NCBI GenBank assembly: GCA_963763775.1
Contig: CAVXPZ010000003.1
Location: forward strand, 1 to 64,000
DNA: 64,000 nt
Direction of reading: 5' to 3'
Source: an uncultured Chloroflexia bacterium
GTDB lineage: Bacteria; Chloroflexota; Limnocylindria; Limnocylindrales; CSP1-4
Positions 1 through 64,000 of the stretch are shown here, piece by piece. The stretch's first letter is position 1, and the number at the start of each line of letters is the position of its first letter. The notes beneath the pieces are model-generated. The model saw only the letters and a list, made by a program, of their open reading frames with translations. It was not told where the DNA came from and searched no databases. Position numbers and translations under genes: made by a program.

Positions 1-15
1 CTGTCGGGCGCGCCA
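1..15 (+). tRNA. 3' end of a tRNA-Arg-type gene, or an att copy of it; truncated by the window edge
   Basis: CTGTCGGGCGCGCCA is a T-stem 3' strand plus acceptor stem plus CCA. The longer copy at 6706-6729 (GTTCGAATCCTGTCGGGCGCGCCA) matches the typical tRNA-Arg(CCG) 3' end. The anticodon is not visible. Confidence 0.6.
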
Positions 16-137
16 TTTCAACCTTTTCGGGCAGAGCCAGCGCCGATCCGTGCGCGTAGGCCGCATGGGTCAGCCGGACACCCACGATCACCGGGCCGGC
101 GACCGTGATCCGGTCGTAGATGGCGTGCATCAGATCG
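1..137 (-). pseudogene. Probable C-terminal remnant of a site-specific (serine-type) recombinase reading into the tRNA 3' end
   Basis: The minus strand reads DLMHAIYDRITVAGPVIVGVRLTHAAYAHGSALALPEKVEMARPT, where MARPT is the antisense of the tRNA end. The family assignment is from recall, not a search. Confidence 0.5.
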
Positions 138-153
138 CGCATCGTTCCGGCCG

Positions 154-878
154 TCATGCGGCAACCCGCACGTCCGCCACGCGCTCGTCGGCGATGATCC
201 GCCCGTCACGCATCCGGATGATCCGGTCGCAGGCGGCGCCAACCTCCTGGTCGTGCGTGACGATGAGCACGGTCTGCCCGCGCTCACGGTTGAAGCGACG
301 GAGCAGGCCCAGGACTTCCGCGGCCCGGGATGAATCTGCGGGTTGCCCGTCGGCTCATCACCGAGGATACAGCTTCGGGTCGTTCACGAGGGCACGGGCG
401 ATGGCCACGCGCTGCTGCTCGCCCCCGACAACTCCATCGGCCGGTGCCCCGCTCGCTCGGCAAGGCCGACCGATGCCAGCGAGGCGCGCGCAGCCACACG
501 GGCTGCCGAACCGGACGTCCCGGCATACTCGGCGGCGAGGGCCACGTTCTCCTCGGCGGTGAGCGTCGGGACCAGGTTGAAGGACTGGAACACGAAGCCC
601 ATCGATCGAGCCCGGATGGACGTTCGCTCGCCGTCCGAGAGGGTCGTCGCATCGACCCCATCGATGCGCAGGGTCGGGGCCGGGCCGTCGTCGGTATCCG
701 GCGCGTGGAGCAGCCCGAGCAGGTGCATGAGCGTGCTCTTGCCGGAGCCTGACGGCCCACTGATCGCCACCATCTCGCCGGCGGCGATGCTGACGTCGAC
801 ACCCTGCAGGGCATCGATGCTGGTCCGGCGCGACAGCCGGTAGGTCTTGCGCAGGTCGGTCGCTTCGATCAGGTTCAT
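154..878 (-). CDS. ABC transporter ATP-binding protein (LolD/MacB-like), frameshifted near 320-420
   Basis: Walker [23 protein letters not shown] signature, and C-terminal VTHDQEV in another frame. ATG at 878 with an AAGGAG RBS. Confidence 0.85.
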
Positions 879-907
879 CGTTCGCTCCTTCGTCGTTCGG
901 TCGTTGG

Positions 908-2067
908 TCATTCGTAGCGCAGGGCCGACACCGGGTCGAGCCGTGCGGCAGTCCAAGCCGGGATGATCCCGGCCACCATCCCGAGGATCGTGCTGAAGCC
1001 GACCGCGAACGCCGCGGTCTGTGCGGTGAGGTCGAAGAGGACGGTGCCGCTCGATCGGCCGGCCTCGTTGACCAGGACGACGACCGCAGCGCCCAGGCCG
1101 AGCCCGATCAGGCCGCCCAGCAGCCCGATGACCCCGGCCTCGGCGACGAGCTCGCGGACGATGCGTCGCCGGGAGCCGCCGATGGCCCGCCGGATGCCGA
1201 TCTCGCGGGTCCGCTCGGCCACGCTCATGGCCATCGTGTTGATCACCGACAGGCCGCCCACGATGAGGCTGATGGCGGCCACCCCGATGATGATCGCGTT
1301 GAGAGATCGACGGTCGTGGCGCCGACCGTCTTGGAGAACTCGGCGCCGGTCATGGTCGCGCTGTTCTCGACCGCGGCCTCGATCGCCGCGGCCACCGTCG
1401 TCGGGTCGGCACCGACTTCGGGGAAGACGACGATCTGGTTGGCCAGCTCGTCCGCCTGGAGCGACTCGGCGACGAGTGGGGGCAGGTCGCCCAGGTACAG
1501 CGCCTGGGCCGTCGAGAGCGGGATGAAGCCGTTCGTGTCGGGCGAGCTGAGGGTGGGTTGCAGGGTCCCAAGGACCTCGAAGGACTCGCCTCGGATGTCG
1601 ACCGTCCCGCCGGCGACGACGCCGTACTTGCGGGCGATGGTCGACCCCAGGACCACGACGTTGCCGGTGTCCTCGGCGATGAGCTGGCGTCCCGTGGCCA
1701 GCTCGGGTGTGAACGTCTCGAACCCGGCGTCGGCGCCCGGGATGGTCCCGACCAGGAAGTCCGGCGCGCCGAACCCGATAGCGGGATCGGGGTCCCACGG
1801 GATCTCGACCTTGGGCTGGACGGCACCGACGCCGTCGAGGCCGGCGATGATCTCGACGTCGTCGAGGCGCATCGGCGACGAGCCGAAGGCCACGCCGTCG
1901 GTGACGACGATCTTGTCGGCGAAGTATTCGCTGCCCATGCCGACGAGGCCGTTGATCTGGTTGGCCAGCGAACTGAACACCACGAGTGCCCAGATGCCGA
2001 TGGTGATGCCGGTGATGGTCAGGCTCGTGCGCAGCTTGCGCCGCGAGAGCTCTCGGAGGATTCGCAT
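908..2067 (-). CDS. ABC transporter permease (MacB/FtsX family), frameshift near 1305
   Basis: N-terminus RRKLRTSLTITGITIGI; C-terminus SVAERTREIGIRRAIG...AARLDPVSALRYE, split across two frames. Confidence 0.85.
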
Positions 2068-2069
2068 GA

Positions 2070-2726
2070 CTACCCTGCTTTCAGGCTGAAGGGGGGATAG
2101 CGGTCGGTCACGAGCAGGAACGCGTAGGCGTTCACGCGCAGGCTCCACCGCCCGACGCCGACCACGTAGTCGAAGAGCGGCTGGGGATAACGCCCGGTCA
2201 TGAGGATCGCGAACCAGGCGATCACGATGGCGAGGGCCGCTCCGATGATCAGGACGATCAGCGCGACGTAATGGGGGATCGCCAGGAACCATTTGACCAG
2301 TGGAAGCCAGCGGTTCAGGTCGCGATCGACCTCTGGATACTCGATCTCGAGGTGCACCGATTGCTCCTCGACAGTGGACGGATATCGGTCCGTGAGCAGG
2401 GCCACGTAGGCACCGACGCGGGCGCCGAAGCGGGTCAGCTCCCGTGCGAAGTCGAACCACCAGCGCGGGTAGCGCATGCGGATGACGATCATCAGCGCCG
2501 TGGCGAAAGCCAAGCCAGCGAGCAGTCCACCGCCGGCTCCGACGATGTGCTCACCGGCTGCGGTGACCATCATCTGGGTCCCGCTCCCCGTGATCACTTC
2601 GAGCACGATGGCGATCGGTATGACCCAGATCAGGCGAAAGAAGGTCGTGACCCGATCAAGGCGTTCGGGGTAGTCAATGGTCAGACGAGCCGCGTACGGC
2701 CCCACTGGCATCGCTGGCGCCGTCAC
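2070..2726 (-). CDS. DUF4389-type membrane protein
   Basis: Two internal repeats ending LLTDRYPS and LLVTDRYPPF; LNRWLPLVKWFLAIPH. Confidence 0.8.
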   Translation of the reverse strand: MTAPAMPVGPYAARLTIDYPERLDRVTTFFRLIWVIPIAIVLEVITGSGTQMMVTAAGEHIVGAGGGLLAGLAFATALMIVIRMRYPRWWFDFARELTRFGARVGAYVALLTDRYPSTVEEQSVHLEIEYPEVDRDLNRWLPLVKWFLAIPHYVALIVLIIGAALAIVIAWFAILMTGRYPQPLFDYVVGVGRWSLRVNAYAFLLVTDRYPPFSLKAG

Positions 2727-3751
2727 GACGCCACACTCGCCGGCGTCAGCGCGGCCAGCTCGCCGCGGTCGCTGATGCTGATGATGACCTTGCCCCGGGC
2801 ACGTCCGAGTTCCAGGTAGCGGATCGCCTCGGCTGCTTGGTCGAGGCGGTAGGTCCGGTCGATGACCGGCACGATCTTTCCGTCGTCTGTCAGCTGCGCA
2901 AGGACGAGCAGGTCGGCACTGCTCGGAGCGGTCGTGAACGAGACGATCCTGTGACTCGTGAACCGCGTCAGCACGACGGCAGCCAGGATGTGACCGAACG
3001 GCCCCACCCAGCGGTTGGTACCGACGTATGACAGCAACAGCGTGCCCGTCGCGGTCAGCGCGCGTCGTCGAGCCGACAGTGAGTGGTTGCCGACAAGGTC
3101 CAGGATGACGTCATACCGACTGGCTGACTCCGTGAAGTCCTCGCTGGTGTAGTCGATGACGTGGTCGGCGCCGAGTGATCGAACCATCTCGACGTTCGGG
3201 CCGCTGGTCACGGCCGTCACCTCGGCGCCCAGGACCTTGGCGATCTGCACCGCATAGGTGCCGACGCCGCCCGAGGCCCCATTGATCAGAACCCGCTGCC
3301 CGGGCTGGACCTGTCCGGCATCGCGAAGCCCCTGGAGTGCGGTGAGCGCGGCCAGCGGCATCGCGGCGGCCTGTTGGAAGGTGAGGCTCGACGGCTTGGC
3401 CGCCAGCGCGGTGTCCGGCGCCGCGACGTACTCCGCGATCGCGCCGGGGACGCTCCCGTATACCTCGTCGCCGGGGCGGAAGGCGGTCACCAGACTGCCT
3501 ACCGCCGCCACACGACCGGCGAGGTCCGTGCCCGCGACGGCAAACTGGGGTCGACGCGGGCTAAAGCCGAGTCCGGAGCCCACGGCGCGCATCAGATAGG
3601 GGCGGCCGCGCAGGATGAGCCGGTCGGCGGTGTTGACCGACGCGGCATGCACGCGCACCAGCACGTCGTGGTCGCCGATCGTGGGCTGGTCGATGTCGCG
3701 CAGCTGCAGGTCATCGGGTGAGCCATAGGTTGGTTGAACGATTGCCTTCAT
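2723..3751 (-). CDS. NAD(P)-dependent medium-chain alcohol dehydrogenase / quinone reductase-like
   Basis: VHAASVN, GTDLAGRV, VLINGASGGVG, GRARGKVII. Confidence 0.9.
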   Translation of the reverse strand: MKAIVQPTYGSPDDLQLRDIDQPTIGDHDVLVRVHAASVNTADRLILRGRPYLMRAVGSGLGFSPRRPQFAVAGTDLAGRVAAVGSLVTAFRPGDEVYGSVPGAIAEYVAAPDTALAAKPSSLTFQQAAAMPLAALTALQGLRDAGQVQPGQRVLINGASGGVGTYAVQIAKVLGAEVTAVTSGPNVEMVRSLGADHVIDYTSEDFTESASRYDVILDLVGNHSLSARRRALTATGTLLLSYVGTNRWVGPFGHILAAVVLTRFTSHRIVSFTTAPSSADLLVLAQLTDDGKIVPVIDRTYRLDQAAEAIRYLELGRARGKVIISISDRGELAALTPASVAS

Positions 3752-3766
3752 GGTGGTCTCCTGCTA

Positions 3767-3817
3767 ATGTACGGCGTACATCGCCAATACGGCGTACATT
3801 AGATGTACAGCGTACAT
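3767..3817. promoter_or_regulatory. Three tandem palindromic TetR-type operators with an 18-bp period
   Basis: ATGTACGGCGTACAT (3767), CAATACGGCGTACAT (3785) and ATGTACAGCGTACAT (3803) lie in the divergent gap between the dehydrogenase and TetR. Confidence 0.8.
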
Positions 3818-3843
3818 ACGTCAATACCCAGGTTCCGAGAGGG

Positions 3844-4551
3844 ATGCCAATGTCTGTCAAGCAACGATCGAGGGCCAGACGACGAGTCCCACTCAGCCGG
3901 CAGCGAGTGCTCCGAACGGCCATCAAGCTCGCTGATGATGGCGGGATCGAGTCGCTCAGCATGCGGAACGTCGCCCAGGAGCTGGGGGTATACCCCATGG
4001 CGCTCTACAACCACTTCGCGAACAAGGACGATCTGCTCGACGCGATGGTCGACGTGATGTACGAGGAGATCGACGTCACCGCCGGAGGGTCAGACTGGAA
4101 AGGGGCGATGCGTCAGCAAGCCAACTCGATCCGCGAAGTGCTCGCGCGTCACCGCTGGGCGCTGGGGGTGATCCAGTCTCGCGTCCATCCAGGCCCGGGC
4201 AACATGCGATACCACGACATGGTGTTACGGGCGTTGCGGCAGGCTGGCTTCTCCGTCGCGATGGCCGTTCACGCCTTCACCCTGCTCGACAGCTTCATCT
4301 TCGGCTTCGCGCTGCAAGAGCAGACCCTGCCCTTCGAAAGCACGGACCAGGTCGACAAGTTGGCGATCGAGATCCTCAGCCAGTTCCCCGCTGACGACTA
4401 TCCCTACCTCGCCGAGTCCGTTGCCGAGCACGTGGGCAAGGCCGGCTACGACTTCGCCAGCGAGTTCGACTTCGGTCTCGATCTGATCCTCGCCGGTCTG
4501 GACAGCCTCCGGGCGTCGCCCGACCGTGCCGATCCCATCGGCACGGCCTGA
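3844..4551 (+). CDS. TetR family regulator with TetR_C domain
   Basis: LSMRNVAQELGVYPMALYNHFANKDDL HTH; C-terminal EFDFGLDLILAGL. Confidence 0.9.
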   Translation: MPMSVKQRSRARRRVPLSRQRVLRTAIKLADDGGIESLSMRNVAQELGVYPMALYNHFANKDDLLDAMVDVMYEEIDVTAGGSDWKGAMRQQANSIREVLARHRWALGVIQSRVHPGPGNMRYHDMVLRALRQAGFSVAMAVHAFTLLDSFIFGFALQEQTLPFESTDQVDKLAIEILSQFPADDYPYLAESVAEHVGKAGYDFASEFDFGLDLILAGLDSLRASPDRADPIGTA

Positions 4552-4643
4552 CTGCGGAGCGAGAGTGGTTGGCGCATAGTCCGGCTTGAGCGAGCGATGG
4601 GCACTCGGGGTCGCGCGCGGGGGCTCAGCCTGCATTCAAGAGA

Positions 4644-4892
4644 TCACGCTGGCTCCAGGCTCGGGACGACGAGCCAACCAAGGGCGCGGCCCGAATGGAT
4701 CAGCTGCTCGGTCGTCAGTCCCGACCGCGCTCGTCGGTCGGCGAGGTGCCGCTTGACGGTGCTGGGCCTGATACCCACGAGTTCGGCCGCGTCGTGGACC
4801 GACCCGCCGGCGGCGACGTAGGCGGCAAGCACGTCCATCTGGCGCCGCGTCGCCTGCGGCGGAAGCACCCCGCGCTGGTACCCGTCCCTCAT
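4644..4892 (-). CDS. Small LuxR/sigma-r4-like HTH protein, element-associated
   Basis: DAAELVGIRPSTVKRHLA helix-turn-helix; related sequences at 38459 and about 40190. Confidence 0.65.
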   Translation of the reverse strand: MRDGYQRGVLPPQATRRQMDVLAAYVAAGGSVHDAAELVGIRPSTVKRHLADRRARSGLTTEQLIHSGRALGWLVVPSLEPA

Positions 4893-5302
4893 GCCGGCCG
4901 CCTAGCCGCCGCGGTGATCCGAAGCGTTCCATCGGTTCCGTTGATCTCCCACGGGAAGCTGAGAACGGCGCGGTGCCCATCCGGCGATTGCTTGATTCTG
5001 TTGGCCCGATCCCGATCCGGCTCGGTACCGGGTGGCTTCCCCGAGGGCTGTGCCGACCGAAGGTGCCGCACCGGCTCATCGTCCATCTCCGATCCGGAGT
5101 TGCGGAGCCTCCTCGCCCTCGCCGACGAGCTCGAGCGGGCGCTTGCCCTGTCCTCCTCGACTCCGGTCTCCCTATCCGAGCAGCGTCAGAGAGCGTTCAA
5201 ATGGGGTTGGCAAATTCGCGGTCCGAAGATTCTGGCTGCTAGCCTGAGTGGCAAGACTCAGGGTTACCGAGACTCGGGCGCGTAGATTTCGGGAGGTGGT
5301 CG

Positions 5303-5767
5303 ATGGCTGATCTGAGTAACCGCGCGGTAGTGGAGCGCTACCTACGCGCCATACCCGCCGATTACGAGACGCTCGCGCAGTTGCGCCATCCGGACTTCAT
5401 TGAGGAGTGGCCCCAGAGTGGTGAGCGTCTCCGGGGCCACGACGCCCATCGACAGATCCACGAAAACTACCCCGGCGGTACCCCCCGACCGAACCCGATC
5501 GGTATCGTGGGGGCGCCGGACCAGTGGGTCGTGACACCGAGTTTTACGGTCCTCGGCATCGCTGGCAGCGGTGACGAATTCACAACGGTCGGCTTCGGAT
5601 CGTATCCTGACGGAAGCACCGCGTACGTCGTGTCAATCCTTCGCCTGGCCAACGGGAAAGTCGCAAAGGCCACGACGTTCTTCGCCGCACCGTTCGAGCC
5701 ACCCGCCTGGCGGGCGCGCTGGATCGAGCGGATGTCCGATGTCGAGCGACATCGGTTGCAGAAATGA
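5303..5767 (+). CDS. NTF2/SnoaL-like protein
   Basis: HPDFIEEWPQSGERLRG...FAAPFEPPAWRARW; GGAGG RBS. Confidence 0.8.
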   Translation: MADLSNRAVVERYLRAIPADYETLAQLRHPDFIEEWPQSGERLRGHDAHRQIHENYPGGTPRPNPIGIVGAPDQWVVTPSFTVLGIAGSGDEFTTVGFGSYPDGSTAYVVSILRLANGKVAKATTFFAAPFEPPAWRARWIERMSDVERHRLQK

Positions 5768-6219
5768 GCGCGCCACGCGTTCGGGTGATCCATGCGGATG
5801 AAGGCGAGCTCTTCGACTTCCGTGGCGCTCAGATCCGGCGGAAGGTCTCCGCGGCGGAGGCTATGGGTCGCTGGACCCTAACTGTCGGGACGCAACCGCC
5901 GGACTTCGAGAACTCGCCGCACGTTCATCACCACGAGCCGGAGGTGTTCTTCATCCTGGAAGGTGACTATCAGTTCCACACGGCCGAGGGCGACGTTCCT
6001 GTCGGTCCCGGTTCGCTCGTCTACATCCCGCCTGGGGCACTCCACGGCTTTCGCACAGGGCCCGCCGGGGGTCAGCTGATCGCAATTTCGCCGGCGGCAT
6101 TCGACGGATACTTCGAGGACATGCGGCGCCTGCTATCGGCCGGAACGGATACGCCAGAAGCTATGGCATCGGTGGCGCGCGCGCACGACATGGACGCCTA
6201 TCCATCCGGAGGAGGGTAG
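5764..6219 (+). CDS. Cupin domain protein
   Basis: PHVHHHEPEVFFILEG...IPPGALHGF cupin motifs; ATGA overlap with the upstream gene. Confidence 0.85.
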   Translation: MSAPRVRVIHADEGELFDFRGAQIRRKVSAAEAMGRWTLTVGTQPPDFENSPHVHHHEPEVFFILEGDYQFHTAEGDVPVGPGSLVYIPPGALHGFRTGPAGGQLIAISPAAFDGYFEDMRRLLSAGTDTPEAMASVARAHDMDAYPSGGG

Positions 6220-6268
6220 GCACCCAGCACCAGCGTGACTCCTAGGGCCACGGCCTGAGGCGACACTC

Positions 6269-6350
6269 GCGCACCTCGCCGACCACGTCCTCCTCTTCCT
6301 CAACAAGGTGACCGAGTTCTGTCGTGAAGTTCTCGAGCCCTCCGGCGACC
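6269..6350 (+). pseudogene. Degenerate internal fragment of comM/YifB (Mg-chelatase-like ATPase)
   Basis: Reads AHLADHVLLFLNKVTEFCREVLE then (fs) ALRRP, compared with the YifB Walker-B region LAHxGVLFLDELPEFxRxVLEALRQP. Confidence 0.5.
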
Positions 6351-6621
6351 GGTCGACGTCGGCATGCGGTCCGGGAAGACAACAACTGGCAGCCTTCCAT
6401 GCTGGAGGCGTCCGTGCATGCTGCTCGCGCGACCGTCAGCGTCGCCGCTGCCGTCGCGCCCGGCGAGTCCCGGTGACCCCCTCGTGGCAAGCTGACTACG
6501 TTTGCGACAGGTCACCAGACTCGGTGAGATTCGGGGTAGAAATCGGTCGATCTTGTGCTCACGACCAGTTAGCGATCGCGAACATCGGTCGCCCTAACTC
6601 TGGATCAGGCGAACTGGGGCC

Positions 6622-6730
6622 CTATGCGCTGTCCTGATCAGCGACGCGCCACTCTCCGGCTCCCTCGATCGGAACCAACTTGAATCCCGGGGTGGGTACC
6701 CGACCGTTCGAATCCTGTCGGGCGCGCCAT
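6622..6730 (-). repeat. Distal att copy (24-bp tRNA 3' end at 6706-6729) followed by a recombinase-tail-like peptide
   Basis: The minus strand reads MARPTGFERSGT, then after a 1-bp shift PGFKLVPIEGAGEWRVADQDSA*. Confidence 0.6.
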
Positions 6731-6803
6731 CCCAACACTGGGGCCAGAGCACATCGGTCACTCGACCGATTGAGGCGCGCTTGACGTGCCATACACTCCG
6801 CGC

Positions 6804-9701
6804 ATGTCGCAGGTCGAGTCGCTGCTCTCGCCCGTGATCGTCGGTCGTGACGATCTCGTGGACCTCGCCCAGCGGCGGCTCGACGAAGTCCGCGGCGGGA
6901 GAGGCCACTTCCTCCTGGCCTCAGGTGAGGCCGGCATCGGGAAGACACGGTTCCTCGGCGCGGTCGGCAGCCTGGCAGCCGGGCGCGGGTTCCGCGTCGC
7001 GAAGGCCGAGCTGGCTCCTCAGGACCGCGATATCCTCGCCGCCTCGTTCCTCGACCTGGGCCGGGCGATGCGCCGCGATCCCGCATTCGGAACGACCGGA
7101 CGTGAGCTCCTCGACGTCCTCGGTTCGCGCCTGAACGCGTCCATCCCGCGCCGGCGTGACCTCGTCATGGAGGTCGTGGATCTCCTCGCGACGGATGTGC
7201 CCACGGTGCTGGCGTTCGAGGACCTCCAGTGGGCCGACGACCTCAGCCTGGAGACCCTGACCGAGCTGGTCCGCCAGTCGCGTGACCGGCCGCTGCTGCT
7301 CGTCGGGGCCTACCGGAGCAACGAGGCCCTCACCGGGGTCGTCCTTCGGGAGTGGCGATCGCGACTCGTCACGCAGCGGCTCGCCGAGGAGATCCGCCTG
7401 GGTCGACTGACCCGAGACGAGACGGCGCTCATGACCACGCTGATCCTCGGGACCGGACTGCCGGCGCCGCGCGACGTCGTTGACGCCGTCTACGCACGCA
7501 CGGACGGGGTCCCGCTCTACATCGAGGAACTGTGCAATGCGCTCGGCCGAGAGCGGCTCGCTGACAGCCGGGCTGTCCTGGACGCGGCGGTGCCGGAGAC
7601 GCTGGAGGACGCGACGCTGGCGCGGATCGGTCGCCTGTCGTCCGAAGCCCAGGCCGTGGCACGGGCTGGCGCCGTCATCGGCCGCTCGTTCGTGCCGAGC
7701 GTCCTGGCCGGCGTGATGAACCTGCCGGTCGAGTCGCTCGACGACCCGATCCAGGAGTTGGTGGATCACGACGTGCTGGATCCGACCCCCCGAACCGGGC
7801 AGTACGACTTCCGTCACCAGCTGCTTCGGGACGCGCTGTATCGATCGGTGCCCGCCGGCGACCGGCGGCGGTTCCATGCCCGGGCAGCCGAGTTCGGCGG
7901 CGTGCTGGAGGGCGCTTCGGACACCCACGCGTCCATGCACTTCGAGCGGGCGGGCATGACCGAGGAGGCGTACCGCACAGCCCTCGAAGCGGCGAGGCAG
8001 GCGATGAACCTGTCGTCCCATCGCGAGGCCTTCGAGCTGTGTCGCCGCGCGATCGAGAACATGCCGGCGTCGCTCCCTGACGACGAGAAGGTGATGGTCC
8101 TCCTCCTGTTCTCGGATGCGGCCGGCAACACGGATCGCAATGCCCTGATGGCCGACTTCGCGACTCGAGCGCGGGAACTCGCCCTGCGCACCGGCCATCC
8201 CTTCGGCGCGATCGAGGGGCTGGGCAATCTGACCATCGCCGCGCGGCGCGAAGGGCAGCCCGTCACCGTCCGGCGCGATCTCGCGCGCCGCGTCCTCAGC
8301 GAGGTCGACGCAGCGCCGGCGGACCCGATGCGGGATGTCTTCCACATCCACGGCCTGCATCTCCTCGCGCTGGTCGAGATGGACGCGTGCCGCTTCGCCG
8401 AAGCTCGCGCGCTGCTCTCCGAGGCTCGTGAGATCGCGAGGCAGACGCCCGACGGCGCCCAGCTGCAGTCGTTGGACCATGCCATCGCCCAGCTCGACAT
8501 CATCGATGGTCGCGTCGCCGAGGGACTGGGGTCCATCCGGGCCATCGGCGAGACCCTCCGGGCGAACGGGCAGGAAGACAGCGCGGTCAATTGCTATGAG
8601 CATGTCGCGATGTTCGCCATGCGGGCGTTGGATTTCCGCGAGGCAAGCGTCGGGCTCGCCGAGGGGCTCCGGTACGCCGAGTCGGTGGAGCAGACGTCCT
8701 GCGGACACTTCCTGCAGTCATCCGAGGCCCTCATCTCATGGGCGGACGGGAACTGGGACGACGCCCTCCGACAGGGCGGCCAGTCGCTCAGCGACCCGGG
8801 CTGGAGTGGCGCGCACGCGATGGCCCGTTGGGCGCTGGGGTACGTCAGCGCCTCGCGTGGCCTGCGTGCGGAGGCGGAAGAGCATCTCCTTCCGGCCGTG
8901 GCCTTTGGCCGTCATGCCGAACGCCTGGACCTGCTCCTGCCAGCCCAGTGGGGCCTCGCCGAGGCGGCGCTGCATGCCGGCGACCCCGAAGGCGCCGCGC
9001 AGCTCTGCGATGACGCGCTCCGGCTGGCCCGCGAGCAGGGTGAATGGACGTTCATCGCTCCGTTCGCCGTGACCGGTGTCCGCGCCCATCAGGCGGCGGG
9101 TCGGCCCGACGCTGCCGCCCGATTCCTCGAGCAATTCAATCGCGCGATCGGCCCGGGAGCTGGGATCGCGCGTCCGTCGATCGTCCACGCGGAGGGTCTC
9201 ATCCATCTCGGGAATGGCTCGATCACGGCCGCGCGCGAGGCGCTGAGCGAGGCGATCCAGCTGTGGGACGGGCGTGGTCGCCGCTGGGAGGGCCTCTGGG
9301 CGCGGCTGGACCTTGCCGCCGCCGACCTCCGCGCCAATCGCTATGCCGAAGCGATGTCCCTCGTCCGCGAGGTCCGCGACGCGGCCGCGGCCATGGGCAG
9401 CGACCCGCTGCTAACGCGCGCCGCGCAGATCGAGCGCGCGGCGAAGGGCCGCGGCGCGGAGGTGGAGCCCTGGCACCCGCTGACGGTCCGCGAGTTCGAG
9501 GTCGCCCGGCTCATCGCCGCAGGGAAGACCAACGCCGAGCTGGCCGACGAGCTCTCGATCTCGCCGAAGACGGCGAGCGCCCACGTCGAGCACATCCTGG
9601 CCAAGCTCGGCGTCGCGCGTCGCACCGAGATCGCGGCCTGGGCGAGCACGATCACCGGGCCCTCGAGCCCGGCAGCCGTGGAAGACGCACTCCGGCGCTG
9701 A
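6804..9701 (+). CDS. AAA ATPase + TPR-like + LuxR HTH transcriptional regulator (STAND/MalT-like)
   Basis: SGEAGIGKT Walker A, FEDLQWAD Walker B, C-terminal PLTVREFEVARLIAAGKTNAELADELSISPKTASAHV. TACACT lies 6 nt before ATG 6804. Confidence 0.9.
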   Translation: MSQVESLLSPVIVGRDDLVDLAQRRLDEVRGGRGHFLLASGEAGIGKTRFLGAVGSLAAGRGFRVAKAELAPQDRDILAASFLDLGRAMRRDPAFGTTGRELLDVLGSRLNASIPRRRDLVMEVVDLLATDVPTVLAFEDLQWADDLSLETLTELVRQSRDRPLLLVGAYRSNEALTGVVLREWRSRLVTQRLAEEIRLGRLTRDETALMTTLILGTGLPAPRDVVDAVYARTDGVPLYIEELCNALGRERLADSRAVLDAAVPETLEDATLARIGRLSSEAQAVARAGAVIGRSFVPSVLAGVMNLPVESLDDPIQELVDHDVLDPTPRTGQYDFRHQLLRDALYRSVPAGDRRRFHARAAEFGGVLEGASDTHASMHFERAGMTEEAYRTALEAARQAMNLSSHREAFELCRRAIENMPASLPDDEKVMVLLLFSDAAGNTDRNALMADFATRARELALRTGHPFGAIEGLGNLTIAARREGQPVTVRRDLARRVLSEVDAAPADPMRDVFHIHGLHLLALVEMDACRFAEARALLSEAREIARQTPDGAQLQSLDHAIAQLDIIDGRVAEGLGSIRAIGETLRANGQEDSAVNCYEHVAMFAMRALDFREASVGLAEGLRYAESVEQTSCGHFLQSSEALISWADGNWDDALRQGGQSLSDPGWSGAHAMARWALGYVSASRGLRAEAEEHLLPAVAFGRHAERLDLLLPAQWGLAEAALHAGDPEGAAQLCDDALRLAREQGEWTFIAPFAVTGVRAHQAAGRPDAAARFLEQFNRAIGPGAGIARPSIVHAEGLIHLGNGSITAAREALSEAIQLWDGRGRRWEGLWARLDLAAADLRANRYAEAMSLVREVRDAAAAMGSDPLLTRAAQIERAAKGRGAEVEPWHPLTVREFEVARLIAAGKTNAELADELSISPKTASAHVEHILAKLGVARRTEIAAWASTITGPSSPAAVEDALRR

Positions 9702-9768
9702 CCGCGCCAGCCTGGCGGACAGCCATCTCGCCTGCTTGCATTCCCGGTGGCCAGGAAGTTGGACCTCC

Positions 9769-9812
9769 TTGACGCCAGCGTCGGGCCCGAATAAGGTTAA
9801 CCATATGGTGAA
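9769..9812 (+). promoter_or_regulatory. Sigma70 promoter and overlapping ArsR operator
   Basis: TTGACG-17 bp-TAAGGT; near-palindrome TTAACCATATGGTGAA covers ATG 9805. Confidence 0.65.
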
Positions 9813-10175
9813 GTGTCATCGCCGATCCGCATGGACGACCTGAGCCGGGTGTTCGACGCCCTGGCGAACGAGCACCGGCGAGAGATGGTCCTGCTGCTCG
9901 CGCTGCAGCCCCGGTCGATCAGCCAGCTGGCTGAGCTCCGGGGGCTCTCGCTGCCGGCGATCCATAAGCACGTCCACGTCCTCGAGGACGCGGCGATGGT
10001 CAGCCGGCGCAAGTTCGGGCGGACGAACTTCCTGGCCCTCGAGCGGGGGCCGCTACTCCGACTCCAGGCTTGGGCCGGGCAATTCCGGGCCTGGTGGGGC
10101 ACCGAGGGGGAGACCCTCGACAACTACATCGCGTATCTACAACGTGACCCACGATCGACCGAGGAGGAAACGTGA
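9813..10175 (+). CDS. ArsR/SmtB family regulator (true start possibly ATG 9805 with a 1-bp indel)
   Basis: VFDALANEHRREMV...LSLPAIHKHVHVLEDAAMV..K.GR. Confidence 0.85.
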   Translation: MSSPIRMDDLSRVFDALANEHRREMVLLLALQPRSISQLAELRGLSLPAIHKHVHVLEDAAMVSRRKFGRTNFLALERGPLLRLQAWAGQFRAWWGTEGETLDNYIAYLQRDPRSTEEET

Positions 10176-10459
10176 AGAAGTTCGTGTTCCTGGCCCATGG
10201 CGCGATGGAGCGCACGCCCGAGTTCCAGGAGGCCCACCGGGCCTGGTGGGCCTCGATGAGCGACCATGTCGTCGACTCCGGCAACCCCCTGTTCAACGGC
10301 CGGAACGTCGCCCGCGACGGGTCGGTGTCGGACCTCTCGTCCGACCCGGGGGCGGCACTCGGCTACTCGATCGTGCAGGCGGACTCGATCGAGGGCGCCC
10401 TGGCCCTGCTTACCGGGTGCCCGATGGACATGTGGGTGTATGAGGCGATGCCGATGTGA
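10172..10459 (+). CDS. YCII-related protein
   Basis: WWASMSDHVVDSGNPL...GYSIVQADSIEGALALLTGCP; GAGGAGG RBS. Confidence 0.7.
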   Translation: MKKFVFLAHGAMERTPEFQEAHRAWWASMSDHVVDSGNPLFNGRNVARDGSVSDLSSDPGAALGYSIVQADSIEGALALLTGCPMDMWVYEAMPM

Positions 10460-10569
10460 ACCGCCACCGCGGCCTACGCCTTCCAGGTCCGCGCCGGCCC
10501 GTGAGCTGACCAGCGCGCCCACGAGGAACCTGTTCCGGTTCCGACGAGTGGCAATTACCATGTGCCGAC

Positions 10570-11889
10570 ATGGTCGAAGACGCCCGCTCCGATGTCGCGG
10601 CCACCTCGTATCGCGGATTCCTGTTCTCCGACGTGCGCGGGTTCACCGCGTTCGCGGAGCGTCATGGGAATGCGGCGGCGGCCGACATGGTCGGCCGATT
10701 CCTGTCGATCGCGCGCCAGGCGATCGCTCGCCACGGCGGCACCGAGATGAGCACGGAAGGCGACGCGATCCACGCCGTGTTCGAATCGGCGTCGGGGGCC
10801 GTGCTGTGCGGACTGGAGATCGTCGAGGCCGCCGCCGAGTCGAACGCCCGGGAGCCGAGCCGGCCGCTCCGGATCGGGGTCGGCGTCCACGCCGGCGAGG
10901 CGGTCGAGACCGCCGAGGGCTACATCGGCCGGGCGGTCAACATCGCCGCTCGTCTGTGCGCGGCCGCCCAGGCCGGCGAGGTCCTCGTGAGCTCGACGGT
11001 GAAGGGCATCACCCAGGCGAGCATCACGGTCGGGTTCGCGCCTCGGGGGCAGCGGCACCTGAAGGGGATCGAGGACCCGATCCTGACGTACGCCGTGACC
11101 CGGGACCTGCACCCGAGCGTTCCGCGCAGGGTCCCTCGGACCGCCGCGATCGCCGCCGGCCTCGCGACGGCCGTCGTCGCGATCTCGATCGTGATCGCGC
11201 TCGTCGGATCGCAGCTCGTCGGCGCACCGACCGCGAGCGGTCCGTCAGCGAGCCTCTCGGCGGACGTCGAGCGATCGGCGCCGCCGGTCGTCATGGGCCC
11301 CCTGTCGATCGGGACGTACACGACCAGCCAGTTCCTCCCATCGGTCAAGTTCGATGTCGGCGACCAGGGCTGGGTCGCCAACCGCGACGGACCCGGCGTG
11401 TTCGGCCTGATCCGTGATGCCGCCCCGCGCGGCAGCGTGCAGTTCCTCCGGGTCCGAGAGGTAGTCCCCAGCCCGTGCCTGGCAGGTGCCGATGACACGT
11501 CGACCGGTCCCGCCCTCGCCGACCCGCTCGGGGTGGTCGAGGGTCTCGAGCATCTCCTGCTGCAGGATCCGAAGACGACGACCGTCGGCGAGTATCAGGG
11601 CCACCAGGTGGACGTCACCGTCTCGGAGGCCTCGCTCGCGGCCTGTGGTGGTCTGGTCGGCGCGGACGTGCCGATCTTCCGTGCCGGCGACGAGGTCTGG
11701 GGCGCGTCGCCGGGCGAGCGGTTCAGGCTCATCACCGTCGACGTCGGCCACGAGGTCGTGACGATCGTGCTGAGCACGGACTGGACGGCGACACCGTCGG
11801 TCCAGGAATTGGAGGACCTGTTGGACGTCGGCCAGCGTCTCCTCGGCGGCGTGCGATTCTGTCCACCAGCGGAGGCCAACCCGTGCTGA
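10570..11889 (+). CDS. Class III adenylate/guanylate cyclase with TM helix and extracytoplasmic domain
   Basis: FSDVRGFT, EGDAIHAVF, RIGVGVHAGE, AVNIAARL; hydrophobic segment around aa 192-212. Confidence 0.85.
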   Translation: MVEDARSDVAATSYRGFLFSDVRGFTAFAERHGNAAAADMVGRFLSIARQAIARHGGTEMSTEGDAIHAVFESASGAVLCGLEIVEAAAESNAREPSRPLRIGVGVHAGEAVETAEGYIGRAVNIAARLCAAAQAGEVLVSSTVKGITQASITVGFAPRGQRHLKGIEDPILTYAVTRDLHPSVPRRVPRTAAIAAGLATAVVAISIVIALVGSQLVGAPTASGPSASLSADVERSAPPVVMGPLSIGTYTTSQFLPSVKFDVGDQGWVANRDGPGVFGLIRDAAPRGSVQFLRVREVVPSPCLAGADDTSTGPALADPLGVVEGLEHLLLQDPKTTTVGEYQGHQVDVTVSEASLAACGGLVGADVPIFRAGDEVWGASPGERFRLITVDVGHEVVTIVLSTDWTATPSVQELEDLLDVGQRLLGGVRFCPPAEANPC

Positions 11890-11940
11890 GCCAGATCCGA
11901 CACGCAGCCCCGGCGACCCCGCCGGCTGCCGCTGCGGAGG

Positions 11941-12398
11941 TCAGTCTTCGTGCCGGTCCCGGTCGTGGCCGAACCAGTACGTGCCGTCCCAATACCAGAC
12001 CGACTGGTCCGCGCTGGCGGTCACGACGGCCTCGAGGTGGAATCCGGTGAGCCGCCCGGTCCCGTGGTTGAAGACGCAGACCGCATCGACGTCGGTGCTC
12101 CAGGTGCAGGCGCCATCAGTGCTTCCGTGCTTGATCTCGATCCTCACCTGGACGACGTTGCCATCCTGGCTCAGGTAGCGGACGTGGGTGCCGGCCGGGA
12201 TCCACTTGAGATCCGAGTGCTGGACGGTGCAGATATAGCCGAGGGGCTCGGACGAGTCGGCGGCACAGGTCTTGTCCAGGTGGAACGGCCGGTGATCCAC
12301 GTGAGAAGACCCGCGAGATCTGCCGACGCGACGGGCGCGAGTGCCATGAGCGCGATGATCGCGCCCATCACGACGAGCGATCGCTTGATCGAGAGCAT
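11941..12398 (-). CDS. Secreted Cys-containing hypothetical protein, frameshift near 12300
   Basis: Signal peptide MLSIKRSLVVMGAIIALMALAPVASA; mature part FHLDKTC...WDGTYWF in an adjacent frame. Confidence 0.6.
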
Positions 12399-12529
12399 GG
12401 TCTTTCCCTCTCCCTTGGTTCTTCCGGACGTCAGGACGACTCGGCCAGCGTGGCCCGCCGTTGGGACCCACGCAGCCTCAGATGGGGCGACGCGTCGAGG
12501 GGCTCGGCGTGCTGCGATATCCTCGAACC

Positions 12530-13234
12530 GTGAGTTCGCAGGCGCCCGCAGCCCGATTCTTCGAGTCCCTCGACGAGGCCGATCGTGCCGCCATGGACGA
12601 GGTCGCTCGCGTCCAGCGGTACCCGCGCGGAGCGTGGATCATGCGGCAGGGCGACGCGACCGATTCCGTCTGCATCGTGCTCGAGGGTCGGGTCAAGCTC
12701 GCGCTCGACACCGTCGATGGACGAGGGATCGTCCTCGATGTCCTTGGGCCGGGGGACATGGTCGGAGAGTTCGAGGCTCTCGGCGACGATCTGGTCCGCA
12801 GCGCCAGCGTCATCGCCCTGGACTCGGTCGTGGGCCTCGTGATGACCAGCTCGGAGTTCCGCGACTACCTGCTGACGCATCCGGCCGCGTCACTGGCTCT
12901 CGTCCGGGCAACGATCCGACGACTGGATGCCGCCGATCGGCGACGGATCGGCCGCACCGGGATCGACGCATCGCACGCTCTCGCGAAATATCTGATCGAA
13001 CTCGTCGATCGTGGCGCCTTCGCCGGGGGCGGCCCTGTCGAGGTCGACGTCCCGCTGGCTCAGCACGAGCTGGCCAGTCTGATCGGGGTCTCGCGCAACT
13101 CCATGGTGCGGGCGCTCTCAAGTCTGCGTGCCCGCAAGCTGGTCGATACCACGAAGTCGATGGTCCGCATCCTCGACGTCCCGGGCCTTCGCCGGTATGC
13201 GCAGTCGGCGGTCGAACCGGCGGCCCAGCGATAG
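12530..13234 (+). CDS. Crp/Fnr family regulator
   Basis: IVLEGRVK, GPGDMVGE, RSASVIA cNMP-binding motifs; LAQHELASLIGVSRNSMVRAL HTH. TATCCT lies 6 nt before GTG 12530. Confidence 0.9.
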   Translation: MSSQAPAARFFESLDEADRAAMDEVARVQRYPRGAWIMRQGDATDSVCIVLEGRVKLALDTVDGRGIVLDVLGPGDMVGEFEALGDDLVRSASVIALDSVVGLVMTSSEFRDYLLTHPAASLALVRATIRRLDAADRRRIGRTGIDASHALAKYLIELVDRGAFAGGGPVEVDVPLAQHELASLIGVSRNSMVRALSSLRARKLVDTTKSMVRILDVPGLRRYAQSAVEPAAQR

Positions 13235-13250
13235 CGCGAGTCACGGTCAG

Positions 13251-13298
13251 TTGCGTTCGCGGGATCTTGGGTCTATACTGAACTGCATGGTTCAGTAT
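13251..13298 (+). promoter_or_regulatory. Sigma70 promoter and palindromic ArsR operator over the start codon
   Basis: TTGCGT-17-TATACT; perfect arms ATACTGAAC-N6-GTTCAGTAT (13275-13298) enclose ATG 13287. Confidence 0.8.
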
Positions 13299-13667
13299 TC
13301 CAGTGGCCGGCTCGATGCATCGTTCGCGGCGCTCTCGGATGCCACCCGGCGTGGCGTCCTGGAGCAGCTCGGACGCTCCGACGCGTCGATCTCGGACCTC
13401 GCCGAACGTTTTCACATGACCCTCACGGGCATGCGGAAGCACGTCCGCGTCCTTGAGCAGGCCGACCTCGTCTCCACGGTGAAGGTCGGGCGCGTACGGA
13501 CGTGCACGCTCGGCCGGCTCCGCCTGGAAGACGAGACGGTCTGGATGGAGCGGTACCGCGATCTGTGGGACGCACGGTTCGACGAGCTGGACAAGGTGGT
13601 CGAGGCACTGCAGCGGAAGGAGCTGGACGATGGACGCCATGAGCCGAGACTGAGGTCGGCAGCATGA
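13287..13667 (+). CDS. ArsR/SmtB family regulator
   Basis: MVQYSSGRLDASFAALSDATRRGVLEQL...MTLTGMRKHVRVLEQADLV; the 3' end is uncertain. Confidence 0.9.
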   Translation: MVQYSSGRLDASFAALSDATRRGVLEQLGRSDASISDLAERFHMTLTGMRKHVRVLEQADLVSTVKVGRVRTCTLGRLRLEDETVWMERYRDLWDARFDELDKVVEALQRKELDDGRHEPRLRSAA

Positions 13668-14159
13668 AGGACCGCATGACGGTGGAACGGACGTCCGAGC
13701 GTGAGCTCGTCGTCACCCGAACCGTCAACGGCCCGGCGCGCATCGTCTTCCAGGCGTGGACCGAGCCCGAGCTGTTCAAGCGGTGGTGGGTGCCGAAGTC
13801 GATGCGGCGTCACGCTCCTCTCCTGCGAGGCGGATGTCCGGGGAGGCGGCCTGTACAAGTTCGTCTTCAGCCACGAGTCCTCGCCAGAGCCCATGGCGTT
13901 CTTCGGTCGGTACCTGGAAGTGACGCCGCACTCGCGCCTCGTCTGGACCAATGAGGAAGGTGATGACAGCGCGGTCGTCACAACGGTCACCTTCGAGGAG
14001 GCCGGAGACAAGACGCGGCTGGTCGTACACGAGCTCTATCCCTCGAAGGACGCGCTCGACGAGGCCATGGCGACCGAGGCGATCTCGTGGAACCCGGAGA
14101 CGTTCGATCAACTGGACGAGCTGCTCGCCACGCTGGAGGCGGGCGAGGGACGGCCATAA
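13664..14159 (+). CDS. SRPBCC/AHSA1 domain protein, frameshift near 13805
   Basis: SERELVVTRTVNGPARIVFQAWTEPELFKRWW, then GRYLEVTPHSRLVWT...FDQLDELL. Confidence 0.85.
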
Positions 14160-14248
14160 CGACGGTCGACGTGGCCCTCGAAGCGGGGTAGTCTGCCGCC
14201 ATCCGCCAACGCTGCCGGCGACGACTCGCCAGACGATGAGGGGCGACG

Positions 14249-14995
14249 ATGACGATGCGTGTCCATCTGGTCCTCGGGACGGCGATCGTGCTCGTCTGGT
14301 CCCTGGTGGCGTGCCAGGGATCGGTCGCTCTTCCGGCACCGTCGAGCTCCATGACCGCGGCTCCCGCACCGGGAAGCTCGGCGACCACCGCTCCGACACC
14401 GGTCACCTCATCGTCGGCGTCGCCCGCACCCGGCGACTCGGGCGGAGGCGGCGACAGCGGCGGTGACGACAGTTATCCGATCGGCGGCGTCCAGGAGATC
14501 GGCCCGCTCGGCGACCCGTGCGCCTTGTTGTCGATCTCCGACATCGAGGACGCCCTTGGGGTCGCCGTCCTCGCGGTCGCCCGGGGCAAGCTCGACGCGG
14601 CCGAGGGGCAGAGTTGCGCGTTCGCGATGGACGCCCCCGGCGTGACGGCCGGTCTCCCACCGAACCTCGGGCTCGATCCGAGCGAAGGCACCCTCGGCCC
14701 GTGGAGCGCCGCGTTCGAGAAGGCGGGCAAGGGCGGGGTGTTCGGCGTTCGGCTGCTCGTCGTCGACCCCGGCGACATCACGTCGGATCCAGGCGACGAC
14801 GCCCCGGACCCGAATGTGACCGTGACCAAGGTCGATGTCGGCTTCGACGGGATCGTCGTCACGACCCCGAACGGCGGGTCGGCGTTCACGTGGGACGGCA
14901 TCCGCGTACAGACGATGCTGATGGACCTGATCACGGGCACGCCCGATGTCGACGCGCTCACCGACCTGCTGCGGACCGCCTACGGGCAGCTGTGA
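14249..14995 (+). CDS. Lipoprotein (DUF3558-like DPCALL motif)
   Basis: Lipobox LVAC, Ser/Pro-rich linker, DPCALLS..DIE..LG. Confidence 0.6.
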   Translation: MTMRVHLVLGTAIVLVWSLVACQGSVALPAPSSSMTAAPAPGSSATTAPTPVTSSSASPAPGDSGGGGDSGGDDSYPIGGVQEIGPLGDPCALLSISDIEDALGVAVLAVARGKLDAAEGQSCAFAMDAPGVTAGLPPNLGLDPSEGTLGPWSAAFEKAGKGGVFGVRLLVVDPGDITSDPGDDAPDPNVTVTKVDVGFDGIVVTTPNGGSAFTWDGIRVQTMLMDLITGTPDVDALTDLLRTAYGQL

Positions 14996-15013
14996 GCTGG
15001 GCCGGTCGGGAGC

Positions 15014-16171
15014 TCAGCGTTTGCCAGCGACGCGCGTGATGATGCCGTTCGCGTCGATCCGGTACACGCTCCAGACATCGGTCACATAGAGGTTGCCCGC
15101 CAGGTCCATGGCGGGGCTTGCGATCGCATCGAACGGCGCGAGCAGCGCCGACATGCCATCCCGGGGAACGCCCGACTCGCCGCTCCCGACCACCGTCGAG
15201 ATGATGCCGGTCGTGTCGATCCGTCGGAGCCGGTGGGATGCGTCATCGGTGACGTAGAGGTTGCCTGACGGATCGACGAGGAGATCGCTGGGTTCGATCG
15301 CCGCGTTCGTCGCCGGACCTCCGTCCCCGGACGACGCGTCGACGCCGGTGCCCACGATCGTGGTGATCGTGCCGTCGCGATCGATCATGCGGACCCGCAT
15401 GTTGGCGCCGTCCGCGAAGATGACGTTGCCTGCGGCATCGACGGCCACGCCGTACGGAGTGTTGATGGCGGCCAGGCTGCCAAGGTCGCCGTCCCCTGAG
15501 TAGCCGGGATGGCCGTTGCCGGCGACGGTGCTGATGATCCCCGCCGTGTCGATCCTCCGGATCCGGGCATTGTCGCGGTCCCCGATGTACAGGTTGCCCA
15601 CGCGATCGAGGGACACCTGCTCGGGTTCCTGGAGGGTCGCCTCCGTCGCGGGACCTCCATCACCCGAGAAGGAACCGAGGCCCAGGCCCGCTGGTCCGCT
15701 GCCAGCGACGGTCGTGATGATCCCCGCCGTGTCGATACGCCGCACTCGATTGTTGATGTGGTCCCCGACATACATGGAGCCGTCCGACCCGAAGGCCATA
15801 CCCCGGGGGCAGTAGACCTGCGCGGCGGTCGCTGGACCACCGTCACCGGAGAAGCCAGGGATGCCCGTCCCGGCGAATGGCGTCATCATCCCGGCCGCGT
15901 CGATCCGCTGGATCGCGGCGTACGTCCACGCACATTCCGACACGTACAGGTTGCCGATTGCATCAAACGCGAGGCCCACGAGGCCCCCGTCGCCCGGAAG
16001 CTTGGCGTCCAGCGCCCGGATCGGCGCGGGTGGCACCACCGCGACCGCACTGCCCGGTGCGCTGGCCGACGTCACCGCGGGAGCCGATGAGGCCTGATCT
16101 GACGGACCGACGGACCCACACGCTGAAAGGGCGAGGACGACGACCAGGCCGATCGGGAGCGTGCGCCTCAT
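15014..16171 (-). CDS. NHL-repeat (beta-propeller) lipoprotein
   Basis: Lipobox LSAC; repeated GFSGDGGPAT.A, GNLYI.D..N.RIRRID..GIISTVAG. Confidence 0.9.
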   Translation of the reverse strand: MRRTLPIGLVVVLALSACGSVGPSDQASSAPAVTSASAPGSAVAVVPPAPIRALDAKLPGDGGLVGLAFDAIGNLYVSECAWTYAAIQRIDAAGMMTPFAGTGIPGFSGDGGPATAAQVYCPRGMAFGSDGSMYVGDHINNRVRRIDTAGIITTVAGSGPAGLGLGSFSGDGGPATEATLQEPEQVSLDRVGNLYIGDRDNARIRRIDTAGIISTVAGNGHPGYSGDGDLGSLAAINTPYGVAVDAAGNVIFADGANMRVRMIDRDGTITTIVGTGVDASSGDGGPATNAAIEPSDLLVDPSGNLYVTDDASHRLRRIDTTGIISTVVGSGESGVPRDGMSALLAPFDAIASPAMDLAGNLYVTDVWSVYRIDANGIITRVAGKR

Positions 16172-17412
16172 CGACTGAACCTGAAGGTCTCGACCATCGG
16201 CATTGCGTCCGAAGCGACCGTGTCCCAGCCCGTTGCGTCCTGCGTCTCGACGTCGATCACCAGGGTCCGTCCGTTGCGGGCGTCGAGCAGGATGTATCGA
16301 GCCTTGCCTCCGCCGTCGAGGGTCAGGGCCGGTGATCCCTCAGCAGTCACGAACAGGGAGCGGTGCGACTCGTGCGAGCTCGTCGAGCAAGGGTCGATCC
16401 AGCCAGGCGTGAGCGAGAGGTCCACCTGGACCCCGCTGAGGCCACCTACGGCGATCGGTATCGGTGTCGTGGCATCGACTCCTGGGAGCGCCGCAAGCCA
16501 GTCGGCGATCGACCTGGGGGACGCCCCGTCGCCCGGACCACTCCCGACGCAAGCCACATCCTCTGAGTAGGGGGTGAGGTTCGAGTAGATGCCGATCCGC
16601 GACGAACGGGAGTCGTCCTGCGGCTCCAGGTTGACACAGTCCACGCACTCATACTGGTCCCGCCAACCTGCGGGCACGGTGTAGGAGAACCGGTCGGTGG
16701 GGCCCCCGAACGGCCTGAAGAGGGCAGAGACATGCGGGCCGGGCGCAAGGTCGCCGATGTCCGTGCGGGTCCAGTCGCCCGCCAGGATGGTCGCCCTCGT
16801 GACGCACCTGTCGCTCTGCATCGTCAGGCTCAGCGTTCCGCCATCCGCCGACAGGCGGAAGGTGTACAACCCCACCTCCTCGGGTCGGCAGTCCTCGGTC
16901 GGCCAGGTCGATGACGCCCGCAGGTCGAGGGTGTCCGGCCGGACAAGCGAGGCGAAGTTCAGGAAGTCGGACGACAACACTGGGATGTCGATCCACCCAG
17001 GCGCGATGGTGATGTCGGTCCGGGCGACAACCTGGATGGTGTGGTTCCCATTCTGGAACGGGACCACGCGCGTCCCGACGGAGCTCCAAACGGAGCGGAG
17101 CGCCGCCGGCGTCGTGCCCGCCAGCGGATCGAAGGAATGAGTCGGCGACGGCGATGGCTCGGCGCCGACCTGGGCCGACCGCGTCATGACAGCGCTACCG
17201 ACCCCGACCATCGCCAGGACGACAACGGCCGCGGCGACGAAACGAACGTCGAAGTGCATGGTGCGCAGCCTCGGTCGGAGGTCGGCGAGCGGTCGCCCCG
17301 GTAGGTCGTCGATGCGCTCGAGGGTCTCGTCGAGGAATCGGCTCGGCATGTGGGTCGGGCCTTCGGTGAACCACCGTTCCAGGGCGCGCTCGATGTCGCG
17401 GTCAGAGGTCAT
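16168..17412 (-). CDS. Putative anti-sigma factor (single TM, large extracytoplasmic domain)
   Basis: Coupled downstream of an ECF sigma; short N-terminal helix (ERALERWFTEGP), TM AAAVVVLAMVGVG. Confidence 0.7.
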   Translation of the reverse strand: MTSDRDIERALERWFTEGPTHMPSRFLDETLERIDDLPGRPLADLRPRLRTMHFDVRFVAAAVVVLAMVGVGSAVMTRSAQVGAEPSPSPTHSFDPLAGTTPAALRSVWSSVGTRVVPFQNGNHTIQVVARTDITIAPGWIDIPVLSSDFLNFASLVRPDTLDLRASSTWPTEDCRPEEVGLYTFRLSADGGTLSLTMQSDRCVTRATILAGDWTRTDIGDLAPGPHVSALFRPFGGPTDRFSYTVPAGWRDQYECVDCVNLEPQDDSRSSRIGIYSNLTPYSEDVACVGSGPGDGASPRSIADWLAALPGVDATTPIPIAVGGLSGVQVDLSLTPGWIDPCSTSSHESHRSLFVTAEGSPALTLDGGGKARYILLDARNGRTLVIDVETQDATGWDTVASDAMPMVETFRFSR

Positions 17413-17960
17413 GCCGGTCGTCCTCCTATCGCGATGACTCGAGCGTCCGCGTCCAGCGCCGCCCGCATCGCACTGTGGGCGTGGTGCAGGCGGGAGCTGA
17501 CCGTGCCTTCCGGGATGCCGAGGATCTCGGCGATCTCGGCGAGGTCGTATCCGTCGAAGTGACGGAGCACGAGCAGCGCGCGTTGGTCGGGCGGCAATCG
17601 GCGGAAGCCCCGGTCGAGCTGGTCACGATCGGCCACGGCCAGGAAGTCGTCGGTCCCGGTCGAGATGTCCATCGGCAGGACCCGAAGAGTCGAGACGTGG
17701 CGCCGTTCGCGCTTAGCCTCGGCCACACAGGCGCGGACGACCAGGCGGTGGAGCCAGGCGTCGAAGCGGTCGGGGTCACGGAGCCCGGGGAGGTCCTTCC
17801 AGGCGGTGACCAAGGCCTCCTGCAGGGCGTCCTCGGCTCGCTCGACGTCGCGCAGGATCCGCTGGGCGAGCGCGTACAGGCGGTCACCACGAATACGGAT
17901 CAGGTCGGCATATGCCGCCCGGTCACGGTTCCGTGCCGCCTCGACGAGGTCGCGATCCAT
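17409..17960 (-). CDS. ECF RNA polymerase sigma factor
   Basis: AEDALQEAL..AW..L..LRDPDRFDAWL; region 4 LAEIAEILGIPEGTVSSRLHHA. Confidence 0.92.
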   Translation of the reverse strand: MDRDLVEAARNRDRAAYADLIRIRGDRLYALAQRILRDVERAEDALQEALVTAWKDLPGLRDPDRFDAWLHRLVVRACVAEAKRERRHVSTLRVLPMDISTGTDDFLAVADRDQLDRGFRRLPPDQRALLVLRHFDGYDLAEIAEILGIPEGTVSSRLHHAHSAMRAALDADARVIAIGGRPA

Positions 17961-18094
17961 CGGGCCCGCTTTCGGTGGCGCTCAGTGGGGCGCTGTCCGG
18001 ACACTATGGGGCACGGGCTTCGGCTCACCTTCAATCTTCCCGAGATCGACGCTCAGGCGAGACCTGTCGCACGACATCGGGGTAGCGTTACGGG

Positions 18095-18559
18095 GTGAGC
18101 CGCGAGACCGAGGACCTCAATCGACGCCTGCTGCGCGCCCGCGATGCGATGGACCGCGCGTACGCCGAGCCGCTGGACGTCCGCGCGGTCGCGTCGGTCG
18201 CCCACATCTCGCCGGCCCACTTCAGCCGATGCTTCCGGGCGGTGTTCGGGGAGACGCCGCACCGCTACCTGGTCCGTCGGCGTGTCGAGCGCGCGATGTT
18301 CCTGCTGCGCGAGACCGATCGGAGCGTCACCGACATCTGCTTCGACGTCGCCTTCACGAGTCTCGGGACCTTCAGCCGGACCTTCCGCGAGATCGTCGGC
18401 GAGACGCCGACCGGCTATCGCCGCGGCCACGGGCCGATCGTCGCGCCCCATTGTGTCCAGCTCGCGGCGATGCGGCCGCAGGTCGCGGCCGAGGAGGCGC
18501 CGCGATCGAGCAGTTTTGGAGAAGCGTCGGCGACGACGGCACCTAGGGTTGGGGCCTGA
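18095..18559 (+). CDS. AraC family regulator (short)
   Basis: RARDAMDRAYAEPLDV, FGETPHRYL..RR.ERA, SLGTFSRTF. Confidence 0.9.
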   Translation: MSRETEDLNRRLLRARDAMDRAYAEPLDVRAVASVAHISPAHFSRCFRAVFGETPHRYLVRRRVERAMFLLRETDRSVTDICFDVAFTSLGTFSRTFREIVGETPTGYRRGHGPIVAPHCVQLAAMRPQVAAEEAPRSSSFGEASATTAPRVGA

Positions 18560-18586
18560 CGACCCCAGCGCAAGGAGAACCCGCCG

Positions 18587-19018
18587 ATGATCACCAGGCT
18601 CAACGTCGCCACCATCTACGTCCTCGACAAGGAGGAGGCGCTCGACTTCTACGTCAACAAGCTCGGGCTCGAGAAGGGCAACGACGTCCGCCAGGGCGAC
18701 TACCGCTGGCTGACGATCAAGGTGCCGGGCGACGGGAACACCGAGGTCTCCCTCGAGCAGCCGGGACCGCCGCTCCACGACGAGGCCACCGCCGCGCAAC
18801 TGCGCGAGCTCATCACCAAGGGCGCCCTGGGCGGCCTCGTGTTCATCACCGACGATGCGCGCGCGCTCTACGACACGCTCCGCGAGCGCGGCGTCACCGA
18901 TTTCACCCAGGAGCCCACCGACCACTTCTACGGCACGGACATGGGCCTCCGGGATCCGTTCGGCAACCCGATCCGGATCCTCCAGCAGGGCAAGGCCGCC
19001 CAGAAGGCGACGGCCTGA
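18587..19018 (+). CDS. VOC/glyoxalase family protein
   Basis: EALDFYVNKLG, RWLT, FTQEPTDHFYGTDMGLRDPFGN. Confidence 0.9.
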   Translation: MITRLNVATIYVLDKEEALDFYVNKLGLEKGNDVRQGDYRWLTIKVPGDGNTEVSLEQPGPPLHDEATAAQLRELITKGALGGLVFITDDARALYDTLRERGVTDFTQEPTDHFYGTDMGLRDPFGNPIRILQQGKAAQKATA

Positions 19019-19044
19019 GCGACGTGACGAAGGAGACCTCGACG

Positions 19045-19520
19045 ATGGCGACCAAGGCGAAGGGCCAGGCAGGCGGGACGGACCGGATCTGGACCGACGA
19101 GGAGAAGGCCGCGATGCAGGCGAGCGCTCGCGAGCGGAAGGCGGCCACGAAGCGCAGCCCGGCCGACGAGGCCGGCCGCAGGGCCTGCAGGACCTCGAGG
19201 ACAGCATCGCCAAGATGCCGGCGGACGACCGGGCGATGGCGGAACGGATCCACGCCGATCGTCACGGCGGCCGCGCCCGTCGCTCCTGTCGAAGACGTAT
19301 TACGGCATGCCGGCCTACGCGCGACCGGGCAAGGACGGCAAGGTCATCGCCTTCTTCAAGCCCAAGTCGAAGTTCAAGGATGCGCTACTCGACGTTCGGC
19401 TTCCAGCCCGACGCGAGCCTCGACGACGGCGACATGTGGCCGACCGAGTTCGCGGTCATCAACCTCACGCCGGCCGTCGAGGCTCGGATCGCCGACCTCA
19501 TGAAGAAGGCCGCGGGCTGA
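19045..19520 (+). CDS. DUF1801 (YdhG-like) protein, several frameshifts
   Basis: EEKAAM..ARERK, IAKMP.DDRAMAERIH, YGMPAYA..GKVIAFF, MWPTEFAV..LTPAVEARIADL across frames. Confidence 0.8.
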
Positions 19521-19534
19521 GGTCCGACGAGCCT

Positions 19535-20620
19535 TCAGGGATCGACCACGACCGTCGCGAGCCAGATGTCCGACCCGCCGTCGCTGAGCGACTCGACGAG
19601 GAGGACCGGCTCGCCATCGAGCGTCGTTCCCTGGATGGACTCGACGCCCTCGCTGCCCGGGATATCCGCGGCAGCGAGCAGGACCTTGCCCGTGCATGAC
19701 CAGTGGATCCCGTCATCGCTCGTCGCGGCCAGCACTTCCGGTTTCTCGGAGGGACCGGCGCTGCCGGCGAACAGCATCAGATAGCCGTCGCCCCGCCGCC
19801 AGACCTGCGGCCCGAGCGAGGCTGCCGCCGTCGCCGGACCGCAGTCACCCGGCCCCACGACAGGATCGTCTCGGCGAGCCCAGGTCACGCCGTCGACCGA
19901 TGAGGCGTAGCCGATCCCGCCCCGGACGCCACGCCCGGCTCCTTGTCCCTCGTACCACATCGAGAGCTCAGGACCCTCGGCCAGGATCGAGGAGGCGGCG
20001 GCCGTCTGGTCGTCCCAGGCCCCGTTCGCCCCGCGTGCCAGCACGCGATCCTCACCGTCCGCGATGGTCCACGGACCGTCGGGTGTCGGCGCCGTCGCAC
20101 GCCACGTCTCGAAGCTGGTGCGGTCGGCCGGCCTGGCCGCCCAGCCGTACAGCACCCAGGTGCCGTCGATCCCGCGCAGTGCAGCGCCCGGGATCGCGCC
20201 GGGCGGTGCCAGCGTCAGGCCGAGGTCGGTGTAGATCGGGGTTGGGTCGATCGACCAGCTGCGCCCGTCGGTCGATCGCGCAGCGGTCACTCGCTGGCCC
20301 GCCGGCCCGAACCAGACCAGGAACGCCACGATCGAACCGTCGGCGTCCACCGCCGCCGCGGCCGGCATGACAGCATCCGCGTTCGGGGGACCGTCACCCC
20401 GGGTGATGACCGGCTCGTGACCCACGAGCGTCACGGTCATGTCGGGGCCGGAGGCGAGCGGGACCGGCGGGGCGGACGGGGCGGCCGTCGGCGAGACGTT
20501 CGGCTCTCCCGAGCTCGCCGGGTCCTGCGAAGAGGCCGCGGGTCCCGGGGACGATCCGGGCCCGGCCTGGCAGGCAACGACGAGGATGGCGGTGGTGAGT
20601 GGCAGCAGACGTCGATCCAT
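19535..20620 (-). CDS. Lipoprotein with glycoside-hydrolase-like five-bladed beta-propeller / Asp-box repeats
   Basis: Lipobox VVAC; ARSTDGRSW, GAWDD, MWYEG, IGYASSVDGVTW, ATSDDGIHW. Confidence 0.7.
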   Translation of the reverse strand: MDRRLLPLTTAILVVACQAGPGSSPGPAASSQDPASSGEPNVSPTAAPSAPPVPLASGPDMTVTLVGHEPVITRGDGPPNADAVMPAAAAVDADGSIVAFLVWFGPAGQRVTAARSTDGRSWSIDPTPIYTDLGLTLAPPGAIPGAALRGIDGTWVLYGWAARPADRTSFETWRATAPTPDGPWTIADGEDRVLARGANGAWDDQTAAASSILAEGPELSMWYEGQGAGRGVRGGIGYASSVDGVTWARRDDPVVGPGDCGPATAAASLGPQVWRRGDGYLMLFAGSAGPSEKPEVLAATSDDGIHWSCTGKVLLAAADIPGSEGVESIQGTTLDGEPVLLVESLSDGGSDIWLATVVVDP

Positions 20621-20657
20621 ATACCGTCGAGACCGGGCCACACCGGCCTGTGACACC

Positions 20658-21362
20658 TCAGCGCGACGACAACACCGGGGACTCCGCGCCGAGGTTCCCG
20701 AGGACCATCGAGTAGCTGCTGAGGCCACGCGCCACGACGATCGGCACCGCGTGGATGGTCGTGCGGACCTGCTCGGCGGGATCGAGCGGCAGCTCACCGG
20801 TCAGCCAGGCGCGAGCGGCGGCGGCGTCCGCTGGATCCGCGAAGGACTGCCCGATCGTCGCGACCAGGAGGTCCGCTCGGTCGCGGTCGGACGTCGCCGA
20901 CGGCGTTCCGAGGATGTCCGAATCCACGTGGATCTCGCCGACGTGGCCCGCCGGATCCTCGGAGACGACCACGGTCGCGAGCACCGACGGCGTGGTCGCC
21001 GTGCAGACGATCGCCTCCATGCGCGGTCGGCCGGCCGGGGTCGCCGTGCCGGGGCGGCAACTGAAACCCGAGGTGCGAAGCTCGACGGAGAGTCCTTCGC
21101 CCGTCCGGAAGGCTGGAGCGGGGTCTGCCACCGGAGCCTTGGGCGCCCCGATCGCGGATCCGATGGCCAGGACGACGATCGCGACTGCCGCGGCCAGGGG
21201 CACTTCGGATCGGAGCCGGGAGTGGGCACCGACGGGCCCCGGCGCAGCGAGGATGTCGCCTGGCAACGGCTCGACGGCCAGGGAGCGCGCCGCGGACCCG
21301 AGGGCACGATCGAAGGCGTCCTGCATCGGGTCGGCCCCGGCCGGCCGCGTGGGAGCGCTCAA
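20658..21362 (-). CDS. Putative anti-sigma factor
   Basis: Coupled after an ECF sigma; one TM (LAAAVAIVVLAIG); Cys pair in the external part. Confidence 0.6.
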   Translation of the reverse strand: MSAPTRPAGADPMQDAFDRALGSAARSLAVEPLPGDILAAPGPVGAHSRLRSEVPLAAAVAIVVLAIGSAIGAPKAPVADPAPAFRTGEGLSVELRTSGFSCRPGTATPAGRPRMEAIVCTATTPSVLATVVVSEDPAGHVGEIHVDSDILGTPSATSDRDRADLLVATIGQSFADPADAAAARAWLTGELPLDPAEQVRTTIHAVPIVVARGLSSYSMVLGNLGAESPVLSSR

Positions 21363-21886
21363 CGCTCAGCCTCCTGCCAGGCATCGAGCAGTCGGGCCCT
21401 CGCCCGCGATGAGATCTTCCTGGCGTTGGCATGGCTCACGCCAAGGAGCTCGGCGACTTCGGCCAGAGAGTACCCGTAGCCGTGCTGCAGGATGACGACG
21501 GCGCGTTCCCGCGGCGCCAAGGCGTCGATCAGCTCGCGCAACTCGAGGCCCGAGGCTCGCGGTGCCGGTCGCTCCATACCGGGAAGTCCGTCGAGCAGTT
21601 CACGAAGTCGATGCCCTCGGCGTTTCACCCGGAAGCTTCGATGCACGCAGATCCGGGCGAGCCAGGCCTCCGCCGCGAGTGGATCGCGAAGCTGGCCGAC
21701 CCGGGCGTGAGCGATGAGATACGTGTCGTGGACGACATCCTCCGCGTGCGCGTGTCCGACGAGGGACGTCGCGATGCGCTGCAGCCGCGGGCGCGCGGCA
21801 GCGAAGACCGCGTCGAGGTCGTGGTCGTCATGGCGGACGACCGGGCCGATCCGGGGGACGAGGCGCTCAAGCTCTGTCACGGTCAC
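21359..21886 (-). CDS. ECF RNA polymerase sigma factor
   Basis: AEDVVHDTY, AWLARIC, LAPRERAVVIL..YGYSLAEVAELLG..RAR. Confidence 0.88.
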   Translation of the reverse strand: MTVTELERLVPRIGPVVRHDDHDLDAVFAAARPRLQRIATSLVGHAHAEDVVHDTYLIAHARVGQLRDPLAAEAWLARICVHRSFRVKRRGHRLRELLDGLPGMERPAPRASGLELRELIDALAPRERAVVILQHGYGYSLAEVAELLGVSHANARKISSRARARLLDAWQEAER

Positions 21887-22012
21887 ACACGATAGAGACT
21901 CGGGCGGCGCCGACTGTGACCCTGGCCGAAGATCCTGCGCGGGTGCGCGGGCTGTGCCACGACGGACAGTACAGCCTGCGGAAGCCGCCCCTGCAAGGGT
22001 GAGGAGGCTCGA

Positions 22013-22720
22013 TTAGTGCCGGTGCCGTCGAAGGTGGATCAGCGGGAGGGCCAGGGCGACGAACGTCATGACGAGATAGACGCCGACCGCCGCGAGCGGG
22101 ACCACGACGGCCAGGACGATGGCGACGACGTTGAGGACGATCAGGATCCACCGCTGCCGGACCTTGGCTTCCAACGTCTCGTCGGCGACGCCATCGACCA
22201 CGAGCGACCGCTCGCTCGCGATGTAGAACATGAGCAGACTCAGGGCCAGTGACGCCAGGAGCACGTTGACCCCATAGATCACGACCGCTGCCTCCACGTC
22301 CGGGCCCGACAGGTGGGTGACGAGCAGGTTGGTCGAGAACGGAAGGACGGCCACGAAGAGCAGCATCAGGAGGTCGATGCCGTACGCCAGCGTGTCGGCG
22401 TGCCGCATCAACTTCGTCATCCCAGCGTGGCTGACCCAGATCCCTCCGATGAACGCGAAGCTGATCAGGTAGCCGAGGAACTCCTGCCACTGTTCCGCGA
22501 GGGCCGGCAGTAGGCGACCGCCACTTGCCGGCACCGTCAATTCGAGGACGAGCAGCGTGATCGCGATGGCGAAGACGCCATCGGTGAACGCATTGAACCG
22601 GTCGAGAGGCAGGACATCCGCGGCCCTGGAAGACCCGCGACCCTTCAACGTTTGGCGGACCCCATGGTCGTGCGGCGCCGTCGCTTCGAGCGACGGATCC
22701 GATCGTTCATCCACCGCCAC
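22013..22720 (-). CDS. TMEM175 family potassium channel
   Basis: RFNAFTDGVFAIAITLLVLEL, SFAFIGGIWVSH, LPFST. Confidence 0.88.
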   Translation of the reverse strand: MAVDERSDPSLEATAPHDHGVRQTLKGRGSSRAADVLPLDRFNAFTDGVFAIAITLLVLELTVPASGGRLLPALAEQWQEFLGYLISFAFIGGIWVSHAGMTKLMRHADTLAYGIDLLMLLFVAVLPFSTNLLVTHLSGPDVEAAVVIYGVNVLLASLALSLLMFYIASERSLVVDGVADETLEAKVRQRWILIVLNVVAIVLAVVVPLAAVGVYLVMTFVALALPLIHLRRHRH

Positions 22721-22752
22721 TGATCCTCGTCATCGGGCGGCGACCGGATCTG

Positions 22753-23280
22753 TCACGTCGTCGGATGATCAGCTGCGTCGACCGGAGCCGAGTTCGACGC
22801 AGCGTCGATCTCAGCGACAGCGGCATCATCGAGCTCATGAGTCTCGGCTTGGCCGCCGAGGGAGGTGAGCTCGGCGAGGATCGCGGCGGCGCTGGTCTTG
22901 TCCGTCATCACCCCGACGGCGGCCTTGCCCCCTTGCAGCTCGCGACCGAGGCGCTCCCGATCATCCTTCGACGTGAACACGCTCCTGTGGTGAAGCGCGC
23001 CGAGGATCCCGCCGCCGATGACCCCGATCGCCAACCCGATCGGTGTGAGCATGGCCAGGATGATCCCGATCCCGGCGCCCGTCCCCGTGCTCCGAGGACC
23101 GAGCTTCTCGGTCTTGAGTCTGCCGTCTGCGTCGAGGACGAGGACTCCCAGCGCCTGGATCTGATGGGTATCGATCAGCTTTGCAGCGGCCTCCTGCTCC
23201 GCCCACAGGGTCAGCCCTTCAGCGGCAGCGTCCGCGGACGCCTCGTCGGCGAAGATCGCCAGGACCAGTTGTCGGAGCAT
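22753..23280 (-). CDS. DUF1269-like Gly-rich membrane-associated protein
   Basis: GVLVLDADGRLK, GAGIGIILAML.P.GLAIG..GG..GA, LGRELQGGKAAV. Confidence 0.7.
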   Translation of the reverse strand: MLRQLVLAIFADEASADAAAEGLTLWAEQEAAAKLIDTHQIQALGVLVLDADGRLKTEKLGPRSTGTGAGIGIILAMLTPIGLAIGVIGGGILGALHHRSVFTSKDDRERLGRELQGGKAAVGVMTDKTSAAAILAELTSLGGQAETHELDDAAVAEIDAASNSAPVDAADHPTT

Positions 23281-23379
23281 GATCGACTCCCTTGGGCGCT
23301 AGATCAGACCGTATCGCGCGTGGCGTAGCGGCCCGGCTTCGATGTCACGCCAGCATAGGCTCGTCAAGGGCACCGGCCG

Positions 23380-23398
23380 CATCCTCCTGGCCGGAAGA
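23380..23398 (-). promoter_or_regulatory. Cluster box 1 (TCTTCC-N5-GGAGGATG on the - strand)
   Basis: Lies 22 bp upstream of TATGCT (23357-23352), oriented toward gene 23280. Confidence 0.65.
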
Positions 23399-23429
23399 GG
23401 TCGATCAAGGCTGACCGTCGTTTCATCGA

Positions 23430-25586
23430 CTACACCTCATCGCCGCTACGGACCGGCGTCACGACCGGCACGGGCACAGGGGCATCCCCCAGGACCAGGA
23501 GCGCCGTCCGCCACGTTGTCGCGAATACGCCGATGAACGGCACGACGAGGAACATCCCGGCGATCCCCGCCAGGGCCGCACCCGCCGGGATCGCGAGCAG
23601 GACGATGGCCGGATGGATGTTGACCGCGCGCCCGTAGACCACCGGCGCCACGAAGTTGCCCTGGACCACGTTGAAGACGATGGTGTAGACGCCCATGATC
23701 GCGGCGTCCTGCGGCGTGCCGAGGGCGAGCGTCACGAAGAACGCCAGCAGCGTCGTCAGGATGCTGCCGATATACGGGATGAACCCGCCGAAGAACGACA
23801 GGACCGCCAGAGGCAGTGCGAGCGGGATCCCGAGCAGCGTCATGATCAGAAGCTGCGTCGTCGCCCCGAAGAGCGAGATCGCGCCGGTTCCGATCATGTA
23901 GCCGCCCAGGACCCCGACGGCCCGGCCTCCGGCCGCATCCACCTCGGGCCGGCGCCACTCGGCGAGGCGGGACGTCGCGAACGACCAGAACCTGGGGCCG
24001 TCGCGCAGGAAGTCGAACGTCAGCAGAACGCCGATGACACAGACGACTGCCAGTCCGATGGATCCGGCCACGACCGCCTGGGCCGTGTGAAGTAGGACGT
24101 CGGATGAGCTCGACACGATCGGCTGCAGCCAGGCGAGGACTTGGGGATTCGAGGCGACTGCCTGCCCGGCACCGATGCTGGCGGCTTGGACGATCGGCCC
24201 CATCTGGGTCGCCAGGCTGACGACGGTGAGGACGACGACGACCGTGGTGATGACGATCGATGCCACGGTCACGGTGCCAGCCGCGCTCGTCGGGCTCCAG
24301 CCCCTGGCCCGAAGCAGACGGTAGATCGGCAGGAGCGTCGCCGCGAGGATGATCGCGAGCGTCACCGGGATGAGGACGATCGGGACCTGGACCGCGAGGA
24401 GGACCGCTACGCCCAGGAACGCGAGCCCGACCAGGCATCGCCAGCTCCATTGCGCCAGGCGATCCAGCCACCGGGGCACGATCGAAGTCGACTCCCCATG
24501 TGCACCCGTGACGTCCATGCCGATGACGTCGATGAGGGAACCAGCGACGGCGTACCCGAACGCGACGACCGGGACGGCCAGGAACAGGCCGACGAACCCC
24601 GCCAGCGCCGCCCCGATCGGGAGGGCGATCAGCACGGCGGGCCGCGGCATCCGGACCGCCCCACGGAAGACCCTCGGGGCGACGACGGAGGTCTGGACGA
24701 CGTGAACCAGGATGACCCCGACGAAGATGGCGCCGGCGGCCGCAAGGCCACCTGACGCATAGGTCACGAGGAGCAGGACGGTCATCAGCAGGAGCCCGCC
24801 GAGATACGGGATGAAGCCGGCGAAGAAGGCGAAGACCGACAGGGCGAGAGCAGCGGGAACGCCGAGCACCGTCAGGAAGGCGAAGGTGGTCGCCGCGTCG
24901 ATGGTCGCCTGCGTCGCGGTCCCGCGAAGCCAGACCCCGACTCCGCTCAGTGCCTTGTCGCCGCTGGACATGATCACCTCACGCCGGCGATCGCCCGTCG
25001 CCTGGAGTGCCGATGTCCACGCCTTGTCGCCGTCCTGGAGGAGGAAGAAGGTCAGGATGCTCCCGAGGATCGTCACGGTGACGGCGGTCGCCAGCCAGGA
25101 CGCGACGCTCGCGAGGTGGCCGCCGATCCATGACTCGGCGTTCGATCGAGCCTGGCCAAGGGCGTCGTCCAGCTGACCGGCCTGGCCGCTCGCGTTCGCA
25201 TCCGCCTGGAGTCTGGTCACCCCCGACTGGATGGACTCGACGATCCCGGGGATGAGCGGCACGACGGCGACCACGAGGAGGATCACGATCATGCCGATCG
25301 CGATGATCGCCAGGAGGGTCACCGCGGCGGCCGTCTTCGTTCGGGACCAGCCCCGTCCGCGCAACCACCTCGCGACCGGCGCGAAGAAGACGGCGACGAT
25401 CAGCGCGAACAGGATCGAAGCGACCACAGTCCCAAGGATCACGGCGAGATCGGCGAGGACGACACCCAGTGCGAACACGACCAGCACGCGCCAGCCGATC
25501 GCGGCCGCGTTGCTCAGCCAGGTCGGGATGAGCGGCGCACGGGTCTCGGTATCGGCCTCTACCGGCTGGCTCGTCGCGCCGCCCAT
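23430..25586 (-). CDS. AI-2E family transporter with two fused AI-2E domains
   Basis: Two copies of WL...A..SWR.LV / FF.GFIPY.G / P.V.L.A.P.GAALAG..G.FL.VP. Confidence 0.88.
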   Translation of the reverse strand: MGGATSQPVEADTETRAPLIPTWLSNAAAIGWRVLVVFALGVVLADLAVILGTVVASILFALIVAVFFAPVARWLRGRGWSRTKTAAAVTLLAIIAIGMIVILLVVAVVPLIPGIVESIQSGVTRLQADANASGQAGQLDDALGQARSNAESWIGGHLASVASWLATAVTVTILGSILTFFLLQDGDKAWTSALQATGDRRREVIMSSGDKALSGVGVWLRGTATQATIDAATTFAFLTVLGVPAALALSVFAFFAGFIPYLGGLLLMTVLLLVTYASGGLAAAGAIFVGVILVHVVQTSVVAPRVFRGAVRMPRPAVLIALPIGAALAGFVGLFLAVPVVAFGYAVAGSLIDVIGMDVTGAHGESTSIVPRWLDRLAQWSWRCLVGLAFLGVAVLLAVQVPIVLIPVTLAIILAATLLPIYRLLRARGWSPTSAAGTVTVASIVITTVVVVLTVVSLATQMGPIVQAASIGAGQAVASNPQVLAWLQPIVSSSSDVLLHTAQAVVAGSIGLAVVCVIGVLLTFDFLRDGPRFWSFATSRLAEWRRPEVDAAGGRAVGVLGGYMIGTGAISLFGATTQLLIMTLLGIPLALPLAVLSFFGGFIPYIGSILTTLLAFFVTLALGTPQDAAIMGVYTIVFNVVQGNFVAPVVYGRAVNIHPAIVLLAIPAGAALAGIAGMFLVVPFIGVFATTWRTALLVLGDAPVPVPVVTPVRSGDEV

Positions 25587-26716
25587 CAGTGGGCAGCGGC
25601 CTTGAGCTCCGCAGTGGTCGGCAGCATCGACTTGCCCCGTCGCGCCAGCTTGAGCAGGATCCAGGCGAGCGGGATCGGCAGGAACCAGTAGTACAGCCGG
25701 TAGAGGAAGACGCCGGCTGTGATCGCGGCGGTGTATCCCTCGCCCGCGATGGTGGTGAAGGCCGAGATGAAGAGCAGTTCCGGGACCCCGGCGCCACCAG
25801 GCGAGAGCGGGATGATCGTGATGGCCATCACGAGGGCGTAGACGCCGAAGATGATGCCCGGGCTCAGGACGTCGGCTGGCACACCGCACATCCGGAGCGC
25901 GACGATGAGGACGATCGTCCAGACGAACTGGGAAGCGACCGACGTGCCGAGCGCCACCAGACCGCGCTGGCGGATGACGACACCCAGCTGGTCGCGGAAC
26001 CGATGGATCGCGCCGTCGACGTCGGGCGCGCCCTTGCGTCCGAGCCGCGCCATCAGCCATGACACCATCCGCTGCCCCGTCCGACCAAGCCAGGAGGCGA
26101 TCCGCTCCGAACGGACGATCGCGATGATGAGACAGACGGCGACCACGAAAACGACCGCGCTGATGATCGCGATCGTCCACGCCTTCCCTGAGTTGGGGCC
26201 TTCGGCCAGGTTGCCGGTGACTGCGATCGTGATGATCGCGAAGAGGGGCAGGAACAGGCGACTCAATTCGTGGACCACGCCGTAGAGGGCGATGCCCGAG
26301 GTGGCCGGGATGTTCGGGATGCCCCAGCCGCGCAAGACGACCCAAAGGACGCCCATGTTCCACGGGCCGAACGGGACGCTCGCGCCGATCCCGGACAGGA
26401 TCAGCCACGACGTCGGTCCACGGGGCACGGATAACCCGGGGATCAGCGCGCAGAAGACGAGGCCGCTGACGAGCCAGCCGGCGGCACCCAGGGCGGTGAT
26501 GACCACCATCTGCTGTGCTGACAGGGCCTGGAACGCGGCGAAGACCTCGCTGTAGTTCACGCCGGTCGCTGGCAGGATGATGACGAAGACGACGAAGAGG
26601 ACGGCGACGATCAGACCCGAGCGCATGAGCGCCGCACGGCGATTCGGCGGCGCGGCGGCGGACGCCGGGTCCGTCCCCCGGGTCGCGTCGGGCGTGGGCG
26701 TGTCGGGGCCACTCAT
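25586..26716 (-). CDS. Lysylphosphatidylglycerol-synthase TM-region (UPF0104/flippase-like) protein
   Basis: IPLSPGGAGVPEL, AGVFLYRLYYWFLPIPL; multi-TM. Confidence 0.8.
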   Translation of the reverse strand: MSGPDTPTPDATRGTDPASAAAPPNRRAALMRSGLIVAVLFVVFVIILPATGVNYSEVFAAFQALSAQQMVVITALGAAGWLVSGLVFCALIPGLSVPRGPTSWLILSGIGASVPFGPWNMGVLWVVLRGWGIPNIPATSGIALYGVVHELSRLFLPLFAIITIAVTGNLAEGPNSGKAWTIAIISAVVFVVAVCLIIAIVRSERIASWLGRTGQRMVSWLMARLGRKGAPDVDGAIHRFRDQLGVVIRQRGLVALGTSVASQFVWTIVLIVALRMCGVPADVLSPGIIFGVYALVMAITIIPLSPGGAGVPELLFISAFTTIAGEGYTAAITAGVFLYRLYYWFLPIPLAWILLKLARRGKSMLPTTAELKAAAH

Positions 26717-26916
26717 CCGGTCCGCTCCGGCGTCGTCACCGACGTCGTCTCCGAGTGCGGATCAAGATCGCTGGTCCAGACGGACATGCAACTCCTCGCA
26801 CCGACGCGCTCGTTACCTGTTCCGATCCGAGAAGCATATTCCCCCGAGCGAGATGGACGTCCGTTAAACGCCGATGCAGACGGGCTCCATTATCGAGGCG
26901 CTCCCGACGGCGGGAA

Positions 26917-26935
26917 CATCCTCCCCTTCGGAGGA
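26917..26935 (-). promoter_or_regulatory. Cluster box 2 (TCCTCCGAAGGGGAGGATG on the - strand)
   Basis: Lies 22 bp upstream of GATAAT (26894-26889). Confidence 0.75.
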
Positions 26936-26956
26936 AGCGCCCGACCTCGCGCGCCG

Positions 26957-29287
26957 TCAGGCCCTGGACGGTGACCTACTCGGCTGCCGGGACTCCTCGG
27001 CCGGCCAGAACCGCTCGAGGAGTCCGGCGTCGACGGCAAGGTCGACGGCGTCGCTGCGGGTCGCCGCGCCCAGCTTCTGGTAGATCGCAAGCGATTGCGA
27101 CTTGATCGTCGTCTCCTTGACGCCGAGGCGCTGGCCGATCTCCTTGAACGAGAGGTAGTACGGGAGAAATGACAGGACACGGAGCTCGGCGACCGTGAGG
27201 CTCGTCGCGCCCCCGCCGCGCACGGGCGCCCGGGCGGCCAGGACCTCCTGGAGGGAGTCCGCCTCGGCTGGGAGGACACCGAGGTCGGGGCGATCGCGGA
27301 TCACGTCGTTCGCATGGGCGACAAGGGCGCGTGCGCCGGTGGGATCGTCGATCGCGACATGGGCCCTCGCGAACGCGAGAAGGAGCTGGACCGCTCCGGC
27401 CGGGGCAGCTGCAGTCAGGAGCGGTCGAAGGCCTGTCGCGCGAGCGAGCTCGCGACGCGCACCGCCGATATCGCCGCGATGGATCATCAGCTTGATGCGG
27501 ACCACGCGAGACGGGACACTCGAGAGGTACCCGTCGACGTGTCGAACCGGGTCGATCGTATCGCTCTCCGCGATGTGAGCAGCCGCGGCATCCCAGGCCC
27601 CCTGTTGGGCGGCCACGAGAGCGCGGTGTCCGAGCACGCAATACAAGCGCGCGAGGTGGCTCGACGCCCTGGCCGCGACGACTGCGTCGGCAAGGGCTGC
27701 GTCTGCGCCCACCACATCGCCGAACGTGAGGCGCGCGAAGGCCAGCTGCCATAGCGCGAAGTCCCGCCACGATCCATGCTCCCCTTCGAGCTCGACCGCT
27801 CTCGTGGCGTTCGCCAGCGCGTCTTCCGCCCCACGGCGAACAGTCGCGGCTCGGAGCATCGCCCGCCCGGACTCGAACGACGCGGTGCCGTCGTGCGGCC
27901 GACCCGCGAACGCTCCTCGCTCGGCGACATCGGCAAGTCGTATCGTCCCTGCCACGTCGCCCGCGGCGATCTCCTCCCAGGCTGCGAGCACCGCGAGCCA
28001 GGGGTGGGCCTCCAGAACGTCCGGACCCAAACGACGGGCCCATGCTCGGATCGTCGTGCGGCGGCCGGACCAGTGAAGCTGACCGAAGCCGTTGCCGACC
28101 AGCGTGGCGACGAGGTCCGAGTCCTCTGCCGCGAAGGCGTGATCGACGGCGTGCTCGATGGCGTCGTTCGCCTGGTACCAAGCGGCAGCACGCCTGTGGA
28201 GTGTGGCCAACATCTGAGGTTCGCGGATCGCGAGTTCCCGCTGGAGGAAGTCACGAAGGAGGGTGTGGTAGCGGTACGACCCGCCGTATTCGTCGATCAG
28301 CAGGGTCGAGCGTGAGAGGTGCCGCAGGATCTCGGTCGACCCGTGCCGATCCGCCACGACATCGCACAGCGGCGCGGGCAGATCGTCGAGGATCGAGGTG
28401 CGAGTCAGGAACGTGACCTCGGCCGTGGATCGGCGATCGAGCACCTCGGATCGTAGGTAGTCGTCGATGCGATGGTCGGGACCGGCGTCGCTCCGATCGG
28501 GTGCTGTCCGAGACGTCCCGGCTCCGAGGATCGCGAGCGCCAGCAGGGCGGGCCAGCCCTCGGTCTCCCGTGTCAGGCGCGTGGCCGTATCGGCCGGCAC
28601 GCGCAGCCCGAGTTCGCGTCCCAGCCCGACGGCCTCGCGCTTGTCCATCGCCAGATCCGTCGGACCGATCTCGAGCAATGAGCCGGCCGCTCGCCAGCGA
28701 GCAAACGGGAGGCGCATCCGAGCGCGCCCTGCGATCGCCACCTGCGACCCTTCGGGCGCGTGCTCGACGAACTCCGCGAGGATGTCGAGGCACGCCCGTG
28801 ATGTGATCCGGTGTGCATCGTCGATGGCGAGCTGGACGCGCTCCGTGGGTCTGGACATCACTGCCAGCAATCGACCGACAACGGTCCGGTGCGACACCGT
28901 GTCCGCCGCGATCGCGCCGAGGAGCTCCGGACCGACCGACACGCAACGATCGATCGCGGCCGCGAGATCGGTCAGGAACACGACCGGGTCGCTGTCGGTG
29001 TCGTCGGCCGTCAGCCAGGCGACCGCCCCGGAGTGCTCTGTCGCCCACTGGACAAGGAGACTCGATTTGCCGTAGCCGGGAGGCGCGACGATCCAGATGA
29101 CCGGTCGATCCGGGGACGACCGGAGTTGGCGCAACAGCCTGGTCCGGCGCAGTGTCCCTACGTGCCGCCGCGGCACGACAAGCCTTGCGTCGCGGAGAGG
29201 ATCGGTCAGACCGGTCGCGCTTTCGCCATTTCCGAGATCTTGAAGCTCGATCGCTTCGATCTCGACGGGAGAGGCGGAAGGGGGCAT
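26957..29287 (-). CDS. MalT-like ATP-dependent LuxR family transcriptional activator
   Basis: APPGYGKSSLL, VAWLTAD..D.DP, IDDAH, TEGWPA, YRYHTLLRDFL, C-terminal LTVAELRVL..L...LSFKEIG.RL.V...TIKSQ...IY.KLG. Confidence 0.92.
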   Translation of the reverse strand: MPPSASPVEIEAIELQDLGNGESATGLTDPLRDARLVVPRRHVGTLRRTRLLRQLRSSPDRPVIWIVAPPGYGKSSLLVQWATEHSGAVAWLTADDTDSDPVVFLTDLAAAIDRCVSVGPELLGAIAADTVSHRTVVGRLLAVMSRPTERVQLAIDDAHRITSRACLDILAEFVEHAPEGSQVAIAGRARMRLPFARWRAAGSLLEIGPTDLAMDKREAVGLGRELGLRVPADTATRLTRETEGWPALLALAILGAGTSRTAPDRSDAGPDHRIDDYLRSEVLDRRSTAEVTFLTRTSILDDLPAPLCDVVADRHGSTEILRHLSRSTLLIDEYGGSYRYHTLLRDFLQRELAIREPQMLATLHRRAAAWYQANDAIEHAVDHAFAAEDSDLVATLVGNGFGQLHWSGRRTTIRAWARRLGPDVLEAHPWLAVLAAWEEIAAGDVAGTIRLADVAERGAFAGRPHDGTASFESGRAMLRAATVRRGAEDALANATRAVELEGEHGSWRDFALWQLAFARLTFGDVVGADAALADAVVAARASSHLARLYCVLGHRALVAAQQGAWDAAAAHIAESDTIDPVRHVDGYLSSVPSRVVRIKLMIHRGDIGGARRELARATGLRPLLTAAAPAGAVQLLLAFARAHVAIDDPTGARALVAHANDVIRDRPDLGVLPAEADSLQEVLAARAPVRGGGATSLTVAELRVLSFLPYYLSFKEIGQRLGVKETTIKSQSLAIYQKLGAATRSDAVDLAVDAGLLERFWPAEESRQPSRSPSRA

Positions 29288-29433
29288 GCGGTCCTACCAG
29301 CTGGCGGCGCGGTCCAGCGACCGAGCCAGACGGTCAAGAGGGGCATCGTAGTGGAAGAGTCAGCCGCGGTCCAATCGCGCCGCGTCATCGTTCACTTCGT
29401 CGCGCGAGGGGCTCGCGCTGCGGGGAGCCTCCG

Positions 29434-29452
29434 TCCTCCGACGGGGAGGATG
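29434..29452 (+). promoter_or_regulatory. Cluster box 3 (TCCTCCGACGGGGAGGATG)
   Basis: Identical 19-mer to box 4; lies 20 bp upstream of TAGCGT (29473). Confidence 0.75.
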
Positions 29453-29698
29453 CGGGGCGCTGATCGGCAGCCTAGCGTGACAGTGTCCCGATGGACAGCG
29501 GTGATGTCGACGTGATCAGGCCCTTCGTCGCAAACGGGGTTGGCGGGCTCACGTCCAGTCGGCCATCGCGCCCGCGTCGATTCGGCGGGGCCGTCACGTG
29601 AGGATCTACGAAGCGCCGCGCCACCGATCCCTGACGAAACGCGCGGTCTCGCGACCGACGCTCGTCCATCGAAGCCACGCCGACCAAGAGGATCACCG

Positions 29699-30201
29699 AT
29701 GTCCAAGAGACGTTCGCCTCCTCGCCCCCGCGCTCGTCCTGACGCTCGCCGTCGCCGCATGTGCGGGTTCCTCGTCGCCGACTCCGGGCACGCCGACAGC
29801 CCAGGCTACGTCGCAGACGTCGGCGGCTCCGATCGTTTCGGAAGCTCCGACCGCGTCGGGCGCGGACGCGATCTGCACGGACGCAGCGCGTTTCCGCGCC
29901 TCGATGACGGCGCTCACCGATCTCAAGCTCGCCACCGTCGGCGTGAGCGGCGTGACGGCGGCACTTACCGAGGTGCAGTCGGCCGCTCAGGCCCTCGCCG
30001 TGTCGGGGCACGATCTCGTCGGCCAGCCGGTCAGCGATCTGCTGACCTCCGTCCAGGCACTCCAGACCACGCTGACCGGACTCGGCGATCAGCCGAGCCT
30101 CGGCGCAGGCCTTGTCGCGGTGAAGGCGGCGATCGAGCAGATCAAGACGGCAGCGTCCGGTGTCGAGTCCGGCGCTCGCGACCACTTGCCCAGCCAGCTA
30201 G
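29699..30201 (+). CDS. Helical lipoprotein, frameshifts near both ends
   Basis: GAGGA RBS and ATG 29699; LAVAAC lipobox; restored C-terminus ALATTCPAS* pairs with the Cys in DAICTD. Confidence 0.6.
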
Positions 30202-30285
30202 CGGCGCGCCGTCAGACTCCTGCCCGGAGCGTCGCCGCGGCACACGAGCGGCTGGGATGAGGCTGTCTCCTGACAGCGAGGGGGG

Positions 30286-30795
30286 TCACGACGCCCTCCC
30301 TGGGGCGTCGGCCGCCAGCGGCGTGTTCGGCCGATGGCGGAGGTGCGGCTCGTCTGCTTCCCCAAGCTCCCACGTGCCAGTCGGCGCTATGGCCATCCGC
30401 CGACCGTAGAGCGCGCCGATCCGCCCCGCGCTCAGGCCGTGGAGGAAGACGGACAAGAGCACGGTCCAGGTGACCACATGGACGAGCGTGAGACTGGCTG
30501 GATGAGTCGGACCCATCTGGTCGAAGGCAACAAGCAGGAAGACCACCGATGCGAGACCGCGCGGCCCGAACCAGCCGATGAGCGCGACCGTGTCCGTGCG
30601 AAGTGGCGAGCTGACCATCGACAGCGCCACCGGGCCCATCCGAACGATGGTGAGGCTCAGGACGGCGTAGACCAGCACTGCCGGGTCGAGGCCTGCCGCG
30701 AGCACCGGACCAACGAAGCCGATACCGAAGACAAGCCAGACCAGGTAGGACCCCGTCACCCCGATCCAGTCGGCGAATTCGACGGATGGCTCGGC
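30286..30795 (-). pseudogene. C-terminal half of a NhaP-type cation:proton antiporter
   Basis: YAVLSLTIVRMGPV, IGWFGPRGLASVVF, TVLLSVFLHGLSA; the N-terminal half is missing. Confidence 0.8.
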
Positions 30796-30799
30796 CGCT

Positions 30800-31108
30800 G
30801 GGGCATCTTGAGCTGCTGCAGCTTGGCCAGCTCGTCGGCGGTGGAGACACCGGCGACGGCCGCGTTGGCGGCGTCGGCCTGGCCATCATCTGGACGTCAC
30901 CGGGCGTGACCTTGGGTCGCGCGATGATGTAGATCAGGCAGCCGAGGAACGGCAGGATGAAGATCAGGAAGATCCAGCCGGCCTTCGCGCCGCCGTGGAT
31001 GTCCGTCCGGTGGAAGATGTCCGAGAAGATCGCGATGAAGATCCAGATCGCGAGGATGAGGAAGAACACCTCGATCGACCACAGAAGGAAATCGCCAAGG
31101 CTACTCAT
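30800..31108 (-). CDS. PLDc_N + SHOCT small membrane protein, frameshifted and truncated in SHOCT
   Basis: DIFHRTDIHGGAKAGW...ILPFLGCLIYIIARP, then STADELAKLQQLK. Confidence 0.75.
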
Positions 31109-31269
31109 CGGTCGTAGCTCCTAGTTGCGTGTGGGGTACGTCACGTCGGCTGTTGGTCTGGGTTGAACCGCGCTCATGCGATGGAGGCGACCCCGGGTCG
31201 TTCGACACGATCCGCAGGTCGCCTCCATCGCTCGCTCTCCTCCCGGACGGGGGTCCCGCCGGGGTGACG

Positions 31270-31884
31270 TCAGCCGGCGGCCTTGTCTCCTCCGGCCTTG
31301 GCGGCCTGCTTGACCGCGGCGGCGTCCTCGTCGCTGATCGGAGCGGACTTGACCACCTTGGCGTCCGGGATCGTCGCCTCCACGGCGTCGACCGCTGTCA
31401 CGGACACCAGGGCGACGATGCCCGACGTGCCCGGGGTGATGACGCCGGCGAGGTCGTCGGCGACTTCGCTCTTCATGAGCACGTTGCCCGCCTTGCCGAC
31501 GGCCGCACCCGCGATGCCGACGCCGACTGCCCCGGCGATGATGGTCGGCGGGAAGATCAAGCCGATGACCGCGCCGCCGACGGCGCCCCACAGGAACCCG
31601 TTGCGGGTCTTGTGGTCAGTCATCTTCTGGATGTGGATCTTGCCCTGGTCGTCCGCGTTGGCGACCAGGACGCCGTCGATGTCGAGCGCTCGGTTGACCT
31701 CGGCGTCGATCAACGCCTCGTAGGCCGCCTTGGCCGAATCCATGTCGGCGAATTGGGCCACGATGAGGGCCTGATTGCCCTGGACCGCGATCCCTGCCAC
31801 AGCGTCCACACCGAGGTCGTCACCGACTGCGGCCACGGCCACGCCGACCGGCTGATCCGTCGTGTTCTGCGTCTCGTCACTCAT
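31270..31884 (-). CDS. DUF1269 family protein
   Basis: IDGVLV..DDQGKIH..K.TDH.TR.G..WGAVGGAVIGLIFPP, ITPGTSGIVALV. Confidence 0.8.
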   Translation of the reverse strand: MSDETQNTTDQPVGVAVAAVGDDLGVDAVAGIAVQGNQALIVAQFADMDSAKAAYEALIDAEVNRALDIDGVLVANADDQGKIHIQKMTDHKTRNGFLWGAVGGAVIGLIFPPTIIAGAVGVGIAGAAVGKAGNVLMKSEVADDLAGVITPGTSGIVALVSVTAVDAVEATIPDAKVVKSAPISDEDAAAVKQAAKAGGDKAAG

Positions 31885-31943
31885 CTGAGGAATCTCCCTT
31901 CGTTGTCATCGGTTGGTCCAGCGATCCTGGATGCATTGACTTC

Positions 31944-32946
31944 TCAGCTCACGCCAGCCGCGACCTCCTCGGCAGCGAGGACGGACGCGAGCGCCTCGTC
32001 GGCCGCCTCCTGCTCGATCATGTCGGCCGCAACGAGCGCGTCGACCGCCTCCTGAGCGGCCTCCCGCTCGATGAGGTCCGCCGCGATGAGCGCGCGAACG
32101 GCGCGAAGCGCCGCTGCCGCCTCGATCTCGTCGGCCGCCGCGACCGCTTCCTCGGCCTCTTCCGTCGCCGTCTCCTCGACATCGAGGGACATCCGCACGA
32201 CGTTCTCGGCTTCCTCCTTTGCCGCCTCCTCGATGAGCGTCGGCAGCGAACAGCGTGTCGATGACGTCCTCTGCTGCCGCATCCTCGACTGCCAGCGCTG
32301 CGGCGACCACATCGGCCGCCTCGGCGATGGCGGCGTCCTCGATCAACTCCGCCTCGACGAGGGTCTGGGCGATCTCCATGGCTGCGGCCAGCTTGACCTC
32401 CTCGGCCGCTTCGATCGCGTCCTCCGCCTCCATCTTCACGCGCAGCTCGTCACCCACGATCGCGAGGGCATCGGGCGAGATCATCGCCTGCATCAGGGTC
32501 CGGCCGCCGGCGTCCACGATCGCATCGCGCAGGTTCGCCGCCCAGTGGTGCTCGATGACGAGGATCGCCGCGGCGCTGCCCGCGGGGATCGAGTCGGCGA
32601 GCTCCTGCATCCGGTCCACGGACAGCCCGGCGTCGCGCTCGGCGACGGCGAGCGCTCCGAGTTCGGCTCCCTCGACCATGCCCTCGACGCCACCGGCGTG
32701 AAGCCCGAGTAGCCCGCCGGCGATGGATCCGAGACGCATCCGCTCGTTCTCGGACAGGTCGGTCAGGTGCATCGAGTTCTCGATGCTTCCCTGCCGGTTC
32801 TTCTGGACGAAGATCACGTCGACGAGGCGGATGACGCCGCGCTTCCGCGCCCGGCGCAGTTCGGCCATGATCCGGCCCGTTGCCTCGAACTTGTCGAAGC
32901 CGACCACGAACACCTGGATCGGGCCGGTCACATGCTTCTCTGCCAT
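31944..32946 (-). CDS. DUF6325/DUF1269-like protein with long acidic Ala/Glu repeat tail, frameshift near 32240
   Basis: GPIQVFVVGF, GVIRLVDVIFV.K, IPAGSAAAILVIEHHWA..LRDAI..AGG; tail repeats LxAADLIExxAAxEA. Confidence 0.75.
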
Positions 32947-33024
32947 GTCCACTATCTCCTTCGACCCTGATCCCAGATGTCCGGCGCCGGTCGCGCAGCC
33001 GGACGGGTGCTGCCCGCCGCGAAC

Positions 33025-33615
33025 TCAGAGTGGGATCGCGGATCCGTCATGTGCCGCCGCGTTCGCGGCCGCCTTGATGTCCCCGGCCGTCTCTTCGTCG
33101 ACCGGGACCGTCTTGACCTGCTCGGCCGCCGGCATCTTCTGCGCGACGGCGTCGGCATCCATCGCCGAGACCAGCGCGAGGATCCCGGAAGTGCCCGCCG
33201 TGATGACGCCGGCGAGTTCCTTTTCGACCTCGACCCGGTGATGGAGGTTGCGCGCCTTGCCGGCCGCCGCCCCGGCAACGCCGAGCGCGACGGCTCCGGC
33301 GACGATGGTGGCGGGCAGGAAGACCGCCGCGACGACACCACCGACGATGCCCCACTTCAGGCCCGTCCGCGTGCTGTGGTCGGTCATCTTCTGGACGTGG
33401 AGTCGGCCCTTCTCGTCTGCTTTGACCACAAGGACACCGTCGACCTCGAGGAACCCCGCGACCTCGGCGTCGATGAGATCGTCATACGCGCTCATCGCCA
33501 GGGTGGGGTCCGCGAAGCGGGCGACGACGAGCGCGTGGGGGCCCTGCGCAACGACTGCGTCCTCGGCCATGACACCGCCCGTCGATGTCGTCTCGGTCGT
33601 GTCTGGTCCGGTCAC
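33025..33615 (-). CDS. DUF1269 family protein (close paralog of 31270-31884)
   Basis: VDGVLVVKADEKGRLHVQKMTDHSTRTGLKWG...GVITAGTSGILALVS; GAGGA RBS and GTG 33615. Confidence 0.8.
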   Translation of the reverse strand: MTGPDTTETTSTGGVMAEDAVVAQGPHALVVARFADPTLAMSAYDDLIDAEVAGFLEVDGVLVVKADEKGRLHVQKMTDHSTRTGLKWGIVGGVVAAVFLPATIVAGAVALGVAGAAAGKARNLHHRVEVEKELAGVITAGTSGILALVSAMDADAVAQKMPAAEQVKTVPVDEETAGDIKAAANAAAHDGSAIPL

Positions 33616-33762
33616 ATCGATTCCTCGGCTCCTCGCGGTCGACGCAGACCGTTCTCGTGCGGAAGGCATGCGTTGCTGCGCTTGCGACGACCGTCCAGGC
33701 ACGTCGACCACTTGCGCGGCCACCCGGACCCTCGCACCGTAGGCCGGGTCCAGGGCCGGCCA

Positions 33763-33781
33763 CATCCTCCCCGTCGGAGGA
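33763..33781 (-). promoter_or_regulatory. Cluster box 4 (TCCTCCGACGGGGAGGATG on the - strand)
   Basis: Lies 21 bp upstream of TACGGT (33741-33736). Confidence 0.75.
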
Positions 33782-33842
33782 AGGCCCGTGTCCGCAGCAC
33801 GACGTTGCGACGGGCGCCGATCACCGCTGTTCGTGTTCGACC

Positions 33843-33861
33843 TCCTCCGAATAGGGGGAAG
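33843..33861 (+). promoter_or_regulatory. Cluster box 5 (TCCTCCGAATAGGGGGAAG)
   Basis: Lies 21 bp upstream of CACCAT (33883), oriented toward DUF2252. Confidence 0.6.
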
Positions 33862-33933
33862 TCGGGCGGGGAGTCGCGGATCCACCATCGTCGTGCGGGC
33901 TGTGCCGTGTGATGACAGCGACGGAGAACGGCG

Positions 33934-35386
33934 ATGACACCAGCAGTGAAGATCGGCTCGGCAGACGCGACCAGTCAGGCCGACCCCAAGCCACCCCGCA
34001 TCCGACGCCGACACATCGACGGCGACACGGCCGCGGCACACCGCGCATCAGGCCGGGCAGGCCGCACTGAGGTGCCACTCAGCGCCCATGGCGAGTGGGC
34101 CGTGCCGGCAGATCGACCGGACCCGGTCGCACTGCTGATCGAGCAGGGCGAGACGCGGGTCGCGGATCTCGTGCCCATCCGGTACGGGCGGATGCTGGTC
34201 TCGCCATTCACGTTCCTGCGCGGCGCCGCACTGGTCATGGCGGCCGATCTGGCGCGTCTGCCCTCGAGCGGCATCTACGTCCAATCCTGCGGCGACGCCC
34301 ACCTGTCGAACTTCGGTGTGTTCGCGACGCCGGAGCGGCGCTTGAGCTTCGACGTCAACGACTTCGACGAGACGCATCCCGCGCCCTTCGAATGGGATGT
34401 CAAGCGCCTCGCAGCCAGCCTCGTGGTCGCAGGACACGGCGCTGGCTATCAGCGAGCCGCGGTCCGCACCATCACCCGCTCGGCGGTCGGCGCCTACCGG
34501 ACCGAGATGCGGAGTCTGGCCTCGATGTCGTTCCTGGATGCGTGGTACACGCGGATCGACGTCACGGCGATGCTCGCGGAGAGTCGAGCAGCGAGGATCA
34601 GCCCGGACGAAGAAGATCGCACACCGGGCCGTCGAGAAGGCCTCGACGCGGACGAACCTCGGCACGCTGAGCAGTCTCGCCGAGCACACCGACGCCGGCT
34701 GGCGGATCCGGGCAAATCCTCCGCTCATCGTCCGATACGATGCCACGCCCGAAAGCGACGCCGCCCTCCGAGACGGATTGACGGCGTACCGAAGGTCGCT
34801 CGGCCGGGACATGCAGCCGATCATGGACGCGTACAAGTTCGCCGATTACGCGCGCAAGGTCGTTGGCGTCGGCTCCATCGGGACCGAGGCGTTCGTGGTC
34901 CTCAACATCGGACCGCGCAACGACGACGCGCTGTTCCTCCAGGTGAAGGAAGCCCAGGCATCGGTGCTGGAGCGCTATACCGAGCAGAGCACCATCAAGG
35001 AGCAGGGCGAGCGGGTGGTCGCGGGTCAGCGGCTGATGCAGGCTGCAAGCGACCGGTTCCTCGGCTGGCTACGGATCGACCGCCTCGGGCGTCCGTACGA
35101 CTTCTACGTCCGCCAGCTCCGCGACTGGAAAGCCTCCTACGAAGTGGAGAGCAACCAGGAGCAGCGGCTGGCGACGTATGCGCGCTACTGCGGGATCGCC
35201 CTTGCCCGCGCGCATGCCCGCTCCGGCTCGGCGTCGGCCATCGCTGGCTACCTCGGCAAGACCGATGACTTCGACCGCGCGGTCGAGCGATTCGCGGTCG
35301 CCTATGCCGAGCAGAACGGACGCGACTACCAGGCCCTTCTCCAGGCCGAGACCGACGGCCGGATCAAGGTCCAGCGTGGCGTCTGA
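33934..35386 (+). CDS. DUF2252 family protein (kinase-like fold), frameshift near 34600
   Basis: LVPIRYGRMLVSPFTFLRGAA, CGDAHLSNFG, FDVNDFDE, KVVGVGSIG, LFLQVKEA, FYVRQLRDWK, LARAHARSG. Confidence 0.92.
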
Positions 35387-35399
35387 TCCGAGTCGATCG

Positions 35400-35912
35400 A
35401 TGCGGAGGCCCGCACGCCTCGTGCCGTTGCGACGCTCGATCGACCGCTTCATGTCGGATCCGGCATCCCCCCGGAACGCCGCCCGACTGATGATCGGCGC
35501 GACCGTCGTCATCGTCCTGGTCGGCGGACTCGTCGTCTGGCTATTCGACAGTCAGGAGTTCCCGGACTACGGCGGGGCCCTGTGGTACACGCTGCAGACG
35601 GTGACCACGGTCGGCTACGGCGACAAGGTGCCCACGAGCCTGGTCGGACGCCTCACCGGCTCGTTCGTGATGGTCGTGTCGGTCGCGCTGCTCGCCATCG
35701 TCACCGCCTTGATCACGTCGACCTTCGTGGAGGCCGCGCAGCGGCGGCGCCACGCGCAGGAGCAGGATCCAGCCCAAGCGACCGATGCACGGCTCGACGA
35801 GATCTCATCTCGCCTGATGGCCATGGAGCGGTCGCTGGAGGAGCTCGTCGCCGGCCGAGGCACGCCAGGCGAAGCCGATCCACCTGCAGACCGGCAAGCA
35901 ACGAAGACTTGA
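35400..35912 (+). CDS. Two-TM potassium channel (Ion_trans_2, KcsA-like)
   Basis: ALWYTLQTVTTVGYGDKVP selectivity filter; start could be 35451. Confidence 0.88.
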   Translation: MRRPARLVPLRRSIDRFMSDPASPRNAARLMIGATVVIVLVGGLVVWLFDSQEFPDYGGALWYTLQTVTTVGYGDKVPTSLVGRLTGSFVMVVSVALLAIVTALITSTFVEAAQRRRHAQEQDPAQATDARLDEISSRLMAMERSLEELVAGRGTPGEADPPADRQATKT

Positions 35913-35971
35913 TCTACCAGGATCGGCACGCCGACCCAGACACGCCGTCACCCCAGCGGGAGCAAGACCAG

Positions 35972-38155
35972 ATGCGTCGCCTGATCGACTTCTACCGGCT
36001 TCAGATCCACGTCATGCGGACGTGGCAGCCCGGCACGGGTTCCCGCCTGCGCCGGATCCTGGCGACCCTGATCGTCAGCGTCGTGTCGTTCGGCATCGCC
36101 GTGTTCCTGACGCCTGGAGTGGACCTGACGGCGGGCGCGGGCATCTTCAGCACCGCCCTTCTGGCCGCGATCGTCCTCGGCATCCTCAATGTCGCCATTC
36201 GCCCGGTCCTCATCGCGGCGTTCGCCGCGGTGTCGGTCATCGCGGTCACGATCGCGACCCTCGTCTTCCAGGTCGTGTCGTTCCTGATCCTGCCGCGCTT
36301 CGTCGACACCCTCGTGGTCTCTGGCTGGTTCGCGGCGCTGGTCGCGTCCTTGATCTACGCCATGGCGACGACCGTCTTCGTCGCGATCTTCTCGATCAGC
36401 AGCGACGACTCCTACTTCGCCATCCTCGTCCAGCAGCTGTCGGGTCGCGGACAGGACGTCCATCGCACGGATGCCCCCGGCCTGGTCGTCATCCAGATCG
36501 ACGGTCTGGCGCGTGAGATCCTGACCCGCCAGATCCAGGCCGGTCGCGCGCCGCACCTCTCGGGCTGGGTGCGCTCCGGCCGCTACACCCTCTCGGGCTG
36601 GGAGGCGCTCCTGCCACCCACGACGCCGGCGAGCCAGGCTGGGCTCCTCCATGGGAACAACGACGGCATTCCCGCCTTCCGCTGGTATGAGAAGGACGCG
36701 GGGCGACTCATGGTCACCAATCACCCTGACGACGCCGTGGTCGTCGAGAGCCGGATCTCGAATGGCGAGGGACTGCTCTCGAACGATGGGGCGAGCGTCG
36801 GCAACCTCTTCTCGGGCGACGCGGCGCGGTCCTACATCACGATGGCGACGATCAAGGACAAGTCGCAGGGGTTGGGCAAGAGCACATCGTTCTACTCGTT
36901 CTTCGCCAGCCCGTACAACTATCTCGGCACGCTCACCCGGTTCGCCGCCGAGGTCGTGAAGGAGTACTACCAGGCGTCCCGCCAGGTACGTGCGAACATC
37001 GTCCCGCGGATGCATCGTGGGATGCCGTACCCGTTCGCACGTGCCACGACGAACGTGGGGCTTCGGGACCTGTCGACCGCCCTCGTGGTCGAGGAGATGT
37101 ACCGCGGGGCGCCGATCATCTATGTCGACTTCACCGACTACGACGAGATCGCCCATCACAGCGGACCCGAGCGAGGGGAGTCGCTGGACGCGCTCGATGG
37201 GGTCGACGGCGCCATCGCGACCCTCGAGAAGGCCGCCGGCGCCGCGCCCCGTCCGTATCGCTTCATCGTCGTGTCCGACCACGGCCAGACCCTCGGGGCC
37301 ACGTTCCTCCAGCGCTACGGGAAGACCCTCGGCGACGTCGTCCAGGACCTCATGGGCAGCGACGCGACCGTCCAGGAGGCCACATCGAGTGGGGAGGAGT
37401 TCGGCCAGACGAACGCCTTCCTGTCTGAGCTGACCCAGGTCAAGGGCGTCACCGGTGGCATCGCCCGGACCGCCCTGCGGTCGCAGACGACCGACGGCGT
37501 CGTGGACGTCGGCTCCATCACTCCCGCCGGCGCCGATGGGGACAAGCCCTCGGACATGGCCTCGTCGCCCGCGGCCGAGGAGCGACCCGACCTGGTCGCG
37601 GTGGCGTCCGGCAATCTCGGGCTGATCTTCTTCCCGCGCCTGCCCGGTCGGGTGACGCTCGAGCAGCTCGCGACGACCTATCCCCGCCTCGTCGATGGGC
37701 TGGCCGCGCACCCGGGCGTCGGGGCGCTGCTGATCCGGTCGGAGGCGCACGGCGCGCTGGTCATCGGGCGAACGGGCATCAACTTCCTGGACGAGGAGCG
37801 GATCGAGGGCGACGATCCGGTCGCCCAGTACGGCGGTCGGTCGCGCGAGGCGCTCATCCGTCTCGACACCCTCCAGCACTGCCCGGACATCTCCGTGATC
37901 AGCCTGTTCGACCCGGCATTCGGCGAGGTCGCGGCGTTCGAGGAGCTGATCGGCTCGCACGGCGGCCTCGGCGGGGCCCAGACCCTGCCGCTTCTCCTGC
38001 ATCCGACGGAGTGGACCCTGGACGAGGAGCTCGTCGGCGCCCCCGCCGTCCACCGCCAGATCCGCCGCTGGGCGGAGCGCTACTTGGACCTCCGCTTCGG
38101 CAAGGACGGGACGGCACAGCCCCTGCCGATGCCTGACCCGCCGAGGACGAACTGA
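35972..38155 (+). CDS. 4-TMS phage-holin-like domain fused to an alkaline-phosphatase-superfamily (type I phosphodiesterase) domain
   Basis: ALLAAIVLGILNVAIRPVL; IQIDGL, TTPASQAGLLHG, DYDEIAHHSG, VVSDHGQ, SHGGLGG. Confidence 0.85.
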   Translation: MRRLIDFYRLQIHVMRTWQPGTGSRLRRILATLIVSVVSFGIAVFLTPGVDLTAGAGIFSTALLAAIVLGILNVAIRPVLIAAFAAVSVIAVTIATLVFQVVSFLILPRFVDTLVVSGWFAALVASLIYAMATTVFVAIFSISSDDSYFAILVQQLSGRGQDVHRTDAPGLVVIQIDGLAREILTRQIQAGRAPHLSGWVRSGRYTLSGWEALLPPTTPASQAGLLHGNNDGIPAFRWYEKDAGRLMVTNHPDDAVVVESRISNGEGLLSNDGASVGNLFSGDAARSYITMATIKDKSQGLGKSTSFYSFFASPYNYLGTLTRFAAEVVKEYYQASRQVRANIVPRMHRGMPYPFARATTNVGLRDLSTALVVEEMYRGAPIIYVDFTDYDEIAHHSGPERGESLDALDGVDGAIATLEKAAGAAPRPYRFIVVSDHGQTLGATFLQRYGKTLGDVVQDLMGSDATVQEATSSGEEFGQTNAFLSELTQVKGVTGGIARTALRSQTTDGVVDVGSITPAGADGDKPSDMASSPAAEERPDLVAVASGNLGLIFFPRLPGRVTLEQLATTYPRLVDGLAAHPGVGALLIRSEAHGALVIGRTGINFLDEERIEGDDPVAQYGGRSREALIRLDTLQHCPDISVISLFDPAFGEVAAFEELIGSHGGLGGAQTLPLLLHPTEWTLDEELVGAPAVHRQIRRWAERYLDLRFGKDGTAQPLPMPDPPRTN

Positions 38156-38364
38156 GACGCGACCTCGCGGCCCGGGACGTGAGCCACCCGCTGCTCATCG
38201 CCTGTGATCGACGTCGTCGATGGTCTGGGCAGCTCCTCGAGCGCCGCGTCGAGGTCGTAGCCGAGTGTGCGCGTGCGACACCCGGCGCCACCGTGGCGAT
38301 CCGGCCGAATCTGACCACCAGACCCAGCGTTCCACGCCCCCCGACAACCGCGACGGACCAAGGC

Positions 38365-38462
38365 GCGGGTGGTCGAGGGCGAGTCTCCTCGGAGCCGCAA
38401 CTCGACGATGAGGTAGGTTGGTCGGGGCGACAGAGCCTTCCTACTGGCTGAGAAGCGCATGA
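38365..38462 (+). repeat. Degenerate direct repeat of 41875-41945: recombinase-like stub, tRNA-Pro 3' end (antisense), tail
   Basis: TCGGAGCCGCA(A/G)CTCGACGATGAGGTAGG..TGGTCGGGGCGA is shared by both sites; followed by WLRSA* overlapping ATG 38459. Confidence 0.75.
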
Positions 38463-38713
38463 CGAGACGGCCGTGCCGCCCCGCCGAGCGCGCCACCGAT
38501 CGCGAGGTCGGCGTGGTGGCCGCGGTGCTGGTCGCCGGGTCGGAGAAGGCCGCCGCTCACCGCCTGGGGCTGTCGCACTCGACGGTGAAGCACCACCTCG
38601 CGAACGCGCGGACCAAGGTGGGCGCCGAGACGACAGCGCAGCTCGTGTGGATCCTGGCGGAGCGACTGCCAGAGCCTGAGGACGAGGCGTCGGAACGCCA
38701 GCGGCCTGAGTAG
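38459..38713 (+). CDS. Small LuxR-like HTH protein, element-associated
   Basis: TDREVGVVAAV..GSEKAAAHRLGLSHSTVKHHLANARTKVG. Confidence 0.7.
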   Translation: MTRRPCRPAERATDREVGVVAAVLVAGSEKAAAHRLGLSHSTVKHHLANARTKVGAETTAQLVWILAERLPEPEDEASERQRPE

Positions 38714-38773
38714 CTCGCCCGTCACAGAGCGCGCATGAGCGCGCGTCCAAGCAACGTCAACCACCGAGGGGGA

Positions 38774-39917
38774 ATGATGCGAGCACGGCGACTCATCGCG
38801 ATCGCCATCGTCGGCGTCATCGCGATCGGATGCGGCGACGCCGCGCCCGTCGTCGCCCCGACCCCGACCCCCTCGCCCGCCCCGAGCGTCGCGCCGGCCC
38901 CGCCGACGGCCCCGGCCTCGCCGTCGGGCGCGGGGCCAACCGCGTCGCCGAGCGGCATCGTGGCGCCGTCCAGTCCGAGCCCGTCGCACGCCGCCCGCGG
39001 ACTGGACGGCACTTCGCTGGTCGCAGCCCGTGACGATCTCGGCCACCGCCCTGCCGGCCGACATCCTCTTCTGGCAGGGCGCCTACGTCGCCGTCGGGTC
39101 GGACGGGGACAGGGCGGCCGCGTGGACCTCGCTGGACTTCGCGACGTGGACCCCTGCGACCCTGGACGGCCTCCCGCTCAAGGACGCCGCGATCGGCTGG
39201 CCGGTCGTGGCGCCGGGTGGCGGGCTGGTCTCCCTCGGCGGCCACGGGCGTCGCCACTGCGACGTCGGGGAGGGGGCGACCTGCGACCCGCAGCCGATCG
39301 CGATCTGGACGTCGACGGACGGGCGGTCCTGGCACGGCCGCGCGGCGCCCAAGGCCTTCGCAGGCGCGACGATCGCGGCGGTCGCCACCGGCCCCGGCGG
39401 CATCCTGGCCGTCGGCGACACCGGCTGGGACCACCCGGCCGCCTGGTTCTCGCCCGACGGGCGGTCCTGGAGCCGCGAGCGGCTGCCCGTCGCCCTGTTC
39501 CGGCACGCCGAGTTTCAAGGCCTTACCGCCTACCGGGGGAGGTGGGTCGTGACCGGGCTGACCGATCCCGAGCAGGTGATGTGCTGCACCGGCAGCTTCC
39601 ACGCTCGGCTCAAGGCAGCGGCCTGGTACTCGGCCGACGGGCGGTCCTGGAAGCGCGCGAGCGTCGAGTCGGCCAAGCAGGAGACGATGTTCTTCGCAGA
39701 CGCCGGCCCCGGCGGCCTCGTCTCGAGCGGAGTCGACACGGAACTGGGTGTCGGCGGACGGCCGCTCGTGGCGGACGAGCCCGCGAGACCCCGACATCGG
39801 CGCGGTGGCGACCAACGGCGAGCGAATGATCGGCGTATCGCAAGGTGACGACGACGAGCTCGAGCTGTGGGTGTCCACGGACGGCCGCTCCTGGCAGGCG
39901 CTGACCGACGCCGGCGA
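38774..39917 (+). pseudogene. Lipoprotein with WxSxDGxxW (Asp-box/BNR) repeats; frameshifted and 3'-truncated
   Basis: Lipobox AIGC; WTSLDF, WTSTDGRSW, WFSPDGRSW, WYSADGRSW, WVSTDGRSW. Confidence 0.7.
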
Positions 39918-40345
39918 GAGCTCGTCGTCGCGTTCCTCGCCGGCGTGGTCATAGGCGGCGCCCTCGACCGCTTCGTCCTGCCGCTCCTCGTCGACGCCTG
40001 GATCGACCGAACGCACGGGCATGGGCAGTGAGCGCCGGTGACGATGGGCCGGAGCACCGCACTCGGGCCGACGTCTACTCCTCGGCCCGGATCGGCGCCG
40101 CGGCGGCGCTCACGGTCGTCGTGGTCGTCCTCCTCGTCCTCGATGTCGAAGTTCCGGACTACGACGTCGCCCCTGGCGTCCTGCTGCCGGTACTGCGTGG
40201 CGTGCTCCCGCGCACGCCAACCGCTCGCCAGGTCGACGTGCTCGCCGCCCTGCGAGCGCGCTCGGGCCTCACGACGGAGCAGCTGATCTGCCGGGGGTCG
40301 GGCTGAGGGGTGGCTGGTGGTCGCGAGCCTCGAAGCCGCTGAAGC
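39918..40345 (+). pseudogene. Mosaic remnants: two coupled small TM ORF pieces and an internally deleted copy of the 4644-4892 HTH gene
   Basis: ELVVAFLAGVVIGGALDRFVLPLLVDAWIDR..*; ARIGAAAALTVVVVVLLVLD; RGVLPRTPTARQVDVLAA/LRARSGLTTEQLI...GWLVVASLE. Confidence 0.55.
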
Positions 40346-40446
40346 CGCCATGGCGGTACTTCCGTTGCCGGCCGCCCCTGGGACCACAGGATCCGGGCGC
40401 CGATCCGAGCATCGGCAAGCAGACAATTTGAGATTGGCGATGGCGC

Positions 40447-41094
40447 TCAGGCCGCTGCCCGACTGAACGTCACATGGACGACGCCGCTGGGTGAGGCGGT
40501 GGCCTCGATCCTGTAGTCGTCCTCAAGGCTCTCCAGCCCGTCCCACAGGCGCACGCCCCGGCCGAGCAGAAGCGGCACCACGACAACGTGCATGTGGTCG
40601 ACGAGCCCAGCCTCCAGGAATTCCCGGATCGTGCTGGGGCCGCCGCCGATGCGGACGTCGAGACCGTTGGCGGCCGCGCGGGCCCTCTCGAGTGCCTCGG
40701 CGGGCGTCGCGTCGACGAAGTGGAAGGTGGTGCCGCCCTCCATCTCGAGCGACGGACGGGTGTGGTGGGTCAGGACGAAGACCGGGGTGTGGAACGGCGG
40801 GTTCGGCCCCCACCAGCCCTTCCACTCAGGATCCTCGTGCCAGCCGGGGTAGCCGTATTTCCCGGCCCCCATGATCTCCGCGCCGACCCCGGGACCGTGC
40901 AGTCGCAGGAACGCGTCGTCGATGCCGCGGCTGCCGCCCGCCTCGCCGACCATCTCGTGCCACCAGCGCGTGGCGAACATCCACTCGTGCAGGCGGTCGC
41001 CGGCGTGGCCGAACGGTTCTTCGCGGGTCAGGCCGTCTCCCGTACCGAACCCGTCAAGCGAGACGGAGAAGAACTGGACGCGTGCGAGTGACAC
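40447..41094 (-). CDS. Dihydrofolate reductase-like (RibD C-terminal) protein
   Basis: SVSLDGFG, AEIMG, WWGPNPPFHTPVFVLTH, DVRIGGG, PLLLGRGVRLW. Confidence 0.9.
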   Translation of the reverse strand: MSLARVQFFSVSLDGFGTGDGLTREEPFGHAGDRLHEWMFATRWWHEMVGEAGGSRGIDDAFLRLHGPGVGAEIMGAGKYGYPGWHEDPEWKGWWGPNPPFHTPVFVLTHHTRPSLEMEGGTTFHFVDATPAEALERARAAANGLDVRIGGGPSTIREFLEAGLVDHMHVVVVPLLLGRGVRLWDGLESLEDDYRIEATASPSGVVHVTFSRAAA

Positions 41095-41121
41095 TGCTCG
41101 TGCTCCTCTCGTTCTGGCCGG

Positions 41122-41724
41122 TCAGCCCTGTCCGGCGGGTGGGCCGGACAGGACCGTCGGCCCGTATTCCAGCAGCTGGATGCGGCCGTCGAAGGTCCGA
41201 CTGGCAACCATTTCGAGGGCGACGTCCGGGTAGCCGTCGTAGATCCGGTCGGTCCCCGTTCGCCCGGTGATCACGGGGAACACGACGACCCGGAAGCGGT
41301 CGACCAAACCGGCCTCGAGCAGCGACCGGCACAGAGTGAGGCTGCCGATTGTGTGGAGCGGCATCGAGTCATCCCGCTTCATGGCGCGCACGCTCTCGAC
41401 CGGGTCACTGCGAATCAGCCGGGTATTGGGCATGGCGAGGGGTTGCTGCAGGGTCGACGAGAACACAACCTTGGGGGCGGTCGTGAACTCCCCGATGCTG
41501 GCAGCCTCGTCGCTCTCGGGGTCGATCCCGAATGCCTCCGGCCGCTCCGCGAACCCCGACATCTGTCGGTAGGTCGTTGCCCCCATCAGGATCGTGTAGT
41601 CCCGCGGCTCCTCGGCGAGCCAGGCGAGGTACTCGGGACCCTGGAGGCCCCACCATCCGGGCCAGCCCTCCGCCGCGCCGAACCCGTCCAGCGACGTGAT
41701 GAAGTCCACGATCAGTTGCGGCAT
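41122..41724 (-). CDS. Dihydrofolate reductase-like (RibD C-terminal) protein
   Basis: DFITSLDG, LMGATTY, KVVFSSTL, GSLTLCRSLL.AGLVDRFRVVVFPVITG. Confidence 0.9.
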   Translation of the reverse strand: MPQLIVDFITSLDGFGAAEGWPGWWGLQGPEYLAWLAEEPRDYTILMGATTYRQMSGFAERPEAFGIDPESDEAASIGEFTTAPKVVFSSTLQQPLAMPNTRLIRSDPVESVRAMKRDDSMPLHTIGSLTLCRSLLEAGLVDRFRVVVFPVITGRTGTDRIYDGYPDVALEMVASRTFDGRIQLLEYGPTVLSGPPAGQG

Positions 41725-41811
41725 CCGTGTTGCTCCTCCCGCTTGTGTAACTCGGACGAAGGGTGCGTCGACCGACCGGGGCGGAGTAGACCCTGGGACG
41801 ACCCGCCTGCC

Positions 41812-42006
<195 letters not shown>

Positions 42007-42143
42007 ACCGAGGGTGCCCCGTCGTACAGGGCCTGCGGATGATAGCAAAGGCGCCCTGAACCCGGGCTGGCCCCCGTCGGCCGTGGCAGGACCAACGGCT
42101 GGCCGGCGGCGGGACCTCCGCGACCCTTACCGCGCTCGCGCGC

Positions 42144-44639
42144 GTGCCTAACGTGCGCCACAGCGGCGCCGGGGGGATTCCAGGCGCCGCGTTTCGCTTT
42201 CCCATCGGAGCCTGCCGCTTGCACCGTGACCGACCAGACACCGACCGCCGCCTGAAGGCGCGGCTGCGTGCGTGGCTCGGCCTCCGACCGGGGACGCGGG
42301 TCGCGCTGATCGTCGTCACCTTCGGCCTGGTCCTCGGGGCCGCCGCGCTCACCGCCGAGACCGCCGCGGACCACGTCCAGGCGACCGCGACCGACGAGGC
42401 GGCCCGGAGCGCGGAGTCGGTCGTCCGGGCCTTCGTCGACCCGATGCTCTCCGCCGGCGCCCTCGACGACCCGTCCTCGGGGATGGGCCAGGTGGTCGAC
42501 GCGCAGCTCGAGAAGCTCGTGCGGACCGGGGACCTGCTCCGGGTCAAGATCTGGCGCGAGGACGGGACCGTGCTCTTCTCCGACCTGCCCGAACTCCGCG
42601 GCCAGCGGTTCGACGTCGATGACGACCTGTCCGAGGCATTCGAAGGCAACGTCGAGAGCGACCTCACGGACGGGTCCGCCGCCGAGAACACGTTCGAGCG
42701 CGGCCTCGCCGACCGATTGCTCGAGATCTACCTGCCGGTGCGGGACGACTCGGGCAAGGTCGTCGCCGCGTACGAGATCTACCAGGACGCCGCCGGCATC
42801 GAGGCGAACATCGCCGCGACACGCCGCGACACGTTCCTCATCGCGGCGGCGGTCGCGGCGATCCTGGCCTGCCTGCTCTTCGCCGCGTTCGACGGCACGT
42901 CACGACGGCTCGGTCGGCAGAACCGCCGACTCCGCGAGCTCGCGGACACGCTTCGTGACAGCGAGGCCCGATTCCGCTCGTTGGTCCAGAACGCGTCGGA
43001 CATCTTCCTCGTCCTCGACCGAGACGGGACGATCCGCTACGAGAGCGTCGCGGTGGAGCGGATCCTCGGCTATCACCCGGCGGATCGCGTCGGGATGCGC
43101 ATCGCCGACGGCGCGCACCCGGACGACCGCGACGCCCTCGCCCGGCACCTGGCGACCCTCGACGACCGGCCCGGTGCCGACGTCGTCGGCGAGACGCGCT
43201 TCGCCCATCGCGACGGCCGCTGGCTCGTGTTCGACTGGACCGCGCGGAACCTGCTCGACGATCCCGCGATCGGCGGTTTCGTCGTCAACGCGCACGACGT
43301 GACCGAGCGGACCGAGCTCGAGGCGCAGCTTCGGCACCAGGCCTTCCACGATCCGCTGACGGGGCTCGCCAATCGCGCGCTCTTCGCCGACCGCGTCGAG
43401 CATGCGCTGGCCCGCCGCCGCCGGAACCGGGCGATGCCGGCCGTGCTGTTCCTCGACCTCGACGACTTCAAGACCGTCAACGACACGCTCGGGCACGGCA
43501 CGGGCGACCGGCTGCTCGTCGAGGTCTCGCGCCGCCTGACCGAGTGCATCCGTCCCGGCGACACCGCCTGCCGGCTGTCGGGCGACGAGTTCGCGATCCT
43601 CCTCGAGGAGGTCGGGGACGTCGACGCGGTGGTCGAGGTCGCCGAGCGCGTGCTGACGCGCATCGCGGAGCCCATGGACGTCGGCCGCGACCTCACGGTC
43701 ACGGCGAGCATCGGGATCGCGATGGTGGACGGCAGCGCCCATGACGCCGATGACGTGCTGGCTCGCGCCGACGTCGCGATGTACGCGGCGAAGACCGCCG
43801 GCAAGGCCCAGCAGCGCCTGTACGAGCCGGCGATGCGGGATCGGGCGTGGACGCGACTCCAGCTCGAGAGCGAGCTGCGCCGGGCGATCGAGCGGGACGA
43901 GATCACCGTGGTCTACCAGCCGATCCTCGACCTGCAGACTCGCGAGCCGGTCGAGATGGAGGCCCTGGTCCGGTGGGACCACCCCGAGCGCGGCCGTCTC
44001 GCGCCCGCGGACTTCCTCGCCGTCGCCGAGGAGAGCGGACTGATCGTTCCCATCGGACGGATCGTCCTCGAGCGGGCGTGCCGCCAGGCGGCGGCGTGGC
44101 GGCGGACCTGGCCGACATCGCGCGGCATCGACGTCAGCGTGAACCTCTCGTCGCGCCAGTTCCGCGACCCCGGCCTGCTCGACGCCATCCGCGCCGCGCT
44201 GGACGCCGTCGCCCTGCCGTCGTCGAACCTCAAGCTCGAGATCACCGAGTCGGCGATGCTCGACGCCGACGCGTCCGACCTCCTGATGCGCCGGATCCGC
44301 GACCTGGGCGTGCGACTGGCGGTCGACGACTTCGGGACCGGGTTCTCCGGCCTCAGCTACTTCCAGCGGTTCCCGCTCGACACGCTCAAGATCGACCGAT
44401 CCTTCGTGGCCGGGCTGGGCCGCGACCCACGCAGCGGGGCCATCGTCCACGCGACGATCGCGTTCGCGAAGGCGCTGGGCCTCACGGTCACGGCCGAGGG
44501 CATCGAGACCGAGGACCAGTACGAGCACCTGCGGGCGCTTGGTGCCGACCTCGGCCAGGGCTACCTGTTCGCGAAACCGCTCGATGCGATCGCCGCGGAT
44601 GCCTATCTCATGAACGCGAGGGATGCGTCGGCCGCCTGA
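42144..44639 (+). CDS. Membrane sensor PAS-GGDEF-EAL protein (start uncertain)
   Basis: Two TMs, [52 protein letters not shown]. Confidence 0.92.
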
Positions 44640-44725
44640 AACCGGGGAGCCCGCCGAGGACGTATCGTCGGCTGGGACGAGACGCACGCTCGATGGGCGT
44701 CGCGCCGGCAGGAGGACGACACGAC

Positions 44726-45364
44726 ATGCGGACCTTGACCACCCGAACCGATATCCGATGGGCGGCCCTGACCGGCCTGGCCGGACTCGCGATCCTCGTC
44801 GCGGCCTGTTCGACCGGTGGCACCGGCGCCGGGCTCTACGGCGGGAGCGCGTCGACGGCCGCCAGTCCGGCCGCGGTGGCATCCGTCGCGCCGGCTTCGG
44901 CCGCGGCTGCTGCGCCGTCGGCGGCCGCGTCCGCCTCGGGTGGCGGCCGGTACGGTGGGGGTAGCGACGACTACGGATCGCCGGCCTCGGGCGCGCCAGC
45001 GGCGTCGGGCGCGGCGGGCGGCGGCGCCGGCGCACTCAAGCTCGCGGTCGCCAGTGGGGCGGTCGGCTCGTTCCTGACCGGCGATGGCGGCCGGACGCTG
45101 TACATCTTCAAGAAGGACTCGCCCGGCAAGAGCGCCTGCGGTCCGGACTGCGCCACGAACTGGCCGCCGCTCACCGTCAAGGACGCGGCCGCAGTCTCGG
45201 CCGGCGACGGCGTCACGGGCAAGCTGAGCACGTTCACCCGCGACGACGGGTCGCTCCAGGTCGCGTACGACGGGGCTCCGCTGTACTACTTCGCGGCCGA
45301 CACCGCCGCGGGCGACACGAACGGCCAGGGCATCGGCGGCAACTGGTTCGTCGCGGCCCCGTAG
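44726..45364 (+). CDS. Secreted-repeat lipoprotein (COG4315 / Lipoprotein_15)
   Basis: LVAAC lipobox; GRTLYIF.KD, C..DCA.NWPP, PLYYFAAD..GDTNGQG.GG.W; GGAGG RBS. Confidence 0.88.
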   Translation: MRTLTTRTDIRWAALTGLAGLAILVAACSTGGTGAGLYGGSASTAASPAAVASVAPASAAAAAPSAAASASGGGRYGGGSDDYGSPASGAPAASGAAGGGAGALKLAVASGAVGSFLTGDGGRTLYIFKKDSPGKSACGPDCATNWPPLTVKDAAAVSAGDGVTGKLSTFTRDDGSLQVAYDGAPLYYFAADTAAGDTNGQGIGGNWFVAAP

Positions 45365-45371
45365 CGGGTCG

Positions 45372-46658
45372 CTATCCCTCCGACTCGGCCCCCATCGCGC
45401 CGCCCTCGGTGTGGATCGGCAGCGTCCCGAGCGCGGCGAGCACGAACGTGACGGCCATCAGCGCGAAGACGATCGGCACGCCGGCCGCGGCGCCGGCGCG
45501 GTCGATGATCACGCCGTACACCGCGACCCACAGCGCCCCCACGCCGAACGCCATCGTGAAGTAGAGCGCATACGAGGCATCGCGGATCGACGGCGGTGAG
45601 ATGTCCGCGAGCAGGGCCTGGAGCTGCGGGCTCTCGGCGAAGCTGAACAGGCCCATCAGGAGGATCCCCGCCCACAGCCAGACGATCGAGTCACCGGCGA
45701 GCAGGAAGACGATGAACCCGATCGCGCCACCGAGGTAGACGCCGACGATGAGCGGCTTCCGGCCGATCCGGTCCGACAGCCAACCGGCCACGATCGGCAT
45801 CGGCACCGAGAACACGACCAGCGCGCCGTACATCAGCCCGGCCGTCGCCGGGTCGAGCCCGATCACCTGGGTGAGGTAGATGAGGACGAACAGGTTCACG
45901 ACGCCGAGACCACGACCGCCGCCGCCGAGGACCGAGGTCAGGTAGAGCCAGCGGAGGTCGTGGTTCGCCAGGATCCGCCGGAACGCGGATCGGACGCTCC
46001 CTCCGGCCACCGCAGCGGCCCGGTCGGTGCCGTGCTCGCGGATGAGAACGAGGATCAGCAGCGCGATCAGGACGCCGGGGATGCCGATCGCCACGGAGGC
46101 GCCGCGCCAGCCGACCGCCGCGATGAGCGGCACGCCGATGATCGCGATGATGACCGTCCCGACATTCCCGCCGGCGATGTGCGCGCTGATCGCGAAGCCA
46201 CGCCGCTCCGGCGGGAATTGCTCCGAGAGCAGGCCGTTGCCCACCGGGTGCTGCGGCGATCCGCCGATGCGCGAGGCGATGTTCGGGACGGCGAAGGTCA
46301 GGAAGCTCGTGGCGAGCGCCTGGAGCGCGAACCCGCCGCCGAAGATGATGCCCCCGACCCCGAGGAGCCGGCGTCGGGAGACCACCCGCGTCAACCCGGC
46401 ATAGCTGAGTTGCACCATCCCCGCCGCGAACGACCCGATCGCGGCGAGGAACGCGATCGACTGCACGCTGACCCCGTACTCGTCGATGATCGCGAGGAAG
46501 ATCAGCGGCATCATGACGGCCTGGGCGTGGTTCACCGCGTGTGCCACCGACAGCAGGCCGAGCGATCGCATCGGCCGGACATCGACGACCGGGGCGACGT
46601 CCGCGGCGGCAGCGGGCCCCGGGGCGGGCGACGCGGGCGAGGCGGGGGTCACGGCCAT
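45372..46658 (-). CDS. MFS transporter
   Basis: About 12 TMs; HAVNH, HPVG, RRGFAISAH..GGNVG, GWLSDRIGRK. Confidence 0.88.
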   Translation of the reverse strand: MAVTPASPASPAPGPAAAADVAPVVDVRPMRSLGLLSVAHAVNHAQAVMMPLIFLAIIDEYGVSVQSIAFLAAIGSFAAGMVQLSYAGLTRVVSRRRLLGVGGIIFGGGFALQALATSFLTFAVPNIASRIGGSPQHPVGNGLLSEQFPPERRGFAISAHIAGGNVGTVIIAIIGVPLIAAVGWRGASVAIGIPGVLIALLILVLIREHGTDRAAAVAGGSVRSAFRRILANHDLRWLYLTSVLGGGGRGLGVVNLFVLIYLTQVIGLDPATAGLMYGALVVFSVPMPIVAGWLSDRIGRKPLIVGVYLGGAIGFIVFLLAGDSIVWLWAGILLMGLFSFAESPQLQALLADISPPSIRDASYALYFTMAFGVGALWVAVYGVIIDRAGAAAGVPIVFALMAVTFVLAALGTLPIHTEGGAMGAESEG

Positions 46659-46750
46659 GGCGCGTATCGTGCCGCATCGTTGGCCTATCCGGTTGGGCCA
46701 ATACGCAGGCCACGAGAGCCGGAGAGGACCCGGCCGCGCCGGTCGCGCCG

Positions 46751-47287
46751 CTACGCCCGCTCGAGGACCTCGCGGAGCGTGGCGCGGCTTCGCGAGATCC
46801 AGCTCGCGACGGTCCCGGCCGGGACATCGAGGATGGTCGCGATCTCGGCTTGCGTGTACCCATCCACGGTGTTCAGCAGGAGCGCCGTCCGCGGCCGCAC
46901 GTCGAGCGACGCCAGTGCAACCCAGAGGTCCGGATCGATCGCATCGTCCCAGGCCGGCGGCACCAGTCGATGGATCGCCCCGAGCAGCCGCCGCCGGCCG
47001 CGAAGGTGGTTGAACGCCATCCGGAGTCCGATCGTGTAGAGCCACGCCCGGACGTCGGTCCCGTCGAACCGGCCCCACGCGCGGAACGCCGCGAGATACG
47101 CGTCCTGGGCGACGTCCTCGGCATCGTGCGCGTTGCCCAGGACGACGACGAGCCGGCGGACCAGGTTCGCGTAGTGCGGCGCGACGGCGGTCTCGAAGGC
47201 GGCCGCATCGCCCGTGTCGGCCCGCCCCTGCGGGCGGGCCTCGGCCTTGGCGGTCATCGACGCGGCTGGGCGATCGATGGCGGCCAT
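46751..47287 (-). CDS. ECF RNA polymerase sigma factor
   Basis: DAEDVAQDAYLAA, RAWLYTIG, GYTQAEIA.IL.VP.GTVASWISR. Confidence 0.9.
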   Translation of the reverse strand: MAAIDRPAASMTAKAEARPQGRADTGDAAAFETAVAPHYANLVRRLVVVLGNAHDAEDVAQDAYLAAFRAWGRFDGTDVRAWLYTIGLRMAFNHLRGRRRLLGAIHRLVPPAWDDAIDPDLWVALASLDVRPRTALLLNTVDGYTQAEIATILDVPAGTVASWISRSRATLREVLERA

Positions 47288-47805
47288 CACGGCATCGGGT
47301 CGCCGAAGCAAGCGCCGCTGCCCTCAGCGCCGGCGCGCTGGTCGATGACCATGTAGAGGCGGCCGTCGCCCAGGACCGAGCCCGGGACGACATAACCATG
47401 CTCCGGTGGCACCGACAGCTGGGTCGTCGTCGACGCGCCCTTGGCCTGGCTGCCGGCCTCCACCTGCCACACGACGTCGGTGTAGCCGTGCGCCGTCAGG
47501 AACGCGGCCGCCTGACGCGGGGTCATGCATTCCATCCCGGCACCGGCGAGCGGTTGACCCGGATTCTCGATGCCGGGCGTGCCCCGGGCCAGCTGTCCGG
47601 CCACCACGGCGATCCCGGCGGTCGCGGTCGCGGCCGCGAGCAGGAGGATGGCCGGCGCCATCGTCAGCGACAGGGCGAAGCGTCCCCGTCGCCGGCGGTC
47701 ACGGAGGGCCGGCGGCGGATCGCCGGCGGGGATGCGCGACGCCATCGCGACGAGGCGTCGATCGAGCAGCTGGTCGAGGTCGATCTCGAGGTCGAGGTCC
47801 GGCAT
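47287..47805 (-). CDS. Putative anti-sigma-like single-TM protein located upstream of its sigma
   Basis: N-terminal LDQLLDRRL helix, TM, Cys pair; TGATG overlap with the sigma gene. Confidence 0.6.
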   Translation of the reverse strand: MPDLDLEIDLDQLLDRRLVAMASRIPAGDPPPALRDRRRRGRFALSLTMAPAILLLAAATATAGIAVVAGQLARGTPGIENPGQPLAGAGMECMTPRQAAAFLTAHGYTDVVWQVEAGSQAKGASTTTQLSVPPEHGYVVPGSVLGDGRLYMVIDQRAGAEGSGACFGDPMP

Positions 47806-47925
47806 GTCGGCGCTCCGGTGGACCGGGGGCTCGGAGCCGTCTGTCGCCCGAGCTCCCCGTCGACCTCTACAACACCGCGGAGGCGCCGATCCTTGCAGCG
47901 GCGGCGCGAAGCCGCGGCGCGCGCG

Positions 47926-48213
47926 TCAGTGGTGCTTCTTCTTGTTGGGGACCTCGTACAGGTCCGACCGCGGATCCTTGTGCGTCGCATGCGACACGGC
48001 GGCCGCGGACCCGGCCGGCGCTTCCTTGTGGCCCTTGGGCAGGATGTACAGGATCATCAGCGCGATCGGGCCGAAGATGACGCAGAGGATCGTCCACGTG
48101 ACGCGGTTGCGACCGAACTTGGGGGCCACCTGCCAGGCGTAGTACGCGCAGAGGACCCAGACGAAGGCCCCCAGGATGAGGAACCCGGTACCGATGAGCG
48201 TGGGTGTATCCAT
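47926..48213 (-). CDS. Small two-TM hypothetical protein
   Basis: A.KFGRN..TWTIL..IFGPIAL.ILYILP pattern. Confidence 0.7.
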   Translation of the reverse strand: MDTPTLIGTGFLILGAFVWVLCAYYAWQVAPKFGRNRVTWTILCVIFGPIALMILYILPKGHKEAPAGSAAAVSHATHKDPRSDLYEVPNKKKHH

Positions 48214-48231
48214 GAGTCGGACGGACCTCTG

Positions 48232-49589
48232 CTAGAACTGGTCGAGATAGCGGGCGACTTCCCAGTCCGAGACCTGTGTGCGGTACTCGTCCCACTCGGC
48301 TCGTTTGGCTTCGACATAGTGCCCGAAAACGTGGTCGCCGAGGGCGTCGCGGATGACTTCGTCGGCCTCGAGTTCGTCGAGCGCCTCGCCGAGCGTGCCC
48401 GGGAGCTCCCGGATGCCCTTCGCCGCGATCGTCGCGGCGTCCATCTCGAAGAGCGAGGCCTCGACCGGCTCGGCGAGGGTCAGGCCCTTCTCCACGCCAT
48501 CGAGGCCGGCCGCGATCATGGCGGCGAAGGCGAGGTACGTGTTCGACGACGGGTCGGGGCAGCGGACCTCGGCGCGCGTCCCCTCGATGGACTTGCCCGG
48601 CGACGACCATCGGGACGCGGATCAAGCGCCGAGCGGTTCGTCCGCCCCCACGTCAGGTACGTGGGCGCCTCGAAGCCCGGCACGAGCCGCTTGTACGAGT
48701 TCACGAGCGGCGCCAGGACCGCGATCATCCCCCGCGCGTGGGCGAGGATGCCCGCCATGTACGAGCGAGCGACGTCCGAGAGCCCGTAGGCGTTCGCGGG
48801 ATCGGCGAACGCGTTCCGCTGGTCGGCGATCGACCAGAGGCTCTGGTGCGTGTGCATCCCCGAGCCGTTGATGCCGTGGATCGGTTTCGGCATGAACGTG
48901 GCGTACAGCCCGTGCTGCTGGGCGATCGCCTTGAGGGCGAACTTGAACGTGACCGCGTTGTCCGCGGTCCGGAGCGCATCGGAGTACTCGAAGTCGATCT
49001 CGTGCTGGCCCTCGGCCACCTCGTGGTGGGCGGCCTCCACCTTGATCCCGAACGCCTCGAGCGCGTCCACCATGTCCTGGCGGATCTCCTGGGCGAGGTC
49101 GGTCGAGTAGTCGAAGTACCCGGCCTGGTCGTGCGGCAACGGCTCGATGTGTCCGTCCTCGTCGCGACGGAACAGGAAGAACTCGAGCTCCGGGCCGGTA
49201 TTCACGACGTACCCGAGGTTCTTGGCGCGCTCGACCTGGCGGCGCAGCACGAAGCGCGGGTCGCCCGCGAACGGCTCGCCGCGAGGCGTGAACACGTCGC
49301 AGATGACGCGGGCCGTACCGCGGGGGCCGGATCCGGGCTGCCACGGGATCTCGCAGAACGTGCTCATGTCGGGCATCAGGTACTGGTCGCTCTCGGCGAT
49401 CCGGGTGAAGCCCTCGATCGACGACCCGTCGAACCACGTCCCGTGCTTGACCGACCCCTCGAGCTGGTGGATCGGGATCGTGACGGCCTTGACGTGGCCG
49501 ATGATGTCGGTGAACTGGAGCTGGATGAACCGGATCCCGCTCGCCTGCGCGGCCTCGATCCGGGCGGAGCTCTCGGTGCTGCTGGACAC
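48232..49589 (-). CDS. glnA: Glutamine synthetase type I, two +1 indels near 48600-48625
   Basis: IQLQFTDIIG, FDGSSIEGF, GPELEFFLF, HHEVAEGQHEI, TFMPKP..GINGSGMHTH, NSYKRLVPGFEAP, EVRCPDP. Confidence 0.93.
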
Positions 49590-49711
49590 GCTCGCGGGAC
49601 CTCCTGGCACGAGGGTTCGGGGACGGGCGTCGCGCCAAAGGATACGCCCGGCCGAGGGAACCGCGGCCGGGCGTCTGGGTCTCGTCGGGGGGCCGAACGG
49701 GTCGGCCGCGC

Positions 49712-51856
<2,145 letters not shown>

Positions 51857-52083
51857 GGGTCATCTGCTCCGTGCCGGGCGCCTGGAGGACGGAGCGTCAC
51901 GCTCGCGGCTTGTCCGACTCGATGGTGCAACCCGCACGCGGACTCGCGCCGTCCGGATGTCGCCTCACAGTACCAGCGGGTCGGGTTGCGATTCAGTACC
52001 GAGGTCGCGTCGCAACCTTGTGCATCGCGCACCTTTTCCGGGGCTGAGCACGACGGCCGTCGGACGCGGCCCGGGTCGTCCCG

Positions 52084-53587
52084 TCAGCCGGACCGGCGGG
52101 CGGCGACGAGGTCGTCAAGCAGCCGACCGAACTCGTGCTGGACGTCGACGTAGCGCTCCGATCGCCAGACGATCCCGAGCCGGCCGTCCTTCGTCAGCCG
52201 CGTCCAGACGCGCCGCCGCGGCCGATAGAACGTGATCGTGATGCCGGCGATCAGGCTGATGAACGCGAGCCAGACCAGCCCCTGCCCGGGGTCCTTCTTG
52301 GCGATGAGCAGCGTGTAGGCGCCCACGCCCTGGAGCTCCACCGAGAAGCCGAGCTCGGGAGAACGGACCGTCTCGCCGACCTCGGGCGCCAACGGCGTGT
52401 AGTGCTCGTAGACGGCGGTCCCGTCGGGGTTCGTGCCGACGACGCGGTACGGCAGGAGCAGCGCCGCGGCGGCCCCCGCCGCGGTCTTGCTCAGCAGCAG
52501 CTGGAGGCCCACGTCCGTGCCGGGCACGGACAGGATCCCGTACGGCGAGTCGGCGGCCGCGTCGGTCAGCGGCACGGCGCCGTCCCACAGCGGCTTGCCC
52601 GCCGCATCGCGGATGACGAGGTGGGGCGCCGGGCCGAAGCCATTCTGGTGGAACGTGTAACCGGCGACCGACAACGGGTCGTTGACACGGATCGTCTTGC
52701 GCGCGATCTCCTGGCCGTCGCGGTAGACCGCGAGATCGGTGCGGAAGTCGCTCGCCTGACCCGTGTCGAACCCGGGCGCCTCGAAGTCGATGTTCTTCAC
52801 GAGCAGCAGGCCCGGCGTCCCGATCGGCTGCACCGTGAGCGACTCCCCGACCGGGATCACCAGCCCCTGTTCCTCGCCGAGCCGCGACGTCACCGCCGCG
52901 GCCGCCAGGAACAGCACGAGCCCGGTGTGGGTGAGCAGGGTCGCCATCTTCGTGTACTGGTGGCGATCGCCGTACAGGAAGGTCGTGCCCTCGTCGTCGA
53001 CCGCCTCGCGGACGTGGAAGCCGCGGCCGCGCAGGACGCCCCGCACCCCGGCCGCATCGACGCCCGTCATCGCCGCGCGGTCGGGCAGCTTGGGGTCGAA
53101 GAAGGGCTCGGGCTGGGCCACCCGGATCTCGGCGACGCCGCGCCACAGCTTCGGCGTGCGGTCGAGCGTGCAGACGACGATCGAGGCCACCAGGACCGTC
53201 AGCCCGACGCTGAACCAGAGCGAGCGGAACATCGCGAAGACCGAGAGCCGCTCGAGCGTGTCGACGAGCGCGGACCCCATCACCGGGTCGTATCGGGTGT
53301 GGATGTCGTCCATCGCGGCGGCGTAGTCCGTCGCCGAGCGGAACGCGAAGTCCGGCAGCTGGCGGATGGTCATCCCGACCAGGGCGAGCAGGACGAGGAG
53401 GATGATCTGGGCGACGGCGAAGTCGACCGAGGTCAGCAGGCTCCAGATGCCGCGCCCGATGCGCGCCAGGATGTTCGGCCCGACCGGTCGGGTGGAGGCG
53501 GCCGTGACCGCCGCCGGCGTCGCGATGTCGGGCCCCTCAGGCGGCGCGCGCGGGACGGTCGGACGGGCGTCGGTCGGCGTCGCTCAC
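52084..53587 (-). CDS. resB: Cytochrome c biogenesis protein ResB/Ccs1 (start GTG 53587 probably shifted by a 1-bp indel)
   Basis: LLTSVDFA, FRSLWF, VCTLDR.P, conserved His in LLTH, IRVNDPL, KDPG..LVW, RRRVW. Confidence 0.85.
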
Positions 53588-53654
53588 GCTCGGGATGCTA
53601 CACCGGACCGGCCGGAGGGGCCGGACCGCCGTCGGGCAGTCCGCGCACCTCGCG

Positions 53655-54938
53655 TCAGCCGGCGCGGCTCATGGGGACCGGGATGCCGGTGACGCGGTCC
53701 TTGCCCGCCCGCTTGGAGGCGTACATGGCGCCGTCGGCGCTGATCATCAGCTCGTCGACGGTCCGGCCGTCGCTCGGGAAGCTCACGACGCCGACCGAGA
53801 GCGACGGTCGCGGTCCGCCACCCGGGAGCTCGATCGGCATCGAGCGGACGCCGAGGCGGATCTTCTCGGCGAGCACGAACGCGCCGGTGGGGTCGGTCTC
53901 CGGCAGGAGCACCACGAACTCGTCGCCGCCGTAGCGCGCCGCGGTGTCGATGCGCCGGACGCCCGAGGTGATGACGTCGCTGACGGCTCGCAGGACGCGG
54001 TCGCCGTGGAAGTGGCCGAGGCGATCGTTGATGTCCTTCAGGCCATCCAGGTCCATCATCAGGAGGCAGAAGCCGCGCCCTGACCGGGCGCTGCGCGCCA
54101 TCTCGCGCTCGATCGCCGCGAAGAAGAACGCCCGGTTGTACAGGGCGGTGAGCGGGTCGATGGTGGAGAGCCGGATCGCCGCATCGCGGGCAGCCCGCTG
54201 CTCCCGGGCGATGACCATCGCGACGTAGACGAGCAGCACGAGCGCCACGAGGTCCACCGCGACGACCGCGACGGCGGCCTCGTCCAAGGAGCCGGGCGGC
54301 GAGCCGACGAGGACCGCGGCCACGTACGCGAGCGCCGCCACGACCGTGAGGCCCGCGGTCTCGGCCGGCGTCACGACGAAGGCGGCCCCGGCGACGATCA
54401 GTGGGAAGGTGAAGAAGAACGGGCTGGAGGTCCCGCCGGTCAGCGCGACCAGCACGGCGGCGCCGCTCAGCGCGACGGACCCCTCGACGATGAACCGCGA
54501 CGTCCCGAGGGAGTCGGCCGGCAGGATGTCGTGGAAGACGATCACGAACAGACCCGCGATCGCGAGCAGGACCAGGATCGCGCTCTGGGTCTCGGGCCAG
54601 AGCCCCGTCACGAGGACGATGGTGGCCGACGCGATCAGGAAGATCCAACTGACGATGCGGACGACGCGGTCGTACCCGGGCGCGGACGGGGCATCGGCGT
54701 CCTCGTCGGCGATCCCGCCCACGACGGCCGCCTCGAGCGTGCGCGACCCGGACGCATCGAGCGCGCGAGGGCCACGCCGGGCGCGCGACCGCTTGACGGC
54801 GGGCGCCACCAGCACGGCGACGAGGACGAGATTCGCGATGAGGGCGACCACGATGAGGGCGAGGATCGCCTGGTCGGGCAACGAAGCGACTCCGAAGGGG
54901 GCCAGGACGCCGCCAGCGCGCGCCCGGCCGACGGCCAT
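53655..54938 (-). CDS. Membrane diguanylate cyclase (GGDEF)
   Basis: Multiple TMs; DPLTALYNR, DLDGLKDIND..GH..GD, ARYGGDEF. Confidence 0.92.
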   Translation of the reverse strand: MAVGRARAGGVLAPFGVASLPDQAILALIVVALIANLVLVAVLVAPAVKRSRARRGPRALDASGSRTLEAAVVGGIADEDADAPSAPGYDRVVRIVSWIFLIASATIVLVTGLWPETQSAILVLLAIAGLFVIVFHDILPADSLGTSRFIVEGSVALSGAAVLVALTGGTSSPFFFTFPLIVAGAAFVVTPAETAGLTVVAALAYVAAVLVGSPPGSLDEAAVAVVAVDLVALVLLVYVAMVIAREQRAARDAAIRLSTIDPLTALYNRAFFFAAIEREMARSARSGRGFCLLMMDLDGLKDINDRLGHFHGDRVLRAVSDVITSGVRRIDTAARYGGDEFVVLLPETDPTGAFVLAEKIRLGVRSMPIELPGGGPRPSLSVGVVSFPSDGRTVDELMISADGAMYASKRAGKDRVTGIPVPMSRAG

Positions 54939-55034
54939 CTTATCCGCTCGACCGGGGTGTTCCGGGGCGCTCCGGTGGATTCGGGTGCGATGGCGCAACG
55001 CCCGCAGAGGAGCGTCGGCTGGGACTCGGACCGC

Positions 55035-55532
55035 CTAGCGGGCGCCCCACTGGTAGGTCTGCTTGACCAGCCGCAGGTACACGAAGGTCTCGGTCTCGCG
55101 GACGCCCTCGATGGCCCGCAGGCGCTCGGCGAGGAACCGGAGGAGCGCCTCGTTGTCCTCGCACACGGTCTCGATCAGGAGGTCGTAGGTGCCCGCGGTG
55201 ATGACCACGTAATCCACCTCGGGCATCGCCGCGAGCTCCTCGGCGACGGACACGAGGCGGTCGCTCTGGCAGCGGATCCCGATCATCGCCATCTGATGGA
55301 ACCCGAGCTTCAGCGGGTCCGTGACGCCGACGACCTGCAGGATCCCGCGCTCGATGAGCCGGTTCGTGCGAGCGCGGACCGCGGCCTCGGATACGCCCAG
55401 ATCGAGGGCGATCTGCGTGAAGGGGCGGCGGCCGTCGGCCTGGAGGTGCTCGATGATCCGCTTGTCGAGCGCGGAGACATCCTCCGCGGAACGCGGGCTC
55501 GCGGAACGTCGGCGGGGCGCGGCGTCGGTCAC
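55035..55532 (-). CDS. Lrp/AsnC family regulator
   Basis: LDKRIIEHLQADGRRPFTQIA..LGVSEAAVRAR, AGTYDLL; GTGA overlap with the upstream gene. Confidence 0.92.
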   Translation of the reverse strand: MTDAAPRRRSASPRSAEDVSALDKRIIEHLQADGRRPFTQIALDLGVSEAAVRARTNRLIERGILQVVGVTDPLKLGFHQMAMIGIRCQSDRLVSVAEELAAMPEVDYVVITAGTYDLLIETVCEDNEALLRFLAERLRAIEGVRETETFVYLRLVKQTYQWGAR

Positions 55533-56164
55533 GGTGCCGGCGATGCCGAGCCAGCCGCCGGCGATGCCGCCGGGCTGGCGGCCGGGGTCGACGTGTGCAC
55601 GGGGAGCTCGACGGTCACGTTGCTGCGGACCTTCAGCGGGTAGAGCATCGGGTCCAGCGCGGCGATCAGGGCGGCCAGCGCGTCCTTCTGGTGGCTGTCG
55701 GGCTTCGGCGGTCGCTTGCCGGTGGTCGGCCCCCACTCGACGAGGATGTTCTGCCCCTTGATCGCGATCGGCGGTTCGCCCTGACCCGGCTTCTTGCCGG
55801 CCTTCCACTTCTTCGCCCTCGCCAGCGCCTTCGCGGAGCTGTACTCGCTGATGATCAGCGGCCAGCCCTCGTAGGTGGCCACGAGGTCGCGCAACGGCTC
55901 CTTCCCGGCCTTGCCCGTGCCGGCCGTATCCGCGACGAGCTTGAGCCCGGCGTCCTGGAGCGCCCGGAAGACGACCTCGAGCGAGGCCGGCGTGGTCAGG
56001 TGCGGATCGGGCGTCGCCACGGGCGCGGCCGAGGCCGCGGTCGTGGCGGCCGGGGTCGGCGTGGGCGTGGCCGAACCGCACGCGGCGGTCAGCACGCCGA
56101 TCACGAGGATCGGAGCGAGCAGGCGGCCCCGTCCCCGAAACGACGACCGATTCGAATCTCGCAT
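55529..56164 (-). CDS. Lipoprotein of unknown function
   Basis: LTAACG lipobox; Pro/Thr/Ala linkers. Confidence 0.65.
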   Translation of the reverse strand: MRDSNRSSFRGRGRLLAPILVIGVLTAACGSATPTPTPAATTAASAAPVATPDPHLTTPASLEVVFRALQDAGLKLVADTAGTGKAGKEPLRDLVATYEGWPLIISEYSSAKALARAKKWKAGKKPGQGEPPIAIKGQNILVEWGPTTGKRPPKPDSHQKDALAALIAALDPMLYPLKVRSNVTVELPVHTSTPAASPAASPAAGSASPAP

Positions 56165-56271
56165 GACCGACGGCATCCTAGCACGCGGTTCGCACGGCGA
56201 AACCCGGACAATTCTCCCCCGGCCGGCCGGACCAGCCAGGGCGCCGACGCGCCGGGCGGCGAGTGGCGCCC

Positions 56272-57204
56272 TCAGCCGCGATCGAGTTCGGCGAGGACGG
56301 CGCCCATGAGCCGGACGGACTCGACGGTGATCGGGTCGAGCACGAGCTGGACGTGGTCGATGCCCTCGGCGGCATAGGCGCGAAGCGCGTCGGCCATCTC
56401 GGCCGGTGAGCCCTCGAGGGGCGGGATCGACGCGTGGTCGACGTCGCCCTGCATCCGGCCGGTCCCGCCCGGCAGGCGCACGAGGACGACGACGGTGCGC
56501 GAGATCGCCGAGGGATCGCGTCCGACGTCCCGGCACGCCTCGTCGACGATGGAGCGCAACCGGCCGACACCCGCCGGGCTGTTCCCGGTGTCGTTGAACC
56601 AGGTGTTCCAGGCGTGCGCGTACGGCATCGTGATCCGCAGCATCCGCGGCCCGTTGGACCCGATGAGCAGCGGCGGCCCCTCCGGTCGCGGCCCAGGCGG
56701 CAGCAGCTCGCAGTCCCGCGCCTGGTAGAACCGCCCGTCGAAATCGATCGCCCCGTCCTGGAGCAGGGTCCGGATGATCGTGAAGGCCTCCTCGAACCGG
56801 TCGATCCGGTGGTCGTACGGGAAGCCGAACGCGCGGAACTCGGTCTCGTTCCAGCCGGCGCCGAGCCCAAGGACGAAGCGGCCGCCGCTGATCTCGTCGA
56901 TGGTCGAGGCCTGCTTCGCGAGGAGGGCGGGGTTGTGGTAGTTCGTGCACGCCACGAGCGGCCCGAACTCGACGCGCGAGGTCACGGCGGCGATCGCCGC
57001 CAGCTCGGTCCAGGCCTCCCACGGCCCGCGCGGCGGGAGGTCGGTCCACCGGTAGAGCAGGTGCTCGCCGAGCCAGATCGAATCGAACCCGAGATCCTCG
57101 ATCGCCCGGACCATGTCGAGCAGCTCCGGCCAGCGGACCTCACGCTCGACCTCGGGCAGCTGGACCCCGACCTTGAGCGGCCGCCGGGCGGACGCCTCGC
57201 TCAC
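56272..57204 (-). CDS. LLM class flavin-dependent oxidoreductase
   Basis: GFDSIWLGEH, LAKQASTIDEISGGRFVLGLGAGW. Confidence 0.92.
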   Translation of the reverse strand: MSEASARRPLKVGVQLPEVEREVRWPELLDMVRAIEDLGFDSIWLGEHLLYRWTDLPPRGPWEAWTELAAIAAVTSRVEFGPLVACTNYHNPALLAKQASTIDEISGGRFVLGLGAGWNETEFRAFGFPYDHRIDRFEEAFTIIRTLLQDGAIDFDGRFYQARDCELLPPGPRPEGPPLLIGSNGPRMLRITMPYAHAWNTWFNDTGNSPAGVGRLRSIVDEACRDVGRDPSAISRTVVVLVRLPGGTGRMQGDVDHASIPPLEGSPAEMADALRAYAAEGIDHVQLVLDPITVESVRLMGAVLAELDRG

Positions 57205-58232
57205 GCCCGTGCCGCGAGCGCCGATGCGATGGCCCGGATGTGGTCCGGCGTGCTGCCGCAGCACCCGCCCACGATGGTCGCCCCGGCATCGCGCATCTCG
57301 AGGACCTGGCCGGCCATCGTCTCCGGGTCCGCGCGGTAGACGGCTCGCATGTCGACCAGCTCGGGCATCCCGGCGTTCGACTTGGCGACGAGCACGACGT
57401 CGGGCGCCGCCGCGCGCATCTTCGCGACGACCGGGATCAGTTCGTCGGGCCCGTTGCCGCAGTTGCCGCCGATGGCGTCGGCGCCCCAGGCCACGAGGGA
57501 CTCGACGGCCTGTTCCGGCGTGACGCCCATCATCGTGTGGCCGCGCGTGTCGAACGTCATCGTCGCCACCAGCGCGATGGCCGGCGCGGCCTGGCGGACC
57601 CCCTCGATCGCGGCACGGATCTCGTTGAGGTCCGACATCGTCTCGATCCAGATCAGGTCGACGCCGCCGGCCACGAGCGACGCGGCCTGCTCGCGGAAGA
57701 TGTCGACCGCGTCGTCGTACGCGAGCGTGCCGAGCGGCTCGACGATCTCACCGGACGGCCCGATGTCGCCGGCCACCAGGGCGGTCCCGCCGGCGGAATC
57801 CACCTCCGCCCGCAGCAGGATGGCCGCCGTCCGGTTCAGCTCGTCGACGCGGTCGCCGTGGCCGCTGAGTCGCAGCCGCGCCCGGTTCCCACCGAAGGTG
57901 TTGGTGAGGAGGATCTGCGAGCCGGCTTCCAGGTATCCGCGCTGGATGCGGCGGATGACGTCCGGATGGGCCAGGTTCCAGACCTCCGGCGGGTCGCCGA
58001 ACTGCAGCCCGTTCGCGAAGAGCATCGTGCCCATCGCCCCGTCGGCGAGGATCGGGCCACCGGCATCGACGAGGGCGCGGAACTTCGCACTGGCCGCCCC
58101 GCCGTCGAGCGCGCGACGCGTGGCGGTGTCCGGGAATCGCGACGTGTCGACGACGGGTGCGCCGCTCGCGTCCGCGTCGCCGTCCGAGCGTGTCGTGTCG
58201 TGCGGTCGGCGAGACCGTCTGGTGGGCTCCAT
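57201..58232 (-). CDS. Homocysteine S-methyltransferase family (stand-alone MetH Hcy-binding / Bmt-like)
   Basis: LADGAMGT, TNTFGG, IETMSD, GGNCG.GP, NAGMP, GGCCGSTPDHI Zn ligands. Confidence 0.92.
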   Translation of the reverse strand: MEPTRRSRRPHDTTRSDGDADASGAPVVDTSRFPDTATRRALDGGAASAKFRALVDAGGPILADGAMGTMLFANGLQFGDPPEVWNLAHPDVIRRIQRGYLEAGSQILLTNTFGGNRARLRLSGHGDRVDELNRTAAILLRAEVDSAGGTALVAGDIGPSGEIVEPLGTLAYDDAVDIFREQAASLVAGGVDLIWIETMSDLNEIRAAIEGVRQAAPAIALVATMTFDTRGHTMMGVTPEQAVESLVAWGADAIGGNCGNGPDELIPVVAKMRAAAPDVVLVAKSNAGMPELVDMRAVYRADPETMAGQVLEMRDAGATIVGGCCGSTPDHIRAIASALAARA

Positions 58233-58250
58233 TCCCGCATCATAGCGAGC
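58233..58250. promoter_or_regulatory. Putative bidirectional leaderless promoter
   Basis: 18 bp separate the divergent ATGs; TATGAT (-) and CATCAT (+) overlap. Confidence 0.5.
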
Positions 58251-59918
58251 ATGTGTGCGCAGCCCCGTCGATCGCCCGACCTCACCGCGGCCGTGACCGC
58301 CATCGATGCGGAGGTCGCGCGTCGACGGGCGGACGGCTCCACCCCGGCCATCACGATCGCCGTGACCGACCTCGAGGGCAACGCGGATCGACCGGGTCTA
58401 TGGCGACGCCGAGGTCGCCGGGCATCGCCCCGCCGACCAGGACACGCTCTTCGAGATCGGCTCGATCGGCAAGACGTTCACGGCCCTCGTGGTCATGCAG
58501 CTGGCCGAGGAAGGCCGGTTGGGTCTCGACGACCCGGTCGTCCGGCACCTGCCGTGGTTCCGGGTGCCGCGGACCGGTCCCCGGATCACGATCCGTCATC
58601 TGCTGAGCCACACGGGCGGGATCACGGCGGGCATCGACGGCACGCCCGAGGCGACGTTCCAGGTCTGGCGGTTGCGCGATCTCCCGCCCGGTTGTGCGCC
58701 GGGCCGCCGGTACCACTACTCGAATGTGGGCTACAAGACGCTCGGGCTCGTCATCGAGGCGATCGAGGGGGCGCCGTACCCGGACGTGCTGCGGCACCGC
58801 CTGCTCGAACCGCTCGGGATGACGCGCACGGAGCCCGAGATCACGAACGCGATCCGCCCACGGATGGCCGTCGCCTACGCGCCGGCGCGCGACGACCGCC
58901 TCTGGACCGAAGGCCTCCCGCAGCGGCCGGCGACCTGGCTCGAGACCGCGACCGCCGATGGGTGCCTCGCCTCGACCGCCGCCGACATGGCGAGGTTCGC
59001 CCGGATGCTGCTGCGCGGCGGCGAGATCGACGGCCGGCGGATCGTCCCGACGTCCGCGATCGAGGCGATGGCGACGCCGGTCGCCGCCCTCGGCGCCGAC
59101 GGGTATGGGCTCGGCCTGATCAACCACGAGGTCGACGGGCACGACTACCTCGGGCACACGGGCGCGATGGTCGGCTCGGTCGCCGGCCTGTGGACCGATC
59201 CGGCCGCGGGGCTCGGGGCCGTGGTCCTGCAGACGGGGTTCGCGTACAGCCCGTTCGCGCTGACCCGGCTGGCCATCCGCGCCGTGGCCGAGGTCCGCCA
59301 GGGTCGGCCCGTGCCCGGATCCGGCAAAGCACCGCGACCGGTGGCGCGTCCCGGCCGCCCGACGACGAGCTCGTCCCGTTCACCGGCACGTTCGACGGCG
59401 AGGATGGGCGGACGCTCCGGGTCAAGGCGGTCGCCGACGCCCTGACCGTCGACGACGGGTCGCGGACGCACCCCGCGAAGTCCTTCGGCGACGACCGCTG
59501 GCTCATCGCGGACCCGGCCTGGAACGACGCGCTGCTCTCGTTCGAGGCCGGCGGCGACATCGCCTGGCACGGCGCCGTCCGGTTCGTCCGACGCGGGACG
59601 GTACCCGCGCCACTGCGCGAGCCGTCGGCCGAGCTACGGTCCATCGCCGGCCGCTACCGCAGCCACGACCCGTGGACGACGAACTTCCGCGTCGTCCTCC
59701 GCGGCGACGTCCCGTGGCTGTGCTTCCCGGCGGTCCCCGACGGCTTCGAGGACGAGCAGCCGCTTCGACCGCTCGCCCGTGGCGGCTTCGGCGTCGGCGA
59801 CGACCCACTCGGGCCGGAGCGGATCCGCTTCGACACGATCATCGATGGACGGGCCCGCCGTGCCTGGCTGTCCGGGTGGGACTACTACCGGGCCGACGAC
59901 ACGCCGGCGACGTCTTGA
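58251..59918 (+). CDS. Serine hydrolase (beta-lactamase class C-like), frameshifts near 58385 and 59330
   Basis: FEIGSIGKTFT (SxxK), LLSHTGG, YHYSN, GHTG. Confidence 0.85.
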   Translation: MCAQPRRSPDLTAAVTAIDAEVARRRADGSTPAITIAVTDLEGNADRPGLWRRRGRRASPRRPGHALRDRLDRQDVHGPRGHAAGRGRPVGSRRPGRPAPAVVPGAADRSPDHDPSSAEPHGRDHGGHRRHARGDVPGLAVARSPARLCAGPPVPLLECGLQDARARHRGDRGGAVPGRAAAPPARTARDDAHGARDHERDPPTDGRRLRAGARRPPLDRRPPAAAGDLARDRDRRWVPRLDRRRHGEVRPDAAARRRDRRPADRPDVRDRGDGDAGRRPRRRRVWARPDQPRGRRARLPRAHGRDGRLGRRPVDRSGRGARGRGPADGVRVQPVRADPAGHPRRGRGPPGSARARIRQSTATGGASRPPDDELVPFTGTFDGEDGRTLRVKAVADALTVDDGSRTHPAKSFGDDRWLIADPAWNDALLSFEAGGDIAWHGAVRFVRRGTVPAPLREPSAELRSIAGRYRSHDPWTTNFRVVLRGDVPWLCFPAVPDGFEDEQPLRPLARGGFGVGDDPLGPERIRFDTIIDGRARRAWLSGWDYYRADDTPATS

Positions 59919-60100
59919 CAGCGATCGGACCCATCCGCCACCCTGCGCCCGACATGCATCACGTCGACGCACGCACCGCGACCACGTCGCAGCAGCAGCC
60001 CTCGAGGGCCTGCTCGACCTGATGCGCCGCGCCCGGAACGGGCGCCACCACCACGGAACGAGGAACGCCCTCAGCAGACATGCTGGGGGCGTTTCCATTT
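59915..60100 (+). promoter_or_regulatory. Candidate attenuator leader: TTGACA, 22-codon uORF (59954-60022), terminator-like hairpin
   Basis: uORF MHHVDARTATTSQQQPSRACST*; hairpin lies directly before the lysE RBS. Confidence 0.5.
60062..60100 (+). terminator. Terminator-like hairpin upstream of lysE
   Basis: GGAACGCCCTCAGCA-GACA-TGCTGGGGGCGTTTC followed by CATTT. Confidence 0.6.
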
Positions 60101-60111
60101 GGGAGGCATCG

Positions 60112-60729
60112 ATGGATCCCGAACTCCTTGGCCGGGGCTTCGTCCTCGGCTTCACGATCGCGGCGGCGGTCGGGCCGATCAGCCTGCTCGTCATCCGCCG
60201 GACGCTCGCGGAAGGCCGCGTCGTCGGCCTGGCATCGGGCCTGGGCGTCGCGACGGCCGACGCGACGTACGGCGGCATCGCCGCGTTCGGCCTGTCCGCG
60301 ATCACGGACCTGCTCGTCGGGGGCGGCCGGATCCTCGGGCTGGTGGGCGGGGTGTTCCTCCTGTGGCTCGCGTGGCGGACCGCGAGGAGCGACCCGGGGA
60401 CCGCGGCGGCCGTGACCGAGCGACGGGGTGGGCTTCCCGGCGCCTACCTCTCGATCCTCGGGCTCACGATGACGAACCCGATGACGATCCTGTCGTTCGG
60501 CGCGCTGTTCGCCGGTCTCGGCGTCACCGGCTCGGACGCGATGGAGTCCGCGCTGATCACGCTGGGCGTGTTCCTCGGCTCGGCGTCGTGGTGGGTCGTC
60601 CTGACGACGACGATCGGCGCCCTCCGCTCGCGGGTGACGCCACGCTGGCTCCGGGTCGTCAACATCGTGTCCGGCGTCGTCATCGGCGCGTTCGCTCTGG
60701 TCGCCATCGGCATCGCGGTCCGAGGTTGA
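60112..60729 (+). CDS. LysE/RhtB family amino-acid exporter
   Basis: GFTIAAAVGPISLLVIRRTL, GLGVATADATY, LTMTNPMTILSF, GVFLGSASWW. Confidence 0.92.
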   Translation: MDPELLGRGFVLGFTIAAAVGPISLLVIRRTLAEGRVVGLASGLGVATADATYGGIAAFGLSAITDLLVGGGRILGLVGGVFLLWLAWRTARSDPGTAAAVTERRGGLPGAYLSILGLTMTNPMTILSFGALFAGLGVTGSDAMESALITLGVFLGSASWWVVLTTTIGALRSRVTPRWLRVVNIVSGVVIGAFALVAIGIAVRG

Positions 60730-60769
60730 CCGTCATGACCGCGTCACACGCGGGAGTAGGATTGGGGCG

Positions 60770-61585
60770 GTGGACGAGGCGACGGCCGAGACCCAGACGA
60801 GCGAGCATTGGCGGGCCCTGCTGACCGGCGAGGACGCGTCGCTCAGGAAGCTGCGCCAGGTGTGGCGCCACGTCCCGTCATCGCCGCGCTGCAAGGTCTG
60901 CGCGGCCCCGTTCAGCGGACTCGGCAAGATCGCGACGAAGCTGGCGATGCACGGCCGTTCGATCGAGAACCCCCTCCTGTGCGGGATGTGCTTCCGGGAG
61001 CTCCGCAAGCACCCCGGGGGCGCCGAGGTCGAGATCAGCGTCCTGTTCGCCGACATCCGCGGCTCGACGGCGATGGCCGAGCGACTCTCGCCTGCCGACT
61101 TCCGCGGCCGGGTCCAGCATTTCTACGAGCTCGGCGCGAAGGCGATCGAGCGCAACGGCGGCATCGTCGACAAGTTCCTGGGCGACGGGATCATGGCGCT
61201 GTTCATCCCGGTCCTGGCGGGCGAGCGGCACGCCCGCCGGGCGATCACCGCGGGCCGGGACCTCATGGTCGACCTCGCCCGGTCGGACCTGCCGCGTGAC
61301 GGGGTCCATGTCGGCGCGGGCGTGGACGCCGGCACGGCCTTCGTGGGGGTCCTCGGCTCGGACGACCGGCTGGATTTCACCGCCCTCGGCGACACCGTGA
61401 ATACCGCCGCGCGCCTCGGGTCAGCGGCCGGGCCGGACCGACTGATCGTCTCGGATCGTGCCTGGACCTCGGCCGGCCTCGAGCCGGCAGGCGGACTCGC
61501 GCGGCACGACCTCGACGTCGCCGGCAAGGCCGCCCCGCTCCCGGTCGTCGATCTCGGTGCGGAGGACCTCGCGCTGATCGGCTAG
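60770..61585 (+). CDS. Class III adenylate cyclase with N-terminal C4 zinc-finger-like motif
   Basis: CKVC-x22-CGMC; FADIRGST, DKFLGDG, FTALGDTVNTAARL. Confidence 0.88.
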   Translation: MDEATAETQTSEHWRALLTGEDASLRKLRQVWRHVPSSPRCKVCAAPFSGLGKIATKLAMHGRSIENPLLCGMCFRELRKHPGGAEVEISVLFADIRGSTAMAERLSPADFRGRVQHFYELGAKAIERNGGIVDKFLGDGIMALFIPVLAGERHARRAITAGRDLMVDLARSDLPRDGVHVGAGVDAGTAFVGVLGSDDRLDFTALGDTVNTAARLGSAAGPDRLIVSDRAWTSAGLEPAGGLARHDLDVAGKAAPLPVVDLGAEDLALIG

Positions 61586-61681
61586 GGTCGCGCCCCCGCG
61601 CGAGGGCGTCGACATCGTCATCGACTCCTTCGGTCCAGCCGAGTGACGCCCGACCGCGTCGTCGCCCGATGAAGGTTCGGT

Positions 61682-61758
61682 TGGTCGGGGAGGCGGGATT
61701 CGAACCCGCGATCTCATGCTCCCAAAGCATGTGCGTTGCCAGGCTACGCTACTCCCCG
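61682..61758 (-). tRNA. tRNA-Pro (TGG)
   Basis: CGGGGAG acceptor, CATGC-TTTGGGA-GCATG anticodon arm, GGTTCGAATCC T-arm, encoded CCA. Confidence 0.97.
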
Positions 61759-61814
61759 GGCGGACCGTCGCGGCGGATGATACCCCGGCGACCAGACCGC
61801 CCCCCGTCCCAGGG

Positions 61815-62462
61815 TCACTGACGCTCGACGACGCCCCAGAACAACGGGTCCTCGCGGACGAAGCGCGCCCGCCAGCCCGATCCCTCGAGCCGTCGGGCCA
61901 GGGCCTCAGGATCCCAGAGCACCTTGACGATCCGGAACCGCCGCCCGTCCAGAAGGGTCCGCATGACGACCTCGTCCTGCGCCGTCACCTCCTCCGACCA
62001 GAGCCCGTGCGCCGCCTCGTCGAGGACGAAGACGCGGCCATCCGGCGCGAGCATCGCGTCGATCGCCGCCCAGAACGCGTCGAACCGGTCGCTCGGGATG
62101 TGCGACAGCAGCGCCCCGAACACGACCAGGTCGGCGGGTGTCTCGGGACGCCAGTCGAAGGCATCGGCAGCGACCGTCGCGATGTTCGGCGCGGCCACCT
62201 TCAGCCGGAGCAGCTCGAGCGCCTCCGGCGACGAGTCCACCGCTACCACCGCCTCGGCCACCGACGCGAGGACAGCCGTGTACTGGCCGGTCCCGGCCCC
62301 GAGCTCGATCGCCGATCCGACCGGCCCGAGCGCCCGCAGGTCCGCGACGGCCCGCGCGAACACGTCGTCATACGGGTCGTCGTCGGGGCGAGCGGTCGCG
62401 TCGTACTCCGGCGCCCGCGCCCGGTAGTAGCGGATCTGCTCGGCGAGCAGCTCGTCCGTCAT
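61815..62462 (-). CDS. Class I SAM-dependent methyltransferase
   Basis: YYRARAPEYD, IELGAGTG, AVDSSPE, LSHIP. Confidence 0.9.
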   Translation of the reverse strand: MTDELLAEQIRYYRARAPEYDATARPDDDPYDDVFARAVADLRALGPVGSAIELGAGTGQYTAVLASVAEAVVAVDSSPEALELLRLKVAAPNIATVAADAFDWRPETPADLVVFGALLSHIPSDRFDAFWAAIDAMLAPDGRVFVLDEAAHGLWSEEVTAQDEVVMRTLLDGRRFRIVKVLWDPEALARRLEGSGWRARFVREDPLFWGVVERQ

Positions 62463-62509
62463 GCGGACCGGCGCTCGCGGTCGAACCAGCGCATGGGTCG
62501 GCCCAGGCT

Positions 62510-62785
62510 CTACCCGTCGACCTCGAGGTCGAACGCGTCCTCATGGGACAGGAGCGTCTGGGCGATCAGCGCCCGGGCGCGGATCAGGGCCTCGTCGCGG
62601 TCGGCCGCGGCGACCTCGAGCGTGGGGAGCTGCACGACGGTCGCGACGACCCCCTCGGCCAGGTGCTCGATCCGCAGCTCGTAGACCGGCCGCTCGCCGC
62701 GCTCGATCATGCGCCGCCCCTCGTTGACGGCGTTCTCGAGGAGCAGGAGGTCGGCCTGGAACTGCGGGCCCTTCATGCCGGGCAT
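62510..62785 (-). CDS. Small hypothetical protein (HicB N-terminal-like fold possible)
   Basis: ATVVQLP...AADRDEALIRARALI pattern. Confidence 0.5.
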   Translation of the reverse strand: MPGMKGPQFQADLLLLENAVNEGRRMIERGERPVYELRIEHLAEGVVATVVQLPTLEVAAADRDEALIRARALIAQTLLSHEDAFDLEVDG

Positions 62786-62820
62786 GGTGCCACAGGCGAC
62801 AGCGCGCGACGCACGGAATC

Positions 62821-62855
62821 ACGAAGGCGGCGGTCAGGAGGACCGCCGCCTTCGT
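62821..62855. terminator. Perfect 15-bp hairpin downstream of gene 62884-63429
   Basis: ACGAAGGCGGCGGTC-aggag-GACCGCCGCCTTCGT. Confidence 0.65.
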
Positions 62856-62883
62856 TCCCCCCGTCAGGGGTGACCCGGGAGGG

Positions 62884-63429
62884 TCAGCTGACCTTGATGA
62901 CGACGAACGGGTTCGAGAGGGGATGCACGTGGCGCTTCCCGAGCCAGATCCGCGACACGGGGAGGGCCGCCTTGCCCTGCCATCCGCTGATCTGGAGGCT
63001 CTGCGAACAGGCCGTCTTGAAGTTGAGGCCGTCGATGTGGCCGTAGTTGTTGAAGCGGTACGTCAGCGTCAGCTTGTCCTCGCTGAGCTTGAAGACGTCG
63101 CGCTTCTCGAGGAGGACGCCGCTGACCTTGATCGGCGTCGTCGACACGATCGTGCCGGAGAAGACGACCTTGCGCGTGCCGTGATGCGTGACGCGAAGGT
63201 GCCAGCCGTTCCGGTCGTGCCAGAAGTAGTCACCGGCGCGAGCGCCCGCGTGCAGGTTCGTCGGGCGACCCTGGACGGATGCCGGCCAGTGCGTATCCGG
63301 ACAGGTCGTGGTGGGGGCCGTGGTCGGCTCGGCGGCGAACGTCGCCGCGGGGACCAGCAGACCGGCGCCCAGGGCGCTGACGGCGAGGAGCGCCGAGATC
63401 GACCGGCGGCGGATCGTGTGGCTCAGCAA
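62884..63429 (-). CDS. Secreted hypothetical protein
   Basis: Signal peptide ending ATFA; WHD..GWHLRVT, GHIDGL.F; AGGAG RBS. Confidence 0.7.
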   Translation of the reverse strand: MLSHTIRRRSISALLAVSALGAGLLVPAATFAAEPTTAPTTTCPDTHWPASVQGRPTNLHAGARAGDYFWHDRNGWHLRVTHHGTRKVVFSGTIVSTTPIKVSGVLLEKRDVFKLSEDKLTLTYRFNNYGHIDGLNFKTACSQSLQISGWQGKAALPVSRIWLGKRHVHPLSNPFVVIKVS

Positions 63430-63759
63430 GGTGAGCTCCTTCCTTCCAGACCCTCGAGGTGGGTGCGAGGGACGGTGTGTGGACGGACGGTCAGGTGACG
63501 GACTCGTCCTTGGACATCGGGAGCGTGCCGTTCCGCTGTGAAGAGGGGGTTAAGAGGCCAAGATCGTCTTGTCCCGGTGGTGCGCGAACGCACCACGTCA
63601 CGCCCGTGGGACCTGGCTCGTCAGAAGGGCCAGACGCCGGGCGATCACTGGCAGGCTGATCGATCGCCCGGCGTCCCCACGTCACGACGCGCCGCCGGGC
63701 GCTAGACTCAGGTGCGGCCGGGGCGATCAGCGCCCCCACACGGAGGAACCTCAGCCCGC

Positions 63760-64000
63760 GTGCAAGCCCGCCGGATCCGGCAAGACACCGGACCCACCGA
63801 CCGTCGCCGCCTCGTCGCGGCTGGACTGTCGGCCGTGCTTCCGGGTCTCGGTCAGGCCTTCAACGGCCGACGGACCCTGGCCCTCTGGTTCCTCATCCCC
63901 TCCCTCGTCCTCATCGCGATCGGGCTGATCGTCGTCCGGACGCAGTCGCCCGCCCGGCTGGCCGCCTGGGCCGTGGCGCCCGCGGTCCTCGGGACCCTCC
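63760..64000 (+). CDS. Partial membrane protein (N-terminus resembles LCP-family proteins); runs off the window
   Basis: GGAGGA RBS and GTG; AAGLSAVLPGLGQAFNGR followed by TM helices. Confidence 0.5.
   Translation, partial: MQARRIRQDTGPTDRRRLVAAGLSAVLPGLGQAFNGRRTLALWFLIPSLVLIAIGLIVVRTQSPARLAAWAVAPAVLGTL

Follow-up and report, generated by a model that had tools for sequence, protein, structure and literature searches.

This locus raises the question whether an inverted repeat, TCCTCC-N5-GGAGGA, that recurs within a gene cluster around a MalT-like regulator is the site through which this regulator controls the cluster as one regulon. The window analysed here is a 64 kb stretch of DNA from an uncultured MAG lineage, and all box searches covered it at its full length. 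A sequence-only reading had placed five such boxes in the cluster, and checking of their sequences and strands in the window located them as follows:

23380-23398, minus strand: box 1, TCTTCCGGCCAGGAGGATG, one mismatch in the 12 palindrome positions, upstream of the DUF1269-a and TMEM175-like genes
26917-26935, minus strand: box 2, TCCTCCGAAGGGGAGGATG, exact palindrome, starting 22 nt past the regulator stop codon
29434-29452, plus strand: box 3, TCCTCCGACGGGGAGGATG, exact, in a divergent region and facing a lipoprotein gene
33763-33781, minus strand: box 4, TCCTCCGACGGGGAGGATG, exact, facing a DUF1269 operon
33843-33861, plus strand: box 5, TCCTCCGAATAGGGGGAAG, one mismatch and without the TG tail, facing a DUF2252 gene

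The 19-bp element follows the consensus TCCTCC-GAnnG-GGAGGA-TG, with the promoter-proximal half GGGGAGGATG being the better conserved one. Searching TCCTCC-N5-GGAGGA with at most one mismatch returned exactly the five boxes, compared to 0.50 matches expected from 100 shuffles of the window, none of which reached five. The 19-mer with at most three mismatches gave six matches versus 0.54 expected, again reached in 0/100 shuffles. The palindrome alone with at most two mismatches was found eight times in the window versus 6.09 expected, a count reached by 27/100 shuffles and thus not above chance, which means that it is the exact and near-exact copies that carry the box signal. The remainder of the 64 kb outside the cluster contains no box, in line with the sequence-only reading, which had noticed none there; a T/G-degenerate pattern adds a sole near-match at 17421, where two ORFs meet. 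Two further candidates were set aside. The sixth 19-mer match at 35510-35528 (minus strand) is probably a chance match, as it overlaps an ORF start and points in the wrong direction. The sixth box candidate proposed at 31238-31254 (31236-31254, minus strand, ACCCCCGTCCGGGAGGAGA) was judged from its sequence not to be a functional box, since it is degenerate, lacks a TANNNT at 20–22 nt and does not recur as a box in L001-L004, the most closely related orthologous loci.

The genes located behind the boxes are listed below together with their occurrence in 18 orthologous loci:

22753-23280, minus strand: DUF1269 paralog a (PF06897, E=6.3e-07), first gene past box 1; 9/18 loci
22013-22720, minus strand: TMEM175-like K+ channel homologue (PF06736, E=5.8e-24), 33 nt past DUF1269-a; 12/18 loci
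25586-26716, minus strand: LPG_synthase_TM-like membrane protein (PF03706, E=2e-07, under the curated cut-off); 2/18 loci
23430-25586, minus strand: tandem AI-2E family transporter (PF01594, E=1.3e-73, two stretches); 7/18 loci
29699-30260, plus strand: small lipoprotein-like gene (lipobox LAVAAC, no Pfam family); 12/18 loci
33025-33723, minus strand: DUF1269-type d (PF06897), start uncertain; 15/18 loci
31906-32952, minus strand: DUF1269-type c (PF06897), 3' part frameshifted; 15/18 loci
31270-31884, minus strand: DUF1269-type b (PF06897); 15/18 loci
30800-31108, minus strand: PLDc_N(-SHOCT) small membrane protein (PF13396), frameshifted in the window; 8/18 loci
33934-35386, plus strand: DUF2252 gene (PF10009), split by a frameshift near 34560
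35582-38155, plus strand: fusion of Holin_4_2 and a type I phosphodiesterase (Pfam)

The TMEM175-like gene probably shares an operon with DUF1269-a. The LPG_synthase_TM-like gene is the first long ORF past box 2, and its stop codon is overlapped by the ATG of the AI-2E transporter. DUF1269 genes b, c and d lie in tandem (31270-33723) with ortholog identities of up to 97%, and the PLDc_N-SHOCT gene, of which intact PLDc_N+SHOCT orthologues measure 121–127 aa, may close the box 4 operon. Likewise, DUF2252 and the holin-phosphodiesterase fusion may share a transcript; in L011 and L018, the orthologues of the fusion are preceded by a box of their own. Comparison of translations with L002, L004 and L014 suggested that the lipoprotein-like gene is frameshifted close to its start and again towards its 3' end, while the DUF2252 frameshift emerged from comparing reading frames with L004, the PF10009 profile matching with positions 1–155 in ORF 33934-35268 and 137–392 in ORF 34397-35386. 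The frameshifted look of several window regulon genes reflects either assembly error or decay.

Past each box lies a predicted -10 hexamer:

23352-23357, minus strand: TATGCT, 22 nt past box 1
26889-26894, minus strand: GATAAT, 22 nt past box 2; GAAAT(G/A/T) in orthologues
29473-29478, plus strand: TAGCGT, 20 nt past box 3; TAGCGT also in orthologues
33736-33741, minus strand: TACGGT, 21 nt past box 4; TACGGT also in orthologues
33883-33888, plus strand: CACCAT, 21 nt past box 5

The fixed distance between box and -10 claimed by the sequence-only reading was thereby recovered. When gaps of 0–23 nt were scanned behind 60 boxes, TANNNT started solely at 20, 21 and 22 nt (12, 12 and 4 cases; 28/60), the relaxed NANNNT occurred at these gaps for 44 boxes, and the remaining 16/60 were without even NANNNT there. 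Its statement that the asymmetric end faces the gene also held, as 'TG' is confined to one side in 53 of 61 palindromes, with a correctly spaced TANNNT found 27 times on the TG side and 0 times on the opposite side. Consistent with the reported lack of a canonical -35, searching 22500-36000 for canonical -35/-10 promoters gave 0 matches versus 0.6 in shuffles. The 3' end of the 17-bp palindrome precedes the TANNNT -10 by 22–24 nt, so that a bound protein would occupy the -35 position and the start site is predicted ~34–37 nt past the palindrome 3' end. In the orthologues, the -10 of the promoter directly past the regulator gene is unusual, being of GAAAT type.

The candidate for such a protein is encoded within the cluster, behind a promoter-like element of its own:

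26957-29287, minus strand: MalT-like LAL/STAND regulator of 776 aa with P-loop NTPase, helical sensor region and C-terminal LuxR/GerE HTH
29345-29374, minus strand: promoter-like element of the regulator gene, TTGGAC-N18-TACGAT, not at box spacing

The regulator matches the Pfam families GerE, AAA_22 and nSTAND, and its homologues bear PF17874 TPR_MalT. Its only relative of solved structure is MalT (PDB 8BOB, E=3.4e-30), and it shares 28% identity with E. coli MalT over the N-terminal 418 aa (E=8e-32) and 44% over 55 aa of the HTH, where TTIKSQ..YQKLG aligns with TTIKTH..YQKLG of E. coli MalT. Both proteins follow the same plan of STAND NTPase, helical sensor and LuxR HTH, differing in length (776 aa versus 901 aa), and in both systems the site overlaps the -35. 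In E. coli, MalT boxes are arranged as direct repeats. The window site, in contrast, is a tight 6-5-6 inverted repeat, while the hexamers TCATCC, TCCTCC and GGATGA of E. coli malPp are spaced otherwise, and unlike those of E. coli MalT the proposed window targets are non-mal genes. Actinomycete LAL regulators are large P-loop and LuxR proteins encoded inside the cluster they activate, an example being pathway-specific regulators that switch on antibiotic clusters. Compared to this general description, the window cluster is not biosynthetic and its box is of the MalT type. TTGGAC-N18-TACGAT is conserved when the window is aligned with the upstream regions of 11 orthologues, and from its sequence we infer that it is the regulator's own promoter.

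The 18 orthologous loci stem from Chloroflexia-labelled MAGs, cover up to ~22 kb each and encode regulators with 44–88% identity to the window regulator. They contain 56 boxes at ≤1 mismatch, with at least one box in 17/18 loci, compared to 12 matches at ≤1 mismatch, one of them exact, in 54 control loci (960 kb in total). A box lies within 200 nt downstream of the regulator gene in 17/18 loci and within 400 nt upstream in 15/18, at a background rate of 0.067 boxes per 600 nt; L012 has the cluster genes, yet no box at ≤1 mismatch. Orientation and distance to the -10 are kept across the loci, and DUF1269, DUF2252, MFS, PPK2, PLDc_N-SHOCT and holin-phosphodiesterase families recur behind the boxes. 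The orthologous DUF1269 genes of L004, L009 and L014 have boxes of the form TCATCCGTC(A/C)(A/G)GGAGGATG, and the DUF2252 promoters of L004, L005 and L014 combine a weak 3' end (GGAGGAGG/GGAGGACG) with a CCAC(T/C)AT hexamer, as in box 5.

A genetically studied system of this kind is found in Actinoplanes, where MalT activates a 51-gene region (MRLGR) via TCATCC-N5-GGATGA, and deletion or overexpression of malT alters 40 of its 51 genes (PMC7567727). According to the same source, 17 start sites carry the motif, which overlaps the -35 and whose 3' end lies 34.4 ± 1.0 nt away from the start; the authors link it with GGGGA(T/G)GAGG, the MalT box of E. coli and Klebsiella. None of the terms EMSA, electrophoretic or shift assay appears in the paper's main text. 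As described there, the region includes SHOCT, three DUF1269 genes, AI-2E and MFS, with DUF2252 and ppk2 in relatives, so that multiple DUF1269, AI-2E, SHOCT and MFS genes, and DUF2252 and PPK2 in relatives, are common to both clusters (PMC7567727). Architecture and gene content thus liken the two systems: both encode a MalT-like LuxR/TPR regulator within the cluster, both have many promoters with 6-5-6 inverted repeats TC(A/C)TCC-N5-GGA(T/G)GA over the -35, at comparable start-site distances (those of the window predicted from the -10), and neither contains maltose-use regulon genes as far as the Actinoplanes region is described in PMC7567727. They differ in the central base of the hexamer (G in the window, T in Actinoplanes), in size (~14 genes and five boxes versus 51 genes and 17 start sites), in the glucosidase, amylase and arginine deiminase genes that the window cluster lacks, and in the evidence, which is malT deletion and overexpression in Actinoplanes and sequence in the window (PMC7567727). 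The conserved TG tail with its strong asymmetry is a feature of the window box, and the phyla differ as well, the window set being MAGs labelled Chloroflexia and Actinoplanes belonging to the Micromonosporaceae. In the window cluster, the MalT core hexamer GGA(T/G)GA takes its G form, and the proximal half GGGGAGGATG agrees with the MalT box as quoted in PMC7567727 at 9/10 positions. The T-form box adjoins more distant LAL genes in the Actinomycetota loci L024-26, L040, L042, L043, L057 and L060.

Taken together, the box is very probably the binding site of the MalT-like regulator 26957-29287, judging from the sequence and by analogy to Actinoplanes. That this regulator drives all five box promoters as one regulon, as proposed by the sequence-only reading, we consider likely; it is supported by footprinting, with boxes kept at the regulator flanks in the same orientation and spacing and before the same gene families, by the lack of a conserved rival regulator in the orthologous loci, and by the genetically tested Actinoplanes homologue with the same box architecture and overlapping genes (PMC7567727).

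It seems unlikely that the boxes are instead bound by another regulator encoded elsewhere, the LAL gene being merely a conserved member or neighbour. Such a view would fit the regulator's own promoter-like element, which is not at box spacing, and the unclean covariation between recognition helix and box centre: a KSQ helix goes mostly with GGAGGA boxes, yet L060 combines a KSQ helix with GGATGA boxes, and L010 and L015 have a KTH helix yet keep the proximal half GGAGGATG. Against it, the box adjoins the LAL gene although the genes downstream of the regulator-flanking boxes differ by locus (MFS, PPK2, DUF6264-like, LPG-synthase-like), the LAL regulator is the only one conserved alongside the boxes in the 18 loci, the box hexamer is the MalT core, and the homologous motif-bearing Actinoplanes genes depend genetically on malT (PMC7567727). 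The nearby ECF sigma factor and a second LAL regulator were found in 0/18 orthologous loci, and 67 additional neighbouring ORFs from six of these loci contained no further recurring regulator.

Two ECF sigma factor genes lie nearby:

21359-21886: ECF sigma factor at the cluster edge; 0/18 loci
17409-17960: ECF sigma factor; 1/18 loci

Their presence, together with promoters devoid of a housekeeping -35, could suggest that the element serves as the -35 of a promoter read by an ECF sigma factor, for example the one at 21359-21886. We regard this as highly improbable, as homologues of these factors are nearly absent from the box-bearing loci, a 17-bp inverted repeat is what a dimeric HTH protein typically recognises, unlike sigma region 4, the 22–24 nt between GGAGGA and -10 are over-long for a -35/-10 spacer, and the downstream hexamers fit the housekeeping TANNNT pattern. 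Equally implausible is an RNA-level hairpin (anti-SD/SD-like stem) or a dispersed REP-like repeat without regulatory role, for although TCCTCC/GGAGGA could form a 6-bp stem and GGAGGA resembles a Shine-Dalgarno sequence, half-sites vary singly and uncompensated (TCATCC..GGAGGA, TCGTCC..GGAGGA, TCCTCC..GGCAGGA), which favours protein recognition over an RNA stem, the distance to the start codon varies from ~70 to 200 nt while that to the -10 and the orientation towards it are fixed, no Rfam family matches, and flanks differing among the copies argue against a longer mobile repeat.

In the regulon favoured here, the regulator gene would be transcribed from its own conserved promoter-like element, and ligand plus ATP would switch the regulator on. 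Two HTH domains may then contact the inverted GGAGGA hexamers, placing the bound regulator at the -35 position, from where it would recruit RNA polymerase to promoters without their own -35 in a class II type activation. Promoter 1 would serve DUF1269-a and the TMEM175-like channel, promoter 2 the LPG-synthase-like protein and the tandem AI-2E transporter, promoter 3 the lipoprotein, promoter 4 the three DUF1269 genes and possibly PLDc_N-SHOCT, and promoter 5 DUF2252 and possibly the holin-phosphodiesterase fusion.

By analogy, this cluster with its regulator and boxes corresponds, in Chloroflexia, to the MalT regulon (MRLGR) of Actinoplanes. The 'hidden regulon' of the sequence-only reading stands as a probable regulon; its type, however, is not unprecedented, since the Actinoplanes MalT regulon has been published (PMC7567727); new here is the G-variant box in another phylum. 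The recurrence of channels, pumps, PPK2 and CHAD in relatives tentatively hints that the regulon may help cells that are stressed or growing slowly to maintain membrane, ion or polyphosphate homeostasis.

Five copies of the box TCCTCC-N5-GGAGGA lie around the gene of a MalT-like STAND-LuxR protein (26957-29287, minus strand; referred to as the regulator or LAL protein), and all of them were found at the positions and with the sequences proposed in a sequence-only reading of the window. They are listed here with the distance to a TANNNT-like -10 hexamer and with the genes read outward from each box, as annotated with Pfam:

23380-23398, minus strand: box 1, 22 nt from TATGCT; DUF1269-a (22753-23280), then a TMEM175-like channel (22013-22720)
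26917-26935, minus strand: box 2, 22 nt from GATAAT; LPG_synthase_TM-like gene (25586-26716), then a tandem AI-2E transporter (23430-25586)
29434-29452, plus strand: box 3, 20 nt from TAGCGT; small lipoprotein (29699-30260)
33763-33781, minus strand: box 4, 21 nt from TACGGT; three DUF1269-type genes (33025-33723, 31906-32952 and 31270-31884), then PLDc_N (about 30800-31108)
33843-33861, plus strand: box 5, 21 nt from CACCAT; DUF2252 (33934-35386), then a holin_4_2-phosphodiesterase fusion (35582-38155)

The window has a G+C content of about 69 %. Allowing up to one mismatch, the box pattern matched exactly these five sites in the 64 kb against an expectation of 0.50, and none of 100 shuffles reached five. 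Searching the 64 kb with the 19-mer at up to three mismatches returned six matches versus 0.54 expected, consisting of the five boxes and 35510-35528, whereas the palindrome alone at up to two mismatches (8 matches versus 6.09 expected) did not exceed chance, so the box signal resides in the exact and near-exact copies. The additional matches at 35510-35528 and 17421-17437 were dismissed as probable chance occurrences, given their wrong orientation or coding position. The fixed distance between box and -10-like hexamer was upheld with 20–22 nt at all five promoters, as was the lack of a canonical -35 element, since a consensus scan of 22500-36000 did not return any -35/-10 pair. A terminator scan found a single terminator-like site, which lies within a gene. 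At least five apparent single-base frameshifts interrupt the regulon genes, located at 29699-29710 and about 30170 (start and 3' end of the lipoprotein), about 30885 (PLDc_N-SHOCT), about 32250 (DUF1269-like c) and about 34560 (DUF2252). Their counterparts in related MAGs are intact, and assembly or long-read errors are a more likely cause than decay.

The regulator comprises 776 amino acids with a P-loop NTPase and a GerE-type HTH domain, and more than 100 homologues share 50–96 % identity with it. BLASTP aligns it to E. coli MalT with 28 % identity over 418 amino acids (E=8e-32), including the Walker A motif (PPGYGKSS/PAGYGKTT), and MalT (8BOB, E=3.4e-30) is its only relative among the solved structures in the PDB. 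The LuxR/GerE HTH (PF00196, residues 696-751) scores 26.6 bits at a cut-off of 23.5 and is 44 % identical to the MalT HTH, the Pfam matches to AAA_22 and nSTAND are weak and below their cut-offs, and PF17874 (MalT-like TPR) did not come up in the window protein at E≤0.01, with precomputed assignments existing for many of the 50–90 % identical homologues. About 55 nt 5' of the regulator start codon we found a further conserved element in the window and in most of 11 orthologues:

29345-29374, minus strand: TTGGAC-N18-TA(C/G)GAT, probably the regulator's own, box-independent promoter as judged from its sequence

This separate element suggests that the regulator would be expressed independently of the boxes and controlled through activation of the protein.

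To assess conservation, one genome per species was scanned with an alignment of 20 regulator homologues, yielding 72 loci. Eighteen of these (L001-L018) harbor regulator orthologues with 44–88 % identity and stem from 17 MAGs labelled Chloroflexia and one labelled Actinomycetes; the remaining 54 loci with distant LAL paralogues (960 kb) served as controls. At up to one mismatch, 56 boxes were found in the orthologous loci, 17 of which contain at least one, against 12 matches with just one exact copy in the controls. The exception, L012, carries the cluster genes and no box at this tolerance. A box is located within 200 nt 3' of the regulator gene in 17/18 loci and within 400 nt 5' of it in 15/18, compared to a relaxed-pattern background of 0.067 per 600 nt. 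Pooling 60 boxes (five from the window and 55 from the loci), TANNNT starts at gaps of 20, 21 and 22 nt only within a range of 0–23 nt (12, 12 and 4 cases, 28/60 in total), NANNNT is present at these gaps in 44, and 16 show no recognisable -10 element there. In an orientation-free test of 61 palindromes, TG is confined to a single side in 53, and a correctly spaced TANNNT occurs 27 times on the TG side and never on the other, which shows that the asymmetric end of the box does face the gene as proposed.

The first ORFs behind the boxes of the related loci, which were called crudely as the longest ORF with high GC3 and therefore have approximate start codons, most commonly encode DUF1269 proteins. 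The other products are DUF2252, MFS, PPK2, DUF6264-like and PLDc_N-SHOCT proteins, a P-type ATPase, the fusion of holin and phosphodiesterase and small proteins lacking a Pfam match.

Homologues of window proteins in the 18 orthologous loci (tblastn)
DUF1269 b, c and d: 15/18 each
TMEM175-like channel: 12/18
Lipoprotein: 12/18
DUF2252: 9/18
PLDc_N: 8/18
AI-2E transporter: 7/18
Holin-phosphodiesterase: 6/18
ECF sigma factor, 21359-21886: 0/18
Second LAL protein, 6786-9701: 0/18

Alternative explanations were weighed against the same loci. If the boxes acted as an RNA stem, changes in one half-site should be mirrored in its partner; the half-site substitutions in the related-locus boxes are uncompensated, which argues against such a structure. 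An Rfam scan of 21000-39000 gave two sub-threshold matches only (E=0.14 and E=0.57). Another regulator as binder likewise finds little room, since no other regulator recurs among 67 further neighbouring ORFs in six loci (103 ORFs called) and neither the ECF sigma factor nor the second LAL protein has a homologue in the 18 loci, leaving the LAL protein as the sole conserved DNA-binding candidate. Reading the promoters as targets of the ECF sigma factor encoded at 21359-21886 was rejected, as this gene is absent from all 18 loci; the other ECF sigma factor, 17409-17960, is present in one.

The weaker sixth candidate box of the sequence-only reading (31236-31254, minus strand) did not hold up. 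Aligning the region 5' of PLDc_N in eight orthologous loci showed that the stretch is not kept in L001-L004, and a true box exists there only in L011 and L018 in another intergenic context, so this site was discarded. The same intergenic region between DUF1269-b and PLDc_N contains a strong hairpin, GATGGAGGCGACC...GGTCGCCTCCATC (31183-31230, minus strand), that is kept in L001-L004 with changes on both arms. In L011 and L018 the true box promoter takes its place. The hairpin may act as a terminator or as an attenuator. About 25 nt 5' of the PLDc_N ribosome-binding site lies a conserved CCGAC(G/C)TGACGTCG-like stretch (about 31125-31145, minus strand), also found in L001-L005, L011 and L018 whatever the upstream promoter. 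Between box 2 and its -10 element we noted a second inverted repeat, TTCCCG-N4-CGGGA(A/G) (26899-26916, minus strand), kept in most orthologous post-regulator promoters together with an unusual GAAAT(G/A/T) -10 element despite differing downstream genes, which may represent a second operator.

In the literature on the G-variant box, on MRLGR/ACSP50_3915 and on DUF1269/DUF2252, only one study proved relevant, the others being judged at summary level. In Actinoplanes sp. SE50/110, the MalT-like ACSP50_3915 is reported to activate 40 of the 51 genes in a large genomic region regulated by maltose (MRLGR), based on deletion and overexpression transcriptomes (Droste et al. 2020, PMC7567727). At 17 transcription start sites, MEME detected the motif TCATCC-5nt-GGATGA, which overlaps the -35 region and whose 3' end is 34.4±1.0 nt away from the start, and maltose-metabolism genes were described as unaffected (PMC7567727). 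The main text of that paper contains none of the terms EMSA, electrophoretic or shift assay, suggesting that binding was likewise inferred in Actinoplanes. Both systems share the 6-5-6 inverted repeat, the central hexamer base being G in the window and T in Actinoplanes. The start-site distance of about 34 nt was measured in Actinoplanes, whereas the window's -10-like hexamers, 22–24 nt past the palindrome, predict 34–37 nt. In addition to many membrane proteins, the MRLGR encodes a SHOCT protein, three DUF1269 proteins, one AI-2E and one MFS transporter, and relatives of the region include DUF2252 and ppk2 (PMC7567727), so that the gene families overlap with ours (DUF1269 paralogues, AI-2E, SHOCT and MFS, plus DUF2252 and PPK2 in relatives) in what is a family-level match.

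PMC7567727 connects the Actinoplanes motif with GGGGA(T/G)GAGG, the MalT box of E. coli and Klebsiella, of which the window's proximal half GGGGAGGATG matches 9/10 positions; E. coli malPp has the same hexamers at a different spacing. Unlike the E. coli maltose regulon with its maltose/maltodextrin uptake and catabolism targets, the proposed window regulon comprises none of these genes, and Pfam detected no mal-family genes behind its five boxes or those of the 18 related loci.

In loci from Actinomycetota, LAL genes that are more distant likewise have the T form of the box (GGATGA) beside them. The more divergent-regulator Chloroflexia loci (44–51 % identity, KTH recognition helix), L013 (9747, 12720) and L015 (9802, 12653), carry T-form or mixed boxes (TCATCC..GGATGA) on either side of the regulator and miss the DUF1269 genes, and look like a sister system with other targets (CMD-family protein, P-type ATPase). 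A helix code in which a KS or KT residue would set G or T as central base showed a suggestive trend and is not put forward, being broken by L010, L015 and the distant LAL locus L060, with the KS group amounting to about one clade. In L009, a replication-relaxation protein and a phage-type integrase (16441-18753) are encoded about 2 kb past the last box-driven gene, which fits the idea of horizontal module movement raised in PMC7567727.

The neighbouring-ORF scan of six loci added Na+/H+ exchangers, P-type ATPases and one CHAD protein. Beside orthologous boxes, polyphosphate genes (PPK2 in L002 and L004, CHAD at L009:5564-6604) and cation-transport genes (Na+/H+ exchanger in L004 and L014, P-type ATPase in L004, L010 and L017) were observed. 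Together with PPK2 in relatives of the Actinoplanes region, these neighbours hint at an ion or polyphosphate theme, and a role of the regulon in membrane, ion or polyphosphate homeostasis is proposed with low confidence. The window itself is dense in signalling genes, encoding the unrelated second LAL protein (971 aa, 6786-9701, plus strand), an adenylate/guanylate cyclase (10570-11889, plus strand), a Crp-type regulator (12461-13234, plus strand), the two ECF sigma factors (17409-17960 and 21359-21886, both minus strand), a PAS-GGDEF-EAL protein (42144-44639, plus strand) and a GGDEF protein (53655-54998, minus strand).

With boxes kept alongside the regulator in relatives, no other regulator conserved and a counterpart in Actinoplanes, the proposed regulon of a MalT-like activator gains support. 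We consider it very likely that the boxes are promoter-associated protein-binding sites; the LAL protein is their likely binder as predicted from sequence, and its effect there would probably be activation. In the best-supported reading, the adjacent MalT-like protein would activate in a class II-type manner, with a pair of its HTH domains occupying the inverted repeat where a -35 element would lie in the five -35-less promoters.

The evidence supports reading the cluster as the counterpart in Chloroflexia of the already described Actinoplanes MalT regulon, with a G variant of the box. It reveals no new regulatory principle. With a box that differs in one base, the Actinoplanes regulon now reaches a second phylum, which helps to define what a non-maltose 'MalT' system senses and controls. 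As such, it is evidence for a non-maltose MalT module spanning two phyla, and in a lineage known from metagenomes alone it provides a regulator and operator as a testable pair for widespread proteins of no known function (DUF1269, DUF2252, PLDc_N-SHOCT and AI-2E-type transporters). More speculatively, and rather unlikely at present, the LAL protein, its GGA(T/G)GA inverted-repeat box and core genes for DUF1269, DUF2252, AI-2E, SHOCT, PPK2 and ion transport could form one ancient module, which Actinomycetota and Chloroflexota would share or have exchanged, with membrane, ion or energy (polyphosphate) state instead of maltose as cue. If true, soil Terrabacteria would possess a widespread stress or dormancy regulon that has so far gone unrecognised, and non-enterobacterial MalT-family proteins would act as HTH dimers on a palindrome.
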